64,000 nt of DNA. Source: Candidatus Stahliibacteriota bacterium (lineage in GTDB: Bacteria > Hydrothermota > Tepidihabitantia > SM23-42). The position numbers were made by a program, and so were the translations under genes. The stretch spans positions 761-64,760 of the forward strand of contig JAUVZL010000007.1 in NCBI GenBank assembly GCA_030602565.1, read 5' to 3'. Numbering within the stretch: position 1 is the first letter of the stretch; the number at the start of each line of letters is the position of its first letter. Positions 1 to 64,000 of this stretch are shown piece by piece. The notes below the pieces were generated by a model. That model did not search any database and had not been told where the DNA came from. It worked only from the letters and a program-made list of their open reading frames with translations.

Positions 1-117
1 CTCGACCGAGTCCGCGATTCTTAAGCATCACTTCTTACCTTCTAATATGAATAGACTATAACAATACATTCGAATAAATATATACAGATATAGTAGTTTG
101 TCAAGTGTTATTTGTTA

Positions 118-522
118 CTATTTCTTAGGTAGATCAACGAGGGTTTGACCAGCAAAAGTTTCTTCTATGCATTCTGCAAGTTTTGCCCAGAGCTTCCGCG
201 TTGAACAGGTTCTTATTAAGGTACATACTTTCGGATTATCAAGGCAGTCAACCGGGGCAAATGATCCTTCCAGTATCTTATAGATAGCAGTGATTTTTAT
301 TTTCCTTGGGTCTTTGATCAGGAAATAACCACCCTTTGAACCTCTAGTTGCGCCGATCAAGCCCGCGGTACGCAATGTAATAACGATTTGCTCAAGGTAT
401 TTCTTGGAGATTCTTTCACATTCTGCGATGTCTTTAAGCAGGACCAGTCCTTTTCCATAACTCGCTGCTAAATCGACGAGAAGCCTTAATCCGTAACGGA
501 ATCGTGATGATACTTTCATCAT
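118..522 (-). CDS. Rrf2 family transcriptional regulator (IscR-like, 3 Cys ligands near C-terminus)
   Basis: 134 aa; N-terminal wHTH signature SRFRYGLRLL..GATRGSKGGY typical of Rrf2; Cys cluster CxxxxxxCxxxxxC. Confidence 0.8.
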   Translation of the reverse strand: MMKVSSRFRYGLRLLVDLAASYGKGLVLLKDIAECERISKKYLEQIVITLRTAGLIGATRGSKGGYFLIKDPRKIKITAIYKILEGSFAPVDCLDNPKVCTLIRTCSTRKLWAKLAECIEETFAGQTLVDLPKK

Positions 523-555
523 ATCCTTTCTTTTTAAGTCTCAAACGACATGTAT

Positions 556-945
556 TCAATTCCCCAAATATATTATTACTGTATCGACAGGTCCGCGGAG
601 ATTAGGGTACCAGGCAGTATCAGACCAAGTTGGATTGTCCACACTATCTATAAACATAGTCACATAGGTTACCCCCTGGATTTTGGTCGTGCCGTAACAG
701 ACACTGTCTATTTCAAAGTAACCAGGTAGAGAATCTTTAGTCTGAGTTATTAATGTGCGGTCACGCAGTACCTCGAGATCATGCGGGTTTATGTCTCTTA
801 TTTTTATTGTTAAGCCATTTATTCCAGTAGAATCACTTGTTTTATAAGCCCAACCGTACACATACGATAAAAGCGGTTCTTCGCCATCTGTACAATTGAT
901 ACATACAAACATGAAAAGAAATAGTAATATTGTAATTTTTTTCAT
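556..945 (-). CDS. small lipoprotein, carboxypeptidase-regulatory-like beta-sandwich (inferred)
   Basis: 129 aa; signal peptide ending in Cys (lipobox-like CINC); pattern resembles CarboxypepD_reg domain. Confidence 0.45.
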   Translation of the reverse strand: MKKITILLFLFMFVCINCTDGEEPLLSYVYGWAYKTSDSTGINGLTIKIRDINPHDLEVLRDRTLITQTKDSLPGYFEIDSVCYGTTKIQGVTYVTMFIDSVDNPTWSDTAWYPNLRGPVDTVIIYLGN

Positions 946-978
946 ATTGATTCTCCCTATTTATTATATGTATTACCC

Positions 979-1006
979 TTGCAATGTCAAGATATATATG
1001 TATAAT
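979..1006 (+). promoter_or_regulatory. sigma70-like promoter TTGCAA-16-TATAAT, -10 ends 9 nt before ATG 1016
   Basis: hexamers read directly; no SD between -10 and ATG, consistent with a leaderless transcript. Confidence 0.4.
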
Positions 1007-1015
1007 GATGCAAAT

Positions 1016-2104
1016 ATGAAGGTACTCATCCTGGCCGTACCGATCGGCGCCGGACATCTTAAGGCAGCAAAGGCGATTGAGCAAGCACTACATGAGATTG
1101 ATCCGAATATAGATGTGAGGTTTGAGAATTGTTTTAAATGGGTACAACCTATATATGGTTATTCATACAAGAAGATTTACGATTTCGGTCAAAAGAAGGC
1201 TCGGCGATTACTCAAGTTTCTCTATGGCGGGGTTGGTGTAAGTACCGGGGCATCGCCGTTTCTTTATCGTATGCATAAGGTTCTGGCTCATCGCTTCAGA
1301 ATCTTGCTTGATGAATATAAACCAGACTATATACTGTGCACACATTTTTCTCCAGGTTATTTTGCAGCTCTTTATGAAAATAACCATAACTACAGAATAG
1401 GGATTGTTGTGACCGATTATTATGTGCACCCACATTGGGTTAATAAGGAGATAGACGATTATTTCATACCACATGAATTCTTAACTGAGCAGATCATGGC
1501 TTATGGTGTGAAGCGAGAGCAGGTTTTTCCCTTTGGCATACCGGTCGCCCTTGAATTGGAGCAAGATATCGATGAGGAAGCTGCGCGCAAGCGCTTTGGT
1601 TTATCAAAAAACAGGGTTTCTGCTACGGTGATGGGAAGTAGGGTTTTTGGCGGAGAGTGGTTTGAACTAGTAAAGAGAATCGTCGATTTTGACTATGACC
1701 TATTGGTTTTGTGTGGCGATAACAATGAGGTCATGGGCAGGGTTAAGAAATTAAAGGGTAAATCACATTTGAGTACCTACGGTATGGTTGAGCGGATCCA
1801 TGAGTTGATCGGGACTACCGATATACTCATTACCAAAGCGGGTGGCATAACTTCAACTGAAGCATCTAAGGTTGGACCATGCCTTTTGTTTGCGAATTCG
1901 ATCGTCGGCTTAGAGAATATGAACGAGGATTTCTTCATAAGCCACAATGCCGCAATACGGCTTACCCTGGAAAACGCAAGTTCAGTAATAGCTGATCTCT
2001 TATTCCATCCTGAGAAAATGACAGCAATGAGGAAGAACTTGAAGGATATCGGGAAGAGAGAGACAACGCTCAATATCGCCAAGACGATTCTCCATGGAAC
2101 TTGA
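1016..2104 (+). CDS. MGDG-synthase family glycosyltransferase (diacylglycerol glycosyltransferase-like, GT28)
   Basis: N-terminus MKVLILAVPIGAGHLKAAKAI typical of MGDG_synth N-domain; C-terminal GT-B half; ORF track start 896 rejected in favour of ATG 1016. Confidence 0.7.
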   Translation: MKVLILAVPIGAGHLKAAKAIEQALHEIDPNIDVRFENCFKWVQPIYGYSYKKIYDFGQKKARRLLKFLYGGVGVSTGASPFLYRMHKVLAHRFRILLDEYKPDYILCTHFSPGYFAALYENNHNYRIGIVVTDYYVHPHWVNKEIDDYFIPHEFLTEQIMAYGVKREQVFPFGIPVALELEQDIDEEAARKRFGLSKNRVSATVMGSRVFGGEWFELVKRIVDFDYDLLVLCGDNNEVMGRVKKLKGKSHLSTYGMVERIHELIGTTDILITKAGGITSTEASKVGPCLLFANSIVGLENMNEDFFISHNAAIRLTLENASSVIADLLFHPEKMTAMRKNLKDIGKRETTLNIAKTILHGT

Positions 2105-2429
2105 AGAGTTTGAAAAAGTTGTTGAGCGTGCATTAGCGACTTTACCAGATTTTATCCGCAGCAAACTCCAGAATATCGATATTGTAATTGAAGAACAACC
2201 GATTCTTCATAAATCATTGCTGGGTCTTTATCAGGGAGTGCCTTTGAAAAAGCGGGGCGTTTGGTACGGCAATGTGATGCCCGATAAGATTACCTTATTC
2301 AAGAAGAACATAGAGCGGATAAGTAGTAATGAAGAAGAACTAAGACACTGGATTCACCGGGTCATAATCCACGAAATCGGACACTACTTCGGGTTTGATG
2401 AGGAAGGACTGAGACAAAGCGGATACTGA
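2094..2429 (+). CDS. zincin-like metallopeptidase family protein (Zincin_1/DUF1025 type)
   Basis: 111 aa; whole-length resemblance to the family, C-terminal HEIGHYFGFDEEG HExxH motif. Confidence 0.75.
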   Translation: MELEEFEKVVERALATLPDFIRSKLQNIDIVIEEQPILHKSLLGLYQGVPLKKRGVWYGNVMPDKITLFKKNIERISSNEEELRHWIHRVIIHEIGHYFGFDEEGLRQSGY

Positions 2430-2528
2430 AGTGAGTTTTGGAGTATCGGAGTACCGGAGTATCGGAGTACCGGAGTATGGGAGTAACGGAGAATAGGAGT
2501 AACGGTGAAACAGGACTAACGAGTAGAC
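2425..2528. repeat. degenerate 8-bp periodic tandem array (GAGTAxCG x ~11) with leader ACTGAAGTGAGT
   Basis: gagtatcg gagtaccg gagtatcg gagtaccg gagtatgg gagtaacg ... read directly; starts at stop codon of upstream gene. Confidence 0.8.
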
Positions 2529-2666
2529 TTTAAGGAGTAGTGTATCCTACTGAGGGCACGATTAATAATATCACTGTAATCTTTCTTCCATCACCGTCAT
2601 CGATTTAACCGTAGGTTAAAATGAACTTTTTTTTATCAAAATGGATTATTAATAATAGGAGGTAAG

Positions 2667-4796
2667 ATGAAGAAATTTCAACTATTTCTTGTTCTTGTTA
2701 TATTGGTTTTGTTGAGTTGTGCACCGACATATGTTGAGAGTATTGTTACATCACAAGGTACAGTTTTGGAAATAGACGGAGCTCGATTTGAAATACCGGA
2801 AAACAGTGTTCGGGATTCTACGTGGATCAGGATTGAGAAAAAGGGCGTGGCAAAGAAAAACTATGAACAGGGATATCGTATCAAAGGTGAATCTTTTGTC
2901 ATAAGCCCAGAGACATTGTTTTTTGAGAAACCTTTGCGGTTTTCTTTGCCAGTCAAGGACTCAAACGCTGCATTAGGCGCTAAAATAGGCAGTGGGTTCG
3001 TTTCTTTGGCAAGTTCGTTTGTTGAGGGTGAAACACTGCGGGCGCAGCTACGGCACGGCGGTGAATACTACCTTATAAGTAAACCTGCAGCATACGGCAT
3101 AAGAGATCATTCAGAGACTAAAGAGGGGCTGCTCATTGTCAGTGATATATACGTGAGTGATTATATCAAGAATTTCAAAAAGGTATTAAGGCAGGGCGGT
3201 TATGATTTTCCGATATGGACATTTGTTTATTCAAATGACAATTCAATTGAAGAAAATGCTAAATTTCTCGCTGAAGAACTTAAGACATTACATGAACAAT
3301 ACGGCAATTTCCGCCTTGATATCGTGAGTTTTGGTATTGGTGGCTTAATTGCACACCGCTATATTGCAGATACAATGACATATCAAAGAGACATTTCGCC
3401 CGCAATTATTGCAGTAGGTACACCTTTTTTCGGTTCGAGCTTTGCGAATATTGATAGTATTAAGAAAGCAAAAAGCCCTTATCGTTTCTTTTTTGTTGAT
3501 GGTATGGGAGAAAATGCAAAAGACTTAGAACCTGAATCAGATTTTATCACCTGGCTAAAAAAACATAAAGGTTTACGTGGCGGTTGGTTAAAAGATCCTG
3601 AGGAAGATAAAAACCCTGCTTCTATTAGAGGAAAATTTGGGTTTCCTGGAGAGTTAACCGAAGAAAAAGATGGTGATGGATTGGTTTCTTTATCTTCCAC
3701 AATGCTGACACCAATTGAGCCAGATCCATTCCCTTTAAGTCATTTTGATCTATTTGAAGACAGTGATGTTCATGAAGTAACTAGTGAATTTGTTCAACTG
3801 TATCGTAGTTTTGCGTGGATGGATTTTTTTCTTAAGGTCTGGGAAGAAGATGAACCATTTTCAGAAATCAGCAAGCTCTGGGAAAGAGAAATAAAATTAC
3901 ATTATCGAAATACGATCGATTTTGAAATATTGCTTGAATGGAATGAGAATATGCTGAAGTCGACACCTGAAAATGCTATCCTCATAACTAATGGCGATAA
4001 TGATACTTATCCTGCCTGGTTTCTTCAAGAAAAAGGTATTAGAGACGATATTATAGTAGTAAACCGCAACCTTTTAAATTTAAATGAATACGTACGTTTC
4101 CTTCTCAAACGCGGTTTACCTTTGGACCTCAGTGAAGAGGATTTGGATAGTCTGAAGCATAAGAAGAACGGTGAATTTATCACCAAGTCTGACCAACTTA
4201 TTGTGATGCTTATCGAGCAGAATGAACGACCTTTGGTTTTCTCAACAACCGTATATAGCCCCCAACTTTATGGTTATCCCTTGGAACTTGTTGGAAAAGT
4301 CTATGAAATTGCCGAAGAGAAAGGCGTTGACATAGTCAGGACAACAAAATTACTATATGAGGAGTTCAGTTATGATAAGGTTTCTTCGGTTCCTTTTGAA
4401 TCCTTGAGCGAACCTATTCAACAGTTATGTGGCAACTATGCGGCTTGTGCTCATGAGTTATCAATTGCACTTTTAGATGAAGAAAGATATGATGAAGCAC
4501 TAGCGGCTAATGCATTTGCAAAACGATTCGTAGGTTCTGAGAGTAGTATCATTTTATATTATAATGATGCGCTCATTTTTCTCAAACTCAATAATAAAGA
4601 AAAAGCTGACAGTGCTTTTCGACGATTGCTTAGCAAAGCAGACACTGGTGTTTTGATGAAGAAAAACATTGCAAAATATTATTACGAGATGGATATGAAA
4701 GAAGAAGCCATAAGAATACTTGCCGAGTGTTTGAAGGAAAACCCTGGTGACAGTGAACTCCCTGAGTTAATCAAGAAATACCAGGAGGGCTTATAG
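2667..4796 (+). CDS. secreted/lipoprotein with alpha/beta-hydrolase-like domain (DUF676/PGAP1-like) and C-terminal TPR-like repeats
   Basis: 709 aa; signal peptide with Cys (LLSCAPT); nucleophile-elbow-like segment IVSFGIGGL; helical repeat C-terminus. Confidence 0.45.
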   Translation: MKKFQLFLVLVILVLLSCAPTYVESIVTSQGTVLEIDGARFEIPENSVRDSTWIRIEKKGVAKKNYEQGYRIKGESFVISPETLFFEKPLRFSLPVKDSNAALGAKIGSGFVSLASSFVEGETLRAQLRHGGEYYLISKPAAYGIRDHSETKEGLLIVSDIYVSDYIKNFKKVLRQGGYDFPIWTFVYSNDNSIEENAKFLAEELKTLHEQYGNFRLDIVSFGIGGLIAHRYIADTMTYQRDISPAIIAVGTPFFGSSFANIDSIKKAKSPYRFFFVDGMGENAKDLEPESDFITWLKKHKGLRGGWLKDPEEDKNPASIRGKFGFPGELTEEKDGDGLVSLSSTMLTPIEPDPFPLSHFDLFEDSDVHEVTSEFVQLYRSFAWMDFFLKVWEEDEPFSEISKLWEREIKLHYRNTIDFEILLEWNENMLKSTPENAILITNGDNDTYPAWFLQEKGIRDDIIVVNRNLLNLNEYVRFLLKRGLPLDLSEEDLDSLKHKKNGEFITKSDQLIVMLIEQNERPLVFSTTVYSPQLYGYPLELVGKVYEIAEEKGVDIVRTTKLLYEEFSYDKVSSVPFESLSEPIQQLCGNYAACAHELSIALLDEERYDEALAANAFAKRFVGSESSIILYYNDALIFLKLNNKEKADSAFRRLLSKADTGVLMKKNIAKYYYEMDMKEEAIRILAECLKENPGDSELPELIKKYQEGL

Positions 4797-5335
4797 ACTA
4801 TACTGAGCTTGAGCCGTTTGCACTCTACAAATTATTCAAAGATGGTGATGAAAGAGCATTTGAGATATTATATCAGAGGTTTAATTCAGGGTTGTTCAAT
4901 TATTGTGTGCGGCTGCTCGGTGACTGGCATTATGCTGAGGATGTTTTGGTTGAAACATTCACAAAACTAGCGCACTCAAGCTTGAATGATAAAGGCAGTC
5001 TGAAAGCATGGTTGTACCGTGTGGCAACAAATAGCTGCTACCGGGTTTTCAGGAAAAAGAGGGGAGAGGTTTGTTTTTCAGAAGAAGAGTGTAAGGCAGG
5101 TATTCCAGACCATGGTCCACGTCTTCTTAAGGAAGTGAGGGTTCAGAAAATACTCAATGAACTGCCTGAAAAGCAAAGGGTCGTTGTTTTGTTGAAATTC
5201 TATGAAGACATGAGCTATCAGGAAATTGCGGATATTTTAGGTTGCCCTCTTGGTACGGTTAAATCAAGGATACATGAAGGTATAGGGAAGTTGAGAAAGA
5301 TGATTAAACAGAGAAATGATTATGCAGGAAAATAA
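4793..5335 (+). CDS. ECF (RpoE-like) RNA polymerase sigma-70 factor; start codon uncertain (no ATG/GTG/TTG upstream of conserved region 2)
   Basis: region 2 LYKLFKDGDERAFEILYQRFNSGLFNYCVRLLGDWHYAEDVLVETF and region 4 EIADILGCPLGTVKSRIHEGIGKLRK; frame open from 4766; only ATA at 4793 after AGGAGGG. Confidence 0.7.
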   Translation: MDYTELEPFALYKLFKDGDERAFEILYQRFNSGLFNYCVRLLGDWHYAEDVLVETFTKLAHSSLNDKGSLKAWLYRVATNSCYRVFRKKRGEVCFSEEECKAGIPDHGPRLLKEVRVQKILNELPEKQRVVVLLKFYEDMSYQEIADILGCPLGTVKSRIHEGIGKLRKMIKQRNDYAGK

Positions 5336-5347
5336 TAATAAGGTAGC

Positions 5348-5419
5348 CCCTCGATTAACTTGGGACACTGAATTTTCAAGCAAAGAAGTCCCTCGATTAA
5401 CTCGGGACACTAAATTTTG
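5348..5419. repeat. two 31-bp direct repeats (CCCTCGATTAACTYGGGACACTRAATTTT), period 41 bp, between sigma and anti-sigma genes
   Basis: 5348-5378 and 5389-5419, 2 mismatches; each contains GTCCC-N11-GGGAC inverted arms; related copy 6121-6142. Confidence 0.8.
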
Positions 5420-5460
5420 CAGTCAAATATGAAATTTGAGCAAAATTTGTGGAGGTATGA

Positions 5461-5901
5461 ATGAAATGCCAAGATATTAGGAGTTCTCTTGATGATTATA
5501 TTCTGGGGGATCTCGATTCAGATACTGAAATACAGATGAATGAACACCTTAGCGAATGCAAGGAGTGCGCAGAGGAATTAACCAAAAGGGAAGCAGCATT
5601 TAACATCGTGAAAAGCTCGGCAAGATTCGAGCCATCGGCTGAAATATTTAGGCGTATTAAGAGACAAATATTCATACAGAGGAAGCAACGAAGATCACTG
5701 TGGATTTTCCCGAAGAGCTTTGCTTATGCTGTGGTTGCTTTTTTGTTTGGAATTGCGCTTATGAAATCTCTCGATGTCTTTATTCTAAAACCCGCAGAGC
5801 GTCCCCGGGTTGAGATAAAATACGAAACGCGGCATGAAGAACCATTTGTAGATACAGTGGAGTTTTATCATGCACCGGCTAAGAACCTGGCTAGAATATA
5901 G
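5461..5901 (+). CDS. anti-sigma factor, zf-HC2 type with one TM segment
   Basis: 146 aa; HLSECKECAEEL (HxxxCxxC) near N-terminus, hydrophobic helix AYAVVAFLFGIALM; directly downstream of ECF sigma. Confidence 0.65.
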   Translation: MKCQDIRSSLDDYILGDLDSDTEIQMNEHLSECKECAEELTKREAAFNIVKSSARFEPSAEIFRRIKRQIFIQRKQRRSLWIFPKSFAYAVVAFLFGIALMKSLDVFILKPAERPRVEIKYETRHEEPFVDTVEFYHAPAKNLARI

Positions 5902-5967
5902 GAGTAACTGAAGTGAGTAACGGGGTGTCGGGGTAATGGTGTATCGGGGAAACGGTGTAACGGAGCA
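5902..5967. repeat. 8-bp periodic degenerate array with same leader ACTGAAGTGAGT
   Basis: gagtaact gaagtgag taacgggg tgtcgggg taatggtg tatcgggg aaacggtg taacggag; immediately after anti-sigma stop. Confidence 0.75.
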
Positions 5968-6354
5968 TAAAAGAAAACATTGTAGTTGTCTGATTTATCA
6001 GACATTGCCCGATGAATCCCGCTCCTTCATAAGGGGCGTGGATGAATCGGGCGACTACCAGGAACTAAGTTCCAAGAACATAATTACTTAATAACTGAAT
6101 GATGCTAAGCATAGAAGTGATCCCTCGACTTGCTCGGGATGGAAATGATCCACGCACTTTCATCAAAAGTGCGGGATGGAATGGATTCTTCGAATGGAAT
6201 AATTCGAAATATTCCAGCGTAGCTCCCTTCCAGTACTGTGTACTTCTTTCCAGCCAATGGCTCCTTTCCAGCCGAAGGTCTCGTCGAAGATATCGAACGG
6301 CGTGAGATGAGTTTTTCGAGAGGCAGTGCCATTTCTTCTTGTTTCTTGGAATTT

Positions 6355-6397
6355 GTCTTTAGGTATTTAGGAATTTAGGTGTTTAGGTATTTGATAC
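6355..6397. repeat. tandem 8-bp repeat GTNTTTAG x5
   Basis: gtctttag gtatttag gaatttag gtgtttag gtatttga; reverse-complement-related copy next to tRNA at 17418-17455. Confidence 0.75.
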
Positions 6398-6422
6398 ATT
6401 CTCTCTTCCAATCCGTTAGGAT

Positions 6423-7001
6423 TCAAAGGTCTTCCAGTTCTTTTTTTGCTGAGTCAGCGAGGATTTTGCTGATTAAGGGGTTTTTCAGAATGGCTTGAAG
6501 TTTCTCACCGATATCATAATTTCTTTCTTTGACTTTAACTAAGAATTTCTTTACTACTGCATAACTCGGGTTAACCTTTTTCAACTCATCTATTATTTCT
6601 TTTATCCCTTCTATAATGAGTTCTTTCAAATCACTGTTTATGCTGTCATCAACTTCTGTAGCATCTATAAGGAGGGTGAATTGATTAAATACATTGTCCG
6701 GTGGCGATGCTCTTTTGACAGCTGGAAACATGATATCAAATTCGTACTCGTTTTCTACAAGATCAATGCCCCGGTAGGTGATTCGTGCTCCGACAAAAAG
6801 GCTGCCTTCAAGAGGTTTTTGCAGTTCTATGAGACCTTTGTCTTCAAGGTATATCATATTGTAGTTCAGATCTCTAAGACTGATGCCCAATTGCTCTTTG
6901 AATTCCTTTGGGGTTGTTCTATTATACGGGTGTTCGACAAATCGCTCATAGAGTATTTCTAGAATCCTACGTCTTACTTTGATTTTATCCATTACTTCCA
7001 T
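6423..7001 (-). CDS. hypothetical protein (possible N-terminal winged-helix)
   Basis: 192 aa ORF, no recognisable catalytic motif. Confidence 0.4.
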   Translation of the reverse strand: MEVMDKIKVRRRILEILYERFVEHPYNRTTPKEFKEQLGISLRDLNYNMIYLEDKGLIELQKPLEGSLFVGARITYRGIDLVENEYEFDIMFPAVKRASPPDNVFNQFTLLIDATEVDDSINSDLKELIIEGIKEIIDELKKVNPSYAVVKKFLVKVKERNYDIGEKLQAILKNPLISKILADSAKKELEDL

Positions 7002-7012
7002 TCAAATTGGTG

Positions 7013-7801
7013 TTAGAGCTTTGTTTGCTCACAGAATTTTTCAAAAATCCGGGAAGGCCGGCGTTTTAAGAATCGATCCTGTGCATCTTTGTCTTCGATG
7101 AATTTTAGAATCCAATCTCTATTCGCTTTTGCCATTTTGCCGTATTCCATTGTTTTCTCCGGTTCGCCCGTGACAAAAATAAGTTTTTCTGAACGGAATA
7201 TGAGATCCCTCAGTTTGGCAAATTCGTCTTTCCGGTCAAGGAATTGATTTTCATACTGACGTTTAATCTTTTTTTCTGTTAGTATCTTATAGAATTCATT
7301 CTTGTTTTCGAGAAGCCTTTCACAATCAAAAAAGTTTTTGTTAAGCTCATAGCAGTTTTGGTCGATGAATATTTCACCGACCGGTGCTTTTTCTTCAAGT
7401 AAAGAGGCAGTATCAATAACCGGGCCGTAGACGTTACCGTCTTCACAAATCACTTCGCCGGTGGCAATACCGAGATGAGTGCCCATTAACTGAGTGATTT
7501 CTTTTGTAGCTTCCAATATTCTTAAGCCGCTTAGAACCGCGCTATACGAATCATAGCCATGCGATTTCGGGAAGCCAAAGATCGCCATGACACGGTCGCC
7601 TTCGTGGCGCAAAACAGTGCCGTCATGGATGTGGATTATCGAATCCAGGGTTCTGAAGCACTCGTTGACAAATTCGGCGATTCTTTCAGGTCCCAGTTTT
7701 GAGGTTAGCTCAGTAAATCCAGTAAGGTCTGCATAGAGGATTGTGGCAAGTCTTTTTTCCCTCACGATAAGTATTATACCTAAAAAAGGAATATTAGTCA
7801 A
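7013..7801 (-). CDS. class III adenylate/guanylate cyclase domain protein
   Basis: RLATILYADLTGFTELT ... VLRHEGDRVMAIFGFP cyclase homology domain signatures; TTG start. Confidence 0.75.
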   Translation of the reverse strand: MTNIPFLGIILIVREKRLATILYADLTGFTELTSKLGPERIAEFVNECFRTLDSIIHIHDGTVLRHEGDRVMAIFGFPKSHGYDSYSAVLSGLRILEATKEITQLMGTHLGIATGEVICEDGNVYGPVIDTASLLEEKAPVGEIFIDQNCYELNKNFFDCERLLENKNEFYKILTEKKIKRQYENQFLDRKDEFAKLRDLIFRSEKLIFVTGEPEKTMEYGKMAKANRDWILKFIEDKDAQDRFLKRRPSRIFEKFCEQTKL

Positions 7802-7879
7802 TGATTGACCGTAAGGATAGGATGCACTAGGAACTAGAAGGTGAGCGGCAAGAGAAGCGTCATTAAGTCACTCAACTGT

Positions 7880-7912
7880 GTATTGGGGTAACGGAGTACC
7901 GGTGTATCGGTG
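7880..7912. repeat. short 8-bp periodic array (tattgggg taacggag taccggtg tatcggtg)
   Basis: same unit family as 2425-2528 and 5902-5967. Confidence 0.6.
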
Positions 7913-8042
7913 AAAAAGAACAAATAAAAAAACCAAATAAACTAAAGAAACTAAATAGACTAAAGAAACGATATTAACGATCACAACGCCTATCTATGCG
8001 CATTCAATATTGACTTTCGGATTTTTTAGGATATCATTCAGT

Positions 8043-9470
8043 ATGGATGAACGGCTGAGGAAACTCGCGGAGCTGCGCAAGATGAAAATTAACCCTTACC
8101 CGTACAAATATGAGCGTACCCATACTTTTACTGAGCTGAAGGAGGGTTTTGAGAAGCTGAGCCAATCAGAAGAGATAGTGGCAAGCTGCGGTAGAATTCT
8201 TGCGATTCGTGGCCACGGCAAGACTATTTTTGCTACCCTCACGGATGAGACTTCGAAAATGCAGGTCTATTTTCGTCAAGACAGACTTGGTGACAGATTT
8301 GCTGTCTTTGGGCTATTTGACATCGGCGATTTTATCGGCATCAAAGGTAATCTTTTTAAGACAAAAACCGGTGAGATAACAATACTCGTAAGTGATTTTG
8401 CATTGCTTGCGAAAACCCTAAGACCCCTACCTGAGAAATGGCACGGGTTGAAAGATGTTGAAATAAGGTATAGAAAACGTTATCTTGACCTTATCGCTAA
8501 CCCTGAGATACGTGAGATTTTTAAAAAGAGGACAAGATTGGTGGGTTTGATTCGCAAATTCTTTGATGACCATGGATTTGTTGAGATGGAAACACCTATT
8601 CTCCAGCCTATCTATGGTGGCGGTGAGGCTAATCCATTTAAAACTTATTATAATGCTTTGGAAAGGGATATGTATTTGAGGATCGCTGATGAGCTTTATC
8701 TCAAGAGATTGATCGTTGGTGGTTATGAGAAGGTGTATGAAATCTGCCGTGACTTTCGCAATGAAGGTATTGACCGTTTCCATAACCCCGAGTTCAGCAT
8801 GATTGAGGTGTATCAAGCTTATACTGATTATGAAGGTATTATGGATCTTGTTGAACACCTTGTGGAATTTTTGCTCGATAATCTAAGTAGTTCAAAAACC
8901 ATGGTATTCTGCGACCGTGAGGTAGAATTCAAACGACCCTTCAAACGGATCAAATATACTGATACGTTAAGTGAAAAACTTGGCTTTGACATATTGTCAG
9001 CAAAAGAGAGCGAGGTGGATAAACTCTGCAAAGCACACGGCATTGATTATAAGATATTGTCAACTGGTGCAAAGATTGACAAGCTGTTTAGTGAATTGAT
9101 TCAAAAATACATCATAGAACCTACTTTTGTAATTGACCACCCGAAAGTGATATCGCCGCTTGCTAAAGTGCACAGAAAAGACGAGCGTCTCGTTGAGCGC
9201 TTTGAGTTCATTATGTTTGGTATTGAGCTGGCAAACGCCTTTTCTGAGCTGAATGACCCGGTGGAACAACGTAAGCGGTTTGAAGCGCAACTCGCTCAGA
9301 AGGCAGAAGGTATCAGCAAAATAGATGAAGATTTCCTTGAAGCATTAGAATACGGTATGCCGCCGTGTGGAGGTTTGGGTATTGGCATCGACCGTTTGTT
9401 AATGATTTTGCTTGATCAACCTTCAATCCGGGACGTAATCCTTTTCCCGCAACTACGGCAGGAGAGGTGA
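8043..9470 (+). CDS. lysS: lysine--tRNA ligase (class II)
   Basis: full-length class II aaRS with LysRS motifs (FRNEGID..HNPEF, GGLGIGIDRL); start moved to ATG 8043 (MDERLRKL). Confidence 0.9.
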   Translation: MDERLRKLAELRKMKINPYPYKYERTHTFTELKEGFEKLSQSEEIVASCGRILAIRGHGKTIFATLTDETSKMQVYFRQDRLGDRFAVFGLFDIGDFIGIKGNLFKTKTGEITILVSDFALLAKTLRPLPEKWHGLKDVEIRYRKRYLDLIANPEIREIFKKRTRLVGLIRKFFDDHGFVEMETPILQPIYGGGEANPFKTYYNALERDMYLRIADELYLKRLIVGGYEKVYEICRDFRNEGIDRFHNPEFSMIEVYQAYTDYEGIMDLVEHLVEFLLDNLSSSKTMVFCDREVEFKRPFKRIKYTDTLSEKLGFDILSAKESEVDKLCKAHGIDYKILSTGAKIDKLFSELIQKYIIEPTFVIDHPKVISPLAKVHRKDERLVERFEFIMFGIELANAFSELNDPVEQRKRFEAQLAQKAEGISKIDEDFLEALEYGMPPCGGLGIGIDRLLMILLDQPSIRDVILFPQLRQER

Positions 9471-10669
9471 TAAACACCGAGTTCTTTGTTGCCAAGCGTT
9501 ATCTCCGTTCAAAGCACAGGAGGTTCTTTTCGCTTTCGACATTAATTGCTATCGGCGGGATTTTTGTCGGTGTTGCAGCTCTTCTTATTACACTCTCGAT
9601 GATGAACGGGTTTCAGAACGAATTGAGAAGAAGGATTCTCGGTGGTACGCCACACATTGTTGTTGGTCGATATTTCAATGAACCATTGGAAAATCATGTG
9701 GCGGTAATGCAAGAGCTGGAAAAACACAAGTTCATCAAGGCTATGGCGCCGTTCATAATTCAGAAATCCATTATCAGATCACGCAAGATGATGGATGGGG
9801 TGGTGATAAAAGGTGTTGATGAAGCATTAGAGAGAAACATAACAGAGATTGAACACAAGATAGTCAATGGCATTTTTGATTTGGATGGCGGTTGCGTGTT
9901 AGGCATTGAATTGGCGCATAACCTGAGGGTTACGGTTGGTGACACACTTATTGTCGCTTCACCATTTGGCGACCAGCTGGGCATGTTGCCGCGTGCAAAA
10001 AGAGTTGTTCTAAAAGGTATATTCGATTTTGGATACTATGATTACAACTCGACTATCGTCTACATGAATCTGGAAGATGTACGGTCTTTATTTGAGATGG
10101 GTGATGTCGTAAGTGCCATAGGTTTGAGCGTTGATGATGTATACGCCACACCCCATTACTCTGAGCTAATCGAAAATGATCTTGGCTATCCTTATCGTGT
10201 CAAGGATTGGATAAGGAGAAATCATTCGGTGTTCGCGGCGCTCAAACTTGAAAAGATTATTACATTTATCGTCCTGGCTTTGATCGTTCTGGTGGCTGGG
10301 TTCAATATTATCGGTACTTTAGTAAACATGGTCAAGAAGAAGACCAAGGAAATCGGCATACTCCGTTCTTATGGTTTCACATCAGGCGCCATTATGAGAC
10401 TCTTCATCTATCATGGAAGTATGATCGGTATCCTCGGTACCACCCTGGGATTAATTTTTGCTTTTGTTGCATGTCTTGTATTAGACAAGATCATTTTCAT
10501 ACACTTACCTGGTGATGTTTACTTTATTGATACCCTGCCGGTTGAAATGGCGACTCAGGATTTTGTGGTTACTGCCACCGCCGCGATTCTTATCAGCTTC
10601 TTGTCGACCATATATCCGGCTAAAAGAGCCGCAAAATTGACAACCGTTGAGGCACTCCGTAATGAATAA
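9467..10669 (+). CDS. lolC: lipoprotein-releasing system permease LolC/LolE (FtsX family)
   Basis: 400 aa; N-terminus FVAKRYLRSKHRRFFSLSTL typical of LolC/E, 4 TM with large periplasmic loop. Confidence 0.8.
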   Translation: MINTEFFVAKRYLRSKHRRFFSLSTLIAIGGIFVGVAALLITLSMMNGFQNELRRRILGGTPHIVVGRYFNEPLENHVAVMQELEKHKFIKAMAPFIIQKSIIRSRKMMDGVVIKGVDEALERNITEIEHKIVNGIFDLDGGCVLGIELAHNLRVTVGDTLIVASPFGDQLGMLPRAKRVVLKGIFDFGYYDYNSTIVYMNLEDVRSLFEMGDVVSAIGLSVDDVYATPHYSELIENDLGYPYRVKDWIRRNHSVFAALKLEKIITFIVLALIVLVAGFNIIGTLVNMVKKKTKEIGILRSYGFTSGAIMRLFIYHGSMIGILGTTLGLIFAFVACLVLDKIIFIHLPGDVYFIDTLPVEMATQDFVVTATAAILISFLSTIYPAKRAAKLTTVEALRNE

Positions 10670-11336
10670 CATTCTTCGATTGAGTGACATAGCAAAGACT
10701 TATTTTCTAAAGAATGAAACCATAGAAGTGTTGAAAGAGGTTAACCTGGAAGTGGGAAAAGGGCGGTTTGTGGTCATTGTTGGGCCTTCAGGATGCGGTA
10801 AGTCCACACTATTAAACATAATGGGTAGTTTGGACCGTCCGACCAGGGGAACGGTTGTTTTAGATGATGTTGATATTTCATCACGTGATGACACAGAGCT
10901 TTCCGCGTTAAGAAACAAAAAACTAGGGTTTGTTTTTCAGTTTCATCATCTTTTGGCTGAATTCACCTGCCTTGAAAATATAGCTTTGCCAGGTTTGCTC
11001 AGCGGTGAGCAGCCGAGACGCGTCTACCAGCGGGCTGAACATCTGCTTGATGAATTCGGCATGGCTGATAAGGTGAACCGTCTCCCTGAGCAGCTTTCAG
11101 GTGGTGAGAAGCAACGTGTGGCTATTGCCCGTGCTTTAATAAATGACCCCCTGATCATCCTGGCAGATGAACCCGCAGGAAACCTTGATGAAGGGAATAC
11201 AAATAAACTATTGGAAGTATTCCTGGGTCTAAAGAACGAAGGTAAGGCAGTCATTCTCGTGACTCACTCTTTAGATATTGCAAAGACAGGTACAGATGTG
11301 TATAATTTAAGAGAAGGAAGGTTATATGCTATGTGA
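10662..11336 (+). CDS. lolD: lipoprotein-releasing system ATP-binding protein LolD
   Basis: Walker [13 protein letters not shown] signature [15 protein letters not shown], Walker B ILADEP; overlaps lolC stop (ATGAATAA). Confidence 0.85.
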
Positions 11337-11802
11337 TGATTGCAAGAAGAAGCCGGCAACGATATTCTTTAAGGAAGTATTACCAGGTAAGGTAACAGAG
11401 TTGCACCTTTGTGAGGCATGTGCACAAAAACGCGGTTTGATGATGGACAAGAAGCTGTCGCCCTTTGAGCTTCTCCAAAAGCTTTTACAAAAGAGAAGTG
11501 CTAAGGATGAACAGGTGATATGTCAGGTCTGCTATTTGTCGCTCGCAGAATTCAAACGCCAGGGCAGGTTTGGCTGCAGTCATTGCATAGAGCACTTCAG
11601 ACCGTACATTGAGAATTTGATAAAACAGATACACCAGTCCAGCAAACATGTTGGAAGACGACCAAAACAGGGTGCACGGAAGAGTTTCAAGGTCTTCAAG
11701 TTGCGTGAGGAATTGCGACGTGCTTTGGAAAAAGAAGCCTATGAGGACGCGGCTCAGATAAGGGATAGACTGAAGGATTTTGGAGTAGATGATGCTGAAT
11801 AA
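11326..11802 (+). CDS. mcsA: McsA-like protein (zinc-finger pairs plus UVR domain), activator of protein-arginine kinase
   Basis: CDDC..CEAC and CQVC..CSHC Cys pairs; C-terminal UvrB/C motif EAYEDAAQIRDRL. Confidence 0.7.
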   Translation: MLCDDCKKKPATIFFKEVLPGKVTELHLCEACAQKRGLMMDKKLSPFELLQKLLQKRSAKDEQVICQVCYLSLAEFKRQGRFGCSHCIEHFRPYIENLIKQIHQSSKHVGRRPKQGARKSFKVFKLREELRRALEKEAYEDAAQIRDRLKDFGVDDAE

Positions 11803-12841
11803 CATAAGGTGGTTAGTTCCTGCAAAGCAGGGTGGAGACTCAAGCGAAGATAGAGAAATCGTTGTTTCATCGCGCGTAAGGCTTGCTCGTAACTTATCTG
11901 ATTTCCCATTTGAGATAAAACTGAAGGTAAAGGATTCTGAACGACTGCTTCAATTATCCAGGTCAGTTATTGAAAGAGATTGTCCTGGTCAATATATCGA
12001 CATGAAGGAACTCACGTCATTGGAAAGGGAATCCCTTTTGGAATGTCACTTGATTTCACCGGCGTTTCTCAAGATGAACAAACCGACGGGTCTTTATCTT
12101 AATGAGCACGGGAATATCTCAATAATGATAAATGAAGAAGACCATTTGAGAATCCAGGGTTTGACCGGTGGTCTGAACCTAACTGATATTTCCGCCCAGG
12201 TCTTCGAGTGCGAAGAAGAGATTGGCAGAGATTTGGAATATGCATTCGATGAAGCTTATGGATTTCTTACCTCCTGTCCAACCAACCTTGGTACTGGGTT
12301 GAGGGCGTCGGTTCTCCTGCATCTGCCTGGTTTGGTTTTCACAAATGAGGTTGAAAAGGTCTTAAGAGGCGCCTTGCAGATCGGCATGGCGGTGCGGGGA
12401 CTTTATGGTGAAGGGAGTGAGATTAAAGGGAGCCTTTTCCAGATTTCTAATCAGCATACGCTCGGTTTGAAAGAAGAAGAATTAATACAGACTATCATAA
12501 AACTAACCCACATGATTGTTGATGTCGAAATGAAGGCACGCGATGCAATCTTCACAAAAGCAAAACATGAATTTGAAGACAAGATATTCAGAAGTCTGGC
12601 AGTCTTAAGATCAGCCAGAGTTATGAGTACTGACGAGACACTGAATCTGTTGTCAGCACTCAGGTTTGGTATTGGGACCGGTACTATTAAAGATGTATCG
12701 CTCGATGTCGTGAATGAGATAATGCTCGTTGCGCGACCAGCTAATATCCAATTGTACTTTAGCCAAATCCTTGAAGAGCATGAACGGGACATCCGGCGTG
12801 CCGAATATATAAGAAAGAAACTTGGTGGCAACGAAAAATAG
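11789..12841 (+). CDS. mcsB: protein-arginine kinase McsB (ATP:guanido phosphotransferase family)
   Basis: 350 aa; phosphagen-kinase C-domain signatures (EEDHLRIQ, CPTNLGTGLRASV); adjacent to mcsA. Confidence 0.8.
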   Translation: MMLNNIRWLVPAKQGGDSSEDREIVVSSRVRLARNLSDFPFEIKLKVKDSERLLQLSRSVIERDCPGQYIDMKELTSLERESLLECHLISPAFLKMNKPTGLYLNEHGNISIMINEEDHLRIQGLTGGLNLTDISAQVFECEEEIGRDLEYAFDEAYGFLTSCPTNLGTGLRASVLLHLPGLVFTNEVEKVLRGALQIGMAVRGLYGEGSEIKGSLFQISNQHTLGLKEEELIQTIIKLTHMIVDVEMKARDAIFTKAKHEFEDKIFRSLAVLRSARVMSTDETLNLLSALRFGIGTGTIKDVSLDVVNEIMLVARPANIQLYFSQILEEHERDIRRAEYIRKKLGGNEK

Positions 12842-13607
12842 TATTGTTTTTCTCGGCACGGGCGGTGCACGTTACGTCATTGCCAGGCAGATGAGGGCAA
12901 CTGGCGGCATTTTGTTTAGAATTAATGGAAAGGACATCCTGGTTGACCCAGGGCCTGAGTCATTATTGCGTCTTTTAAACTATGTGCCTAAATTCAGCCC
13001 TGAGAAGCTCGATGCCATAGTACTTTCGCATAAACATATTGATCATTCAGCTGACATAAATGTCTATCTCGATATTCTGACACGAGGTGGTTTTAAACAT
13101 GGAGGGCATCTAATTGCACCTGCGGATGCATTTGGTGAGGATGGCGTAATATTCAAATATCTCACGCAATATCTTGAGAAAACACAGACAATTAAACCAG
13201 AACTTGAGCTTAATATTGGGGATGTGACATTTGAGTTTCCATTACGTCATATTCATCCAGTAGAGACCTACGGCTTAAAGATAAAGGGTGATGATTATTC
13301 AATTTCCTATATCAGTGACACGAAGTTCTTCCCTGAACTGATCCATGCATATATGGCAGATATCGTCATTTTGAACCTCTTGTGCCTGGAGCCATCTGAT
13401 ATCGATCATCTTTCTGTACCAGATTGTGCTCGGATAATTTCTGGTATAAAACCAAAGGTTGCCATCATTACCCATTTTGGCATGACCATGCTAAGAGCCG
13501 GACCCTGGAACATTGCCCGGCGATTAAAACAAGAGACCGGCGTAACAGTCCTTGCTGCGGAGGATGGAAAGCACTACGCGATAGACAAACTTCTGTCATA
13601 CAAGTAA
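12822..13607 (+). CDS. MBL-fold metallo-hydrolase
   Basis: SHKHIDHSADI (HxHxDH) motif. Confidence 0.7.
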   Translation: MVATKNSIVFLGTGGARYVIARQMRATGGILFRINGKDILVDPGPESLLRLLNYVPKFSPEKLDAIVLSHKHIDHSADINVYLDILTRGGFKHGGHLIAPADAFGEDGVIFKYLTQYLEKTQTIKPELELNIGDVTFEFPLRHIHPVETYGLKIKGDDYSISYISDTKFFPELIHAYMADIVILNLLCLEPSDIDHLSVPDCARIISGIKPKVAIITHFGMTMLRAGPWNIARRLKQETGVTVLAAEDGKHYAIDKLLSYK

Positions 13608-13682
13608 AACACTGCCCACGTTTCCGTATTCATCAATTCGGCAATTACCGAATTAATGAATTGAGAGGATAAGTTGGTGGTC

Positions 13683-13710
13683 TTGACATGCGAGGCGTAT
13701 TTGTTATAAT
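13683..13710 (+). promoter_or_regulatory. sigma70 promoter TTGACA-16-TGtTATAAT with upstream 7-bp-arm palindrome AATTCGG-N6-CCGAATT (13635-13654)
   Basis: consensus hexamers read directly; SD GGAGG and ATG 13731 follow. Confidence 0.55.
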
Positions 13711-13730
13711 TTAGTTAGAATGGAGGAAAA

Positions 13731-15218
13731 ATGAGAAAAATCCTTGTAATTGTGTTTTTAATAAACATCTCATTTGCGTGGTGGTCATCGCCGATGAATC
13801 TTGGGATAACTGGCGCAGATGATATTAATCCCCAGACCTGTCGTATGCAGTTAATGTTTTATCCTCACACCTGTCTTGTCTGGCAGACAGATCTCAATGG
13901 CAACTGGGATATCTTTTCTCGGTTCAGCTACGGAGGAACATGGGGTGATACACTAAGAGTAACAACTGATGTTTCCACTGATAGTTGTCCGAGTGTTGCC
14001 TATGATTTTTCACGAGATTGTTTTTGGTGTGCCTGGCAGAACAATAGCACTGGTTACTGGGATATTTTTGTGGCTCAGACTGATACGTCAGGCGGATGGT
14101 TGTCACCATATCAACTTACGACGAGTGATGCTGATGATGAATCACCGTCTGTCTATGTTGATTTCGATACTGTTTGGGTAGTCTGGCAACATTCAGTTAC
14201 CGACTCAACAAATATCTATTCAACTTATTATGATGGTACAACCTGGGCAACGCCGGCTCCAATCACCAGTGATTCTAATGTTAGCAATATTCATCCAAAG
14301 ATAAATAGCCGCTATAATCATCCAATTGTAGTATGGGAGAGAGGTGATGAATTTTCTCAGCATGATATCTACTACAGTGAATATCTCAGTGGCACCTGGC
14401 AACTACCGCAGCCTATTACCACTGATCTGGGTCATGATTGTAACCCTGAAATAACGAGCGAAATTGACCCTGGTGGTAATGATACGTATGGTTCATGGGT
14501 GGTGTGGCAGTCAGACCGTGATGGGAATTACGAGATTTATTCTACTGGATATGATACATTCAATGTGTGTCATCGTTTGACTTTTGATGATTCCACTGAT
14601 ATTACGCCAAATCCACTGTTTTTTGACGCCGTAACTCAAGACAATGGTCCAACATGTACAGCTTTTAGTACAAATCGGAATGGTAATGCTGATATCTATA
14701 CGCATTTTGCTTATTGGGGAGGAGCAGATACGATAGTACCTGTGGATACTGATCCAGCCGACGACATTTCGCCTGTCATGACAGGTGGCAATATGTATAT
14801 CTGGGTCCTGTGGCAAACAGATAGGAACACTGATTGGGATATTTACGGAAGCTATATCTTTGTTGGAGGAGTTGAGGAATCAAAGGTTTATAATACTAAA
14901 GCGACTGCTGATTTAACCATCTACCCCAATCTGTTCAGACAAAAAACCAAGATCAGCTTTTGCATAGAGCATACCAATAGGAGAACACGTTCCTCCTACG
15001 GGACAGGAAGAGCAAAGGGCGCAGAGCTAAAAATCTATGATGCTACAGGGAGTGTGGTCAAGAATTTTTCACTGCCTACTGCTTACTCCTTACTGCCTGC
15101 TACTATCTTCTGGGATGGTACTAACAGCAAAGGTGAGCGATTGCCTCCAGGGGTTTATTTTGTGCGGTTGGAAAATGAGTCTGAAGCATTAACTGAAAAG
15201 GTTGTGCTGATTGAATAG
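13731..15218 (+). CDS. secreted PD40/TolB-like beta-propeller repeat protein with T9SS C-terminal sorting domain
   Basis: signal peptide; about 8 repeats of WQxDRDGNxDIY type; C-terminus KIYDATGSVV...GVYFVRLENE matches Por_Secre_tail. Confidence 0.7.
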   Translation: MRKILVIVFLINISFAWWSSPMNLGITGADDINPQTCRMQLMFYPHTCLVWQTDLNGNWDIFSRFSYGGTWGDTLRVTTDVSTDSCPSVAYDFSRDCFWCAWQNNSTGYWDIFVAQTDTSGGWLSPYQLTTSDADDESPSVYVDFDTVWVVWQHSVTDSTNIYSTYYDGTTWATPAPITSDSNVSNIHPKINSRYNHPIVVWERGDEFSQHDIYYSEYLSGTWQLPQPITTDLGHDCNPEITSEIDPGGNDTYGSWVVWQSDRDGNYEIYSTGYDTFNVCHRLTFDDSTDITPNPLFFDAVTQDNGPTCTAFSTNRNGNADIYTHFAYWGGADTIVPVDTDPADDISPVMTGGNMYIWVLWQTDRNTDWDIYGSYIFVGGVEESKVYNTKATADLTIYPNLFRQKTKISFCIEHTNRRTRSSYGTGRAKGAELKIYDATGSVVKNFSLPTAYSLLPATIFWDGTNSKGERLPPGVYFVRLENESEALTEKVVLIE

Positions 15219-15316
15219 ACAGTGATTACCTGATTACTCGAATCGGCTGAGTTCTTGTATCTTAGCCTATACTTAGCGGGACAAAGTATGGACCAGAAGG
15301 TGGTGGCAACCTATTC

Positions 15317-16165
15317 TTATCCGCAGCCGAATGCGAATTTGCACGACATCATATTTTGAAAACCAATATCCGTGATTTTCCGTCTGAGTCGATTGCAGTA
15401 ATGGTCTGCGTCATTCTGAAACGAACGAAAATGCTCAATAGCCTCGGGAAAGTGTTTCTTGACCAGGCGTTTCAGATTTTTCCAGACCTTTGGATATGGG
15501 TTGAGTGTATCAAACATAATATAGCGCGCACCTGCATTACGCGCTTTTTTAATGATTTGAGTGATCATATATTCAGAATCAGTAAAATAGGGGAGTACTG
15601 GTGCAACAAATACCCAGGTATGGATTTTATATTGGCTGAGTATTTTAATTGCCCTGAAGCGTTGTCTCGGTGGAGAAGTCCCAGGTTCAAAAACCTTTCT
15701 AACCTTTGGGTCAAGCGTGGTGATTGTAAAACCGACTTCAATATCATCAATCCGTCTTAGCAGATCTATGTCCCTGGTTACAAGAGGAGATTTTGTGAGT
15801 ATGGATACTGAATGATTGTATGGGATGAGTTTGCTCAGGCATTCTCTTGTGATCTTGTATTTTCGTTCAATAGGTTGATAAGCATCGCAGACCGTACCGA
15901 AATTTATATGGCTCCTCCTTTTCAGTCGTGTCAGTTGGCGTTCAAGCACGACAGGGGCATTTGTCTTAATATCAACAAAGTCACCCCAGGGTTCAGTATG
16001 TCCTGAGAATCTCTTCATGAATACGGCATAGCAGTACTGGCATTTGTGAGTGCAACCGATATAGGGATTTATCGCGTAATCGATACCCGGGATACCTGAT
16101 TTGTTAAGTATTGAACGACACTCGATAGTCTTAAGGTACTTCACTGAACCATTATGCTCCCACAA
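15317..16165 (-). CDS. radical SAM protein, spore-photoproduct-lyase-like (COG1533) family
   Basis: CxxxCxxC cluster GCTHKCQYCY near N-terminus; length and context typical. Confidence 0.7.
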   Translation of the reverse strand: MWEHNGSVKYLKTIECRSILNKSGIPGIDYAINPYIGCTHKCQYCYAVFMKRFSGHTEPWGDFVDIKTNAPVVLERQLTRLKRRSHINFGTVCDAYQPIERKYKITRECLSKLIPYNHSVSILTKSPLVTRDIDLLRRIDDIEVGFTITTLDPKVRKVFEPGTSPPRQRFRAIKILSQYKIHTWVFVAPVLPYFTDSEYMITQIIKKARNAGARYIMFDTLNPYPKVWKNLKRLVKKHFPEAIEHFRSFQNDADHYCNRLRRKITDIGFQNMMSCKFAFGCG

Positions 16166-16228
16166 ACATCCTAAGCTACTAGAATAGCATGATTAGTTGA
16201 ACTGGGCAAATAGAGCTTAAGAACAGTT

Positions 16229-17242
16229 TTATTTTTTACGATACCTACCAATTCTGAGGATTTTGGCAATATTGGCATTGGCACTGATCACCGGTTCAAT
16301 AATCGGTATGCTGGCAGATAGTAAAGTGGATACACCTGGTCCATGACCAGCATAGCGGCAATCACCGTGGATGACAATGCCTATGGTCACCGCGCCCTTG
16401 CGAAAACTCCTGCCAAAGAGATTATCGTGGTCCATCAAGGCAACAAAATCACCAAAGCGCAACTTGTCGATCTTATATTTTTTGATGAACTTCTTATCAG
16501 TTGTCATGATGTCATAGTCGCCGCCAGTCATCATCATGCTGCCCGTACCTGAACCCATCAATGCGGCGGGGATTTTTGTCGTAACTGGTACCTGGATTAT
16601 TTGGCCCCGTGTTTTTATCGACATTTTTCGAATGAGCCTGGGATCGAGGTTATAGACTGCAATATCAGGATAGTCTAAGAGTTTCAAGCCCTGACCAAAT
16701 CCTTTTATCAGAATTTTGTCATCAAGGGTCATTTTTTCAAGCGTCACATCAGCAAAGTCGATCATCACGTGTTCGGCACCGCCGTGGTGGCCAGTAACTA
16801 CTCCTTTCTTACCTTTGGCATCGCCTGATTTAATGATCGCCTCGTTGCCTATGCAAGCATAAAAGACATACCCTGCATTAGGTCCTTCATATCTTTTTTT
16901 CTCATCGAGTATTGTAGAAGCGCAGGGTTCGAGATGATCTGCTTCCCATCCAAAAGCAGGGTCACCCACTTTGACATTGTAGACAATACCGCCAGTTCCG
17001 GGCAAATGGAACGGCTTTCCAGCTGAGTCCACACTGTGCATCCGGCGTCCACCAGGGTTCGCTACTTTGCCTTGAACTGACATCATCACCAATTTTTTTT
17101 CATTTATCCGAAGCATTGTTTTCCTCCTTAGATTTTCTATTATAAGAGGCTTTTTTCTAATGTCAACAATAATGTAGAAGGTTGAGAAAGGGCAGAAGAG
17201 GATGACTGGAAGGCGATAGGGGATCATCAAAGCGGTTGACAA
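16229..17242 (-). CDS. hypothetical protein (possibly co-transcribed with the radical SAM gene)
   Basis: 337 aa ORF; Gly/His-rich segments, no assignable family from sequence alone. Confidence 0.4.
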   Translation of the reverse strand: MSTALMIPYRLPVILFCPFSTFYIIVDIRKKPLIIENLRRKTMLRINEKKLVMMSVQGKVANPGGRRMHSVDSAGKPFHLPGTGGIVYNVKVGDPAFGWEADHLEPCASTILDEKKRYEGPNAGYVFYACIGNEAIIKSGDAKGKKGVVTGHHGGAEHVMIDFADVTLEKMTLDDKILIKGFGQGLKLLDYPDIAVYNLDPRLIRKMSIKTRGQIIQVPVTTKIPAALMGSGTGSMMMTGGDYDIMTTDKKFIKKYKIDKLRFGDFVALMDHDNLFGRSFRKGAVTIGIVIHGDCRYAGHGPGVSTLLSASIPIIEPVISANANIAKILRIGRYRKK

Positions 17243-17335
17243 TTATGATTTGCTGCTTATAATACCCCAAGAAAAAGATTTTCAGAGATTGAAATTTGGT
17301 TTTTGGAGTTTGTAATTTTCCGCTGAAAGCGGGGA

Positions 17336-17409
17336 GGGCCTGTAGCTCAGTTGGTTAGAGCAGCTGACTCATAATCAGCGGGTCGGGGGTTCAAGTCCCT
17401 CCGGGCCCA
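17336..17409 (+). tRNA. tRNA-Met (anticodon CAT), elongator-type (or tRNA-Ile2 if lysidinylated)
   Basis: cloverleaf folded by hand: acceptor GGGCCTG/CGGGCCC, D-arm GCTCAGTTGGTTAGAGC, anticodon stem GCTGA/TCAGC loop CTCATAA, T-arm GGGGG-TTCAAGT-CCCTC; lacks initiator 3xGC anticodon stem. Confidence 0.85.
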
Positions 17410-17568
17410 TTTTAAGGAGAAACTCTAATCTCTAAATACGAAATTCTAAATTCCGATTTATGGTCGAGAATCCTCGCAAAACGGGACAATTTCAAAAATC
17501 CAATGCTCGAAATTCAAAACTGTTTCTGTAGGCAAAACACAGATATAATTAGCTGATAGCAGGAGAAA

Positions 17569-17961
17569 ATGAAAGTAACCAAGAAGAATATAGAAAAGCA
17601 TTTATCTAAATGGCAAGTTAAACTCCAGTTACGGGATTGGGATATATCTGTTAAGATTATACGCACAAGGTGGCGCAAATCAGGTGATATAAAGGTAGAT
17701 TTGGAAAATAGAAAAGCAACGCTTCTATTAAATCATAAACCCAAATGCCTGAATCTTGAAGAAATAATTGTGCATGAGTTATTACACATCAAGTTATATG
17801 GTTTGGATCAAATGATTGAGGATTTAATTGACATTCTGTATGGTAAGCGGAAGACAAAGAAACGACAGTTTGCATGGAATCAATTTATGTCGCTGCTTGA
17901 AACTACTGTTGAGGATTTGACAAAAGGATATCTTTATCATACAAATAACTCAAATAACTAA
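17569..17961 (+). CDS. small hypothetical protein with HExxH motif (HELLH)
   Basis: 130 aa; VHELLHIKL; SD AGGAG 4 nt upstream. Confidence 0.4.
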   Translation: MKVTKKNIEKHLSKWQVKLQLRDWDISVKIIRTRWRKSGDIKVDLENRKATLLLNHKPKCLNLEEIIVHELLHIKLYGLDQMIEDLIDILYGKRKTKKRQFAWNQFMSLLETTVEDLTKGYLYHTNNSNN

Positions 17962-17964
17962 TTC

Positions 17965-18528
17965 ATGGTTGAAAGCGTGAGTAAATCTAAACTCGATATG
18001 CGTTTATATGGTTTATGTGTATATCTTCGTCCTGTAATTATTGAAGACGCAGCAATAATTAGAAAATGGCATAATGATCCTGAACTAATGAGGATGGCAC
18101 GTGTAGGTGAGAAGAGAACTACCTTAAGGCAGGAAAGAGAAGATATAAAAATTGCACGCAGATCCAGTAATCAGACATATCATTTGATTTTGACCAAATT
18201 AGATAATACTCCTATTGGTTTTCTCAGATTCAATTTTATTGATAAATCAAGCGGTAATGTATGGTTTCGTATGATGATTGGAGAAAAGAAATCGCAAGGA
18301 AAAGGTTATGCTCGTGAGGCACTGCAGTGTTACTTAAAGTGGATGTTTGCTAAATTGAGGATTCACCGGGTTACGCTTGAATGTTATTCAACAAATCTAA
18401 GAGGTATCAAATTCTTTAAAAAAATAGGGTTTCAAAAAGAGGGTGTACTAAGAGAAGCGGTTTTCATTAATGGAAAATACCACGATATTATCTCGTTTGG
18501 TATGCTAAGAAAAGATTTCAAAGACTGA
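17965..18528 (+). CDS. GNAT family N-acetyltransferase (RimJ/RimL-like)
   Basis: 187 aa; acetyl-CoA binding region QGKGYAREAL; Acetyltransf_3-like N-terminus. Confidence 0.75.
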   Translation: MVESVSKSKLDMRLYGLCVYLRPVIIEDAAIIRKWHNDPELMRMARVGEKRTTLRQEREDIKIARRSSNQTYHLILTKLDNTPIGFLRFNFIDKSSGNVWFRMMIGEKKSQGKGYAREALQCYLKWMFAKLRIHRVTLECYSTNLRGIKFFKKIGFQKEGVLREAVFINGKYHDIISFGMLRKDFKD

Positions 18529-18543
18529 CATGCGATCAGATTG
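18525..18543. repeat. junction motif copy 1: CTGACATGCGATCAGATTG (includes stop TGA of GNAT gene)
   Basis: identical 15-nt core ACATGCGATCAGATT shared with 4 downstream junctions; following frame gives MRSDCKDCGNI* mini-ORF. Confidence 0.85.
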
Positions 18544-18549
18544 TAAGGA

Positions 18550-19743
18550 TTGTGGAAATATCTGATTATGCTAAAAGGCATCCATGAGATAGTGCTCGGT
18601 CTTTACTGGCGTTCTTGCCAGTATCCCTGGTACATCTTTGTCAATATTGGACTTGCTGTTATATTCTATTTATTGGCTCTTAAATATGGACCTACTCTTC
18701 GCACGTTTATTTGTGACAAAGTGCTGGGATTGAAATGTCCGTCTGATTCAGTCTTCGTCCTTTTACTGGATATTGGAATTCCTTTTATTCTCTGCTCTAT
18801 ACTCGTGGTCATACTGTCTCTGCCCTTGTTGTTGTATAAGGGCATAGTTTTTAATGTTTTGGGATACGCTCTTTTTTACTGGTTTTTGTTCTTCTCTATC
18901 CAGCTTTTTTATAATCTTCTGAGGAAACAGATTACTGCGCATTCCTTAACAATACCGTTGTTTGTTATAGGGATATTTCTGCTCCTTGTTTTTGTGATGG
19001 CATTATTTTATTACCCGAATCAAATCAAGCAGCGTTTTCTGGCATTTGAATCGGAAAAAATAACGGAAAAAGTCAGGATAATCCATTTATCCGATGTCCA
19101 TGCGGAAAATTATGGCTCACGAGAAAAAGAATTAATAAAGATCGTGAGTTCGCTTAATGCAGATATTATCTTGATAACTGGGGATATGTTCATCAAGCCA
19201 TACAAATACAATACCAGAGGATTTAATGCTGCGGTGAAAATCCTTGATCAATTGCATTCAAAGCATGGCGTCTATCTGGTAGAAGGGCATCACGATTACC
19301 AGGAAACCCATTACCTGGCTGATGTTCTTGGCGATAAAATCAATGTACTTAATGAGCAGTGGCACTGTCTTGATTTGCTTGGCATATCGATTTTTGGAGC
19401 AACTCTGTACAGCGAAATTGAGCCATTTAGTGAACCTGTTCCAGACGACAATTTTAACATATATTTCTCACACGATCCAGACAGAATGGAATACCGCAAA
19501 GACACGGATTTTGATCTGGCGTTGTTTGGTCATACTCATGCCGGGCAGGTTTACATTCCGGTACTCTCGTATTTAATCGTAGGGAAATACAGACATGGTC
19601 TCTATGATCATCATGGTATACCGATATACGTTAATGCTGGTATTGGATTAGAAGGATATCTTGCTCCACGTATACGTTGGTTTACCTATCCGGAGGTGGT
19701 TGTGATTGATTTGGAGCCTTTGGATCCAGGAGGCGAGGACTAA
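18550..19743 (+). CDS. membrane-anchored metallophosphoesterase (calcineurin-like)
   Basis: N-terminal TM helices then IIHLSDVHAE, ITGDMF, GHHDY, GHTHAGQ motifs; start TTG 18550 or ATG 18568. Confidence 0.7.
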   Translation: MWKYLIMLKGIHEIVLGLYWRSCQYPWYIFVNIGLAVIFYLLALKYGPTLRTFICDKVLGLKCPSDSVFVLLLDIGIPFILCSILVVILSLPLLLYKGIVFNVLGYALFYWFLFFSIQLFYNLLRKQITAHSLTIPLFVIGIFLLLVFVMALFYYPNQIKQRFLAFESEKITEKVRIIHLSDVHAENYGSREKELIKIVSSLNADIILITGDMFIKPYKYNTRGFNAAVKILDQLHSKHGVYLVEGHHDYQETHYLADVLGDKINVLNEQWHCLDLLGISIFGATLYSEIEPFSEPVPDDNFNIYFSHDPDRMEYRKDTDFDLALFGHTHAGQVYIPVLSYLIVGKYRHGLYDHHGIPIYVNAGIGLEGYLAPRIRWFTYPEVVVIDLEPLDPGGED

Positions 19744-19744
19744 T

Positions 19745-20575
19745 ATGCAAGCGAACAGTAATAGCGAAAAGAGTAAAGTCATAATGATGCTGAAGAGGAT
19801 TTTTGGTATACTGCTTGGCTTAATGATAAGTGCCATTGGTATGATTGTACTAGGGAATGAAAAATCGCTATTAGGATGGTTTTTCATGTGGTATCTGCCC
19901 TTGTTCTTAGGAGGAATTATTGCAGGCTACTTTGCACACGATAAAGGGTGGATTTCAGGTTTTATAATTGCTATGATTTGGGCAAGTAGCTCGGTATTTA
20001 CTGATCTAAGTGGCAAAACCCCAATGATTTTTGTTCTCTGGCATACAATGGGATTACCAGTTGGTGCTGCAAGTGGATATTTTGGTCAGTTCTTAGCACG
20101 AATGATCTCGGCAAAAATGCAGAGAAAAATTACCGCCGTAATTGTAGGCTCATTTGTTGCATTTGCATTATCAATGATATTGATTTGTCTTTTCGGTAAT
20201 GTAGGCAAAACGTGTTCATATAATGGAGGTCAGTTTTGGTTGAAAGACTTGATAAATAATTGTCTACCATTGCTTATTGGGGGTATTTTTGCAGGTATTA
20301 TTGCTCAACGACATGGCTGGGTCTGTGCTTTTCTCAGTTGGCTTTTCTTCCAAGCATTTACTATTGTAATCTTACTTATGATAGGACTTGGCAAACCAAT
20401 CATTTCCTCATTTGCCACATATGAGTGGTCATTTATTGCCAGAACGATGTCTCGTCTTATTTCTACATTGATTCCCGCTTGGTGGTTATATGCAATCTCG
20501 TTGTTTTCCGCTGTCATTGGTGGATATCTTGGACAGCTTTTGGTACAGAAATATCATAAAAGAATTCATAGCTAA
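19745..20575 (+). CDS. polytopic membrane protein, hypothetical
   Basis: multiple hydrophobic helices; ATG 19745 preceded by GGAGG. Confidence 0.5.
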   Translation: MQANSNSEKSKVIMMLKRIFGILLGLMISAIGMIVLGNEKSLLGWFFMWYLPLFLGGIIAGYFAHDKGWISGFIIAMIWASSSVFTDLSGKTPMIFVLWHTMGLPVGAASGYFGQFLARMISAKMQRKITAVIVGSFVAFALSMILICLFGNVGKTCSYNGGQFWLKDLINNCLPLLIGGIFAGIIAQRHGWVCAFLSWLFFQAFTIVILLMIGLGKPIISSFATYEWSFIARTMSRLISTLIPAWWLYAISLFSAVIGGYLGQLLVQKYHKRIHS

Positions 20576-20591
20576 CATGCGATCAGATTGG
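20572..20591. repeat. junction motif copy 2: CTAACATGCGATCAGATTGG
   Basis: stop TAA of upstream gene, 1 nt, ATG of next gene (MRSDW...). Confidence 0.9.
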
Positions 20592-21506
20592 TCTAAGAAA
20601 TACTGGAAAAATTTTTTGATTGAACAACGTAAATACCAATGGTTTGAAGATACAGTGGAAAAACTTGCTGATTGGATGCACTTAGAACACGGAATGGTTG
20701 TAGTCGATGTTGGATGTGGTTTGGGACAGTTGGGCCTGTTATACTGGCCTCACTTCGGCAGACAGGGACGATACATAGGAGTAGATCTTTCATATAAGTT
20801 GCTCCGGGATGCCAAAAAGGCTGCAAAAAACTGGATCAAGAAAGGTAAGTCATATTTTATAACAGGGGATGCTTACAAATTACCTTTCCCCGATGCCTTT
20901 GCGGACTGCGTTATGTGTCAGACCCTTTTTTATCACCAAAGAACTCCACAAATTGCACTAAGTGAGATGGTTCGTATAGCAAAACCTGGCGGTTTTATTG
21001 TATGTAAAGACCTTGATTATTTATCAACGTTTCTGGCAAAGGATTTCACATCACTTCCTGAATTTACGCTCAAGGAACAACTGCTTTCCGCGAAGGTTCT
21101 TTTGGTTTCACATAAGGGTAAAATAAAACTGGGCAGAGGAGATAACAGCATCGGTCGGAAAATTCCTATGATGATGAAAGAAGCAGGATTGGTCGATATA
21201 GATATAAAGAACAACGATCTTGTCTATTTTTTACAACCACCTTATGAAAGTCCACGTCAACAATATTATATCAGCATGTTAAAAAAGCGACTTAGACGAG
21301 AAAAAGATAATCTAACTTGGTGGAGGCAAGCAGAGGAAGAATTCGTAGCAGGAGGCGGTGAGAAAAATGATTTTATTCGTTATAAGAGGGTGGTGAATAA
21401 ACACAAATCATTATACAGAAAGCAGATAAAGAATGGTGAGTATTATCGCTGCACCCCAGGATATTTCTTGGTTACGATAGGTAGAAAACCAAAGAAAAGA
21501 AAATAA
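20577..21506 (+). CDS. class I SAM-dependent methyltransferase
   Basis: VVDVGCGLGQLG motif I; starts MRSDWSKKYW at junction motif. Confidence 0.75.
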   Translation: MRSDWSKKYWKNFLIEQRKYQWFEDTVEKLADWMHLEHGMVVVDVGCGLGQLGLLYWPHFGRQGRYIGVDLSYKLLRDAKKAAKNWIKKGKSYFITGDAYKLPFPDAFADCVMCQTLFYHQRTPQIALSEMVRIAKPGGFIVCKDLDYLSTFLAKDFTSLPEFTLKEQLLSAKVLLVSHKGKIKLGRGDNSIGRKIPMMMKEAGLVDIDIKNNDLVYFLQPPYESPRQQYYISMLKKRLRREKDNLTWWRQAEEEFVAGGGEKNDFIRYKRVVNKHKSLYRKQIKNGEYYRCTPGYFLVTIGRKPKKRK

Positions 21507-21527
21507 CTAACATGCGATCAGATTGGG
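21507..21527. repeat. junction motif copy 3: CTAACATGCGATCAGATTGGG
   Basis: read directly. Confidence 0.9.
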
Positions 21528-21712
21528 TAGCTATTTTAATGTGGATTTTTTTCGTGATGCCGATGGTAATTCTGTTAACGATAATCGCCCCGAGTCTGTT
21601 TGCGGATAAAGAAAGAGTATTTATCATACAGGGAATCATACTTTTCGTTGGAATTGCTATAATAATATTCAACATTATAAGAATAATTAAATCATTGAAG
21701 GATAAAGACTAA
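21512..21712 (+). CDS. small membrane protein (66 aa), starts MRSDW
   Basis: two hydrophobic helices. Confidence 0.35.
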   Translation: MRSDWVAILMWIFFVMPMVILLTIIAPSLFADKERVFIIQGIILFVGIAIIIFNIIRIIKSLKDKD

Positions 21713-21729
21713 CATGCGATCAGATTGGG
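21709..21729. repeat. junction motif copy 4: CTAACATGCGATCAGATTGGG (preceded by AAAGACT as in copy 1)
   Basis: read directly. Confidence 0.9.
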
Positions 21730-22289
21730 AACGCTTTTTCGATACTTTTCCGGAATTTGATTTCGAAGGGTATAAACTACGGGCTTTCCGGAAAAACGAT
21801 GCCGACGACCTATACAAATGTTTATCCGATCCTGACGTTACTGAATTAACGAGCTTTGAACTAAATTCATTTGACCAAATCACAAAACTGATCGAAGCCA
21901 GCAGCATCAAATTCAATAAAAAACATGGTGTAAATTGGGCAATAGTTGATAAAAAGACCGATCGGGTAATAGGTTTCTATGGTTTAGTATGGATCGACCA
22001 ACATAATTCCAGAACAGAAGTTGGTTTTATCTTGGCAAAGGAATATTGGAATAAGGGAATAACCACACAAGTTCTTAAACGGATTTTGGAATTGGTATTT
22101 ACCGAACTTGGTGTAAACAGCGTTGAAGCTACTGCAATGGTTGGTAATAATGCCTCAGCGCGAGTCTTGGAGAAATGCGGTTTCAAGAAAGAAGGCATAT
22201 TAAGAGAGTTGCGATATTGCAGAGGAAAATACCATGATTTTTGGAAATTCTCCCTATTACAGAAGGAGTGGGTACATGATAAGAACTAA
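21714..22289 (+). CDS. GNAT family N-acetyltransferase, starts MRSDW
   Basis: 191 aa; RimL-like pattern, NKGITTQVLK region. Confidence 0.75.
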   Translation: MRSDWERFFDTFPEFDFEGYKLRAFRKNDADDLYKCLSDPDVTELTSFELNSFDQITKLIEASSIKFNKKHGVNWAIVDKKTDRVIGFYGLVWIDQHNSRTEVGFILAKEYWNKGITTQVLKRILELVFTELGVNSVEATAMVGNNASARVLEKCGFKKEGILRELRYCRGKYHDFWKFSLLQKEWVHDKN

Positions 22290-22299
22290 CATGCGATCA
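22286..22299. repeat. junction motif copy 5 (partial): CTAACATGCGATCA then diverges; 17-codon leader ORF ends ATGA-overlapping next start
   Basis: read directly. Confidence 0.8.
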
Positions 22300-22340
22300 A
22301 AAAAGACAGAATGGTTTAAGGCCTATATGACGAATTTAGG

Positions 22341-23036
22341 ATGAAGAGGACATTTGGTGGTGTTTCTGATGAGAGAACAAGACAGGATGTTGATTTCATA
22401 ATTGATGTTCTTAACTTATCTGAAGGGGCAAAAATTCTTGAATTATTCTGTGGTATAGGAAGACACTCAATTGAACTCGCGAAGAGAGGTTATAAACCTG
22501 TTGGGATTGAATATAATCGAGAATATCTTAAAATCGCACAAAGCAAGTCGCAAGAGAAGAATGTTCATGTAAAATTTATTCAAGGCGATGTTAGAGAAAT
22601 TGAATTTGGTATTAATTTTGATGCTGCTATTATAATGTATCAGAGTTTTGGATACTTCAGCGATGAAGAAGACAAAATGGTTTTACAAAAAATCTATAAA
22701 GCCTTGAGACAAAACGGTAAATTTTTAATTGAAATTCTTAGCAAGGATTGGATTTTGAACAACTTTGTAGAGAATGAAGTGACTGAGGTAAATGGTATAA
22801 ACATAGATCAAACAAGAACATTCGATGCTACAACAAGCCGAGTGAATTTTACCATTAATAGACATTTAGAAGAAGGAGTGGTTACTAAAAAAGGTTCATG
22901 GAGACTTTATTCTTCATCTGAAATTATCAGCAAATTGGACAATATTGGATTCAAGTATGTTGCAGGTTACAATGATTTGGATAAAACTCCACTAACAAAG
23001 AATACAAGACTCATGCGTCTGGTGTTCGAAAAATGA
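22341..23036 (+). CDS. class I SAM-dependent methyltransferase
   Basis: ILELFCGIGRHS motif I. Confidence 0.75.
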   Translation: MKRTFGGVSDERTRQDVDFIIDVLNLSEGAKILELFCGIGRHSIELAKRGYKPVGIEYNREYLKIAQSKSQEKNVHVKFIQGDVREIEFGINFDAAIIMYQSFGYFSDEEDKMVLQKIYKALRQNGKFLIEILSKDWILNNFVENEVTEVNGINIDQTRTFDATTSRVNFTINRHLEEGVVTKKGSWRLYSSSEIISKLDNIGFKYVAGYNDLDKTPLTKNTRLMRLVFEK

Positions 23037-23659
23037 GTAGGTATAAAGCCATAATTTTCGATTGTGGCGGTGTTATCTTCACTTGTTCATTCGATAAAGC
23101 ACTCAACTATTGGGCAATGGTGAGTGGCAAGGATATTAATGAAATCAAAAATAAGTTTGATTTCGACGAAATATTTCAAGGACTTGAGAGAGGTGAAATT
23201 AATTCTACCGCGTTCAGAAAACATGCTTTGAGTAAACTAGGGTTAAAAATTAGTGATGAGAAATTTGACAAAGGATGGAATAGTATATATTTAGATTTAG
23301 TCCCTGGTATCAAACAGTTGCTCCAAGAATTAAAGCAAAAGCATAGACTGGTTGCCTTAACAAACACAAATGAAATACATGCAAAAAAATGGAAAATTAC
23401 GTTTGCATCTATTCTCAATTATTTTGAGAAAGTGTTCAGTTCCCACGAGATCCATGCACGAAAGCCAGAACGAAAAGCATATAACACCGTATTGAATTAT
23501 CTCCGATTAGAACCCAATGAAGTAGTATTCTTAGACGATAATCCTGAATACGTTCAAGCTGCCTCTGAGATGAATATTGCAAGTATTCACGTTACGTCAT
23601 TCAAGCAAATGGTTGAAGACCTAAGTAAGCTTGGCGTGGAGGTTAAGAGTGCCGTTTGA
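23033..23659 (+). CDS. HAD-superfamily hydrolase (variant motif I DCGGV)
   Basis: IIFDCGGVIF, later LTNTNE and FLDDN motifs. Confidence 0.6.
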   Translation: MSRYKAIIFDCGGVIFTCSFDKALNYWAMVSGKDINEIKNKFDFDEIFQGLERGEINSTAFRKHALSKLGLKISDEKFDKGWNSIYLDLVPGIKQLLQELKQKHRLVALTNTNEIHAKKWKITFASILNYFEKVFSSHEIHARKPERKAYNTVLNYLRLEPNEVVFLDDNPEYVQAASEMNIASIHVTSFKQMVEDLSKLGVEVKSAV

Positions 23660-23714
23660 GGTGTTAAGGGACATCTGTCCTTGATATTATTCCAGATTGA
23701 CATTATAATGTTAT

Positions 23715-24398
23715 ATGCACGATGAATCACAACGGGAGTTATTTGCTTATTATAATGAGAGAGCACAGGAATACGACGATGTTTATTGCGGCAAAGGTAC
23801 CGCAATTCCACATCAACATCTATATAAGAAAGATGCAGCGAAAATCAGCAATATCATTTCGTCATTTGGTAAAGGGCACATTATAGATATAGGTTGTGGT
23901 ACAGGTTATTGGCTACCACATTATGCGCGAAACTGTGAGAAAATAACATTGATTGATGTTTCGGAAAAAATGATTGCAGAGTGCAGGAATAAATGCGACA
24001 AACTCGGTATTACAAACAAATGTCATTGTGTAAAAGGTGATTTCTTTGAACTTGATTTCAAAGACCACCTATTTGATAGTGTACTTGTTGGATTTCTTCT
24101 AAGCCACTTGACGCAGAAAACAGAAAAAGCCTTCTTTGAGAAACTCAGACGTATCACTGTAACAAAAGCACAAGTGTTTTTTATCGATACTCTATGGAAC
24201 AAACTACGCCAGCAATATAGAAAAAAAGAAGGAATTCACGAACGCTTTCTAAATGATGGACGTAAATTCAGGATATATAAAAGATATTTCACTAAATCTG
24301 ATATCCATGAAATTTTCAAGAACAACGCCCTCAAACTGATTTCATTCTCTCAAGGACATGTATTTTTTGCAGCAACTGGAGTGATTGAGGAGCAGTAG
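23715..24398 (+). CDS. class I SAM-dependent methyltransferase
   Basis: IIDIGCGTGYW motif I. Confidence 0.7.
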   Translation: MHDESQRELFAYYNERAQEYDDVYCGKGTAIPHQHLYKKDAAKISNIISSFGKGHIIDIGCGTGYWLPHYARNCEKITLIDVSEKMIAECRNKCDKLGITNKCHCVKGDFFELDFKDHLFDSVLVGFLLSHLTQKTEKAFFEKLRRITVTKAQVFFIDTLWNKLRQQYRKKEGIHERFLNDGRKFRIYKRYFTKSDIHEIFKNNALKLISFSQGHVFFAATGVIEEQ

Positions 24399-24415
24399 AC
24401 TGTCTCTTCTTAGCT

Positions 24416-24536
24416 AACTCACCAGGATGTCCGAGATATTGAGTTCATCGAAATGCATTAGTATCGCCTGTCCCGAGTAATATCGAGGGGAGTAAACCGA
24501 GATGTCGAAGATCTCGAGTAAATCGAGAGGTTATAG
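24416..24536. repeat. short copy of composite dispersed repeat (left end AACTCACCAGGATGTC, internal GTATCGCCTGTCCCGAGTAATATCGAGGGGAGTA and CCGAGATGTCGAAGATCTCGAG blocks)
   Basis: blocks identical to 28282-28437. Confidence 0.8.
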
Positions 24537-24600
24537 GTAAGAAACAGTCAAAATATTGAGAGTGTTGTTTGAAGTGGTAAGGAATTTTGAACGAAAAGGC

Positions 24601-24629
24601 TTGAATTTACATGCTACCTGTATTATAAT
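24601..24629 (+). promoter_or_regulatory. sigma70 promoter TTGAAT-17-TATAAT
   Basis: read directly; precedes ATG 24646. Confidence 0.5.
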
Positions 24630-24645
24630 CAAGCGCAGGAAAAAG

Positions 24646-25896
24646 ATGAAGACAAAAACTATTATTCTAATCGCGATTTTTGTATATATAACGGCACCAG
24701 GATGTGAAAAAAAAGAACAGACTGCACTAAAGAGAAATCCAAAGGCACAAGCTTTATATGAAAAAATGATTCAGGTGATGCGTGATGCTCAGACAATGTA
24801 CTACGAGAGCGCATATGAGTGCGAGGAATTAGAAGGAGAAACTATACCAAAAAGCAATTATAGAATCTGGTTAAAAAAGCCAAATTTCGCTCGTGTAGAA
24901 GTTGAACAAGAGGGTGACCTGAGAGGGGTCATCATTGGCGACGGTAAATGTTGGTGGTCCTACTGGCCAAATAAACGCCCTTTTTTTCCATGGGAAGACT
25001 CAATAGAATATGTGAAAACGTGTTCAACATCATACACGAAAGAACATCTTTCATTAGGTCTATACTCTATTGCCCATTTGATAGGCAACTTACGAATAAA
25101 CATGGGTATGCCAATATTACAGCCAAGTGTTTTCTATAATTATCCAGACCATCTTGTTAAACATGTAGACAGCGTCATATGTTTAGGAACTGAAAAAATA
25201 GGTGAACAAGAGTATGATGTCATCGAAGTGAGCTACATGAATCATCAACGTAGTAAATACTACTGGTTATCTAAGGTTGATCACTTACCGAGGAAGCTAA
25301 AACAGGTAATTCGGACTGCTGAGACTTATGTATCACATGAGCTATGGTCTTATATAGCTATTGATATGGAAATACCTGATGAAAAATTTACTTGGCAACC
25401 ACCTGAACATTGGCAAGAGTACGGCTTTCCGCAAAAGCGAGATGGGTTATTGAACCCAGGCACAGAAGCGCCAGATTTCGCATGTAAGGGGGTAGATGGT
25501 AGTACTATTAAGCTTTCAGATTACCGCGGCAAGATTATTATAATAAACTTCTGGCGTGTAGGGTGTCCGCCGTGTCGTAAAGGCATACCGTATCTTGAAG
25601 AATTATACAGAAAATATAAGGATAAAGGTTTAGTAGTTATCGGATTCAATTGTGATGATGACTTAAAAATCACTTTGTGTCTGCTAAAAGAACATTCAGT
25701 TACTTATCCTAATATTGTAGATGCCTCTGGTGAAGCAAGGGATGTATGCTATAGACAATATCAAACTATAAGAGGAAAATCCGCTGTGCCATTGCATTAC
25801 TTGATAGACAAAGAAGGTAGGGTCATTGATGCTTGGTATGGATTGTGGGGTGAGGAGTTACTCTACCAGGCATTGTTAAAAGCAGGATTGAAATAA
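24646..25896 (+). CDS. TlpA/ResA-family thiol-disulfide oxidoreductase lipoprotein with N-terminal LolA-like domain
   Basis: signal+lipobox (ITAPGC); thioredoxin CxxC active site WRVGCPPCRKG; ORF-track start 24556 rejected (lies upstream of promoter). Confidence 0.7.
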   Translation: MKTKTIILIAIFVYITAPGCEKKEQTALKRNPKAQALYEKMIQVMRDAQTMYYESAYECEELEGETIPKSNYRIWLKKPNFARVEVEQEGDLRGVIIGDGKCWWSYWPNKRPFFPWEDSIEYVKTCSTSYTKEHLSLGLYSIAHLIGNLRINMGMPILQPSVFYNYPDHLVKHVDSVICLGTEKIGEQEYDVIEVSYMNHQRSKYYWLSKVDHLPRKLKQVIRTAETYVSHELWSYIAIDMEIPDEKFTWQPPEHWQEYGFPQKRDGLLNPGTEAPDFACKGVDGSTIKLSDYRGKIIIINFWRVGCPPCRKGIPYLEELYRKYKDKGLVVIGFNCDDDLKITLCLLKEHSVTYPNIVDASGEARDVCYRQYQTIRGKSAVPLHYLIDKEGRVIDAWYGLWGEELLYQALLKAGLK

Positions 25897-25927
25897 TGAC
25901 TATTACAAAATCTAAGCACACAATGAC

Positions 25928-25942
25928 CTACGGACGAGCACC
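25928..25942. repeat. 15-bp direct repeat CTACGGACGAGCACC (copy 1), inside hairpin CCTACGGAC..GTCCGTAGG
   Basis: identical copy at 27114-27128 on the other side of pilT. Confidence 0.8.
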
Positions 25943-26002
25943 ATTACAAATCAATTGTAACGGCGCAGGCAGTCCGTAGGTTTAGTTGAATCAAATTTAA
26001 AC

Positions 26003-26020
26003 GGTCGGTGAAAGCCGACC
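26003..26020 (-). terminator. hairpin GGTCGG-TGAAAG-CCGACC followed on minus strand by GUUUAAAUUUGAUU; candidate pilT terminator
   Basis: read directly. Confidence 0.4.
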
Positions 26021-26032
26021 CTATAACTCGTA

Positions 26033-27067
26033 TTATGGATAATTTAGAAGGATAGCGTCAGCTTGATCTTCAGTGATAAGTTTTTCCTCAAGCAGTTTAG
26101 TAATGGATTGACGCATAGTAATCATCCCTTCCCTACCACCAGTCGCCATTACATTCCTCAAGAAATATGCTCCCCTCTTCCGAAATATATGCCGCGTCGC
26201 GCCAGTTGCAACCATAATCTCACAAGCCACGCGCTTTTCACCTGAGATTGTGGGAATAAGTTCTTGATGAATTATTGCTTGGACTGAATCTGCCAACAAA
26301 TACCGGATGTGCATTTCGAAATCAGTTGAACCATAGCTGACCAGGCGTTCGATAACTTTGTCGATCGATATTGTGTGCAAAGTCGAAAGGACCAGAATAC
26401 CAGTTGATGCAGCAATCAAGGCAATTTTAAACGTCTCAAAATCCCGCATTTCACCAATCGATATAACGTCCGGGTTCTGACGGAGCGCGGCTCGTAAACC
26501 TTGAGCAAAAGTTTTCGTGTCTCGACCAACTTCTCGCTGCCGAACTACACTCTTGATATTTCTATGTACATATTCAATCGGATCTTCTATAGTTACAATA
26601 TGTTTTTTATAATTTCGATTTATTTCATGGATCACAGCCGCCATTGTCGTGGTTTTCCCTTGACTTGTGGCACCGGTAATCAGAACAAGACCCTTAGTTA
26701 AGGTTGTGAACTTTTTTATAACTGATGGTAGATGTAATTCGTCAATGGTTTGAGGATTATCGATCAAAATCCTCAAGACCGATCCGATGTTGCCATCGTT
26801 AAAGCTAATATTAATTCGATACCGATTCTGATGGTATGCAAGCATAAAATCAATATCTAACTCATCCTCAAAAGTTTTTATCTGATCATTGTTCATTAAA
26901 TCGTAGGATAATTTTTTGGATACATCGGAAGTCAAAACGGTTTCATTCATTGGGATTAAATCATCACCAATCCTGAAAAGAATTGGCGCATGTGCACAAA
27001 TATGAATATCTGTCGCATTTTTCTGTTTTGCTATTTCGAATATTTTCTTAAGCTCATCGGATAACAT
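26033..27067 (-). CDS. pilT: type IV pilus twitching-motility ATPase PilT
   Basis: 344 aa; Walker A GATSQGKTTT, PilT-family Asp/His boxes, typical length. Confidence 0.85.
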   Translation of the reverse strand: MLSDELKKIFEIAKQKNATDIHICAHAPILFRIGDDLIPMNETVLTSDVSKKLSYDLMNNDQIKTFEDELDIDFMLAYHQNRYRINISFNDGNIGSVLRILIDNPQTIDELHLPSVIKKFTTLTKGLVLITGATSQGKTTTMAAVIHEINRNYKKHIVTIEDPIEYVHRNIKSVVRQREVGRDTKTFAQGLRAALRQNPDVISIGEMRDFETFKIALIAASTGILVLSTLHTISIDKVIERLVSYGSTDFEMHIRYLLADSVQAIIHQELIPTISGEKRVACEIMVATGATRHIFRKRGAYFLRNVMATGGREGMITMRQSITKLLEEKLITEDQADAILLNYP

Positions 27068-27073
27068 TATAAT

Positions 27074-27101
27074 ATTCTAATCTGTTAGATTGCAATGTCA
27101 A
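27074..27101 (-). promoter_or_regulatory. sigma70 promoter TTGACA-16-TAGAAT ending 6 nt before pilT ATG (leaderless candidate)
   Basis: reverse complement of 27065-27110 read directly. Confidence 0.45.
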
Positions 27102-27113
27102 GATGCCCATACT

Positions 27114-27128
27114 CTACGGACGAGCACC
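27114..27128. repeat. 15-bp direct repeat CTACGGACGAGCACC (copy 2)
   Basis: identical to 25928-25942. Confidence 0.8.
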
Positions 27129-27217
27129 CCGTCGCTCTACCTTGACAAAGTCGATTTTTCATTATAATGTTACAGACAAGTTTGTGGTACAAACCTATCT
27201 GGAGAAAGGAGGTTATA

Positions 27218-27838
27218 ATGGAACAGAGCATTAACATCGAAGAAGTAAAGCGAAAGACGTATCGTGCCATTCAGCAGGATGGACTAGACAAAATCCTTCT
27301 GGGCATTTTGTTTGGTCTCTGCTCCCTCATCTATGTTAGTATGGTTTGGATAGCTGTTGTTGCGTGCAGCCCAGTATTAGCACAGTTTGCGAGAGAAATA
27401 ATAAGGAAAAAGCTTACCTATAATAGGATAGGCTATGTGGAGTTCTCCAAGAGCCTTGATAAAAAAGAAACACTATTCACTCTTTTGACTGTTACAATAT
27501 TCCTATCGCTCCTGGTGATAGTGAACCGTACGGGATTCAAAGCACTCTTACCTCTTCTCGTTGTTATCATTCCATCCGGTATATACTTCATGATTACCCA
27601 CTATCGATCGAGGGCTAAAATAGATTATATGATTACAATTCTTTTCCTGCTCAGTGGAGTCATTGGACTTTTCTTTACGCTACACGGGTATGATACTACC
27701 ACCGTATTGGTTGTCCAAATCAGCGGATTAGGTGTAGTATTACTCACGATTGGTATTGTTCAATTCATTCGTTTTCTCCGCAAGTACCCTAAACAAACTG
27801 TGGAGGCATCTAATGTCTTCAAAGAAAAAAGAAAATAA
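27218..27838 (+). CDS. membrane protein, hypothetical
   Basis: ATG 27218 after AAAGGAGG; 4-5 TM helices. Confidence 0.45.
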   Translation: MEQSINIEEVKRKTYRAIQQDGLDKILLGILFGLCSLIYVSMVWIAVVACSPVLAQFAREIIRKKLTYNRIGYVEFSKSLDKKETLFTLLTVTIFLSLLVIVNRTGFKALLPLLVVIIPSGIYFMITHYRSRAKIDYMITILFLLSGVIGLFFTLHGYDTTTVLVVQISGLGVVLLTIGIVQFIRFLRKYPKQTVEASNVFKEKRK

Positions 27839-28142
27839 AGATTTCCAGCCGATAACTGATATAGATCGAATTATTCATGAACCAGCGCGTCTCATGATCT
27901 TGGCTTTCCTGTACGTCGTTGAAAGGGCGGATTTTATCTTCTTGATGCGTCAGACCAATCTAACTAAAGGTAATCTGTCTTCTCATCTGAGTAAGCTGGA
28001 GGCTGCAGGTTATATCGATATCGAAAAGAAGTTTGTAAGCAAAATCCCGCGGACGCTTCTCCGTCTCACCAAGAGAGGCAGAAAAGCATTTCAGATCTAC
28101 CGACAGAACATGAAAAATGTATTCGAGAATCTGCCTGAATGA
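27813..28142 (+). CDS. winged-helix transcriptional regulator (HTH_34-like)
   Basis: IHEPARLMILAFL...LSSHLSKLEAAGYI pattern; overlaps upstream membrane gene. Confidence 0.55.
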   Translation: MSSKKKENKDFQPITDIDRIIHEPARLMILAFLYVVERADFIFLMRQTNLTKGNLSSHLSKLEAAGYIDIEKKFVSKIPRTLLRLTKRGRKAFQIYRQNMKNVFENLPE

Positions 28143-28281
28143 CAGATAGGCTCAGCGATTAAGATCGTAATATTATGGTTATTGCATTATAACGCACTGT
28201 GAATTAATGGTCCGCTACTTTACATCAGATGGGAATAGTCAAAATACCCCAGCGCATGATAAGTCCATTGTTTAACTCGTC

Positions 28282-28555
28282 CAACTCACCAGGATGTCGG
28301 AGATATCGTCGAAGATATCGAGGGTAATGAGATGAAGTATTTGAGATGCGTCAGTATCGAGTATCCCGAGATGTCGAAGATCTCGAGCACACCGAGAGGC
28401 ATCAGTATCGCCTGTCCCGAGTAATATCGAGGGGAGTATCCCGAGATGCTGAAAGTCCTGAGGAATCGAAGGGATTTGACCCCAATTTCTTCCCTTAGTA
28501 TCGAGAGAAGCCGAGATGAAGAATTGAAGGGACCTGATCCCCAACCTTTCCGCCA
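28282..28555. repeat. full-length composite dispersed repeat (MITE-like): left end CAACTCACCAGGATGTC, 8-bp-periodic TATCGAG/GTCCCGAG interior, right end tandem GAATCGAAGGGATTTGACCCCAATTTCTTCCC-like units
   Basis: fragments of same element at 24416-24536, 30322-30338 (left end only) and 31487-31576 (right end only). Confidence 0.8.
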
Positions 28556-28562
28556 CTCATTT

Positions 28563-28748
28563 TCATGGTTTTGGTATTTCTAACCTTCTGGTTATTTTAA
28601 TGACTAACTTTTTCGCAATTTCTGTGTGCCGTGGTATCGCTTCTATAATACCGTTCCTTGGATTCAACCAAAGAGAATGCTTAGTACCTTCGCGTTTCAA
28701 AATGCAACCATGACGACGAAGATGTCGCAATAATTTTATCCTTTTCAC
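28563..28748 (-). CDS. hicA: type II toxin HicA (mRNA interferase)
   Basis: 61 aa; LRHLRRHGCILKREGTKHSLW pattern of YcfA/HicA. Confidence 0.8.
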   Translation of the reverse strand: MKRIKLLRHLRRHGCILKREGTKHSLWLNPRNGIIEAIPRHTEIAKKLVIKITRRLEIPKP

Positions 28749-28961
28749 TTATATTGAAATTGTTTCTTTTATAGCCTTGGCTGGCATGCCTCTTAGTGAA
28801 TCCTCAAGACGGTCTTGTAGAATTAGTTTAATGGCTTCGGTCAAGTTTTTTCGACATTCTTCCAACGTGCACCCCTGACCATTTGCACCAGGAACTTCGG
28901 GACAGTAACCAATCCACCATTTACCGTCCTTTTCATAAATTGCATGAAATAGATTTGCCAT
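28749..28961 (-). CDS. hicB: HicB-family antitoxin
   Basis: 70 aa UPF0150/HicB-like; adjacent and co-directional with hicA. Confidence 0.65.
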   Translation of the reverse strand: MANLFHAIYEKDGKWWIGYCPEVPGANGQGCTLEECRKNLTEAIKLILQDRLEDSLRGMPAKAIKETISI

Positions 28962-29056
28962 CTTGCACCTCTTTTTTTCAAGAATTTTAAACCTTATTCC
29001 TCCTTCATTATATATGAAGTCAACTAAAAGTCAATAGACCGATTTGCACTAACTCT

Positions 29057-29096
29057 ATCACTGTCCCGCTCACGAGGACTCTTGGAGTAATCTGCT
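29057..29096. repeat. 40-bp exact repeat ATCACTGTCCCGCTCACGAGGACTCTTGGAGTAATCTGCT (copy 1)
   Basis: identical at 30393-30432; 16-bp partial reverse-complement copy at 48926-48941. Confidence 0.9.
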
Positions 29097-29193
29097 ATTT
29101 TTACCCCGTTAGATGACTGCTAAAGTGTCTTTTAGACACCTTAAATACTTGCGAGCAATTAACAATGTTTGACTGCCAATTTAATAAAGATTT

Positions 29194-29823
29194 CTAACGG
29201 GGTGAATCAGTGTCCCGAGTGTATCGAGAGAAGGTTGTCGAGGGGATTTTCTTTTTGTTAGTTTCATTTTTGTTTATTTTATATATTATGTGATAACGAT
29301 ACCATATGCCTCTTGTTTTTCTGAAACCTGCTTTCTCATAAACTCTTATTGCTGGTATATTTTCTTTATGGGGAGGGACTAGAAGGATATCAGCTTTTGT
29401 CTCGGAAAAAACGTATTGCACGATGGTTTTCATTACCTCGGTGCCGTACCCTTTATTCCAGTAAGTTTTGATTAACTTAACATCAGTCATTAGAGCAAGC
29501 TTATTTTTTGGAGCTTTATAGTTTGGACACGACCAGCCTGATCTTAATCTTCCCAACCCACTTTCTCCAATCCGCCCTTCTTTCTTAAGTTTAACAATAA
29601 AATGGATTTCAGTGTTACCATACTTTGTTATATTTTTTTTATATTTCTCAAACCATTTGCAGATTTGGGCGTAATTCCAGTTTTTTGCAAAGCCAGCGTA
29701 CCGCATAATTTCGGGATCATTCCAGAGTTTTAATAGAAACTTCAAATGTTGTTGAGTCATAGGATGGATCACTAGATGTCGTGTCTTTATAATTTGCCTT
29801 TTTTTCATATTTTGTACATTCAT
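29194..29823 (-). CDS. GNAT family N-acetyltransferase
   Basis: 209 aa; acetyl-CoA-binding-like region NKGYGTEVM. Confidence 0.7.
   Translation of the reverse strand: MNVQNMKKRQIIKTRHLVIHPMTQQHLKFLLKLWNDPEIMRYAGFAKNWNYAQICKWFEKYKKNITKYGNTEIHFIVKLKKEGRIGESGLGRLRSGWSCPNYKAPKNKLALMTDVKLIKTYWNKGYGTEVMKTIVQYVFSETKADILLVPPHKENIPAIRVYEKAGFRKTRGIWYRYHIIYKINKNETNKKKIPSTTFSRYTRDTDSPR
29209..29272. repeat. ~65-bp dispersed element GTGTCCCGAGTGTATCGAGAGAAGGTTGTCGAGGGGWTTTTCTTTTTGTTRGTTTCATTTYTG (copy 1)
   Basis: copies at 30622-30694 and partial 31367-31411. Confidence 0.85.
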
Positions 29824-30264
29824 TTATTCCTGAGATGGCTCATAGATTTTTTGACCGCCTGTCCAGCTGTCTCGCCATTCAATCTTGTTGATGTTGATTT
29901 TTAAAAGACAATATTCTTTAGACTCCGGACCATCTGGAAAATACTGTGACAAATCAAATGTTGCCAACTTCCATATTCTCCTTTTTTCTTCCATGTCTGG
30001 AATTATTTCAGCTTGACCGATGATAGTAGCAGCTTTGTCCCCACGGGGTTGTTCTGCAAAAGCAAGACAAATTTTGGGATTTTGCTGAATTTGCTTCACC
30101 TTTCTGGAAGTATTGAAAGTCGTTACCCAGACCGACAGATTGTCTTCAACTATTGGTGACACTGGACGAACTCTTGGTTGGTCTCCATCACAAGTGGCAA
30201 GATATGCATGGAGACAATTTTTTTTCATTATTTCTATTATTTTTTGTTTGTCAGATGAATTCAT
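29824..30264 (-). CDS. pyridoxamine 5'-phosphate oxidase-family (PNPOx-like/general stress protein 26) FMN-binding protein
   Basis: start at MNSSDK with strong SD AAAGGAGGTGG; split-barrel pattern. Confidence 0.65.
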   Translation of the reverse strand: MNSSDKQKIIEIMKKNCLHAYLATCDGDQPRVRPVSPIVEDNLSVWVTTFNTSRKVKQIQQNPKICLAFAEQPRGDKAATIIGQAEIIPDMEEKRRIWKLATFDLSQYFPDGPESKEYCLLKININKIEWRDSWTGGQKIYEPSQE

Positions 30265-30392
30265 TATCCACCTCCTTTTTTTCAAAGAGTATATTCTGAA
30301 GTTAACACATGTCAAGCCAATCCAACTCACCAGGATGTATCTCTACGAGATTCGATTACGGCGATAAACCAAATAAATTACATACCAGTGAT

Positions 30393-30432
30393 ATCACTGT
30401 CCCGCTCACGAGGACTCTTGGAGTAATCTGCT
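30393..30432. repeat. 40-bp exact repeat (copy 2)
   Basis: identical to 29057-29096. Confidence 0.9.
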
Positions 30433-30621
30433 CATAATCGCTGTCCCGCATAGCGTGGATCCTCGTCTTGTATGGCGGGATAATCATACGAGTCTACTCG
30501 TTGCATTTAATTATTGTTGTATCTGTAAATCACTGTCATCTGTTGTTAATCGCTGAAATTGACCCTAGGAGATAATGGCTGTCACGAATTTTTCTCAAAT
30601 CTATGATTTGATTGCAAAACT

Positions 30622-30694
30622 CAGTGTCCCGCCTGTCCCGAGTGTATCGAGAGAAGGTTGTCGAGGGGTTTTTCTTTTTGTTGGTTTCATTTCT
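30622..30694. repeat. ~65-bp dispersed element (copy 2, with extra GTCCCGCCT prefix)
   Basis: see 29209-29272. Confidence 0.85.
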
Positions 30695-31064
30695 GGGCTC
30701 CTTATATCTATTGGTTGCCGTAGGTCTCGTCGTAGATCTCGAAGTATTGAGAGGAGTGTATCGAGAGGCAATTTTTTCATAGACGGAGCAACCGTTTCTC
30801 CAAGTCTTAACAAGATGACACCATTTGCTTCTTTTGTAGCATTTGTCAAACGTTTAGATTTGACGCCATTTGTTTACAAAACAGTATAATCAAAGATAAT
30901 AAAGTCATATTGTCATGCACCGTCCCTACTTCCCAACAGTTAATTTTAGACAACCAGGCGGACGAGGATCGGTCTCAAGATTCTTTATCGAACGTAAAAT
31001 TCGAATAGCATCATTAGGGGAGAGTCTATAGATGAATTTTTCGGCTGATGGTTTTATTAAAACT

Positions 31065-31277
31065 CTATAATTCAAGTTTAGTATTATGCAATTTTTCGTA
31101 GCGTTCTACTACATCAGAAACTGAAATTGGTTGCCCTTTCTCTTCTTTTGCTTTCTTTAAGTCCTCAAGATCCTCAAGGATCTCAATTAATTCAGTGAAA
31201 GCTGGATTAGATTTTGCCCATTCCCAAATCTCTTTTGAAATAATAACTGAATCCTTTTCTATGTTGACTTTCGACAT
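31065..31277 (-). CDS. small hypothetical protein (70 aa), only ORF in a repeat-rich 1.5-kb stretch
   Basis: acidic helical protein; no family assigned. Confidence 0.3.
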   Translation of the reverse strand: MSKVNIEKDSVIISKEIWEWAKSNPAFTELIEILEDLEDLKKAKEEKGQPISVSDVVERYEKLHNTKLEL

Positions 31278-31486
31278 AAGATCCTCCTTATATTCAGTAT
31301 ACGATTATATGTCTAATTCACATTCTGTCAACATAAATGGTGCACGTTTTTATCTGAGTTCTGCAAAGCGAGACGATGAGGGGTTTTTCTTTTTGTTAGT
31401 TTCATTTTTGGCTGCACAAAATTTACTGTCCTCGTTTTCTGTAAAAGAAACGGGACTTCATCAATTTGTGAATTGTGAAGCTGAAA

Positions 31487-31576
31487 GTATCGCCTGTCCC
31501 GAGATGTCGAAGATCTCGCCTGTATCGAGTTTATCGAGATGAGTGAATCGAAGGGATTTGACCCCAATTTCTCTCC
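31487..31576. repeat. right-end fragment of composite dispersed repeat
   Basis: AGTATCGCCTGTCCCGAGATGTCGAAGATCTCG...GAATCGAAGGGATTTGACCCCAATTTCTCTCC. Confidence 0.8.
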
Positions 31577-31579
31577 TGG

Positions 31580-31702
31580 ATACCCTGGTCCCCTGATCAA
31601 GTCAGAGGATGCCAGGGTATGACCCCCGTACGATTAACATCCTACGGGACAGGCGGGATAAATAAAGCGAAAAGACTGAATACCCTGGTCAAGCCAGGGT
31701 AT
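31580..31702. repeat. two hairpins with identical 9-bp stems ATACCCTGG/CCAGGGTAT (31580-31620 and 31680-31702)
   Basis: second has loop TCAAG; both followed by TATGAC. Confidence 0.7.
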
Positions 31703-31889
31703 GACAATAAGTATGCTATAGGGTCAAATATGCCTTCGTTGGAAACTACGGCATACATGCCTACCCTCTCCCTCAATGGGAGAGGGAATTTTTTATTTGA
31801 CTTTTTATCGATATCCTATATAATCAAAACGCAATGAGATTTCAGGGGATAGGACACGAGAGCAGTGCAAGTGATTTATTCTTAATGAT

Positions 31890-32336
31890 ATGCAAAACTA
31901 TTTGCCTATGAAGTGGTCTGTCCATCCAGCAAAAGATAACTTTATAAAGACTATTTTCAGTCTTATTTTCATCGTTGGTTTCCTCGTGTTTGTATCAATT
32001 TTCTACGGAGTTTTCTGGGCTATCCTGGGTTCCATAATTCTTTTTGTCAGTTTGTATTCCTACTTTTTTCCATCGCATTATGAAGTGAATCAGGAGCAGG
32101 TGATTATCAGGAATATATTCCTTACCCAACGCAGGCGCCTGGCCGAGTTCAAGAAAGTCTACCGAGGTAAAAATGGGATACTACTCAGTCCGTTCAAAAG
32201 AAAAACCTTTTTGAACCAGTTTCGCGGTGTTTTTCTTTTGTTGCCGAGAGAACGACAGGAAATTGAGGACTACGTAAGGGGGCTGGTTGAAAGTGATGAA
32301 ATGACCGAGGACGAGCATTCGAAGAAAGATGGTTAG
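31890..32336 (+). CDS. membrane protein, hypothetical
   Basis: two long hydrophobic helices. Confidence 0.4.
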   Translation: MQNYLPMKWSVHPAKDNFIKTIFSLIFIVGFLVFVSIFYGVFWAILGSIILFVSLYSYFFPSHYEVNQEQVIIRNIFLTQRRRLAEFKKVYRGKNGILLSPFKRKTFLNQFRGVFLLLPRERQEIEDYVRGLVESDEMTEDEHSKKDG

Positions 32337-33849
32337 TTCAGATAAGTACGCTGTTGTCGACAAGGTGATTGCTCAGAGATACTCATCGGATTTCTCTATA
32401 CCTTATGAACTCGCACAAATCCTCGCGGCGCGTTTCCCGTCATACAGTGAAGCAAAAAGATTCTTATTTCCAAACGTTGCAAACCTCCATGACCCATGGT
32501 CAATCCCAGACATGGGAAAAGCAGTTGATGAAATTGTTGCTTCAATAAAGGGCAACGAATGTATCCTTATTTACTGCCACGATGATCCTGATGGCTACAC
32601 TTCAGCATCAATTATGTACAAGACTCTTATCGACCTAACAAAGGGGCAGGATGAGAGGATTTTTTTGTACCCGGTTGTGCGTGAAAAAGACGGTTACATC
32701 CTTAACCCGGATGTTCTGAAAAGATATCAAGAACAAGGGGTTAGACTTCTCATAACAGTTGATTTTGGTATCAGTAGTATGGAGAATTTTCGCATCGCCT
32801 CTGAACTCGGCCTGAAACTCGTTGTTTGTGATCATCACGAAACCAAGCTGTCTGATTTTCCTGCTCCAGCAGTAGATCCGAAACGGCCCGATTCACAATA
32901 TCCATTCCGCGAACTGGCGGGCGTTGGCGTTAGCTTCAAGCTTGCCCAGTGTCTTTATCAAAGAGCACTCAATCTAAATGCGGCTGAATTCTATTCGTTG
33001 AAAAGAGATTTTTTTCCATTATTAATGCTTGGTACTATATCAGATCGAGTTGTTCTATTGGATGAGAACCGCATATTTAGCTCCTATGGTTTGAGCGTTT
33101 TTAACAGATTCGATGAACCGTGGATAAAGTACTTCAAAAGAGATGACGAGGTCGATACGTTTTTGATAAGACGTGAGATCATCCCGACAATTGGTTCAGC
33201 CGCTTATGTTGATCCCAACCTCGGTGTAGAGGTGTTCTTATGCCGTGATTTTGAGCGCGTGTCGGAAATTCTTGGTGTTTTAGAGGATATGAACAAGGAA
33301 CGGAAGCGAGGTGTTGATGAGTTATTGAACGCGGTTATTTCAGCAGCAAAGTTCTTCCCCCAACTCGTTGTTTCAATAGTTCCCTTTTCAAAACAGCATT
33401 ATCTTGGTTCGGTTGCCGCACGCCTGAGAGCCCGGTATAAAAAAACCGCGGTCCTTATTGGGCTCAAAGATGCCAAGTGTTTTGGTGAACTGCGTAGTAA
33501 TACAGTCGATCTATTCAAGATGTTAGACCGTTTCAGGTCATTGTTTATAGACTTTGGTGGTCATTGCAAGGCGGCTGGGTTCACGATGTCTGAGACGAAC
33601 CTTGATAGGTTTGTTGACGGCGTGGTTGGATACATTTCAAACGACGATTTACCAGTGAAATTAGAAGAAGAACCAGGTTTGAATGCTCAACCCATTTTTT
33701 TTCTTGAACGTACAAAAATAAATTTATTGCAGCCGCTGACACCGTTTGGCGAAGGCAATCCGCCGCCTCTATTGACAGACCGCACAAATATCTATACAAT
33801 CGATGACAGGCTCAATATAATCGAGAAGGAGATCGATGGCAAACCTTAA
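32329..33849 (+). CDS. DHH-family phosphoesterase (RecJ-like, DHH + DHHA1)
   Basis: motifs YCHDDPDG, DFGISS, CDHHE (DHH). Confidence 0.7.
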   Translation: MVSSDKYAVVDKVIAQRYSSDFSIPYELAQILAARFPSYSEAKRFLFPNVANLHDPWSIPDMGKAVDEIVASIKGNECILIYCHDDPDGYTSASIMYKTLIDLTKGQDERIFLYPVVREKDGYILNPDVLKRYQEQGVRLLITVDFGISSMENFRIASELGLKLVVCDHHETKLSDFPAPAVDPKRPDSQYPFRELAGVGVSFKLAQCLYQRALNLNAAEFYSLKRDFFPLLMLGTISDRVVLLDENRIFSSYGLSVFNRFDEPWIKYFKRDDEVDTFLIRREIIPTIGSAAYVDPNLGVEVFLCRDFERVSEILGVLEDMNKERKRGVDELLNAVISAAKFFPQLVVSIVPFSKQHYLGSVAARLRARYKKTAVLIGLKDAKCFGELRSNTVDLFKMLDRFRSLFIDFGGHCKAAGFTMSETNLDRFVDGVVGYISNDDLPVKLEEEPGLNAQPIFFLERTKINLLQPLTPFGEGNPPPLLTDRTNIYTIDDRLNIIEKEIDGKP

Positions 33850-34432
33850 TTTTGCAAAGAAGGAACTCAATCTAAAAATTGTCTACTACGGAACAGGTCT
33901 TTGTGGCAAAACAACTAATTTACGTACGATATTTTCCGCGATGGGTCCAGCAAGACGGGGACAGATGATGAGTCTTGCTACAGAACTCGATCAGACACTA
34001 TTTTTTGATTTCTTGCCGGTAGATCTGGGAAGTGTTAAGGGCTGGAAACTACGACACCACCTTTACACTGTACCAGGTCAAATATACTACAATGTTTCAC
34101 GCAAGTTAGTTCTTAAGAACGTTGACGGTTTGGTCTTCGTAGTAGATTCCCAGGAAGAACGCGTCGACGAAAATATCGAAAGTCTCAACAACTTACATGA
34201 TAATCTGGGTAGTTATGGTTTGAACCTCAAGGATATCCCAATGGTTATTCAATATAATAAGCGGGATCTTCCCAATATTATACCGATAAGTGATCTGCAA
34301 TTGCATATTAACCGGAACGGATATACTTATTTTGAAAGCGTGGCAATCCGGGGCATAGGTGTTTTTGATACGCTCAAGTCAATCTGTCAGCTCACCGTAG
34401 TCAAGCAGATGGAAAGTTTGCCCCAGGTCTAA
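33836..34432 (+). CDS. mglA: Ras-like small GTPase MglA
   Basis: KIVYYGTGLCGKTTNL P-loop and TLFFDFLP...YTVPGQ switch regions match MglA almost residue-for-residue pattern. Confidence 0.85.
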   Translation: MANLNFAKKELNLKIVYYGTGLCGKTTNLRTIFSAMGPARRGQMMSLATELDQTLFFDFLPVDLGSVKGWKLRHHLYTVPGQIYYNVSRKLVLKNVDGLVFVVDSQEERVDENIESLNNLHDNLGSYGLNLKDIPMVIQYNKRDLPNIIPISDLQLHINRNGYTYFESVAIRGIGVFDTLKSICQLTVVKQMESLPQV

Positions 34433-34470
34433 GCAGCCCCTATTCATAGCCCATTCAACCTAAAAAACTA

Positions 34471-34499
34471 TTGACTTTGGTTTAGTTGTTTGCTATAAT
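34471..34499 (+). promoter_or_regulatory. sigma70 promoter TTGACT-17-TATAAT, -10 ends 9 nt before mglB ATG (leaderless candidate)
   Basis: read directly. Confidence 0.55.
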
Positions 34500-34508
34500 T
34501 TACGTACA

Positions 34509-34916
34509 ATGGATAGACAACGAACAATCATCCTAACCACTGAAAAAGTCAAAAAACTCGACAGTCTACTAGCTGATTTCTGCGAAGAGGCAAATATAGT
34601 ATGGGCGATTTTTACTACAGCATCAGGTCAGATTCTGGTGCAGAAAGGGTTTGTCCATTCCTTTGATGTGTTAGCGATATCTGCGTTGGCATGTGGTGTT
34701 TTCAATTCGACTATGGAACTAGCCCGGATAGTTGGAGAAAGGCATTTCAGTCAATTCCTCCAAGAAGGTAAAAAATTCAGCGTCTACTATATCGGGGTCC
34801 ACGAAGATTATTTATTGGTTTCTCTTTTTGACGACCGTACGCTACCTGGCGTCGTTAAGGTGGCGAGCAAGGATTTTTCAGTAGGTGCAGAGGAGGTTCT
34901 GAGAAACGGAAAATGA
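34509..34916 (+). CDS. mglB: roadblock/LC7-domain protein MglB (MglA GAP)
   Basis: 135 aa roadblock fold pattern; adjacent to mglA. Confidence 0.75.
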   Translation: MDRQRTIILTTEKVKKLDSLLADFCEEANIVWAIFTTASGQILVQKGFVHSFDVLAISALACGVFNSTMELARIVGERHFSQFLQEGKKFSVYYIGVHEDYLLVSLFDDRTLPGVVKVASKDFSVGAEEVLRNGK

Positions 34917-36871
34917 AACGCCGACCAGACTTCGAAAATTTCTATGTGTATGAAGGCAACAAGGTTGCTTATCTTGCTGCCCGGAAGATTATTGAGTTCC
35001 CAGGTGAACTCTTCAATCCATTATATGTATACGCCAATACTGGTTTGGGTAAGACTCATATCTTGTTAGCAGTACAAGCTGAATTGAACAAGAAATCCAC
35101 GACGAAGTTTTTCTCCGCCAAAGAATTCGAAAAAGCCCTGGATGAAACAAAAGTCTTTGACTGTTCGATTATTGTCGATGACCTACATGCGATATCAGAT
35201 ACATATCATGATGCACTTCTCGGAGTTATTGATACAGCATTAGCGAACAACCGACAGGTGTGCTTCTCTGGTAACGCGGCACCCCGGGATTTGAAGAATT
35301 TTGATCACCACCTAGTTTCCCGACTTGAAGGTGGTCTTATCTGCGACATATTACCGCCAAAGGAGATGGCACTCATCGATATGATCAAGAAGAAATCTGG
35401 TGAAGCCGGGGTTCTTTTGCCAGACGAGGTTGCCTTGGAACTTGCTCAGATATCGATTGGTTCAATACGCACGATAGAGGGCATGATCAATCGCATAGTT
35501 GCCTATTCATCGCTCGGAAACCTATCACTCGACCCTAACAGCGTTCGCATGATTTTGAAGGAGTTTTATCCCAAGGGTATTTATAGTCCAGTTTCTTCAC
35601 TCCTTGAGGAATTGAAGAAGAACGCGAGTGAAGTATTGGCTGATGTGTCAGAAAAACTCGATGTGCGCGAAGAGTACAAGGAGAAGATATACATCTGGAA
35701 GATGAAGGGGTTTGATACTACCGTTCTTAAACCTTTGCTGGAAGGCGACGTTGAAAAACTAAAAAAAACATATGATGAATTCATCAAGAAGGTGGAAAGG
35801 CTTATTGAACTCCAGAAGGAATTCGGTTCACTTAACACGAGCAATTTTCCTGACGAAGCCATGAAGATTGAATCGATGTTATTTTCTCCAGAACACGTCG
35901 ATGACATCGAAGAACTCATCGCGAAAATAAAACAGGTGGTTCGGGTTGCTCAAGCAAAGAGAGCATTTGAGGACTACCTGATTGGTGCGTGCAACAAGGA
36001 TGCATATGACCTGTACAAAGAGCAGGTCGTCAAGAATTTAGGGGAGAAATTTAATCCCTTTATGGTATTTGGTAAAGAAGGGACCGGTCGAACGAGGTTC
36101 TTGAAAGAAGTAAGGATTGATCTGGAATCAGTAGATAAGGTGGTTTGCTTTGTTGATCTTGACGTTGAAGATGCGGTACACCAGCTTGAGAAGACGAACA
36201 GCTTTGATGTTCTGATAATGGACAACTTCCATAATATTTTTTCTTATAACAAGGAACTTCGCAAGAAAGTATTTGATATTGTGAGAAATTTCCTTGGTTC
36301 TGGGAAGGCAGTAATATTCAGTTCAGCTACATTCTCTTCGGATGTAGTGCTGGAAGAAGACGAAAAATCGATTTTCGAACTCGGTATCGAGGTCGAGTTG
36401 AAAGAACCGAGCTCTGACGTAGTTGAGTCTTATATCAAGACAAAGCTGGAGCCTGATAAGGCTGAATCTTTGATTGGCAAAGGGTTGCCAGAATTTGCTG
36501 CTTTCTCCAAGATAGACGATTTTATCAGTGATATGGCAAAGGAAGGTATTGCTTCAGTTGCCGCGGTGCCTGTCAGCGAGGTATTTGAACGAACCGAAGC
36601 ACCTGCCGAGCAGGAAGTAGTGCCATTGGGTCTGCTCGGAGAGACAATTGAAGCAGGCGAGGTCGCCAGTGAAGAAACATCGGTTGTATCATTAGGTCTG
36701 CCTGGGGAAGAAGCAATCAGCAAACAAGAGGTTGAGGAAGAAAGACCACCAGAAAAACTAAAGGAAAAAACCGAGCCTCCAGTTGTTAAAGGCGAGCCAC
36801 TCAAGGAAATCAAAGAAGAAAGGTTTATAGTAAAAGAAATACGTGGTGAGTTGATTGAAGATAATTATTAA
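34913..36871 (+). CDS. protein with two tandem DnaA/Hda-like AAA+ modules and acidic Pro/Glu-rich C-terminal tail (no DnaA DNA-binding domain IV)
   Basis: module 1: NPLYVYANTGLGKTHILLA, IIVDDLHAI, SRLEGGL, IRTIEGMINRIVAY (DnaA boxes); module 2: NPFMVFGKEGTGRTRFL, VLIMDNFHNIF (degenerate Walker A). Confidence 0.55.
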   Translation: MKRRPDFENFYVYEGNKVAYLAARKIIEFPGELFNPLYVYANTGLGKTHILLAVQAELNKKSTTKFFSAKEFEKALDETKVFDCSIIVDDLHAISDTYHDALLGVIDTALANNRQVCFSGNAAPRDLKNFDHHLVSRLEGGLICDILPPKEMALIDMIKKKSGEAGVLLPDEVALELAQISIGSIRTIEGMINRIVAYSSLGNLSLDPNSVRMILKEFYPKGIYSPVSSLLEELKKNASEVLADVSEKLDVREEYKEKIYIWKMKGFDTTVLKPLLEGDVEKLKKTYDEFIKKVERLIELQKEFGSLNTSNFPDEAMKIESMLFSPEHVDDIEELIAKIKQVVRVAQAKRAFEDYLIGACNKDAYDLYKEQVVKNLGEKFNPFMVFGKEGTGRTRFLKEVRIDLESVDKVVCFVDLDVEDAVHQLEKTNSFDVLIMDNFHNIFSYNKELRKKVFDIVRNFLGSGKAVIFSSATFSSDVVLEEDEKSIFELGIEVELKEPSSDVVESYIKTKLEPDKAESLIGKGLPEFAAFSKIDDFISDMAKEGIASVAAVPVSEVFERTEAPAEQEVVPLGLLGETIEAGEVASEETSVVSLGLPGEEAISKQEVEEERPPEKLKEKTEPPVVKGEPLKEIKEERFIVKEIRGELIEDNY

Positions 36872-36885
36872 TAAGAGGGCAGTAA

Positions 36886-38475
36886 ATGGCAATTAAGGGA
36901 TCTTTGGCTGAGGCATCTTTGCCAGACGTTATTCAGCTGCTAACATATTCTGGTAAATCTGGTTGTCTGTCGGTGACCGACGGTCGAAACTTCGGCAATG
37001 TTTTTATCAAAGACGGCAGAATCATTTATGCCACAATATTGAACAAGAAACAGCGACTCGGCGACATTCTTTTGATGAAGAGCATAATTGATAATGAAAC
37101 CTTGTCGCGTGCCCTGGAAATACAGAAAACAGCTAAGAAAAAGAGACTGGGCGAAATATTCATTGAAATCGGCGCTTTGACAAAAGATGTATTAGAGAAA
37201 GAACTCAAGGGGCAGATCGAGCAAACGATTTTCACCATGTTGACGTGGGAAACCGGGTATTTCAATTTTGAGGCTGATCTGCTACCATCACATGAGGAAT
37301 ATACAGTACAGCTGTCAGCTCAAGAACTTCTGCTTGAAGGAGCAAGACGAATAGACGAATGGCGGCAAATTGAAAACAAGATACCGTCTTTTGAAACCGT
37401 GCTAGTTCACAAAGGAGATAGCGCAGACATACCACTGACCACTGAGGAGAAGCAGATCATTGAGTTGATTGATGGCGCGCGGAGTATTGACGATGTCTTG
37501 AAGTTGTCGAAGTTTGATTTCTTTGAGACATGCCGAACAATCTATGGATTACTTTCTGCTGGTTTATTGGAGAAACCTGAGAAACTCTTGAGGAGCAAGA
37601 AGACAACAGGGGACGTATCAGAATATAAGAACCTCGGGTTTGCTTTTTACAAAACGGAGATGTTTGACGAGGCTGAACGGGAATATAAAAAGGTTCTCGA
37701 TATTGATGACAAGAACGCGGAAGCACTATTCTATCTCGGACTTATTGAATTAACTCATGGTAGCTTTACCGACGCGCGAGACAATTTATTGAAAGCACTA
37801 GCTCAAGACAATCGGGCATCAGTGCTCACTAATTTGGGTTATGTCTACCTGAAGTTGGAATTGTATGATGAAGCAGTAGATTATCTGAATCAAGGGGTCG
37901 GGCTCGCACCAGATAACATGAGAGTAAAAACCAACCTGGCGATTGCCTTCTATGAAAAGGACGATTTTGATAAAGCCGCTGAGATTTTTAGGGAAATTAT
38001 TGATAAATCACCGGAAATTATAAGCCCATATATTTACTTACCGTTAGTTCATTTGAAGCAGGGGGATAGTGGGGCATCAGCCAAATTGCTGAATGATGCG
38101 ATCGACCGATTCCCCAGATTCTCGATTTTTAAGAACAACCTTGCGGTGCTCTACGAAAGCACTGATCGACCCGAAGATGCCGAGAAGCTCTATAGGCAAG
38201 CGCTTGAAACAGATCTTGGAGACAACGTGGTGTGCCGAAATCTTGCTGATTTTTATTACGAAGCTCAGATTTTAGGTGCGGCGAAAGAATTGTATGAGAA
38301 GATCCTTGATGAAAACAAAGATTGGCAGATTTTATTCAAGCTGGGTAATATTTCATTACGCCAGGGCGATGCGGAAAATGCGCTGAGTTTTTGGGAACGA
38401 GCTCAGCAACTGAATCCGTCAGAAGAGATTATTGCACGTAACATCGAAGTGTTGAAGAAGTCGGGTGGAAAATAG
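36886..38475 (+). CDS. DUF4388/PATAN-like N-terminal domain protein with C-terminal TPR repeats
   Basis: N-terminus SLPDVIQLLTYSGKSGCLSV...GRIIYA matches DUF4388 consensus; TPR region from about residue 250. Confidence 0.6.
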   Translation: MAIKGSLAEASLPDVIQLLTYSGKSGCLSVTDGRNFGNVFIKDGRIIYATILNKKQRLGDILLMKSIIDNETLSRALEIQKTAKKKRLGEIFIEIGALTKDVLEKELKGQIEQTIFTMLTWETGYFNFEADLLPSHEEYTVQLSAQELLLEGARRIDEWRQIENKIPSFETVLVHKGDSADIPLTTEEKQIIELIDGARSIDDVLKLSKFDFFETCRTIYGLLSAGLLEKPEKLLRSKKTTGDVSEYKNLGFAFYKTEMFDEAEREYKKVLDIDDKNAEALFYLGLIELTHGSFTDARDNLLKALAQDNRASVLTNLGYVYLKLELYDEAVDYLNQGVGLAPDNMRVKTNLAIAFYEKDDFDKAAEIFREIIDKSPEIISPYIYLPLVHLKQGDSGASAKLLNDAIDRFPRFSIFKNNLAVLYESTDRPEDAEKLYRQALETDLGDNVVCRNLADFYYEAQILGAAKELYEKILDENKDWQILFKLGNISLRQGDAENALSFWERAQQLNPSEEIIARNIEVLKKSGGK

Positions 38476-39259
38476 CTTTCAGAACCTAATCAGGTACATT
38501 GAACAGAAAACCCCGTTCAGATGTCAGAGTTATAAAGAAAAGCCACTCAAGAGACGTCTCAGAGTCAGAATGAGGGTTCTGAATATCAAAGATTTTGCAA
38601 AATATGAAACATACTTGAGAGACGATGACACTGAGCTGAAGAAATTAGTGGAAACGCTGACTATAAATCTGTCGTATTTCTTCCGAAACCCTGAAACTTT
38701 TTTCTTTTTGAAAGACTACATATTTCCAGTATTTAAAAGAAAAAAAGACGACCTTGTTTTCTGGAGCGCTGGATGTGCACAAGGTGAGGAACCGTATTCT
38801 CTTGCAATTATGGCGGCGGAGAGTAGGATGCTCGATAACGTGAAGATATTTGGTACTGATATAGACAGCAGGGTGTTGGATGTCGCACACCAGGGGTTGT
38901 ATTCAGACATTGCCTTTCAGTATACTCCAGACGATCTGCAGAAGAAATATTTCAAACGTGTTTCTGGTGGTCATTTGATCGATACCAGGTTGAGAGAGCG
39001 GGTTAGTTTTTTAAATGTTGATCTCTTTGCAACCCCTCCTTTCGGACCATGTGATTTGATAATGTGCCGAAATGTGATGATCTATCTTGACCGAAATGCC
39101 CAATCAACTATCCTTAAGAATTTCTACGATCATTTGAACCCTGATGGCTACTTGGTGATCGGTAAAGTGGAGTTGCTGATAGGCATCCCTGAGGTAGAGT
39201 TGTTCAACACAGTAAGCCGAGTTGAACACGTCTACCAGAGAAAAGAAATGCCTTTATAA
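38465..39259 (+). CDS. cheR: chemotaxis protein methyltransferase CheR
   Basis: FFRNPETF, WSAGCAQGEEPYSLAI, GTDIDSRVL motifs. Confidence 0.8.
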   Translation: MENSFQNLIRYIEQKTPFRCQSYKEKPLKRRLRVRMRVLNIKDFAKYETYLRDDDTELKKLVETLTINLSYFFRNPETFFFLKDYIFPVFKRKKDDLVFWSAGCAQGEEPYSLAIMAAESRMLDNVKIFGTDIDSRVLDVAHQGLYSDIAFQYTPDDLQKKYFKRVSGGHLIDTRLRERVSFLNVDLFATPPFGPCDLIMCRNVMIYLDRNAQSTILKNFYDHLNPDGYLVIGKVELLIGIPEVELFNTVSRVEHVYQRKEMPL

Positions 39260-39301
39260 GACAACTGGGAAAAGGATAGTGCAGGTTAGCTATTCGCAGA
39301 G

Positions 39302-39760
39302 ATGAACGAACAAAAGGTTGGTATCGGTGAAGTTCGGGTTGAACAAGGTAAGGTTAAACTCCTTGCTTTTGGCGTTGGTTCTTGTATTGTGATAATACTT
39401 TATGACGAAACGAAGAAAATTGGCGGACTTGCCCATTGCCTTTTACCGTTTGGCAGCGATATGAGTCTAAAATATCCGCGTGATGCGATAGCCGAAATGC
39501 TCAGACAGATGTCTCAAAAAGGGGCATCTAAAGGTCAGGTCATCGCCAAGATAGTGGGTGGTGCTACAATGTTCGAAGGTTTTGAACGACATGCAATTGG
39601 TAAGCGTAACGTAGTCAAAACCAGGGAGGAACTGAACAGCGTCGACATCCCAATAATTGCTGAAGACGTATTTGGTAACTGGGGTAGATCGATTTCATTC
39701 AATATTGATAATGGTGAAGTCAAGGTGAGGTCGTACCGACACGGTGAGAAAATTCTATGA
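39302..39760 (+). CDS. cheD: chemoreceptor glutamine deamidase CheD
   Basis: LLAFGVGSCIVIILYD...GGLAHCLLP pattern. Confidence 0.8.
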   Translation: MNEQKVGIGEVRVEQGKVKLLAFGVGSCIVIILYDETKKIGGLAHCLLPFGSDMSLKYPRDAIAEMLRQMSQKGASKGQVIAKIVGGATMFEGFERHAIGKRNVVKTREELNSVDIPIIAEDVFGNWGRSISFNIDNGEVKVRSYRHGEKIL

Positions 39761-39792
39761 AGATAATAGTCCGCAAAGCGAGGCGTGGTCCG

Positions 39793-40811
39793 TGAAGAAG
39801 AAAGTCCTCATTGTCGAAGATTCAATTTTAATGCAAAGGGTTATTGGCGACATTATTAGTTCGTCTGGCGATTTTGAGGTTTGCGGTTATGCCCGTGATA
39901 TAGTTGAAGGATGGGCGAAATTCAACAAGCGGCAGCCTGACCTCGTTACCCTCGATTATGAGCTGCCTGGTGAGAATGGTTTGGTATTACTGAGTAAGAT
40001 CATGAATTCAAAGCCAACACCTGTTCTAATGCTATCAGCACACACTAAAGACGGCGCTGAGTTGACGATCCGTTCATTAGAAATGGGGGCAGTGGATTTC
40101 TTCACAAAACCATCGGGTACTATTTCTATTGATTTATATAACTATAAGATGGACTTGATAGATAAACTGCAGATCGCGAGTCAAGCAAGGCTTCCCGAGG
40201 TCCTGGAGGGTAAGGTTCGGAAGAAAATATCGATATTCCGCGAGCTCTATGTTGGTATCGCTGCATCGACCGGCGGTGTGCGCGCGCTCAACTATATCAT
40301 CCCTTCGTTTCCGGCAAAGTGTGGTTTACGAATTATTGTGGTGCAGCATATGCCAAGGTATTTTACTGCCAGCCTTGCCTTGCACATGAATGAGCGAGCC
40401 AGTATGGTCGTCAGAGAAGCAGAAGATGGTGATCCAATCTCGGATGGAGAAGTTCTTGTTGCACCGGGTGGCCATCACATAAAGGTCGATGATGCCGGCA
40501 CCAAAGTTGTGCTGAGTGACGAGCCAGCAAGACACGGCGTTAAGCCATCGGCAGATATTTTATTTGAATCTATGGCAACCGTTTACAAAGATGCCGCAGT
40601 CGGTATTGTTTTGACTGGGATGGGACGTGACGGCGCCGCTGGCATAAAGGTAATCAAGAGACACGGTGGTGTTGTTATTGCTCAAGACCCGGATGACGCG
40701 ATTATCGGAGGGATGCCGCAATCAGCGATAAACACCGGTGTGGTCGATTATGTTCTGCCATTGAATTTAATCCCAGACAAGATTTTTGAGTATGTTGCGA
40801 AAAAGATATGA
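39793..40811 (+). CDS. cheB: protein-glutamate methylesterase/response regulator CheB
   Basis: receiver KVLIVEDS..D..LPG; methylesterase GASTGG, HMP motifs; GTG start chosen downstream of cheD stop. Confidence 0.8.
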
Positions 40812-41698
40812 AACAAGGGAATAAAGATCTACAGGAGCGGCTTACAGCACTGGAACATAGAGTCAAACACTTCAAACCTGAAGATGACAAAGCGATAAGG
40901 GACGAAATAAAAAAGATATACGTCGACATTGCGAATGGCCTTAAGATACTCACCGAAGCCCAGGAAAAAATAAGAAGCATTGCCCATGAGTTTAAGAAAA
41001 GTAAAACAACTTATACTGAAGTTGGTAAATTCTATTCTTTTGTGAAATCACAGACATCAGCTGAATTGGACCTGGCTACCTTGCTTGACCGCGCTTGGAA
41101 CCTCATAGTCATGGAGGACTTGGATGAAGCAATAAAGGTGCTTAAGAGAGTTCTTGATATTGAGCCAAAAAACATAAAAGGATTAGGTTTTATGTGCTTA
41201 GCTTTGATGGACAAGGATCAATATGATGATGCCATGATGCACCTACAAAAGGTTTTGGTTAATGAACCTGACAACCCTTTTGCGCTCAACAACCTTGGCT
41301 ATATATGCTATAAAAAAGGCATATGGGGTGAAGCAATAGAACATCTGGGTAAAGCCGCAAAGCAAACAAAAGATCGAATGGCGTCTCTGTATGCCAACTA
41401 CTACTTGGGTCTGGTCTATTACGAGCGGTCAATGCTCGACGATGCAGTAAGATTCTTCAAGAAGGCGCTCAAACTTGGGCCAAATTTACAGGAAGCTTAT
41501 TACTATCTGGGTTTGGCTGAGGTGAAGCGCTATGAGTTCAAGAATGCGATTGGCTATTTCGAGAAGTGTGTTCTTATCGACCGCCGGTCAAAATACAGCA
41601 AGCTCAGCAAGGCTGAATGCGATAAAATCAGACCCCTGATTGATACCCGCAAGAAACTGAAGGATTTAAGTAGCCGGCAATCAAATGACGATGAGTAG
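40808..41698 (+). CDS. TPR-repeat protein
   Basis: several 34-aa TPR units (ALNNLGYICYKKG etc.). Confidence 0.6.
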   Translation: MKQGNKDLQERLTALEHRVKHFKPEDDKAIRDEIKKIYVDIANGLKILTEAQEKIRSIAHEFKKSKTTYTEVGKFYSFVKSQTSAELDLATLLDRAWNLIVMEDLDEAIKVLKRVLDIEPKNIKGLGFMCLALMDKDQYDDAMMHLQKVLVNEPDNPFALNNLGYICYKKGIWGEAIEHLGKAAKQTKDRMASLYANYYLGLVYYERSMLDDAVRFFKKALKLGPNLQEAYYYLGLAEVKRYEFKNAIGYFEKCVLIDRRSKYSKLSKAECDKIRPLIDTRKKLKDLSSRQSNDDE

Positions 41699-42488
41699 AA
41701 TGATACAAAAGCGTGAACTCAAACGCTGTTTAGGTGATATCATCGATCTAGCGATAAAAGTAGGTGCCTACATATTCAAGAGTGCTGAGAAAAAGAAGCA
41801 GCTTCGTTACAAGGGAGAAATTGATATTGTGACGCAATTCGACAAAAAATCACAGGATATGATTGTTGCGGAACTGGCAAAGAAATATCCACGATATGGT
41901 ATCCTTAGTGAAGAGGGGATAAGGTGTAATGCCGATGCTTTGCTAAAGTGGATAATCGATCCCCTGGATGGTACAACGAATTTTGCTCACGGATTACCGA
42001 TCTGGACAATTTCCATTGCCCTGGAAGTAGAAGGAGATATTTTACTCGGTGTTGTCTATGACCCGACGCGTCAGGAAATGTTTTTTGCAATCAAAGGTAA
42101 TGGTGCATTCAGGGATCGGAAGAGAATAAAAGTGTCAGGTGTTCGGAAGTTAGACCGTGCCCTCCTTGTTACTGGTTTTCCTTACGACATAAGAACGTCA
42201 AGTGAAAACAACTTGAGTCACTTTGCCGATTTTGCGGTACGTGCCCAGGCCGTGAGGCGTTTGGGCTCTGCTGCATTAGATCTGTGCTACACTGCGTGCG
42301 GTAGATTCGACGGTTATTGGGAACTTAAACTTTCACCATGGGATCAAGCAGCAGGTTCGTTGATTCTCAAGGAGGCAGGTGGTAGAATTACTGATTTCAA
42401 GGGTAACAAATTTGATATCTATGGCGACGAAGTCCTTGGAACAAACCGTCTAATTCACCATCAAATGATGAAAGTGTTGAGATTGTAG
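41685..42488 (+). CDS. inositol monophosphatase family protein (SuhB-like)
   Basis: LSEEG, WIIDPLDGTTNF, WDQAAG motifs. Confidence 0.8.
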   Translation: MTMSRMIQKRELKRCLGDIIDLAIKVGAYIFKSAEKKKQLRYKGEIDIVTQFDKKSQDMIVAELAKKYPRYGILSEEGIRCNADALLKWIIDPLDGTTNFAHGLPIWTISIALEVEGDILLGVVYDPTRQEMFFAIKGNGAFRDRKRIKVSGVRKLDRALLVTGFPYDIRTSSENNLSHFADFAVRAQAVRRLGSAALDLCYTACGRFDGYWELKLSPWDQAAGSLILKEAGGRITDFKGNKFDIYGDEVLGTNRLIHHQMMKVLRL

Positions 42489-42501
42489 CTTGTTTGATCT
42501 T

Positions 42502-43761
42502 TTAAAATGCATAGCTGAACACTAACCCTGCAGCATATTGCCGTCCGGTAAGAAAATAACCATCATAAATTTGTTCTGTTTCATCAGTTGCATTGTGCAC
42601 GGTTAGAAACACCTTGAATATCTTGTACCTACAAGCGACACTTGGGTTTATCATAAACAACGGGGCTAGGTCATTCACTACTCCATCTCGCGCCGCATAA
42701 TGTACTGCTTCCGCCGCGATCACGATGGGGCCTACCCCTATACTTATCGTATCACACGCGGTATGTCGGGGGACAAAGGCGATTATTGTATCCGACCAAT
42801 TATAAGTAACACACAAGGAGTTTTCAAAATGCATATTTCTGTATGTGAAATCGTCTTTTATTGTTACGCAGATATTTAATTCCTCAACATCCCCTTTTGT
42901 TTTTATAATAAAACCTTGGCCGGGTGCGAGTTTTTCGCGCCAACTATTATAAGACCCGATAATTTGAAAGCTATGGTGATAAAGATCTAGTTTGAGATCA
43001 AGAGCAATACCGGTTTTGAGACTTTCACTGGGCATCGATATTCTGTATTGAAGCGGCAGTGCTGGATCGAACTTCTGTTTTAGCGTCCGTATCAAAGGAC
43101 CAGTCCTGAAGCTTGCGCCGACTTTCAATCTTGGATTGAGGTATTGTATGTTGAGTGTCGGTGATGGGAAGCCTTGAGATAACCGCGAACCGACCGAGAG
43201 ATGGAGGTTACTTATGTGTAATTTGCCAGTCAGGTTCGGTTCGAGTTTTTTCCCTGAATAAATACCCCTGATTTCAAAATGAGGCAGGTAGATAACACGA
43301 TCAAAGATAAGGTTTACAGCAGCAGTGTATTCTTGGTAATTCAGGCTATTGATCTGCCACAAATCAGCGTTGGTGGTAGCCAGGATGATTGCCCACGGTA
43401 GGTTCACTGCCATATCAAGGTTAGGGCAGAGCAAGCGGTATTCATCATCCCTTTTATGGAAAAGGCCGTTAACTGATGGTTTCAGAAAGAGATGGGCTAG
43501 TGGTATTGAGTAGGAAAGTGAACCACTTGCGCTTATTATTGAATCCCAATCCTCACGTTGATCGTACAAGGCAGAAAGCTTGAAATTCTTGAACACAATA
43601 TCACACAAACCGCCAAAATACTGACCTCCATAAGAACCGAGCTCGACACTTTTCTCGGCTGGTTCTAACCACAGGTGCGGTTCTGGAAATATTACCTGGG
43701 ATAGGTCAGGGATCGGCGGCAGTGAATCAACGCTGACAAGGAACAATAGGAGTCCTATCAT
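42502..43761 (-). CDS. outer-membrane beta-barrel-like hypothetical protein
   Basis: signal peptide; alternating-hydrophobic strands; C-terminal ...FSYAF. Confidence 0.4.
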   Translation of the reverse strand: MIGLLLFLVSVDSLPPIPDLSQVIFPEPHLWLEPAEKSVELGSYGGQYFGGLCDIVFKNFKLSALYDQREDWDSIISASGSLSYSIPLAHLFLKPSVNGLFHKRDDEYRLLCPNLDMAVNLPWAIILATTNADLWQINSLNYQEYTAAVNLIFDRVIYLPHFEIRGIYSGKKLEPNLTGKLHISNLHLSVGSRLSQGFPSPTLNIQYLNPRLKVGASFRTGPLIRTLKQKFDPALPLQYRISMPSESLKTGIALDLKLDLYHHSFQIIGSYNSWREKLAPGQGFIIKTKGDVEELNICVTIKDDFTYRNMHFENSLCVTYNWSDTIIAFVPRHTACDTISIGVGPIVIAAEAVHYAARDGVVNDLAPLFMINPSVACRYKIFKVFLTVHNATDETEQIYDGYFLTGRQYAAGLVFSYAF

Positions 43762-44783
43762 AGATACTTGTTTAAACCACTATTCTTGAGTCTTTCTATT
43801 TTCGTTCGGTCTGGTCGTTCTATGATACCTTTCTCAGTTACTATGCCACTTATCAAATCAGCTGGTGTAATATCAAATGCGGGGTTGTAAATTCCTGCCC
43901 GGTCAGCAACGATTTTTTTATTATTGAATTTTCTTAGTTCGTCTTCAGAGCGCATTTCGATCGGTATATCAGCGCCTGTTTCGATACTGAAATCAAAAGT
44001 GGAGAGTGGTGCTGCAACATAGAATGGTACGTTATTATATCGGGCAATGATTGCCAAGCCGCGGGTGCCGATCTTATTGGCAGTATCCCCGTTTAACGCA
44101 ATGCAGTCTGCACCCACAATGGCCAGGTCCATCTCCGGCATATAAGTGGCAGCCATATTATCAGATATAACATAGGTCTTAATACGGTTCTTCGTGAGTT
44201 CCCAGGAAGTCAGTCGCGCCCCTTGCAATAGTGGTCTAGTTTCACAAGCATAGACAACCGGGTTCTTGTTCTGGCTTTCTGCCGTGTAGATAATACCGAG
44301 CGCCGTGCCAATACCGGCGGTAGCCAAGGCGCCAGCATTGCAGTGAACCATGATCTTAGCATGTGCCTTCACCAATTCACTGCCATATTGCCCGATGTAC
44401 TGACAAGCACTACGGTCTTCCTGCTCGATTGCCTGTGCTTCTTTCAAAAGCCCTTCAAACAGGTTTTTTGACTTGGCAGCAACATCTTTCATACGTTTGA
44501 TCGCCCAAGAAAGGTTAACTGCCGTAGGTCGGGCAGATTCTAAGTAGTCAGCTGCTTTGAGTATGCTCTCGAGCTCGTTTGAATGAGCTGTTAAGACAAT
44601 GCCATAGGCAGCGGCAATACCGATCAACGGAGCGCCGCGTAGCTTCATGCTTTTTATCGCCTCATATACATCGTCTACAGTTTTCAGGTGTTTATACATC
44701 TCTTTTTCAGGTAGCTGAGTTTGATCCAGGATGACTATTGTATTTGCAGTTTGCCTGTACTCAAGGGGTTTGAATCCCAGCAT
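43758..44783 (-). CDS. mtnA: S-methyl-5-thioribose-1-phosphate isomerase (eIF-2B alpha/beta/delta family)
   Basis: 341 aa full-length family match. Confidence 0.8.
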   Translation of the reverse strand: MLGFKPLEYRQTANTIVILDQTQLPEKEMYKHLKTVDDVYEAIKSMKLRGAPLIGIAAAYGIVLTAHSNELESILKAADYLESARPTAVNLSWAIKRMKDVAAKSKNLFEGLLKEAQAIEQEDRSACQYIGQYGSELVKAHAKIMVHCNAGALATAGIGTALGIIYTAESQNKNPVVYACETRPLLQGARLTSWELTKNRIKTYVISDNMAATYMPEMDLAIVGADCIALNGDTANKIGTRGLAIIARYNNVPFYVAAPLSTFDFSIETGADIPIEMRSEDELRKFNNKKIVADRAGIYNPAFDITPADLISGIVTEKGIIERPDRTKIERLKNSGLNKYL

Positions 44784-44785
44784 AG

Positions 44786-45673
44786 CTACTCAATACCAGC
44801 GTGTTTTTTCGCGGCTTGGATTGTGTTATGCAAGAGCATACTAATGGTCATCGGTCCGACGCCACCAGGTACTGGGGTGATTGCACTTGCCTTTTCGCTC
44901 ACCTCTTCAAAGTCAACATCACCGACGAGGCGGTAGCCTCTTTTTCTGGTTTTGTCTTCAACCCTATTCACACCGACATCGATGACCACAGCTCCTTGTT
45001 TAACCATATCTTTGGTGACCGTGTGGGGCCTGCCCACCGCAGCTACAAGGATATCAGCAGTTCTCGTGATTTCCTGGATGTTTTTAGTGCGCGTGTGGCA
45101 CAATGTCACCGTGGCATTTGCCCCGGGTTTTTTCTGTATGAGGATCATTGCTAAAGGCTTGCCAACGATATTGCTTCGGCCAATAATCACAACGTGTTTA
45201 CCTTGGATCTCAATATCATTACGGACAAGGAGTTGTTGAATGCCGTGTGGTGTACAAGGCAGAAAACACGATCCACCAATCATCATCTTTCCGACATTAA
45301 CCGGGTGAAAACCATCGACATCTTTTCCAGGGTCGATAGCATAGAGTACCTTTTCTTCATTGATATGGTCAGGTAGAGGTAACTGTACCAAGATACCGTG
45401 AATATTATTATTATTATTTAAATCGTTTATGAGCTTTAGAAGTTCTTCTTCTTTGTAGTCTGTATTGAACTTGTGGTCATGCGAGACAATGCCCACTTCA
45501 GCACAGGCTTTTTCTTTGAGTTTGACATAAGACAACGATGCGGGGTTGTCACCGATCAAGACTACTGCAAGGCCTGGTACAACATTATGCTGTTGTTTCA
45601 TCTGTTCTATTTCTTTTTTATACTCTTGTTTCATCTTGTCCGCAAGGTCTCGACCACTCAAAATTTTTGCCAT
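44786..45673 (-). CDS. folD: bifunctional methylenetetrahydrofolate dehydrogenase/cyclohydrolase
   Basis: LAVVLIGDNPAS..YVKLKEKAC and GGVGPMT motifs. Confidence 0.9.
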   Translation of the reverse strand: MAKILSGRDLADKMKQEYKKEIEQMKQQHNVVPGLAVVLIGDNPASLSYVKLKEKACAEVGIVSHDHKFNTDYKEEELLKLINDLNNNNNIHGILVQLPLPDHINEEKVLYAIDPGKDVDGFHPVNVGKMMIGGSCFLPCTPHGIQQLLVRNDIEIQGKHVVIIGRSNIVGKPLAMILIQKKPGANATVTLCHTRTKNIQEITRTADILVAAVGRPHTVTKDMVKQGAVVIDVGVNRVEDKTRKRGYRLVGDVDFEEVSEKASAITPVPGGVGPMTISMLLHNTIQAAKKHAGIE

Positions 45674-45790
45674 TTAACCTCCTCGTTCAATAAATAAAAT
45701 GGTTTGAAAAGATGATATTCATAATGTCGTTAATGTCAATATAATGAATAGAAACTTGGACACATCCTTATCCCTTGATTCTGCGTTATA

Positions 45791-45962
45791 AAGGAACTTC
45801 TCGATGCGCCCCGTTCTGTGGGACTTACTCGAAGAGTAAAGAGTTACTGTTCGAGCTTGTCGAGAACATACATTAAGGAACTTCTCGATGCGTCCTTTGA
45901 TAAACTCAGGACTTACTCGAAGGATAAAATATTACTGTTCGAGCTTGTCGAGAACACACATT
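45791..45962. repeat. two tandem copies of an ~85-bp unit (about 85% identical)
   Basis: 45791-45874 and 45875-45962; AAGGAACTTCTCGATGCG...TTACTGTTCGAGCTTGTCGAGAACAYACATT. Confidence 0.85.
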
Positions 45963-46007
45963 TCGTGGATGATATGAGAACTATTTTATGTTTTCCTTAA
46001 TAATACA

Positions 46008-46032
46008 CCCTCTCCTTTTTTAAGGGAGAGGG
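46008..46032 (-). terminator. hairpin CCCTCTCC-loop-GGAGAGGG downstream of minus-strand GT39 gene
   Basis: 8-bp perfect stem; weak U-tract. Confidence 0.35.
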
Positions 46033-46155
46033 AAAGAGCCTGCCCTGAACCTTGTGCTGAATATCATTTCAGTATTGTTTCAGGGGTGAGGGTTTCCTAA
46101 AATATCTATTAAACGATGTGTCCAAGTTTCTGAATACAAGTCTTGCTACTTCGGT

Positions 46156-47427
46156 CTACAATTGCTTCTTTGTGAAGTATCCCTTGAACTCAGTAACAGA
46201 AAGACTGGCAAAAATTAGAAGAATCGTTTCGACCGGCATTCGGTATCTTGCAAGACCGACATGGGTAAAGATATATGTTGTTGAGATAATGATTAACACA
46301 AGGATGAGCACTAAAGACTGCTTTTTGTAGTTGTGGCTCAGGGACAATACAATGCCGATAATACCAAGTACAAGGAGCGGTGCATAGATCATGGTGTTTA
46401 TTACCCGGTACTTTATCGCGTCGACTGAGCCGTTTATCTCAGGAGGTGCAAACCACCAGAAATAGAAGGTTTTGGTGAATAGCAGGTTCATAGATTTGGT
46501 AGGGTTTTGCACGATGAATACAAGTCCTTGGTTGAGGAAGTAATCTGAGCGTTCTATTTCAGTTTGTCTGCTGAGGTTGTGCTTAACCTCTCTCGGTAAT
46601 GTGCTGGTCATTAGCACGAAAACGGGTTTGTCATTTCGTAATACTCGGTAGTAATCAGTGCCGGTTGCATTTGGGTTGTTACCAATCCAGAAATTCTTGC
46701 AAAACTGCGTTGTAACCGGGACGAGCCGGTGGTGGATTTTGTGATTCCTGGTTGTCCAGGGTACCAGAACAACAAGGGTTACTAAAATAAGCAGGCAGAG
46801 CTTTCTGAATCCGACAGGTTTTTTTACGAGATACCATATAATGAGCGCTGGGAAAAATGCAAAAGCAATAGGGTTAGTCAATATAGATAAACCCATGGTT
46901 AGACCGCAGAGAAAAGTAGTCCTCAGAGAGTTGTTTTTGAGTTTTAGTATAAAAAAGATAGTTAGGCTCATGAAAAAGACGGTCCACACCGTAGGGGTTA
47001 GCTTGGTTGAATAGTAGATAAGGGGAGGGTACAAAGACGCCCCAAGCGCGGCAATGATTGCTGATAGTCTATTAAATAACAATAGCGTAGTTTTGTAGAT
47101 AATCCCTATAGTCAAAGCAGATACGAGTATTTGGATTAATTGGATAATCAAGTAAACCCAGTTCTTTTGTCCGAATTGGTAGAAAAAACTGAGAAAGTAA
47201 GGATATAGCGGAGCGTGGCTTGAGGTGTTTTCTATAGTATGGCTGAATTCATTGATGCGAGAAAAGCCGCGACCTTCCACGATATTTTCTGCAATGTCAC
47301 CATACTCCCACGCTTGCGGCGCTATGTAGCTTTTCAGCACAATCATGGACATGATCCTCAAACTGAAGCCGATTATAATCAGCAGGGTAATGAGCGTGGG
47401 GTAATTTAGGGGTTTGTCTGACTGCAT
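46156..47427 (-). CDS. glycosyltransferase family 39 (ArnT/PMT-like) membrane protein
   Basis: polytopic; N-terminal loop with DxD-like region typical of GT39/GT83. Confidence 0.65.
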   Translation of the reverse strand: MQSDKPLNYPTLITLLIIIGFSLRIMSMIVLKSYIAPQAWEYGDIAENIVEGRGFSRINEFSHTIENTSSHAPLYPYFLSFFYQFGQKNWVYLIIQLIQILVSALTIGIIYKTTLLLFNRLSAIIAALGASLYPPLIYYSTKLTPTVWTVFFMSLTIFFILKLKNNSLRTTFLCGLTMGLSILTNPIAFAFFPALIIWYLVKKPVGFRKLCLLILVTLVVLVPWTTRNHKIHHRLVPVTTQFCKNFWIGNNPNATGTDYYRVLRNDKPVFVLMTSTLPREVKHNLSRQTEIERSDYFLNQGLVFIVQNPTKSMNLLFTKTFYFWWFAPPEINGSVDAIKYRVINTMIYAPLLVLGIIGIVLSLSHNYKKQSLVLILVLIIISTTYIFTHVGLARYRMPVETILLIFASLSVTEFKGYFTKKQL

Positions 47428-47541
47428 TTGGTTATTATATTTTTTAGTACACCTGAGTCAAGACATAAATTCAGAAGAGATTGTTAAAGGGGAGTAATAT
47501 ACTCACAGGTGCAATAGAGTGTTATTGAATTGTTTAAGGAG

Positions 47542-47568
47542 TCAACCTCCCCTTTAAGGGGAGGTTGA
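47542..47568 (-). terminator. hairpin TCAACCTCCCC-TTTAA-GGGGAGGTTGA downstream of Spy-like gene
   Basis: 11-bp perfect stem; no clear U-tract. Confidence 0.35.
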
Positions 47569-47593
47569 CAAGAATAAGCAGTTTATAAACTTC

Positions 47594-48043
47594 TTAATGT
47601 ATTTTCTTAATCATTTTCTTTTCTATAGTTTTATGCATTGGTTTTTTCAATTGCTCTCTTTGTTCGGGTGTAAGGGTCGAATGGATCTTCAATTTCTGGT
47701 CTAACATAAGCTGTTTTATCTTCAGTTGGAGATCGCTCATTTGTTTGATGGTGGTCATGAGTTTGCTACGGTTCGGGTTATCTGCCTTCATTTCTTTTTG
47801 CATATCAAGGTGTTTGAGCTGGATTTCAGCACGCAGCGGGATTACTTTTTTCTCAACTTCGTACCTTGAGTTTTCAATTTCTTCTTGCTGCTCAGGGCTT
47901 AGGTCAAGCATTTCTAATTTCATCATGTGTTTGGGTTGATGTCTAACTTCGTGCCCACAATGTCCTGGGCGGTCGAATTCTTGTGCAAAACCATAAGATG
48001 TTATGATCATAAGCCCGATCAATACTAATAGGTTCCTTTTCAT
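47594..48043 (-). CDS. Spy/CpxP-family periplasmic protein (LTxxQ motifs)
   Basis: signal peptide; LSPEQQEEI and LTPEQREQLKK motifs. Confidence 0.6.
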   Translation of the reverse strand: MKRNLLVLIGLMIITSYGFAQEFDRPGHCGHEVRHQPKHMMKLEMLDLSPEQQEEIENSRYEVEKKVIPLRAEIQLKHLDMQKEMKADNPNRSKLMTTIKQMSDLQLKIKQLMLDQKLKIHSTLTPEQREQLKKPMHKTIEKKMIKKIH

Positions 48044-48106
48044 TTAATACCTCCTTCTATGAAATTTAGACTATTACCAGGTGGCAATGGTTTAATACTA
48101 TGCGAT

Positions 48107-48661
48107 TCAATTTATTTCCACGATCCAGACCTTTTCCATGATTACCGGAGTACTTGGTTGATCCATAGGGCCGGTCTTGACATTGCCAATCCGGCTGACA
48201 ATATCCATGCCCGTGATTATCTTGCCGATGATAGTATAACCGCTATCAAGTCGGGGTTGTGGTTCAAGACAGATATAGAATTGGCTGCCATTTGTATTAG
48301 GACCGCTATTAGCCATGGCAACAGTTCCTTTCAGATGGGTCAGGTTTGATGATATTTCATCGTCAATTCGGTAACCTGGTGAGCCAGTCCCGTCACCGCG
48401 CGGGCACCCCCCTTGAATCATAAAGCCTTTGATAATACGGTGAAAAGTAAGGCCGTTGTAAAAACCCTCATTAGTAAGCTTGACAATATTAGCTACATTA
48501 TTGGGTGCTTCTTCTTTGTACATTTTTATAATGATTTCACCATAGTCTTTTACGTTTATATGCATGTACGTACCTTTTTCCAATGCTACTTTGGTTTGTC
48601 CATCTTTTGGCCCTGCACACATGATAAGAGCTAAAAGGACAAGGAACAGATATTTCATCAT
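48107..48661 (-). CDS. ppiB: cyclophilin-type peptidyl-prolyl cis-trans isomerase, secreted
   Basis: FHRIIKGFMIQGGCP... motif; signal peptide. Confidence 0.85.
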   Translation of the reverse strand: MMKYLFLVLLALIMCAGPKDGQTKVALEKGTYMHINVKDYGEIIIKMYKEEAPNNVANIVKLTNEGFYNGLTFHRIIKGFMIQGGCPRGDGTGSPGYRIDDEISSNLTHLKGTVAMANSGPNTNGSQFYICLEPQPRLDSGYTIIGKIITGMDIVSRIGNVKTGPMDQPSTPVIMEKVWIVEIN

Positions 48662-48960
48662 ACCTCCTTAGATAGTTTATTATAATAATCGAGCACTTGC
48701 CGGGCGATATTTTACCATTGGTGTAAGGTCCAACATTGTAAACCGTGCAGATAAGTACTCGCAGCCGTCTCAAAGCACTCTATAATAGCAAGATAATGAA
48801 GAAAGTCAAATGATATTTTATGAGAGCTCTGACAAAGTATTCATCGCTCTCTCGATTACAAAGATGCACGAAAGATTATCCCGATTTATCATCTTAAAGG
48901 TCAATATAGGAAAATCGAGGATCCCGTACAGCGGGACAGTGATATTTTATGTATGTCCTA

Positions 48961-48995
48961 TTGACAAATAGCTTCTATTTTATATAATAGAAGCT
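48961..48995 (+). promoter_or_regulatory. sigma70 promoter TTGACA-16-TATAAT for rpsA with 9-bp perfect palindrome AGCTTCTAT/ATAGAAGCT overlapping the -10
   Basis: read directly. Confidence 0.5.
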
Positions 48996-49032
48996 TGAAC
49001 AGCGAACCTGTTCAAAGGAGGATTTGTACGAA

Positions 49033-50703
49033 ATGAAAAGGTATTCTGAAGAAGAGATGAAGAAGCTTTTAGAAGCTTCTTTTGTCATCGCAAAAGAGGG
49101 CGATATCGTAAAGGCTTCAGTAATCAAAAAGACTGAGAATGGCGTTCTTCTGAATCTCGGACTTAAAGCCGAAGGTTTTTTACCTTTAGAAGAATTTGCA
49201 GCATCAGAAGATGCAGCAGTTGGCAAAGACGTTTATGTATTTTTGGAAGCCTATGAGGACCGCGATGGGTTTCCAGTGATTTCAAAAAAGAAAGCCGAAT
49301 TTCAGCTTGCCTGGGATAAAATAAAACATCTCTACGAAAATGGCGAACTTGCCATGGCCACCTTGAAGAAACGCATAAAAGGCGGGTTTACTGTTGATAT
49401 AATCGGCGTTGAGGCTTTCTTGCCCAGTTCTCAGATTGAATTCAAATCACAGGCTGAGATTGATGCTGCGATTGGTAACAAGGTTGGTGTGAAGATTGTA
49501 AAGATCAATATGATGCGCAAGAATATTGTTGTTTCCAGGAGATTTGTGGTTGAAGAAGAGCAGGTGAAAACACGTAAGATAATCTTCAGCAAGATAAAGG
49601 TCGGCGATATTATTGAAGGCACAGTACGTAACATAACTGATTTCGGCGGTTTTATCGATATCGGTGGGATCGATGCTTTGCTTCACATAACTGATATCTC
49701 ATGGTCAAAGATAACCCATCCAGCTGAGATATTAAAGGTCGGCAGCAAGATAAAGATTAAGGTATTAGTAATGGACCCTGAGACCGGCCGTATAGCTGTT
49801 GGTTTAAAGCAACTGTCTCTTCATCCATGGGCAAAAATCGAGAAGAATTTCCCGGTTGGCGCAAGGATTAAAGGAAAAGTCACGAGCGTCGTTGACTATG
49901 GCGCATTTGTTGAAATCGAGAAGGGTATTGAAGGACTCGTTCACGTTTCGGAAATGTCCTGGAAAAAAGATATCAAAGACCCGGCGAAAATTCTCAAAGT
50001 TGGTGATATTGTAGAGGCAGTCGTCTTGTCGATTGCTCGTGATGAACGAAGGATTTCGCTCGGCATGAAACAGACCAAACCAGATCCTTGGTCAACGGTC
50101 GATGAGAGATTCGAAGTTAATCAAAAGGTTGTAGTGAAAGTTACTAACCTCAAGGACTTTGGTGCTTTTGTGCAGCTTATCGATGGGGTTGAAGGTTTGA
50201 TTCATGTGAACGACTTTTTCTGGGATAAAAAGGTTAAGAAGGCTTCTGATTATTTGAAGAAAGGTCAGAATGTTGAGGTTGTGATCCGAATGGTCGACCG
50301 CAGAAACCGTAGGATTTCGTTGTCCATAAAACACACAAAAGAAGATCCTTTTAACAGATTCACGGACTGCCATAATGAAGGTACGATGGTGATCGGAAAG
50401 GTCAGCGATATTTTGCCTAAAGGCATAAGGATTATGCTCGAAGGAGGCATTGAGGAGTTTATCCCGGCGAACTATTTGGCACGGCGTGGGAAAAAGCCTA
50501 AGGATTTGTACAAGTTGGGTGAAGAAGTCGAGGTCATAATCAGGAAGATTAACCCCAGATTAAGAAGGATTATACTCAGCGAAAAAGAACTCCATAAACC
50601 ACGCGTCAAGAAGAAGGAACCGGTTAAGCCTAAGCCAACTGATAAGTTTACAATCGGTGATATTCTCGGTGCCAAAAATAAAGAAACCGATAAACCAAAA
50701 TAG
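49033..50703 (+). CDS. rpsA: 30S ribosomal protein S1
   Basis: six S1 domains; ATG 49033 spaced from AGGAGG. Confidence 0.9.
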   Translation: MKRYSEEEMKKLLEASFVIAKEGDIVKASVIKKTENGVLLNLGLKAEGFLPLEEFAASEDAAVGKDVYVFLEAYEDRDGFPVISKKKAEFQLAWDKIKHLYENGELAMATLKKRIKGGFTVDIIGVEAFLPSSQIEFKSQAEIDAAIGNKVGVKIVKINMMRKNIVVSRRFVVEEEQVKTRKIIFSKIKVGDIIEGTVRNITDFGGFIDIGGIDALLHITDISWSKITHPAEILKVGSKIKIKVLVMDPETGRIAVGLKQLSLHPWAKIEKNFPVGARIKGKVTSVVDYGAFVEIEKGIEGLVHVSEMSWKKDIKDPAKILKVGDIVEAVVLSIARDERRISLGMKQTKPDPWSTVDERFEVNQKVVVKVTNLKDFGAFVQLIDGVEGLIHVNDFFWDKKVKKASDYLKKGQNVEVVIRMVDRRNRRISLSIKHTKEDPFNRFTDCHNEGTMVIGKVSDILPKGIRIMLEGGIEEFIPANYLARRGKKPKDLYKLGEEVEVIIRKINPRLRRIILSEKELHKPRVKKKEPVKPKPTDKFTIGDILGAKNKETDKPK

Positions 50704-50721
50704 ATTCCCTCACGACATAAT

Positions 50722-51879
50722 TTGCAGAAGATAATTAACCTTGGCTGCAAACTAAATCAGTATGAGGGGTTTTGTTTGGCAAAGAAATTTGCCGACACCC
50801 AAAATTTGATTATTGTCAATACTTGTTGTGTGACAAAAGAAGCTGAGACCAAGTCACTGAGGAAATTCAGATCAGCAAAAAGGCAGTATCCTGATCACAA
50901 GGTTATTGCCACTGGATGTGCCTGTCGGCTCGCCCCTGAAAAATTCCATAGTGCTGATCAAGTTATTGATAACGTACAAAGGAATGAGTTCATCAAAGGC
51001 ATTTTTCCAGAGCCTGAAAAATCCAGATATTTTTTGAAAATTCAAGACGGTTGCAATGGGGAATGTTCTTACTGTGTCGTGGTAAAGGTCAGGGACAAGG
51101 TTGAGAGCAGATCGACAGAAGAAATCATCGAGGAAATCAAATGGGCTGTGTCGCATGGTTATCAAGAAGTTGTGCTTGTCGGTGCTAATATCGGTCTTTA
51201 CGGTTATGATATTGGGTTGCAACTAATAGATTTACTGAAAGCGCTTAGTAAAATATCTGGTCTGCCGCGACTCAGGCTTTCGTCACTTGAACCTAATTTC
51301 GTCAATGAAGACTTGATTCGATGCCTGAAAGATTTGCCCTTTTGTCGCCATTTTCACTTGCCTGTACAGAGTGCTGATAACAGCATCCTGGTAGCAATGA
51401 AACGGCAGTACGACATCGTGTATCTTGAAAAGATAGTTTCTCTGATAGCTAAGAGTTTCACTGATGTTGCGATTGGTGCAGATATAATCGTAGGCTTTCC
51501 CGGTGAAATGGAACACGAGTTTGACAATACCTACAAGTTTATCAAAAGACAGCCATTTACTCATTTGCATGTTTTCCCCTATTCACCAAGACCATTGACG
51601 AGCGCGTATATCCTGGGCGACCCAATAGACCGTAGAACAAAGCGACAACGCCTCTGGCAACTAAAGGACCTGATCAAGGAGAAAAACCACCTGTTCAGAA
51701 AAAGCCTCTTGGGCAAGTTGTTTGACGTTGTGATTGAGGGAAGGGATCCAGTACCGAAGGGATTAACGGATAACTATATCAGGGTATTTATCAATGGCGT
51801 GTGCAATACAAAGCGAGCAACCATTAAAGTTGAAAGGGTAACAGCTGATAAGACGTTTGGGACCGTTGATAATGCCTGA
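50722..51879 (+). CDS. mtaB: MiaB-family radical SAM methylthiotransferase, MtaB-like
   Basis: N-terminal INLGCKLNQYEG, radical SAM GCNGECSYC; 385 aa; TTG start. Confidence 0.7.
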   Translation: MQKIINLGCKLNQYEGFCLAKKFADTQNLIIVNTCCVTKEAETKSLRKFRSAKRQYPDHKVIATGCACRLAPEKFHSADQVIDNVQRNEFIKGIFPEPEKSRYFLKIQDGCNGECSYCVVVKVRDKVESRSTEEIIEEIKWAVSHGYQEVVLVGANIGLYGYDIGLQLIDLLKALSKISGLPRLRLSSLEPNFVNEDLIRCLKDLPFCRHFHLPVQSADNSILVAMKRQYDIVYLEKIVSLIAKSFTDVAIGADIIVGFPGEMEHEFDNTYKFIKRQPFTHLHVFPYSPRPLTSAYILGDPIDRRTKRQRLWQLKDLIKEKNHLFRKSLLGKLFDVVIEGRDPVPKGLTDNYIRVFINGVCNTKRATIKVERVTADKTFGTVDNA

Positions 51880-51986
51880 CTGAAGGCGAGGCGGCGAGAT
51901 GAAGCCACTTGATTAGGCGTAGCCCTCTCAATGGAGAAACAAGGTGTAATTTCAATAATTGAACTTATGGGACAGGTTTTATTTAC

Positions 51987-52014
51987 TTGACAAAAACTGA
52001 AAAATGTGTAAAAT
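51987..52014 (+). promoter_or_regulatory. sigma70 promoter TTGACA-16-TAAAAT
   Basis: read directly; upstream of 52061 gene. Confidence 0.45.
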
Positions 52015-52060
52015 CTATGTTGTATAAATATTTACGATAGTTACTTAGGAGATAACTAAC

Positions 52061-52861
52061 ATGAATAATAGTACAGCTGAAAAATATCTTGGCCCAAAGG
52101 AAACAGAAGTAATTGCAAGACTTTCTTACGAGAAAGCAACCTTAATTACAAAAGAGCAGTTTGACAAGTGGTTTGAGTTTAACCCCGCACTGCGGAAACA
52201 GATAATCTTTAGGCTCAAGAAAAAAGGCATACTGACTGCTATTAAAAGAGGAGTTTATTTTTATTCGCCGCTTGAATCAGGTCCGGCAGGAAGTAGTATA
52301 AACGAGTTCCTTGTGCCGCCTGTTTTCTTTCCAGGAGGCAATTACTACGTAGGGTATTCAATTATGTATAACTATTATGGCTTCACAGACCAGATTTTCC
52401 AGACAATGTATATTCTCAACACTTCTTTACAACGTGCGAAGACAATAGGCAATGTGCGATATAAAATGGTTAAAATACCTGCAAAAAGAATGTTTGGGCT
52501 TGAAAATATTAAGATAGAGGATACTGAAGTCATAATAAGCGATAGGGAAAGGACTCTTGTGGATTTGATTTATTTTTCAGGACCTGTCGGTGGACTAAAG
52601 AAAGCATTTGAGATATTAGAAGAGCAGGCAAAAAATCGTAAGGTTAATGTTAGTAAATTGGTTAAATATGCTGCTAAATTTCCTAATATTTCAACTCGAA
52701 AAAGGATAGGTTTTGTTTTAGAAAAGGCAGGCATCGATTATAAGAGACTCGAGCCTTTGCTTAAAACCGTAAGAAAGACATCCTTTGTTACGCTTTATCC
52801 TTCAAAATCAAGAAGAGGAAGAATAAATAAGAAGTGGATGGTAATTGAAAATGCTCCATAG
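52061..52861 (+). CDS. AbiEi-like (type IV TA antitoxin-like) winged-helix protein, orphan
   Basis: N-terminal wHTH with KRGVYFY motif reminiscent of AbiEi; no AbiEii partner present. Confidence 0.35.
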   Translation: MNNSTAEKYLGPKETEVIARLSYEKATLITKEQFDKWFEFNPALRKQIIFRLKKKGILTAIKRGVYFYSPLESGPAGSSINEFLVPPVFFPGGNYYVGYSIMYNYYGFTDQIFQTMYILNTSLQRAKTIGNVRYKMVKIPAKRMFGLENIKIEDTEVIISDRERTLVDLIYFSGPVGGLKKAFEILEEQAKNRKVNVSKLVKYAAKFPNISTRKRIGFVLEKAGIDYKRLEPLLKTVRKTSFVTLYPSKSRRGRINKKWMVIENAP

Positions 52862-52974
52862 CAATAAGGACGAATAGCATGGCAAAAACCAATCATGAGC
52901 GTAATGCGGTATTTAGAAATATTTATTAGATTTATCAAAAAAGATAAATTGGATTTTTTTGGAAAGGATAGAGA

Positions 52975-53150
52975 CATGTCATTCCCGCGCAAGCGGGAAT
53001 CTATGAATGGTTGGTTTGATTCTGGATTCCCAGTCAAGCTGGGAATGACAAGAGGGGATGCTGGGAATGACAAGAGGGGATGCCGGGCAATGACCAGACA
53101 GGTATTGCCGAAGGGTTTTCCTGTCTCGGCAATCGCAGGCATCCGACTTT
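52975..53150. repeat. cluster of hairpins with GGGAAT/ATTCCC arms incl. GNRA-looped ATTCCCGC-GCAA-GCGGGAAT, ATTCCCAG-TCAAG-CTGGGAAT, tandem 21/22-bp GGGAATGACAAGAGGGGATGC x2
   Basis: read directly; ORFs 52795-53142(-) and 52895-53152(+) here judged spurious. Confidence 0.7.
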
Positions 53151-53209
53151 AATTTCGACTATGCGCAGTATCTGCAGTAGCCATTAGGAAAGTCCCCCCG
53201 AAAAATGTA

Positions 53210-53238
53210 TTGCAATATCCGGCCGCAATATGTATAAT
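53210..53238 (+). promoter_or_regulatory. sigma70 promoter TTGCAA-17-TATAAT upstream of recombinase remnant/miaB
   Basis: read directly. Confidence 0.4.
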
Positions 53239-53345
53239 GTAAATCGTTCAATGAAATCTCAAAAAATGAGAATATAGCGAAAGGAAAACAATGAAGAGAA
53301 TTTCTATTAGACATAAGAGCTTCTCCCAAAATGAACGATAATTCG

Positions 53346-53447
53346 ATGAAGATGAAAATCGCTATCTATATTCGTATTTCTACGGAAGAACAGGCAAAAG
53401 AAGGTTATTCGATAGAATTTCAGCCAAATTCAAATATAAGCTCATAG
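53346..53447 (+). pseudogene. N-terminal remnant (34 codons) of a serine recombinase (resolvase/invertase/large serine recombinase)
   Basis: MKMKIAIYIRISTEEQAKEGYSIEFQ matches catalytic N-terminus (Ser in RIST/RVST); truncated by stop. Confidence 0.6.
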
Positions 53448-53456
53448 AAAATAATA

Positions 53457-54785
53457 ATGTCAAAAGAATCAAAATCGTATAAAAATTCACCGAAAAAATT
53501 CTACATTAAGACCTTCGGTTGTCAGATGAATAAAAATGATTCCTCAATAATAACCGATATTTTGGAAAGCAACGAGTATAAACGTACTGAAGACCCTTGT
53601 TACGCTGATATCTATATTGTAAATACGTGTTCAGTAAGGGAGCATGCAGAACAGCGTGCCTTGGGACATATCGCTTCTTTGAAAAAATGGTCAGATAAGG
53701 AAGAACGGGTAGTTGCCGTAGTCGGCTGCATGGCACAACGTTTGGCTAATGAGATCACCAAGCAATATGCTTTTGTAAATTTGGTCTTGGGTCCTGATTC
53801 ATACCGAAAGATCGCCGAGTACCTGGACCAGATATTTGATACCAAGACGAGAATTATCGAAACGAAGCTGGGTAATGAGGTCTACGGTGATATCTTTCCA
53901 AAACGGACAGGCATAACCGATTTCGTATCGATTATGCGCGGCTGTGATAACTTCTGTACCTACTGCATTGTACCTTATGTCAGGGGACGGGCGCGTTCCA
54001 GATCTGTAGATGAGATTATGAGCGAGATGCAGAGCATGGTGCGCAGCGGCGTGAAAGACATTACCCTTTTAGGACAGAATGTCAATGAATACTCACATGG
54101 CAATACGGATTTTGCCGGTCTGTTAAACATGGTTGCTCAGAACCTTGAATTAGTGCGGCTTCGTTTCCTGACCTCACATCCAAAGGATCTGGATGACGCA
54201 ACTATTAAGGCAGTTAGAAACAACGACAAGATATGTAGGTGGTTTCATTTGCCCCTCCAATCAGGGTGTGATCGGATACTTCAATTAATGAACCGCAAGT
54301 ACACCAAGAATGATTTTCAAGAGCTCGTTCAGAGAATAAGACAGAACATCCCTGATGCAACGGTCACGACCGACATCATTGTCGGTTTTCCTACAGAGAC
54401 CGAGGAGGAATTTCAGGAAACAGTTGGCATGATGACTGAGATAGGGTTTGATAATGCCTACTTGTATAGGTATTCACCAAGACAAGGCACAAAAGCATTT
54501 GAGTATGAATCTTTGCCTGAACACGTGATTAAAGATCGACTCAAGAGGATAATCAATGTTCAGAACAAGATAGTCATTAGTAAGGCAAGGCAGATGATTG
54601 GTCAGACATATGAAGTCCTTTTTGAAAGCCCGGCATTGAATAACGCGACACGGGCCAAGACACGGGGTAATAAGAATGTTATCGTTGAAAAAGAAATCGC
54701 ACCTGGTGTTTTGAGTAAAGTAATAGTAAAAGAGGTGAGAGGGAGGACCCCGATTGCCGAAATCATCAAATATTTTAGGTATTGA
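53457..54785 (+). CDS. miaB: tRNA-2-methylthio-N6-dimethylallyladenosine synthase
   Basis: FYIKTFGCQMNKNDS N-domain, MRGCDNFCTYC radical SAM, TRAM C-terminus. Confidence 0.85.
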   Translation: MSKESKSYKNSPKKFYIKTFGCQMNKNDSSIITDILESNEYKRTEDPCYADIYIVNTCSVREHAEQRALGHIASLKKWSDKEERVVAVVGCMAQRLANEITKQYAFVNLVLGPDSYRKIAEYLDQIFDTKTRIIETKLGNEVYGDIFPKRTGITDFVSIMRGCDNFCTYCIVPYVRGRARSRSVDEIMSEMQSMVRSGVKDITLLGQNVNEYSHGNTDFAGLLNMVAQNLELVRLRFLTSHPKDLDDATIKAVRNNDKICRWFHLPLQSGCDRILQLMNRKYTKNDFQELVQRIRQNIPDATVTTDIIVGFPTETEEEFQETVGMMTEIGFDNAYLYRYSPRQGTKAFEYESLPEHVIKDRLKRIINVQNKIVISKARQMIGQTYEVLFESPALNNATRAKTRGNKNVIVEKEIAPGVLSKVIVKEVRGRTPIAEIIKYFRY

Positions 54786-54870
54786 CAAATGGAGAATTAT
54801 TGTTAGTATATAGTAATTGTAAACTTAAGTCTTTCGGGGAGTTTGTAAGTTAGATATAAGAGGAGGAATT

Positions 54871-57800
54871 ATGAAGAAAATAGGATTAGGTATATTAGTG
54901 TTTGCTGTTTTTCTTAACGCGGCAGTGACAACAGCAATAGGGAAGACAAATCCAGTTCCGCTATACAATAACCAGAAGCAATCCATAAATGCTCCGGTTG
55001 TGCAGAGTGATGTGGTGCCGTGTATTGACCAAGAAAACCATGGTGTGTTCATACCGATGGTGTATGGAAATGCGGGTAAGATAACGTTTTCTAATGGCAT
55101 ATCGTTCGATACTGAGGTTTTAGAAAAGGCCGGCGAACCGAATCTGCCGGGTGAAATGCAGTATCGTCCTGACGAATCTGCGTATTATATTGTGCAGTTT
55201 AAAGGTCCGGTATATGAAGCGCAGAAGTCCTGGTTGAATAGTAATGGTGTGGTCATTCATTTCTATGTACCGCATTATGGTTTTGTCTGTAGTATTGAAG
55301 ATATGGGTGATGTTGAGAAGGTACGTGCGGCTTTGTCAGTGGCATGGGTTGGTATGTATCAGCCGGCGTACAAGGTATCTGGTTTATTTAAACATGTTGG
55401 TAATGAACATCGGGTTACAATACTAATGTTTATGGATGCGGATATCAGTGCTGTTTTGGCTGAGGTCGAGGTAATTACTGGTCGCGCGCAATTTGAAGTT
55501 ACAGACAATGGTATTAATAAGATGATTCATGGTATGGTTAGTCAGGGACATGTTAATGATTTGGCGCGTATCCCTGGTATTTACTGGATCGAGCCGTATA
55601 TTCAGCCAGTAACACATAATAATAATGTGCAGTGGATTGTCCAGGATGCGCAGAATAATGTTCGCAATATCTGGGATAAGGGTATACGTGGTGAGGGTGA
55701 GATTGTCAATAATACAGACTCGGGTATTAATACGAATCATTATCAACACCGGTCTGGAAGTTCAGCAATAGGCACATGGGGTTATTATCCTTCGCATAAT
55801 GCGATCGTAGCCTATGATTCAGGCGCGCCATCGACGATCGTGTTTGGTGATGGCGGTTCGTATCATGGTACACATACAGTCTGTACGCTGACTGGCGATG
55901 ATTCACCACATGCGTCTTCGAATCGTGATGGCATTGCCATGAAAGCAAAGGTGTATTTTAATGACTGCGGTGATAATACATCAGGTTCGATCTACACGTA
56001 TGGTGACCTTAATGATCTATATATAAGATCTTATAATCGTTATTATCCTCCGACCAGGGCACATATCAGTACTAACTCCTGGGGTGCTGAGGTTGATGGT
56101 GAGTATACCTCAACCTCGCTTGCGGTTGATCAGTTTATGTGGGGACAAAAAGATTTCCTTTTATGTTTTTCTGCTGGTAATAGTGGACCATCTTCTGGAT
56201 CAATAGGCGCACCGGCTTCTGCAAAGAATGTGGTGACAGTAGGCGGTTGCCTTAATGGTTCGGCTAATCAGTATCAATCGATTTATTTCTGGGGCAGCCG
56301 TGGGCCATGTCAGGATGGTCGAATGAAACCGACTATTATTACCCCGGCGCAGGCCGTGGTGTCTGCATGGTATGGGACGAGCAATTATCAAAGTATGAGT
56401 GGTACGAGTATGGCATCGCCGAGTGCAGCTGGTGCTGCAGCATTGGTCAGGCAGTATTTACGCGAGGGCTGGTATCCAACTGGTTCGCAGACTGCTTCGG
56501 ATTCATTTGCGTTTATTAGTGCCGCGCTATTAAAGGCAATCCTTGTCAATTGCGCTGATGACGATATTTCGGGTTATCAGGTTCCTGACAATAATATTGG
56601 CTGGGGCAGGGTAGACCTTGATTCGACGCTTTACTTTACTGGTGAGGCGCGCAAGACTTTGTTGGTTGATAATACTCCCGGTGTGCTAACTGGTGAACAA
56701 GTTGATTATCATTTTAATGTTCCTTCAGGTGCATCAAACCTTAAGATAGCACTTGTCTGGACTGATTATCCAGGAAATCCAGCGGTACTGACTCAGATTG
56801 TGAATGACCTGGACTTGGTCGTCACGATCAATGGTACATATTATAATGGTAATCAGTATTCAGGTGGTCAATCACAGGCTAATCCAGCAGGTCGTGATTC
56901 ATTGAACGTGGTGGAGTGTGTGCGTCGGAACAATCCATCGTCGGGTGATTACCGGGTGAGCATACTTGCGCGCAATGTGCCGTGTGGACCCCAGCCATTC
57001 AGTCTTGCTATCAGTTATAATGCAGGAGCAATTGCTGGCGTTGTGACCCTTGATAAGCCCGTGTATAGGGCAAATGACTTTGTGGTTGACACGGTACGTA
57101 TAAGAGTAGAAGATACGAACTATGGCGCTCCAGGTTCAGTTGATCAGGTAATGGTAGTAATTAATAGTGCGATAACTGAAACACAACCTGAGACATTATA
57201 CTGCACAGAGCTCGCGGCGAATGCGTATGTATTTACCGGTGAAATGTCGCTGCTCTTTCACAAACCAGTACATGGTGATTCAAAGTTATCAGTATGCCAG
57301 GGTGATACAATCCATGTGGCATATACTGATGCAAATCCTTCCTACACCTCGATAGCATGGGCTGGCGTTGATGCTTCGTACTTTGTGATTAGCGATGTCC
57401 ACTGCGAGAACATTGAGGCGGATATGGTTGACATAGTGTGGATAACCAATGAGAATTCCAGCTCGACGGTCTATTATGGTATTGATCCAGGTAATTTAAA
57501 TCAGGTTGTTTCGCCTGATACTCCGTATGTAAGCACACACCGCGTCCACATTACAGGTCTCAGCGAAACGACTCGCTACTACTACGACGTTGAATCAAGA
57601 GACTTCCGAGGAAACGTGGTGCGTGATAATAATGGTGGTCAGCACTACTCATTTAGCACCGGGAGTTTTGCCGGTGTCGATATTCTGGTTGCGCTTGCAG
57701 ATGGAATTGATGGCGGAGCCGCATCAGGCCAGCCTTTGCCTGGTTTGCAATACCGTTTCCGAAAGGCAATAGAAAGTGGAGGTTGGTCATACACGTGGTG

Positions 57801-59427
57801 GAGATCTTCGGATCACGGTGGTGAAATACCTGCTCGAGATATGATGAAGAATTACAAGGCAGTATTTGTGCCCTGTGAAGATGAATATCCACCATACCTT
57901 CGCGCCCAGCAGGAGACGATCAAGGTTTATCAGGAGAACGGTGGTAGAATTGCATTCGCTGGTCACGATTTTCTGTGGCATGCCTGGGATAATAGTACGA
58001 CTCCTGGCTATGATAGTCTGTGGTGTAAAAACTATCTCCAGGGACGGTATGTCAGTGATATCACCGTGGCCGGAAACTATGACATCTATGGTGTTGCGGG
58101 TGACCCGATAAGTGGTGATTATACTGGTGGTGTGTTTTATAGTCCTCACCGTACTGGTGCATGTGGTGATGAAATGCAAGGAATAAATAATCCACCGAAT
58201 GGATGGGATACTGGAACATCGACGAATATCTGGCGCTGGGACGCAATAAACGGTATGCTCGTCGGCACAAAATGGGAATCCAATAGTAACCACGGGACGC
58301 CAGGCGATGGTGTCTGGGGTGGATATCGTACCAGGACAGTGATGAATGCTTTCTCAGCTACTCAGATGGATACATTATTACTACCAGACATTCTCAACAA
58401 AATATTTATCTGGCTCATTGGACACGACCATCCTGACGTGACACTTAGCTCACCGCAAGGTGGTCAAACCTATTCATCGAGTCCGATTTCGATCGCCTGG
58501 ACCGCTTCAACACATGGTGGTGCGTCAGTTGATACAACCTGGATTGAATATTCACCTGATCAAGGACAAACCTGGATTGAATTAATATCAGGCACCGGCG
58601 TGACCTCGCCCTATTCCTGGGATATCAGTAGTTTGATCAATGGTTTACGATATCGTGTCAGGGTAACTGTCTGTGACAAGGATGTTTATCCGTCAATGAA
58701 AGGTTTTGACGAAACAGAAAATTTCACAATCAGTATTCCTGGCAATGATTACATAGGACCAAAGGTTATCCCGCAGTCGATGACAGTTCAATATAACCCG
58801 ATGATCGTGACCGCGACTAATCTTCTCCTGCCGATCGCTGCAGCGGTCAATGATTCTCTCAGTGGTCTAAGTAATATCGCAGCGGCTGAGTGGTCTTTGG
58901 GCTCTGACCCTGCTTCACCAGGTTCAGGGTATGCAATGGCAGCGCTTGATGGTTCATTCAATCAGATACAAGAAGCAGTGGTAGATACTATGGATTGCAT
59001 ATATAACCCTGGTGTTACTAATGTCTGTACGCTGTGGGTACGTGGACAGGATGCCGCCACAAATTGGGGGTCAGCGTTAATGCGGACCTTTACAATAATT
59101 GACGGCCAGATAATTATCGGTGTTTCTGAATCAGGTAAACTGATTCCGTTTCACTTTTCGCTATCCAATCCAATTCCTAATCCGTTCACAAACCAGGTAG
59201 CGATTTCTTATGGCATACCCAAATCTGTGCAAGTTAGTCTTAAGATCTACAATTGCCTTGGTCAGGTCGTTAAAACACTGGAAGACGGCGTAGTCGAGCC
59301 TGGTATTTACAGGGCTATGTGGAATGGTACTGACAACTTAAATCGTAAAGTTAGTGCGGGTATATATTTCTACAGATTCACGAGTGATGAATACACATCA
59401 ACGAAGAAGATGGTGATGGTAAGATAG
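54871..59427 (+). CDS. 1518-aa secreted subtilisin-like (S8) serine peptidase with multiple beta-sandwich domains and T9SS C-terminal sorting domain
   Basis: catalytic triad motifs NNTDSGIN, SYHGTHTV, GTSMASPSAAGAAALV; C-terminus NPIPNPF...SGIYFYRF...KKMVMVR = Por_Secre_tail. Confidence 0.8.
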   Translation: MKKIGLGILVFAVFLNAAVTTAIGKTNPVPLYNNQKQSINAPVVQSDVVPCIDQENHGVFIPMVYGNAGKITFSNGISFDTEVLEKAGEPNLPGEMQYRPDESAYYIVQFKGPVYEAQKSWLNSNGVVIHFYVPHYGFVCSIEDMGDVEKVRAALSVAWVGMYQPAYKVSGLFKHVGNEHRVTILMFMDADISAVLAEVEVITGRAQFEVTDNGINKMIHGMVSQGHVNDLARIPGIYWIEPYIQPVTHNNNVQWIVQDAQNNVRNIWDKGIRGEGEIVNNTDSGINTNHYQHRSGSSAIGTWGYYPSHNAIVAYDSGAPSTIVFGDGGSYHGTHTVCTLTGDDSPHASSNRDGIAMKAKVYFNDCGDNTSGSIYTYGDLNDLYIRSYNRYYPPTRAHISTNSWGAEVDGEYTSTSLAVDQFMWGQKDFLLCFSAGNSGPSSGSIGAPASAKNVVTVGGCLNGSANQYQSIYFWGSRGPCQDGRMKPTIITPAQAVVSAWYGTSNYQSMSGTSMASPSAAGAAALVRQYLREGWYPTGSQTASDSFAFISAALLKAILVNCADDDISGYQVPDNNIGWGRVDLDSTLYFTGEARKTLLVDNTPGVLTGEQVDYHFNVPSGASNLKIALVWTDYPGNPAVLTQIVNDLDLVVTINGTYYNGNQYSGGQSQANPAGRDSLNVVECVRRNNPSSGDYRVSILARNVPCGPQPFSLAISYNAGAIAGVVTLDKPVYRANDFVVDTVRIRVEDTNYGAPGSVDQVMVVINSAITETQPETLYCTELAANAYVFTGEMSLLFHKPVHGDSKLSVCQGDTIHVAYTDANPSYTSIAWAGVDASYFVISDVHCENIEADMVDIVWITNENSSSTVYYGIDPGNLNQVVSPDTPYVSTHRVHITGLSETTRYYYDVESRDFRGNVVRDNNGGQHYSFSTGSFAGVDILVALADGIDGGAASGQPLPGLQYRFRKAIESGGWSYTWWRSSDHGGEIPARDMMKNYKAVFVPCEDEYPPYLRAQQETIKVYQENGGRIAFAGHDFLWHAWDNSTTPGYDSLWCKNYLQGRYVSDITVAGNYDIYGVAGDPISGDYTGGVFYSPHRTGACGDEMQGINNPPNGWDTGTSTNIWRWDAINGMLVGTKWESNSNHGTPGDGVWGGYRTRTVMNAFSATQMDTLLLPDILNKIFIWLIGHDHPDVTLSSPQGGQTYSSSPISIAWTASTHGGASVDTTWIEYSPDQGQTWIELISGTGVTSPYSWDISSLINGLRYRVRVTVCDKDVYPSMKGFDETENFTISIPGNDYIGPKVIPQSMTVQYNPMIVTATNLLLPIAAAVNDSLSGLSNIAAAEWSLGSDPASPGSGYAMAALDGSFNQIQEAVVDTMDCIYNPGVTNVCTLWVRGQDAATNWGSALMRTFTIIDGQIIIGVSESGKLIPFHFSLSNPIPNPFTNQVAISYGIPKSVQVSLKIYNCLGQVVKTLEDGVVEPGIYRAMWNGTDNLNRKVSAGIYFYRFTSDEYTSTKKMVMVR

Positions 59428-59437
59428 CTAATGCAAA

Positions 59438-59471
59438 GGGGGCAGGTTTAACCTGCCCCCTTTTTGGTTTT
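59438..59471 (+). terminator. rho-independent terminator GGGGGCAGG-TTTAA-CCTGCCCCC + TTTTTGGTTTTT
   Basis: read directly. Confidence 0.8.
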
Positions 59472-59472
59472 T

Positions 59473-60117
59473 GTGGAAAACCTCAACAAATTCATAGACC
59501 AGACTATATTAAACCCCTCAGCTACAAAAGCTGAGATTATGGCATTCCTATGTGATGTCGAGAAGTATGAGTTTTATGCGGCAGTAGTTAATCCATGCTG
59601 GGTTTCCTCAGTGCGCCGAGCACTTCCTAAAGATATTAAGGTATGCAGTGTTGTTGGTTTTCCGCTTGGCGCATCAACCACTAAAGCTAAGGTATATGCG
59701 GCTCAGGATCTCATTGCTATGGGTTGTGATGAGATAGATATGGTGCTGAATATCGGCCAATTAAAGGATAAAAATTTCAAATATGTGGGGAAAGAGATAA
59801 AATCAGTAGTGGATGCAGCCCAAGGCAGGATTGTTAAGGTCATTATTGAAACATGTCTACTTGATCCTGATGAAAAACAAGCTGCAGCACGTATTGTCAA
59901 AGAAAGTGGCGCCCATTTTGTCAAAACTTCAACTGGATTTTCAAATGAAGGGGCTAAAGTAGAGGATGTGGCTTTGCTGCGCAGGGTTGTCGGCCCTAAG
60001 TTTGGTGTCAAGGCTTCAGGAGGGATTAGGCAACGCGTTTTTGCCGTAGAGCTCATAAAAGCTGGAGCCAATCGTATCGGTACATCAGCTGGTGTTCAGA
60101 TTATGAACAGTGATTAA
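59473..60117 (+). CDS. deoC: deoxyribose-phosphate aldolase
   Basis: FIDQTILNP, VVGFPLG, VKTSTGF (Schiff-base Lys), KASGGIR; GTG start chosen outside terminator. Confidence 0.85.
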   Translation: MENLNKFIDQTILNPSATKAEIMAFLCDVEKYEFYAAVVNPCWVSSVRRALPKDIKVCSVVGFPLGASTTKAKVYAAQDLIAMGCDEIDMVLNIGQLKDKNFKYVGKEIKSVVDAAQGRIVKVIIETCLLDPDEKQAAARIVKESGAHFVKTSTGFSNEGAKVEDVALLRRVVGPKFGVKASGGIRQRVFAVELIKAGANRIGTSAGVQIMNSD

Positions 60118-60179
60118 GAAGCAAGAAGAGACATCCGTGAATTAAGTCCTATAATATCGAGATTTATTCAATTTACCCC

Positions 60180-60207
60180 TTGACAAAGGGATATTTTTTA
60201 CTATAAT
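60180..60207 (+). promoter_or_regulatory. sigma70 promoter TTGACA-16-TATAAT for rpsU
   Basis: read directly; SD AAAGGAGG and ATG 60236 follow. Confidence 0.55.
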
Positions 60208-60235
60208 ATATCTATTAAAAGGAGGTGTAAACTAG

Positions 60236-60430
60236 ATGACAAAGATAACTGTCTACGAGGGCGAATCATTTGATAATGCGATACGTCGTTTTCGTAAGTC
60301 GGTTGAACGTGCTGGTATTTTAAGAGATGTAAAAAAGCATGAGATATTCGAAAAACCGAGCGAAAAAAGAAAAAGACGTCTTATTGCGGCACGCAAAAAG
60401 GAACAAAAACGACAGCGGGAGGAAATATAG
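60236..60430 (+). CDS. rpsU: 30S ribosomal protein S21
   Basis: MTKITVYEGESFDNAIRRFRKSVERAGIL... near-invariant family sequence. Confidence 0.9.
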   Translation: MTKITVYEGESFDNAIRRFRKSVERAGILRDVKKHEIFEKPSEKRKRRLIAARKKEQKRQREEI

Positions 60431-60447
60431 GCAGGACCCATGCCGAA

Positions 60448-62376
60448 GTGGTATTAGAACTCCCAAAAGTCCTTAACATACTTGTTGATTACTGCGATAT
60501 CTCTGCTACCCGGGAAAAAGTGAAGCGCTTATCTCCTTTTACGACTCAGAAGATCGCGGAGCATGAACTGAACCGGGTAGATAATATAATGAAAAGTGGT
60601 GAGTATGTTCAACTCTATTGCCCGTTTGAGCCGAGATATTTAGAAAATGAATTGGCTGTACTACCTTATTTAACGGCTGAACAATTAGTTAAGTTAAAGA
60701 ATTGGTTTATATTCATCCATAATATAAAAAGGAAATTCAGGACATGTGCAATCAAGGCATACTTTAGTAAACTCGGTAATTACCGTGATATTGTGAGTAC
60801 AATCGAGGAGAAGATTGATGATAATGAACAGATACTCGATAAAGCATCTCAAGAGCTATCCAGGATACGCGTGCAGAAAAAGAAGCTGCGCAGTCAGATT
60901 AAACAGATTTTGAATACTGTCCTGATGAATCGACAAAGCATTTTTTCAGACTTGAATATAGTGGAGAGAGAGGGTAGGTATGTGTTACCAGTACTACGCA
61001 ACTTTAAGAACGATATCTCGGGAATTATTCATTCCTATTCAAATACTGGTGAGACAGTTTTTATTGAACCGGTGGAGATCACTGACAACAGTGCTCGGCT
61101 TCGAGGGTTAGATGATCTTGAAAACGAGGAAATCAAACGTATTCTCAAAGGTTTGACCGATATAATACGCTTTGATATTACACGTATCGAAGCAGACATT
61201 GATACTATTATTGATCTTGATATGCTTTTTGCCAAGGTGCGATTTGCTCAGGACCTTAAGGCAAATATGCCCATTTTCAGTGAGAATGTGAGTATTTATA
61301 ATGGTTATCATCCAATCTTAAAGCGCCTTATTAAAAATGTCATTTCCTTAAACCTGAAAATGAACGGACACGAAAAAATCCTTTTGATTTCGGGACCTAA
61401 TGCTGGCGGCAAGACCGTTGTTCTCAAAACTGTTGGGCTTCTTGCACTCATGGCAAAATGTGGTTTATTTATCCCTGTTGATGAAGGCAGCACAATACCT
61501 TTTTATGATGAAGTGTATGCGGACATTGGGGATGAACAAAGCATAGAATCTAATCTCTCAACATTTGCTGCCCATATCAAGCAAATTAAATATGCTTTAG
61601 AAGGGAGCAAGAAAAGCTTAGTTTTGTTAGACGAACTAATGAGTCAGACATCAGTGGAAGAGGGTTCAGCTTTAGCAATAGCTATATTGGAACGTTTTGC
61701 GAGCCGGGGAAATACTGTGCTGGCAACAACTCATAATGAGGATTTGAAGATATTTGTGAGCCGTCGTCAGGATATGATGAACGCCGGGATGGAATTTATT
61801 GATCGACCAACCTACCGACTCATATTGGGTGTCCCGCAACCGAGTAATGCAATTAAGTTGGCTAAAAGTCTTGGTATTGCCAGACAGGTGATTAGCAATG
61901 CGATTGATCATCTCGATAAAGATAAGATGTCCGTGAACACACTATTTGAGGACCTGGCATGTGAGCTCAAGGCAATTAAAGAGCAAAGGCAGAGGTTGTC
62001 CAGCCTCATTAATGAATACGAGGTAAAGCTCGGTGATTTGAATATGAGAAAAAAGCAGGAACTGAGTGATTTGAAGGCGAAATACAAGAAGGAATTGATT
62101 GCTTCTAAAAGGAGCATAGAGAAGCTCATCAAGGAGCTGAAAAAAAGACCAAAGCCTGAAGTTGTGCATACGATTAGGAAGTTTTTTGAAGAAAAGCTGA
62201 AAGTGGACGAGAATCACGAACCATACTATCCAAAATTAGGTGAAATGGTGAGAATTAGGCAGCTCAAGAAGACTGGTCAAGTTGTTGAGGTTCATACCGG
62301 GAAGTTTAAAATCAGTCTTGACAACATATTTTACTGGGTCGGACCTGAAGAAATTGAGCAAGTCGACCAGTCCTAA
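60448..62376 (+). CDS. mutS2: endonuclease MutS2 family protein
   Basis: MutS domain V Walker A ISGPNAGGKTVVLKTVGL, DELMSQTS; 642 aa. Confidence 0.8.
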   Translation: MVLELPKVLNILVDYCDISATREKVKRLSPFTTQKIAEHELNRVDNIMKSGEYVQLYCPFEPRYLENELAVLPYLTAEQLVKLKNWFIFIHNIKRKFRTCAIKAYFSKLGNYRDIVSTIEEKIDDNEQILDKASQELSRIRVQKKKLRSQIKQILNTVLMNRQSIFSDLNIVEREGRYVLPVLRNFKNDISGIIHSYSNTGETVFIEPVEITDNSARLRGLDDLENEEIKRILKGLTDIIRFDITRIEADIDTIIDLDMLFAKVRFAQDLKANMPIFSENVSIYNGYHPILKRLIKNVISLNLKMNGHEKILLISGPNAGGKTVVLKTVGLLALMAKCGLFIPVDEGSTIPFYDEVYADIGDEQSIESNLSTFAAHIKQIKYALEGSKKSLVLLDELMSQTSVEEGSALAIAILERFASRGNTVLATTHNEDLKIFVSRRQDMMNAGMEFIDRPTYRLILGVPQPSNAIKLAKSLGIARQVISNAIDHLDKDKMSVNTLFEDLACELKAIKEQRQRLSSLINEYEVKLGDLNMRKKQELSDLKAKYKKELIASKRSIEKLIKELKKRPKPEVVHTIRKFFEEKLKVDENHEPYYPKLGEMVRIRQLKKTGQVVEVHTGKFKISLDNIFYWVGPEEIEQVDQS

Positions 62377-62385
62377 TTGCACAAA

Positions 62386-64000
62386 ATGATTGAGAAAGAA
62401 AAGATCGAAGAGATTAAGAGACAAACTGACATAGTCGGTCTAGTATCTCAATATATTCAGTTGAAAAAGGTAGGTAAGAACTATCGAGCTTTGTGTCCAT
62501 TCCATTTGGAAAAAACGCCTTCTTTTTATGTGAACTCTGAGAAGGGAATTTTTTATTGCTTTGGGTGTAAAAAAGGTGGAAATGCGATAAATTTTCTCAT
62601 GGAATATGAAAAAATGGATTTTCCAACCGCGGTTAAGTTATTGGCAAAGAACCTCGGTATTGAAATCGAAACGACAAAAGGTTTGAAATACAAGGAGATT
62701 TACGAAGCTAATGAAATCGCTTGTCAGTTCTATGCTTTATGCCTTTCAAAAAATATCGGTAAAAGAGGTCGGAACTATTTGGCTAAACGGAACATAGATA
62801 TTGAGAAATTGCAGGATTTCCAGCTTGGCTATGCGCCGTTGTCTGGTGGTCTAGTAACCTATGCAAGGCAAAACGGTGTATCCAAGCAAGCACTTTTTAC
62901 GGCTGGTCTTATTTCTCAGTCAACGTCAAGCAGGAGTCTTGAGGCGTTCCGGGATCGTTTGATTTTTCCAATCCTTAACTTGTCTGGAAGAATTATTGGT
63001 TTTGGTGGTCGAAGCATCGACGATCAGAACAGACCAAAATACCTTAATTCTCCAGAGACACCGATATTTAAGAAGGGCGATATCCTCTATGGCCTTTATC
63101 AGGCTAAAAAAGCCATACGCACCAAGAACGAAGCGATCCTTGTTGAAGGTTATTTTGATCTTTTGAGTTTGTTTCAGCAAGGCATTGATAATCTCTGTGC
63201 ACCTTTGGGCACGTCTTTGACTGAAAAACAAGCAATGTTGATTTCTCGTTTTGCTAAAAAGGTAAATATTCTGTTTGATGGAGATTTATCGGGTATGAAA
63301 GCTGCGCTGCGTGCGATAGGTTTGCTTATTAATGTACAGGTGGATGTATTCGTGACTTCACTGCCAGAAGATACTGACCCTGACCGTTTTATAAATGAGA
63401 GCGGTGCTGACGTGTTGAAAGAGGCCATTAAATCTGCAACAGATTTTTTCCACTTTTATAAAAAGATGTCAAAACCCGAAACTGTTGAACAGGAGGTTGT
63501 TTTAATAAAAGATCTCATTCAAATAATCGGTAATATACATGATCCCATCAGATTTGACAGGTATTTGAAATACGCATCCCATGTTTTTGACATCCCGGTT
63601 GAAACAATAAAAAAAGCGATGCGGCGTACTGACGTTACTGATAAGCCAGTCGCGCGAGCAAAGACCACGGCTGAAGAATGGCTCATCGCCATGATTCTAA
63701 ATCTGCGCGAACACTTCGCACAGATCAAAAGTATACTAGTTCCTGAAGATTTCAGTGAACCTGGAGTTAGACGGCTCTACAAACAGCTCCTTATGGGGGA
63801 AGATATTGATATTGACGATGCTTTGGCTAGCGCGGATCAGAATCTTCGTCAAAAGGTTTATTCAATCATCATGAGAGGCGAATCAGTGAGTAAAGAAGCG
63901 TTGTTAGAAAGCATTAAGCGTCATAAGAGTAGTATTGAAGAGACAAGGATAAGAACGAAGATCAGTGAAGCAAGAACCAAGGGTGATGATGCGGCACTGA
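62386..64000 (+). CDS. dnaG: DNA primase (partial, continues past window end)
   Basis: zinc ribbon CPFHLEKTPSFYVNSEKGIFYCFGCKKGG, TOPRIM EGYFD motif. Confidence 0.85.
   Translation, partial: MIEKEKIEEIKRQTDIVGLVSQYIQLKKVGKNYRALCPFHLEKTPSFYVNSEKGIFYCFGCKKGGNAINFLMEYEKMDFPTAVKLLAKNLGIEIETTKGLKYKEIYEANEIACQFYALCLSKNIGKRGRNYLAKRNIDIEKLQDFQLGYAPLSGGLVTYARQNGVSKQALFTAGLISQSTSSRSLEAFRDRLIFPILNLSGRIIGFGGRSIDDQNRPKYLNSPETPIFKKGDILYGLYQAKKAIRTKNEAILVEGYFDLLSLFQQGIDNLCAPLGTSLTEKQAMLISRFAKKVNILFDGDLSGMKAALRAIGLLINVQVDVFVTSLPEDTDPDRFINESGADVLKEAIKSATDFFHFYKKMSKPETVEQEVVLIKDLIQIIGNIHDPIRFDRYLKYASHVFDIPVETIKKAMRRTDVTDKPVARAKTTAEEWLIAMILNLREHFAQIKSILVPEDFSEPGVRRLYKQLLMGEDIDIDDALASADQNLRQKVYSIIMRGESVSKEALLESIKRHKSSIEETRIRTKISEARTKGDDAAL

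Follow-up and report, generated by a model that had tools for sequence, protein, structure and literature searches.

A probable remnant of a large serine recombinase element in the 5′ end of miaB, carrying a decayed AbiE module

What separates two genes of the MiaB family in a 64,000-nt stretch of DNA from a Candidatus Stahliibacteriota bacterium (the window), and how did it come to lie there? A preliminary description had read the interval as the scar of an integrated element, containing an AbiEi-like gene without its partner, a cluster of hairpins and tandem repeats, a promoter, and a serine recombinase fragment. All four elements were present where it placed them, with some details corrected (Table 1). 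All of the compared sequences were metagenome assemblies; loci L001 and L019 and the window-type strain are contained in one sample (3300024433). Judged from these sequences, positions 51868 to 53521 (about 1.65 kb) are most probably the immobilized remnant of a small integrative element, of a family that uses a large serine recombinase (LSR) to enter the 5′ end of miaB.

Table 1. Features of the islet and its flanks (positions in the window).
Feature	Position	Strand	Description
mtaB-like left flank	50722..51879	+	MiaB/RimO-family radical-SAM methylthiotransferase; Pfam UPF0004 and Radical_SAM
Putative left-end remnant of element	51868..51975		In intact junctions about 38 nt inside the P′ arm
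abiEi promoter-like site	51987..52014	+	TTGACA-16-TAAAAT; 11/12 positions match
abiEi	52061..52861	+	Intact, 266 aa; type IV antitoxin, autorepressor-type gene, now orphan
abiEii remnant	52851..52914	+	Start and 8 codons (MLHSNKDE, then stop), joined at 52875/52876 to the final ~39 nt
Hairpin and variable-number repeat block	52932..53151		Discrete, ~220 bp
NTS/dRS3/SRM-class hairpin	52977-53004		ATTCCC-N8-GGGAAT
Second hairpin	53026-53046		ATTCCC-N9-GGGAAT
22-nt tandem repeat	53038-53098		TRF, 2.7 copies; best-scoring array in the window
Imperfect inverted repeat	53078-53144		25 nt
Promoter-like site	53210..53238	+	TTGCAA-17-TATAAT; 10/12 positions, consensus match only
LSR remnant	53331..53447	+	38 codons; ends 9 nt before miaB
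Putative element-borne right end (attR, P arm)	53424..53521	+	miaB leader, start codon, and codons 1-21
miaB	53457..54785	+	442 aa, intact, chimeric 5′ end

The flanking genes were as previously named. The best NCBIfam match of the left gene was MtaB (TIGR01579, 321.8 bits), although this was under the equivalog cut-off of 357. The right gene matched the MiaB equivalog TIGR01574 with 429.8 bits (cut-off 355.3), and its product contained the Pfam domains UPF0004, Radical_SAM, and TRAM. The two genes adjoin in relatives, as had been supposed: the distance from the mtaB-like stop to the miaB start was 2 nt in loci L032–L034 and 0 nt in L029–L031. The gene order of L032–L034 (S1, mtaB-like, miaB, S8 protease, DeoC, S21, MutS, and DnaG) was that of the window. 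Because of these empty sites, the stretch was identified as inserted DNA that separated two MiaB-family genes of one operon. The idea of a scar was therefore upheld; the landing point, however, lay inside the miaB coding sequence and not between the genes. MiaB homologues called from MNKNDS were also considered as markers of insertion and rejected; the case in L029 was a gene-calling effect of overlapping genes.

The island overlaps the mtaB-like gene by 12 nt and miaB by 65 nt, so that codons 1–21 of MiaB are element-borne. The right-end feature was present at 53331–53521, where the recombinase remnant reads into the putative element-borne miaB leader and N-terminus, encoding MSKESKSYKNSPKKFYIKTFG and including 2 nt of Cys22. 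The point of crossover is placed at or just 5′ of 53521, in the predicted target, the Cys codon of the FGCQMN motif. Identity of the right end with L001 was about 94% over 53371–53505 and about 70% beyond; with L006 it was about 94% too. The same N-terminal peptide occurred, identical, in MiaBs that were just 56–68% identical overall. At the other end, the final four codons of the mtaB-like gene (DNA and stop, from about 51868) consist of sequence derived from the element, and the C-termini in the empty-site relatives are TFGAEVI and TFGTVVR. Positions 51867–51926 matched L019 4383–4442 at 90% and also L006 8666–8726; 51868–51926 aligned to the conserved sequence following the P′ arm in L019 and L025. 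The P′ arm was absent from the window in a search at up to 6 mismatches, and a search of 51880–51975 for traces of the former miaB start gave only an unconvincing 8-nt match. We interpret the attL junction of the window and the original miaB 5′ end as deleted. Since attL was lost, the membership of the window in the element family rests on the right end and the homology of the left-end remnant.

The recombinase reading of the short ORF before miaB was correct. The LSR homology spans 53346–53423 (MKMKIAIYIRISTEEQAKEGYSIEFQ, about 26 residues) and includes the catalytic-serine motif RIS. Residues 7–31 of the stub aligned to residues 2–26 of the TP901-1 integrase N-terminus (PDB, E=0.0019), and its IYIRISTEEQ agrees with the nucleophilic Ser motif Y-x-R-[VI]-S-T-x-x-Q. 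Pfam gave no match for the 38-aa ORF, the piece being too short. The remainder of the gene is deleted, so the window has no complete set of Resolvase, Recombinase, and zinc ribbon domains. The stub was 79% identical to the remnant in L022, a pseudogene with 82.5% nucleotide identity over 63 nt, and shorter copies were found in L001–L003, L006, and L038. The homologue in L024, reconstructed to 548 aa after frameshift correction, is near full length, has Resolvase, Recombinase, and Zn_ribbon_recom domains, and runs into the miaB start. LSRs or their remnants lie directly upstream of miaB in L022, L024, L028, and L035, and within the island at miaB in L036. Because longer genes and pseudogenes occur at the same position elsewhere, the identity of the stub was confirmed. 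The adjacency of LSRs to this site is established in the compared loci, and the LSR would be the catalyst of the insertion. No intact, unfused, full-length LSR of the miaB-site family was found; the best 120 matches were all 121–261 aa.

Many of the homologues were about 175 aa, and a recombinase gene split by integration, in the style of SSV-type integrases, was considered. It was rejected, since the L024 gene is contiguous at the right end, the truncation points differ, and the left ends have no C-terminal halves. A small HTH_17/MerR gene lies just upstream of the LSR in L024, L035, and L036, and could encode a directionality factor. The TTGCAA-17-TATAAT promoter was present in the window as described, as a consensus match, and was identical in L019. 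It would be the former recombinase promoter, now feeding transcription into miaB, which is presumably transcribed from the island promoters. No intrinsic terminator was found in the islet region. Rfam gave only a sub-threshold chance match on 51700–53600, and only tRNA-Met on the whole window.

The cargo was an AbiE module. AbiE is reportedly a type IV toxin–antitoxin and abortive infection system, described by Dy and co-workers in 2014, with AbiEi as antitoxin and repressor and AbiEii as nucleotidyltransferase, and confers resistance to phages. The earlier account of an AbiEi-like gene with its own promoter and without AbiEii agreed with the results. AbiEi of the window matched Pfam AbiEi_1 (4e-10, 40.5 bits, cut-off 22.2) and PADLOC AbiEi (1e-48, residues 10–265), and its promoter site was conserved in the cassettes of L001, L003, and L004. 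An exact-protein look-up of this AbiEi and of P0001, which is 100% identical, gave no record. Among the abiEi homologues (n = 590, 70–87% identical), AbiEii is normally the next gene. About seven relatives (L001–L003, L006–L008, L012, and L038) have retained AbiEii intact at this position (292 aa; PF08843, 9.7e-30), and their two genes overlap by 11 nt.

No AbiEii ORF was found downstream of abiEi in the window. Only the first 25 nt (52851–52875) and the last ~39 nt (52876–52914) of the toxin gene are left, which is a clean internal deletion of 799 bp relative to L001. In the blastn alignment to L001, 51978–52875 corresponds to 5918–6815 and 52875–52914 to 7615–7654. The homology of every relative breaks off at 52875, and the sister strain L019 has the same junction. 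The deletion is thus established by alignment. The family matches, the overlap in relatives, and the strong upstream promoter are as in known AbiE systems; unlike these, the window retains the antitoxin gene alone. Because its toxin is deleted, AbiE of the window cannot act as a toxin–antitoxin or abortive-infection module, and annotators should call no working AbiE system at this locus. The Aerophobetes locus L014 has an independent deletion that likewise removed the toxin alone, and the two cases together illustrate, in nature, how toxin–antitoxin modules can repeatedly lose the toxin first.

Judged by sequence, elements of the same kind occupy precisely this position in a number of uncultivated bacterial lineages, namely Stahlbacteria/WOR-3, one Aerophobetes MAG, and at least three others. 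The left junction consists of miaB ...GGNTG followed by ACCTTNTAT...GGYTTTACAAT, the 25-nt P′ arm. Junctions of this attL type were found in L019, L025–L027, L028 (two in tandem), and L036, in four lineages, and read ...GGNTG/ACCTT... in L019, L025, L028 (twice), and L036. Their recurrence is established by these comparisons. In L001, L003, L007, and L008, the left pseudo-copies of miaB extend beyond the proposed crossover (to NKNDS or NKN) and adjoin the AbiE promoter directly; these junctions were therefore regarded as secondary rearrangements and not as clean attL sites. The cassette was 83–90% identical at the nucleotide level in every comparison, whereas host miaB was just 69–91% identical. 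Between the window and L001, dS was 0.35 for AbiEi and saturated for miaB. These values demonstrate, at the level of sequence divergence, that the cassette spread horizontally among hosts. No match to the P′ arm was found in a scan of viral contigs, and no excised circular form of the element was found.

A history of the islet can be proposed. Integration would have taken place by crossover at the Cys codon within the conserved motif FGCQMN. At its right end the element would carry the recombinase gene, whose final codons coincide, in a different frame, with a duplicate miaB leader and N-terminus. Because the right end carries this copy, MiaB would stay intact, with codons 1–21 encoded by the element, while the original miaB start would be left as a pseudo-copy at the left junction. 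An AbiE module (AbiEi/AbiEii) would have been the cargo. Decay would then have proceeded by three deletions: the 799 bp within abiEii; the recombinase gene past codon ~31, up to the miaB leader; and the left junction, where the mtaB-like 3′ end was fused to the element interior. The survivors are the intact abiEi with its promoter, the NTS/SRM-type hairpin and 22-nt repeat block, the putative promoter of the recombinase, and the 5′ sequence mimicking miaB.

The cassette could instead have arrived and moved between lineages by homologous recombination in the miaB 5′ copies and flanks, the recombinase stub being a passenger. Direct repeats of about 50 nt of the miaB 5′ end flank the cassette in L001, L003, L007, and L008, where the left junctions are off the LSR-type crossover, and the cassette, although without a working recombinase, differs less between hosts than its flanks do. 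However, the flanks of L001 and the window are about 70% identical, which is too divergent for efficient recombination. Precise junctions with the 25-nt P′ arm occur in four unrelated lineages, and the sole recombinase genes in the islands are LSRs, always oriented into miaB. This route was judged improbable. A native origin, in which AbiEi would serve the S1-mtaB-miaB operon as its resident transcription factor and be passed on vertically in Stahlbacteria, is scarcely credible. AbiE was indeed present in every Stahlbacteria-type locus recovered, and abiEi is intact with a dN/dS of about 0.2. The empty sites of the syntenic relatives contradict this reading, as do the same AbiE module (75% nucleotide identity) in the unrelated defence islands L004 and L005, the incongruent divergence of cassette and host, and the deletion of abiEi in L019. 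The preliminary description had held that content conserved across distant relatives would speak against a scar. All other Stahlbacteria loci do carry AbiE here; this does not refute insertion, because the phylogenies of cassette and host are incongruent and insertion is site-specific at this hot spot. Insertion by an LSR was thus the preferred reading.

The orphan AbiEi probably has no essential role. It may have been kept as useful, either by neutralizing incoming AbiEii (anti-addiction) or by repressing the island promoters that drive miaB, although this was considered rather unlikely. The ORF is intact and the promoter conserved. The dN/dS of abiEi was 0.17–0.24, equal to that of copies with an intact partner, and related AbiE cassettes circulate at the same site. 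The independent toxin-only deletions in the window and L014 also point in this direction. On the other hand, a 652-bp deletion in abiEi of the sister strain L019 (97% identical) had no apparent consequence, and the toxin loss, if recent, would leave relaxed selection too short a time to appear.

L019 also bears a further element inserted at the miaB 5′ copy of the islet. This fresh insertion suggests that the miaB 5′ end of the window may still be a live attachment site. It is conceivable, and was put forward tentatively, that the miaB 5′ end in several uncultivated phyla is the docking site of an integron-like, LSR-driven system, in which short cassettes are stacked in tandem and mobilized in trans. 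Toxin–antitoxin or defence cassettes would be bounded by the P′ arm and the miaB-start mimic (P arm). Only some units would carry a recombinase; acting in trans, it would serve the capture and reshuffling of the others, the majority, and their transfer between distant hosts. The islet in the window would represent a single decayed cassette from an array of this kind.

The cluster of hairpins and tandem repeats also exists, with a fold z-score of −4.1, far from chance, and a TRF array; its length is about 220 bp rather than 175 bp, and its period is 22 rather than 21. The block was 81.5% identical to L007 5313–5511, where it is located on the other side of the AbiE cassette, and was absent in L001 and L006. 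The 22-nt repeat had 6.7 copies in L019 and 2.7 in the window. A search motif for SRM, a consensus for NTS, and the Ssn nucleases, GIY-YIG ssDNA nucleases of about 94 aa that recognize NTS/dRS3/SRM repeats, have been published (PMC11893778). The first hairpin (ATTCCC-N8-GGGAAT) fitted 26 of the 28 NTS positions and matched the SRM regular expression exactly (PMC11893778). Its core motif was found in at least 120 IMG/VR viral contigs with GC contents from 32% to 72%. The block is somewhat more likely than not to be an independent small repeat of the NTS/dRS3/SRM class, mobile or nuclease-targeted, which landed in the island outside the recombinase machinery. The hairpin match, the spread of the core motif, the differing position in relatives, and the copy-number difference between strains are in favor of this. 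Against it, the SRM match at 52977 was the only one in the 64-kb window, and a crude pattern search of the window and loci L001–L038 gave no small ORF resembling GIY-YIG. NTS/dRS3/SRM repeats occur in hundreds of copies, whereas here there is one locus with no ssn gene seen nearby, and the hairpin is combined with a variable 22-nt tandem repeat of half-sites.

SXT/R391 integrates in prfC, the 5′ end of which is restored. Islands with dusA-specific integrases enter a conserved gene at its 5′ end and leave that gene restored (PMC4482086). As in both, the insertion here is in the 5′ coding end of a housekeeping gene, in this case one for tRNA modification, a new 5′ end is supplied to keep the gene working, the old one is left as a pseudo-copy, and the cargo is accessory or defence-related. 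These systems use tyrosine recombinases, whereas here an LSR is found, with its 3′ end overlapping the gene-start mimic. The LSR elements (TP901-1, phiC31, and SPbeta prophages; SCCmec ccr at rlmH) share with the present family the Resolvase, Recombinase, and Zn-ribbon domains (L024), the N-terminal catalytic motif matching TP901-1, and the recombinase at the element edge beside the att site. Typical LSR sites, however, share a central dinucleotide only, and usually disrupt the target or sit at a 3′ end. In the miaB-site family, the P arm resembles the target coding start over about 65 nt. This long similarity of the P arm to attB, unusual among LSRs, may be explained by coding constraint. Unlike typical LSRs, nearly all of the miaB-site LSRs recovered are truncated. 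In the literature searched, miaB was not among the reported integration targets, of which only the MiaB-like rimO was mentioned, and neither a serine recombinase integrating into miaB nor a description of this element family was found.

In Streptococcus thermophilus, tandem accretion and cis-mobilizable elements (CIMEs) occur at ICE att sites. The present loci are similar in having recombinase-less, att-bounded units in tandem with recombinase-bearing ones at a single chromosomal site, as seen in the two units of L028, at the P-O-P′ junction of L036, and in the insertion newly acquired by L019. The units here differ in being tiny (1.6–5 kb) toxin–antitoxin or defence cassettes without conjugation genes, with putative mobilization in trans.

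The copy in the window is an ordinary decayed islet, and the result for the host genome is modest: a non-functional defence remnant that accounts for the odd operon gap and the chimeric MiaB N-terminus. The family that it exposes appears to be of wider use. Its LSR elements are directed at one defined and highly conserved site within a protein-coding gene, the FGC codons of miaB, and carry a gene-start mimic overlapping the 3′ end of their own recombinase. The family forms tandem arrays of small toxin–antitoxin and defence cassettes in poorly known phyla. It also yields a concrete pair of recombinase and att site, and a marker for defence islands in metagenome-assembled genomes. The string TGACCTTNTATNNNGGYTTTACAAT may serve for finding miaB-site junctions.

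The sequence of the region was read directly and its ORFs were listed. As it stands in the window, this is an unremarkable islet in decay. The four features named in the preliminary description were all located between the mtaB-like gene and miaB, and the proposed similarity of the short fragment to serine recombinases was recovered. The hairpin-rich block was present with a perfect tandem repeat, but the period was 22 nt, not 21 nt.

Features of the islet and its flanking genes (window positions)
Feature	Position	Description
mtaB-like gene	50722-51879	MiaB/RimO family, closest to MtaB; left flank
Promoter-like TTGACA-16-TAAAAT	5' of abiEi	
abiEi	52061-52861	intact; Pfam AbiEi_1; PADLOC 1e-48
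Hairpin-rich block	52932-53151	fold z-score -4.1; perfect tandem repeat, period 22 nt
Promoter-like TTGCAA-17-TATAAT	53210-53238	
Recombinase stub	stop 9 nt before miaB	38-codon ORF; residues 7-31 align with TP901-1 serine integrase N-terminus, E=0.0019
miaB	53457-54785	true MiaB; right flank

The nearest named relatives were Candidatus Stahlbacteria MAGs. In island-free relatives with the window gene order (loci L032-34), 2 nt separated the mtaB-like stop from the GTG start of miaB, and in L029-31 the mtaB-like TGA stop was immediately followed by the miaB ATG. These adjacent pairs, for which a search had been proposed, bear out the reading of the islet as the scar of an integrated element splitting MiaB-family genes. 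By sequence comparison, the ancestral state is a tight S1, mtaB-like, miaB operon, and the insertion point lies inside miaB, not between the genes.

The island extended over 51868-53521 (1,654 bp). Window 53371-~53505, comprising the stub tail, leader, miaB ATG and first 16 codons, was ~94% identical to the homologous locus L001; past ~53505, identity fell to ~70%, the level of the remaining miaB and the mtaB-like gene. The miaB start is thus borne by the element. The peptide MSKESKSYKNSPKKFYI(K/R)TFGCQMNKNDS was identical among MiaBs only 56-68% identical overall, and a pseudo-copy of the miaB start stood directly left of the AbiE cassette in L001, L003, L007 and L008. Cassette nucleotide identity to the window was 83-90% in all comparisons, while miaB identity ranged from 69% to 91%; between the window and L001, AbiEi dS was 0.35 and miaB dS was saturated. 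Together, these results showed that the cassette and its miaB start have moved horizontally.

About 27 of 120 MiaB homologues (P0268, P0270, P0281 and others) were annotated from MNKNDS, leaving out the conserved FGC cysteine. In L029, this start is an artefact of gene calling, due to the overlap with the upstream gene, and was rejected as a mark of insertion. In L007, L012 and the window, miaB was followed by a gene for a 1518-aa S8 peptidase (window 54871-59427), whose L032 homologue had a Por_Secre_tail (type IX secretion) domain. It was absent from L001 and L038, where DeoC directly followed miaB. The gene, a neighbour of the hot spot, has thus been gained or lost in a lineage-specific way.

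The homology search gave 590 AbiEi homologues, many 70-87% identical. A 292-aa AbiEii directly followed AbiEi with an 11-nt overlap in all contexts looked up. The order S1, mtaB-like, AbiEi, AbiEii, miaB in L001 and L002 was that of the window locus with the toxin intact. In blastn, window 51978-52875 matched L001 5918-6815 (89.5%) and window 52875-52914 matched L001 7615-7654, so a clean 799-bp deletion lies inside window abiEii. The Aerophobetes locus L014 had its own, independent internal abiEii deletion. Sister strain L019 (97% identical) shared the window's abiEii junction and had also lost 652 bp of abiEi, a pattern of toxin-first decay. The dN/dS of abiEi (0.17-0.24) equalled that of copies with an intact partner; therefore, relaxed selection is not yet visible.

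Two different AbiE systems stood in tandem 5' of miaB in L008 (400-3900), with a miaB 5' pseudo-copy between them: an AbiEi_4-like antitoxin with AbiEii, then the window-type pair. The first system was represented by decayed pieces only in L006 and by its promoter only in L007. A different small ORF lay between AbiEii and miaB in L012 (1553-1670; MKKPKQIKVYEKSIDEFQLNSYISS) and L014 (3078-3250), sharing only the tail EFQLNS.ISS with the stub ORF.

When metagenomes were scanned with the stub (alignment A1), the yield was L022, a locus in which a serine recombinase pseudogene of ~165 codons, 82.5% identical to the stub over the shared 63 nt, is fused to another organism's miaB leader. As a query, this remnant gave 990 homologues; no full-length recombinase was seen in the best 120 (P0121-P0240), all of 121-261 aa. 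All five homologues looked up were in islands, sited either at miaB or at a pseudo-copy of its 5' end; the adjacency of recombinase and miaB is recurrent. In L028, a 178-aa remnant overlapped the start of miaB, and L036 had two recombinase copies. L024 and L035 carried Phage_rep_O, a small HTH_17/MerR gene and an essentially complete recombinase. With one A-run frameshift corrected, the L024 gene encoded 548 aa with Resolvase, Recombinase and Zn_ribbon_recom domains; its last ~25 codons overlapped a window-like miaB N-terminus (GYGKNTVKKGSVYIRTIGCQMN) that is read in a different frame. Among the sequences, all metagenome assemblies, neither an intact unbroken recombinase nor a circular form was found. 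The L024 frame break lay at ~8490-8530, around codon 170, within an A-rich run (AACAAAGAAAAGAAAGC) and not far from the truncation points of the L025, L028 and L022 copies. The site may be a hot spot for slippage or deletion, or the gene may have been inactivated deliberately.

The miaB 5' copy of the L019 islet itself broke off at TTCGGTTG| and continued as ACCTTTTATACAGGTTTTACAATAT. The junction followed GGNTG of the Phe-Gly-Cys codons in L019, L025-27, L028 (two in tandem) and L036, where one copy formed a P-O-P' (attP-type) junction between two units. This junction is conserved; several left junctions are secondary rearrangements, and the window has lost its own attL (left junction). The ~100 nt that follow the P' arm, the left-end motif, were also conserved across junction loci. 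Window 51868-51926, which takes in the final four mtaB-like codons and the sequence downstream of them, aligned to this element interior; at the left junction of the window, therefore, a deletion has taken away attL and left the mtaB-like gene fused to the interior.

L019, 97% identical over window 48748-52130, carried a further element (4270-7423) at its miaB 5' copy, with the P' arm, a 74-aa HTH_3 protein and a 696-aa HsdR_N + N6-methyltransferase. Given this fresh insertion, the window miaB start looks like a still-usable attachment site. Junctions of attL type at L025 5675(-) and L036 8714(-) were inverted relative to the recombinase remnant, which suggests recombinase-mediated inversions inside islands.

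The serine recombinase would make the junctions, and the P arm (right end) would resemble miaB because it must encode FYIKTFG. Units without a recombinase may have moved in trans, and the TTGCAA promoter may now help transcribe miaB. Islands targeting dusA (PMC4482086) or prfC likewise insert at the gene 5' end and restore the gene. They use tyrosine recombinases, whereas miaB islands are associated with a serine recombinase, an enzyme matching large serine recombinases. For the latter, what is shared with the target is normally no more than a dinucleotide. The tandem units recall CIME accretion. The literature searched contained nothing on a serine recombinase integrating into miaB and mentioned only rimO, as an ICE target; within its limits, the miaB-targeting family is a novel variation on known systems.

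The cargo of sister islands was toxin-antitoxin and defence genes: HEPN/nucleotidyltransferase pairs, AbiE, DruA, HsdR, NurA/HerA, methyltransferases and an SMC-like ATPase. The hairpin block was 81.5% identical to L007 5313-5511, where it flanks the AbiE cassette on the opposite side; L001 and L006 lacked it. The 22-mer had 6.7 copies in L019 versus 2.7 in the window. Hairpin 1 (TGTCATTCCCGCGCAAGCGGGAATCTAT) fitted the Neisseria dRS3 consensus ATTCCC-N8-GGGAAT, matched the NTS consensus at 26/28 positions and fitted exactly the degenerate 'Ssn-related motif' (PMC11893778), being its sole match in the 64-kb window. The core pattern occurred in at least 120 IMG/VR contigs of 32% to 72% GC. A crude search saw no GIY-YIG-like small ORF near the block. 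In our view, the block is an independent, widely distributed hairpin repeat sitting in the island.

Spacers of L001 (5690-5840), L006 (8930-9070) and L007 (5230-5310) held other short palindromes, e.g. TGTCATTGCGA...GAAGCAATC, not of GGGAAT type. Such repeats are common in candidate-phyla genomes. Elsewhere in the window, short tandem repeats of 8/16-nt GGAGTATC units and a 25-nt unit lay at 2440-2521, 5917-5963 and 28343-28421. Window 30330-31890, where no ORF reaches 120 aa, contained two GGGTATGAC sites at 31615 and 31697, 82 nt apart.
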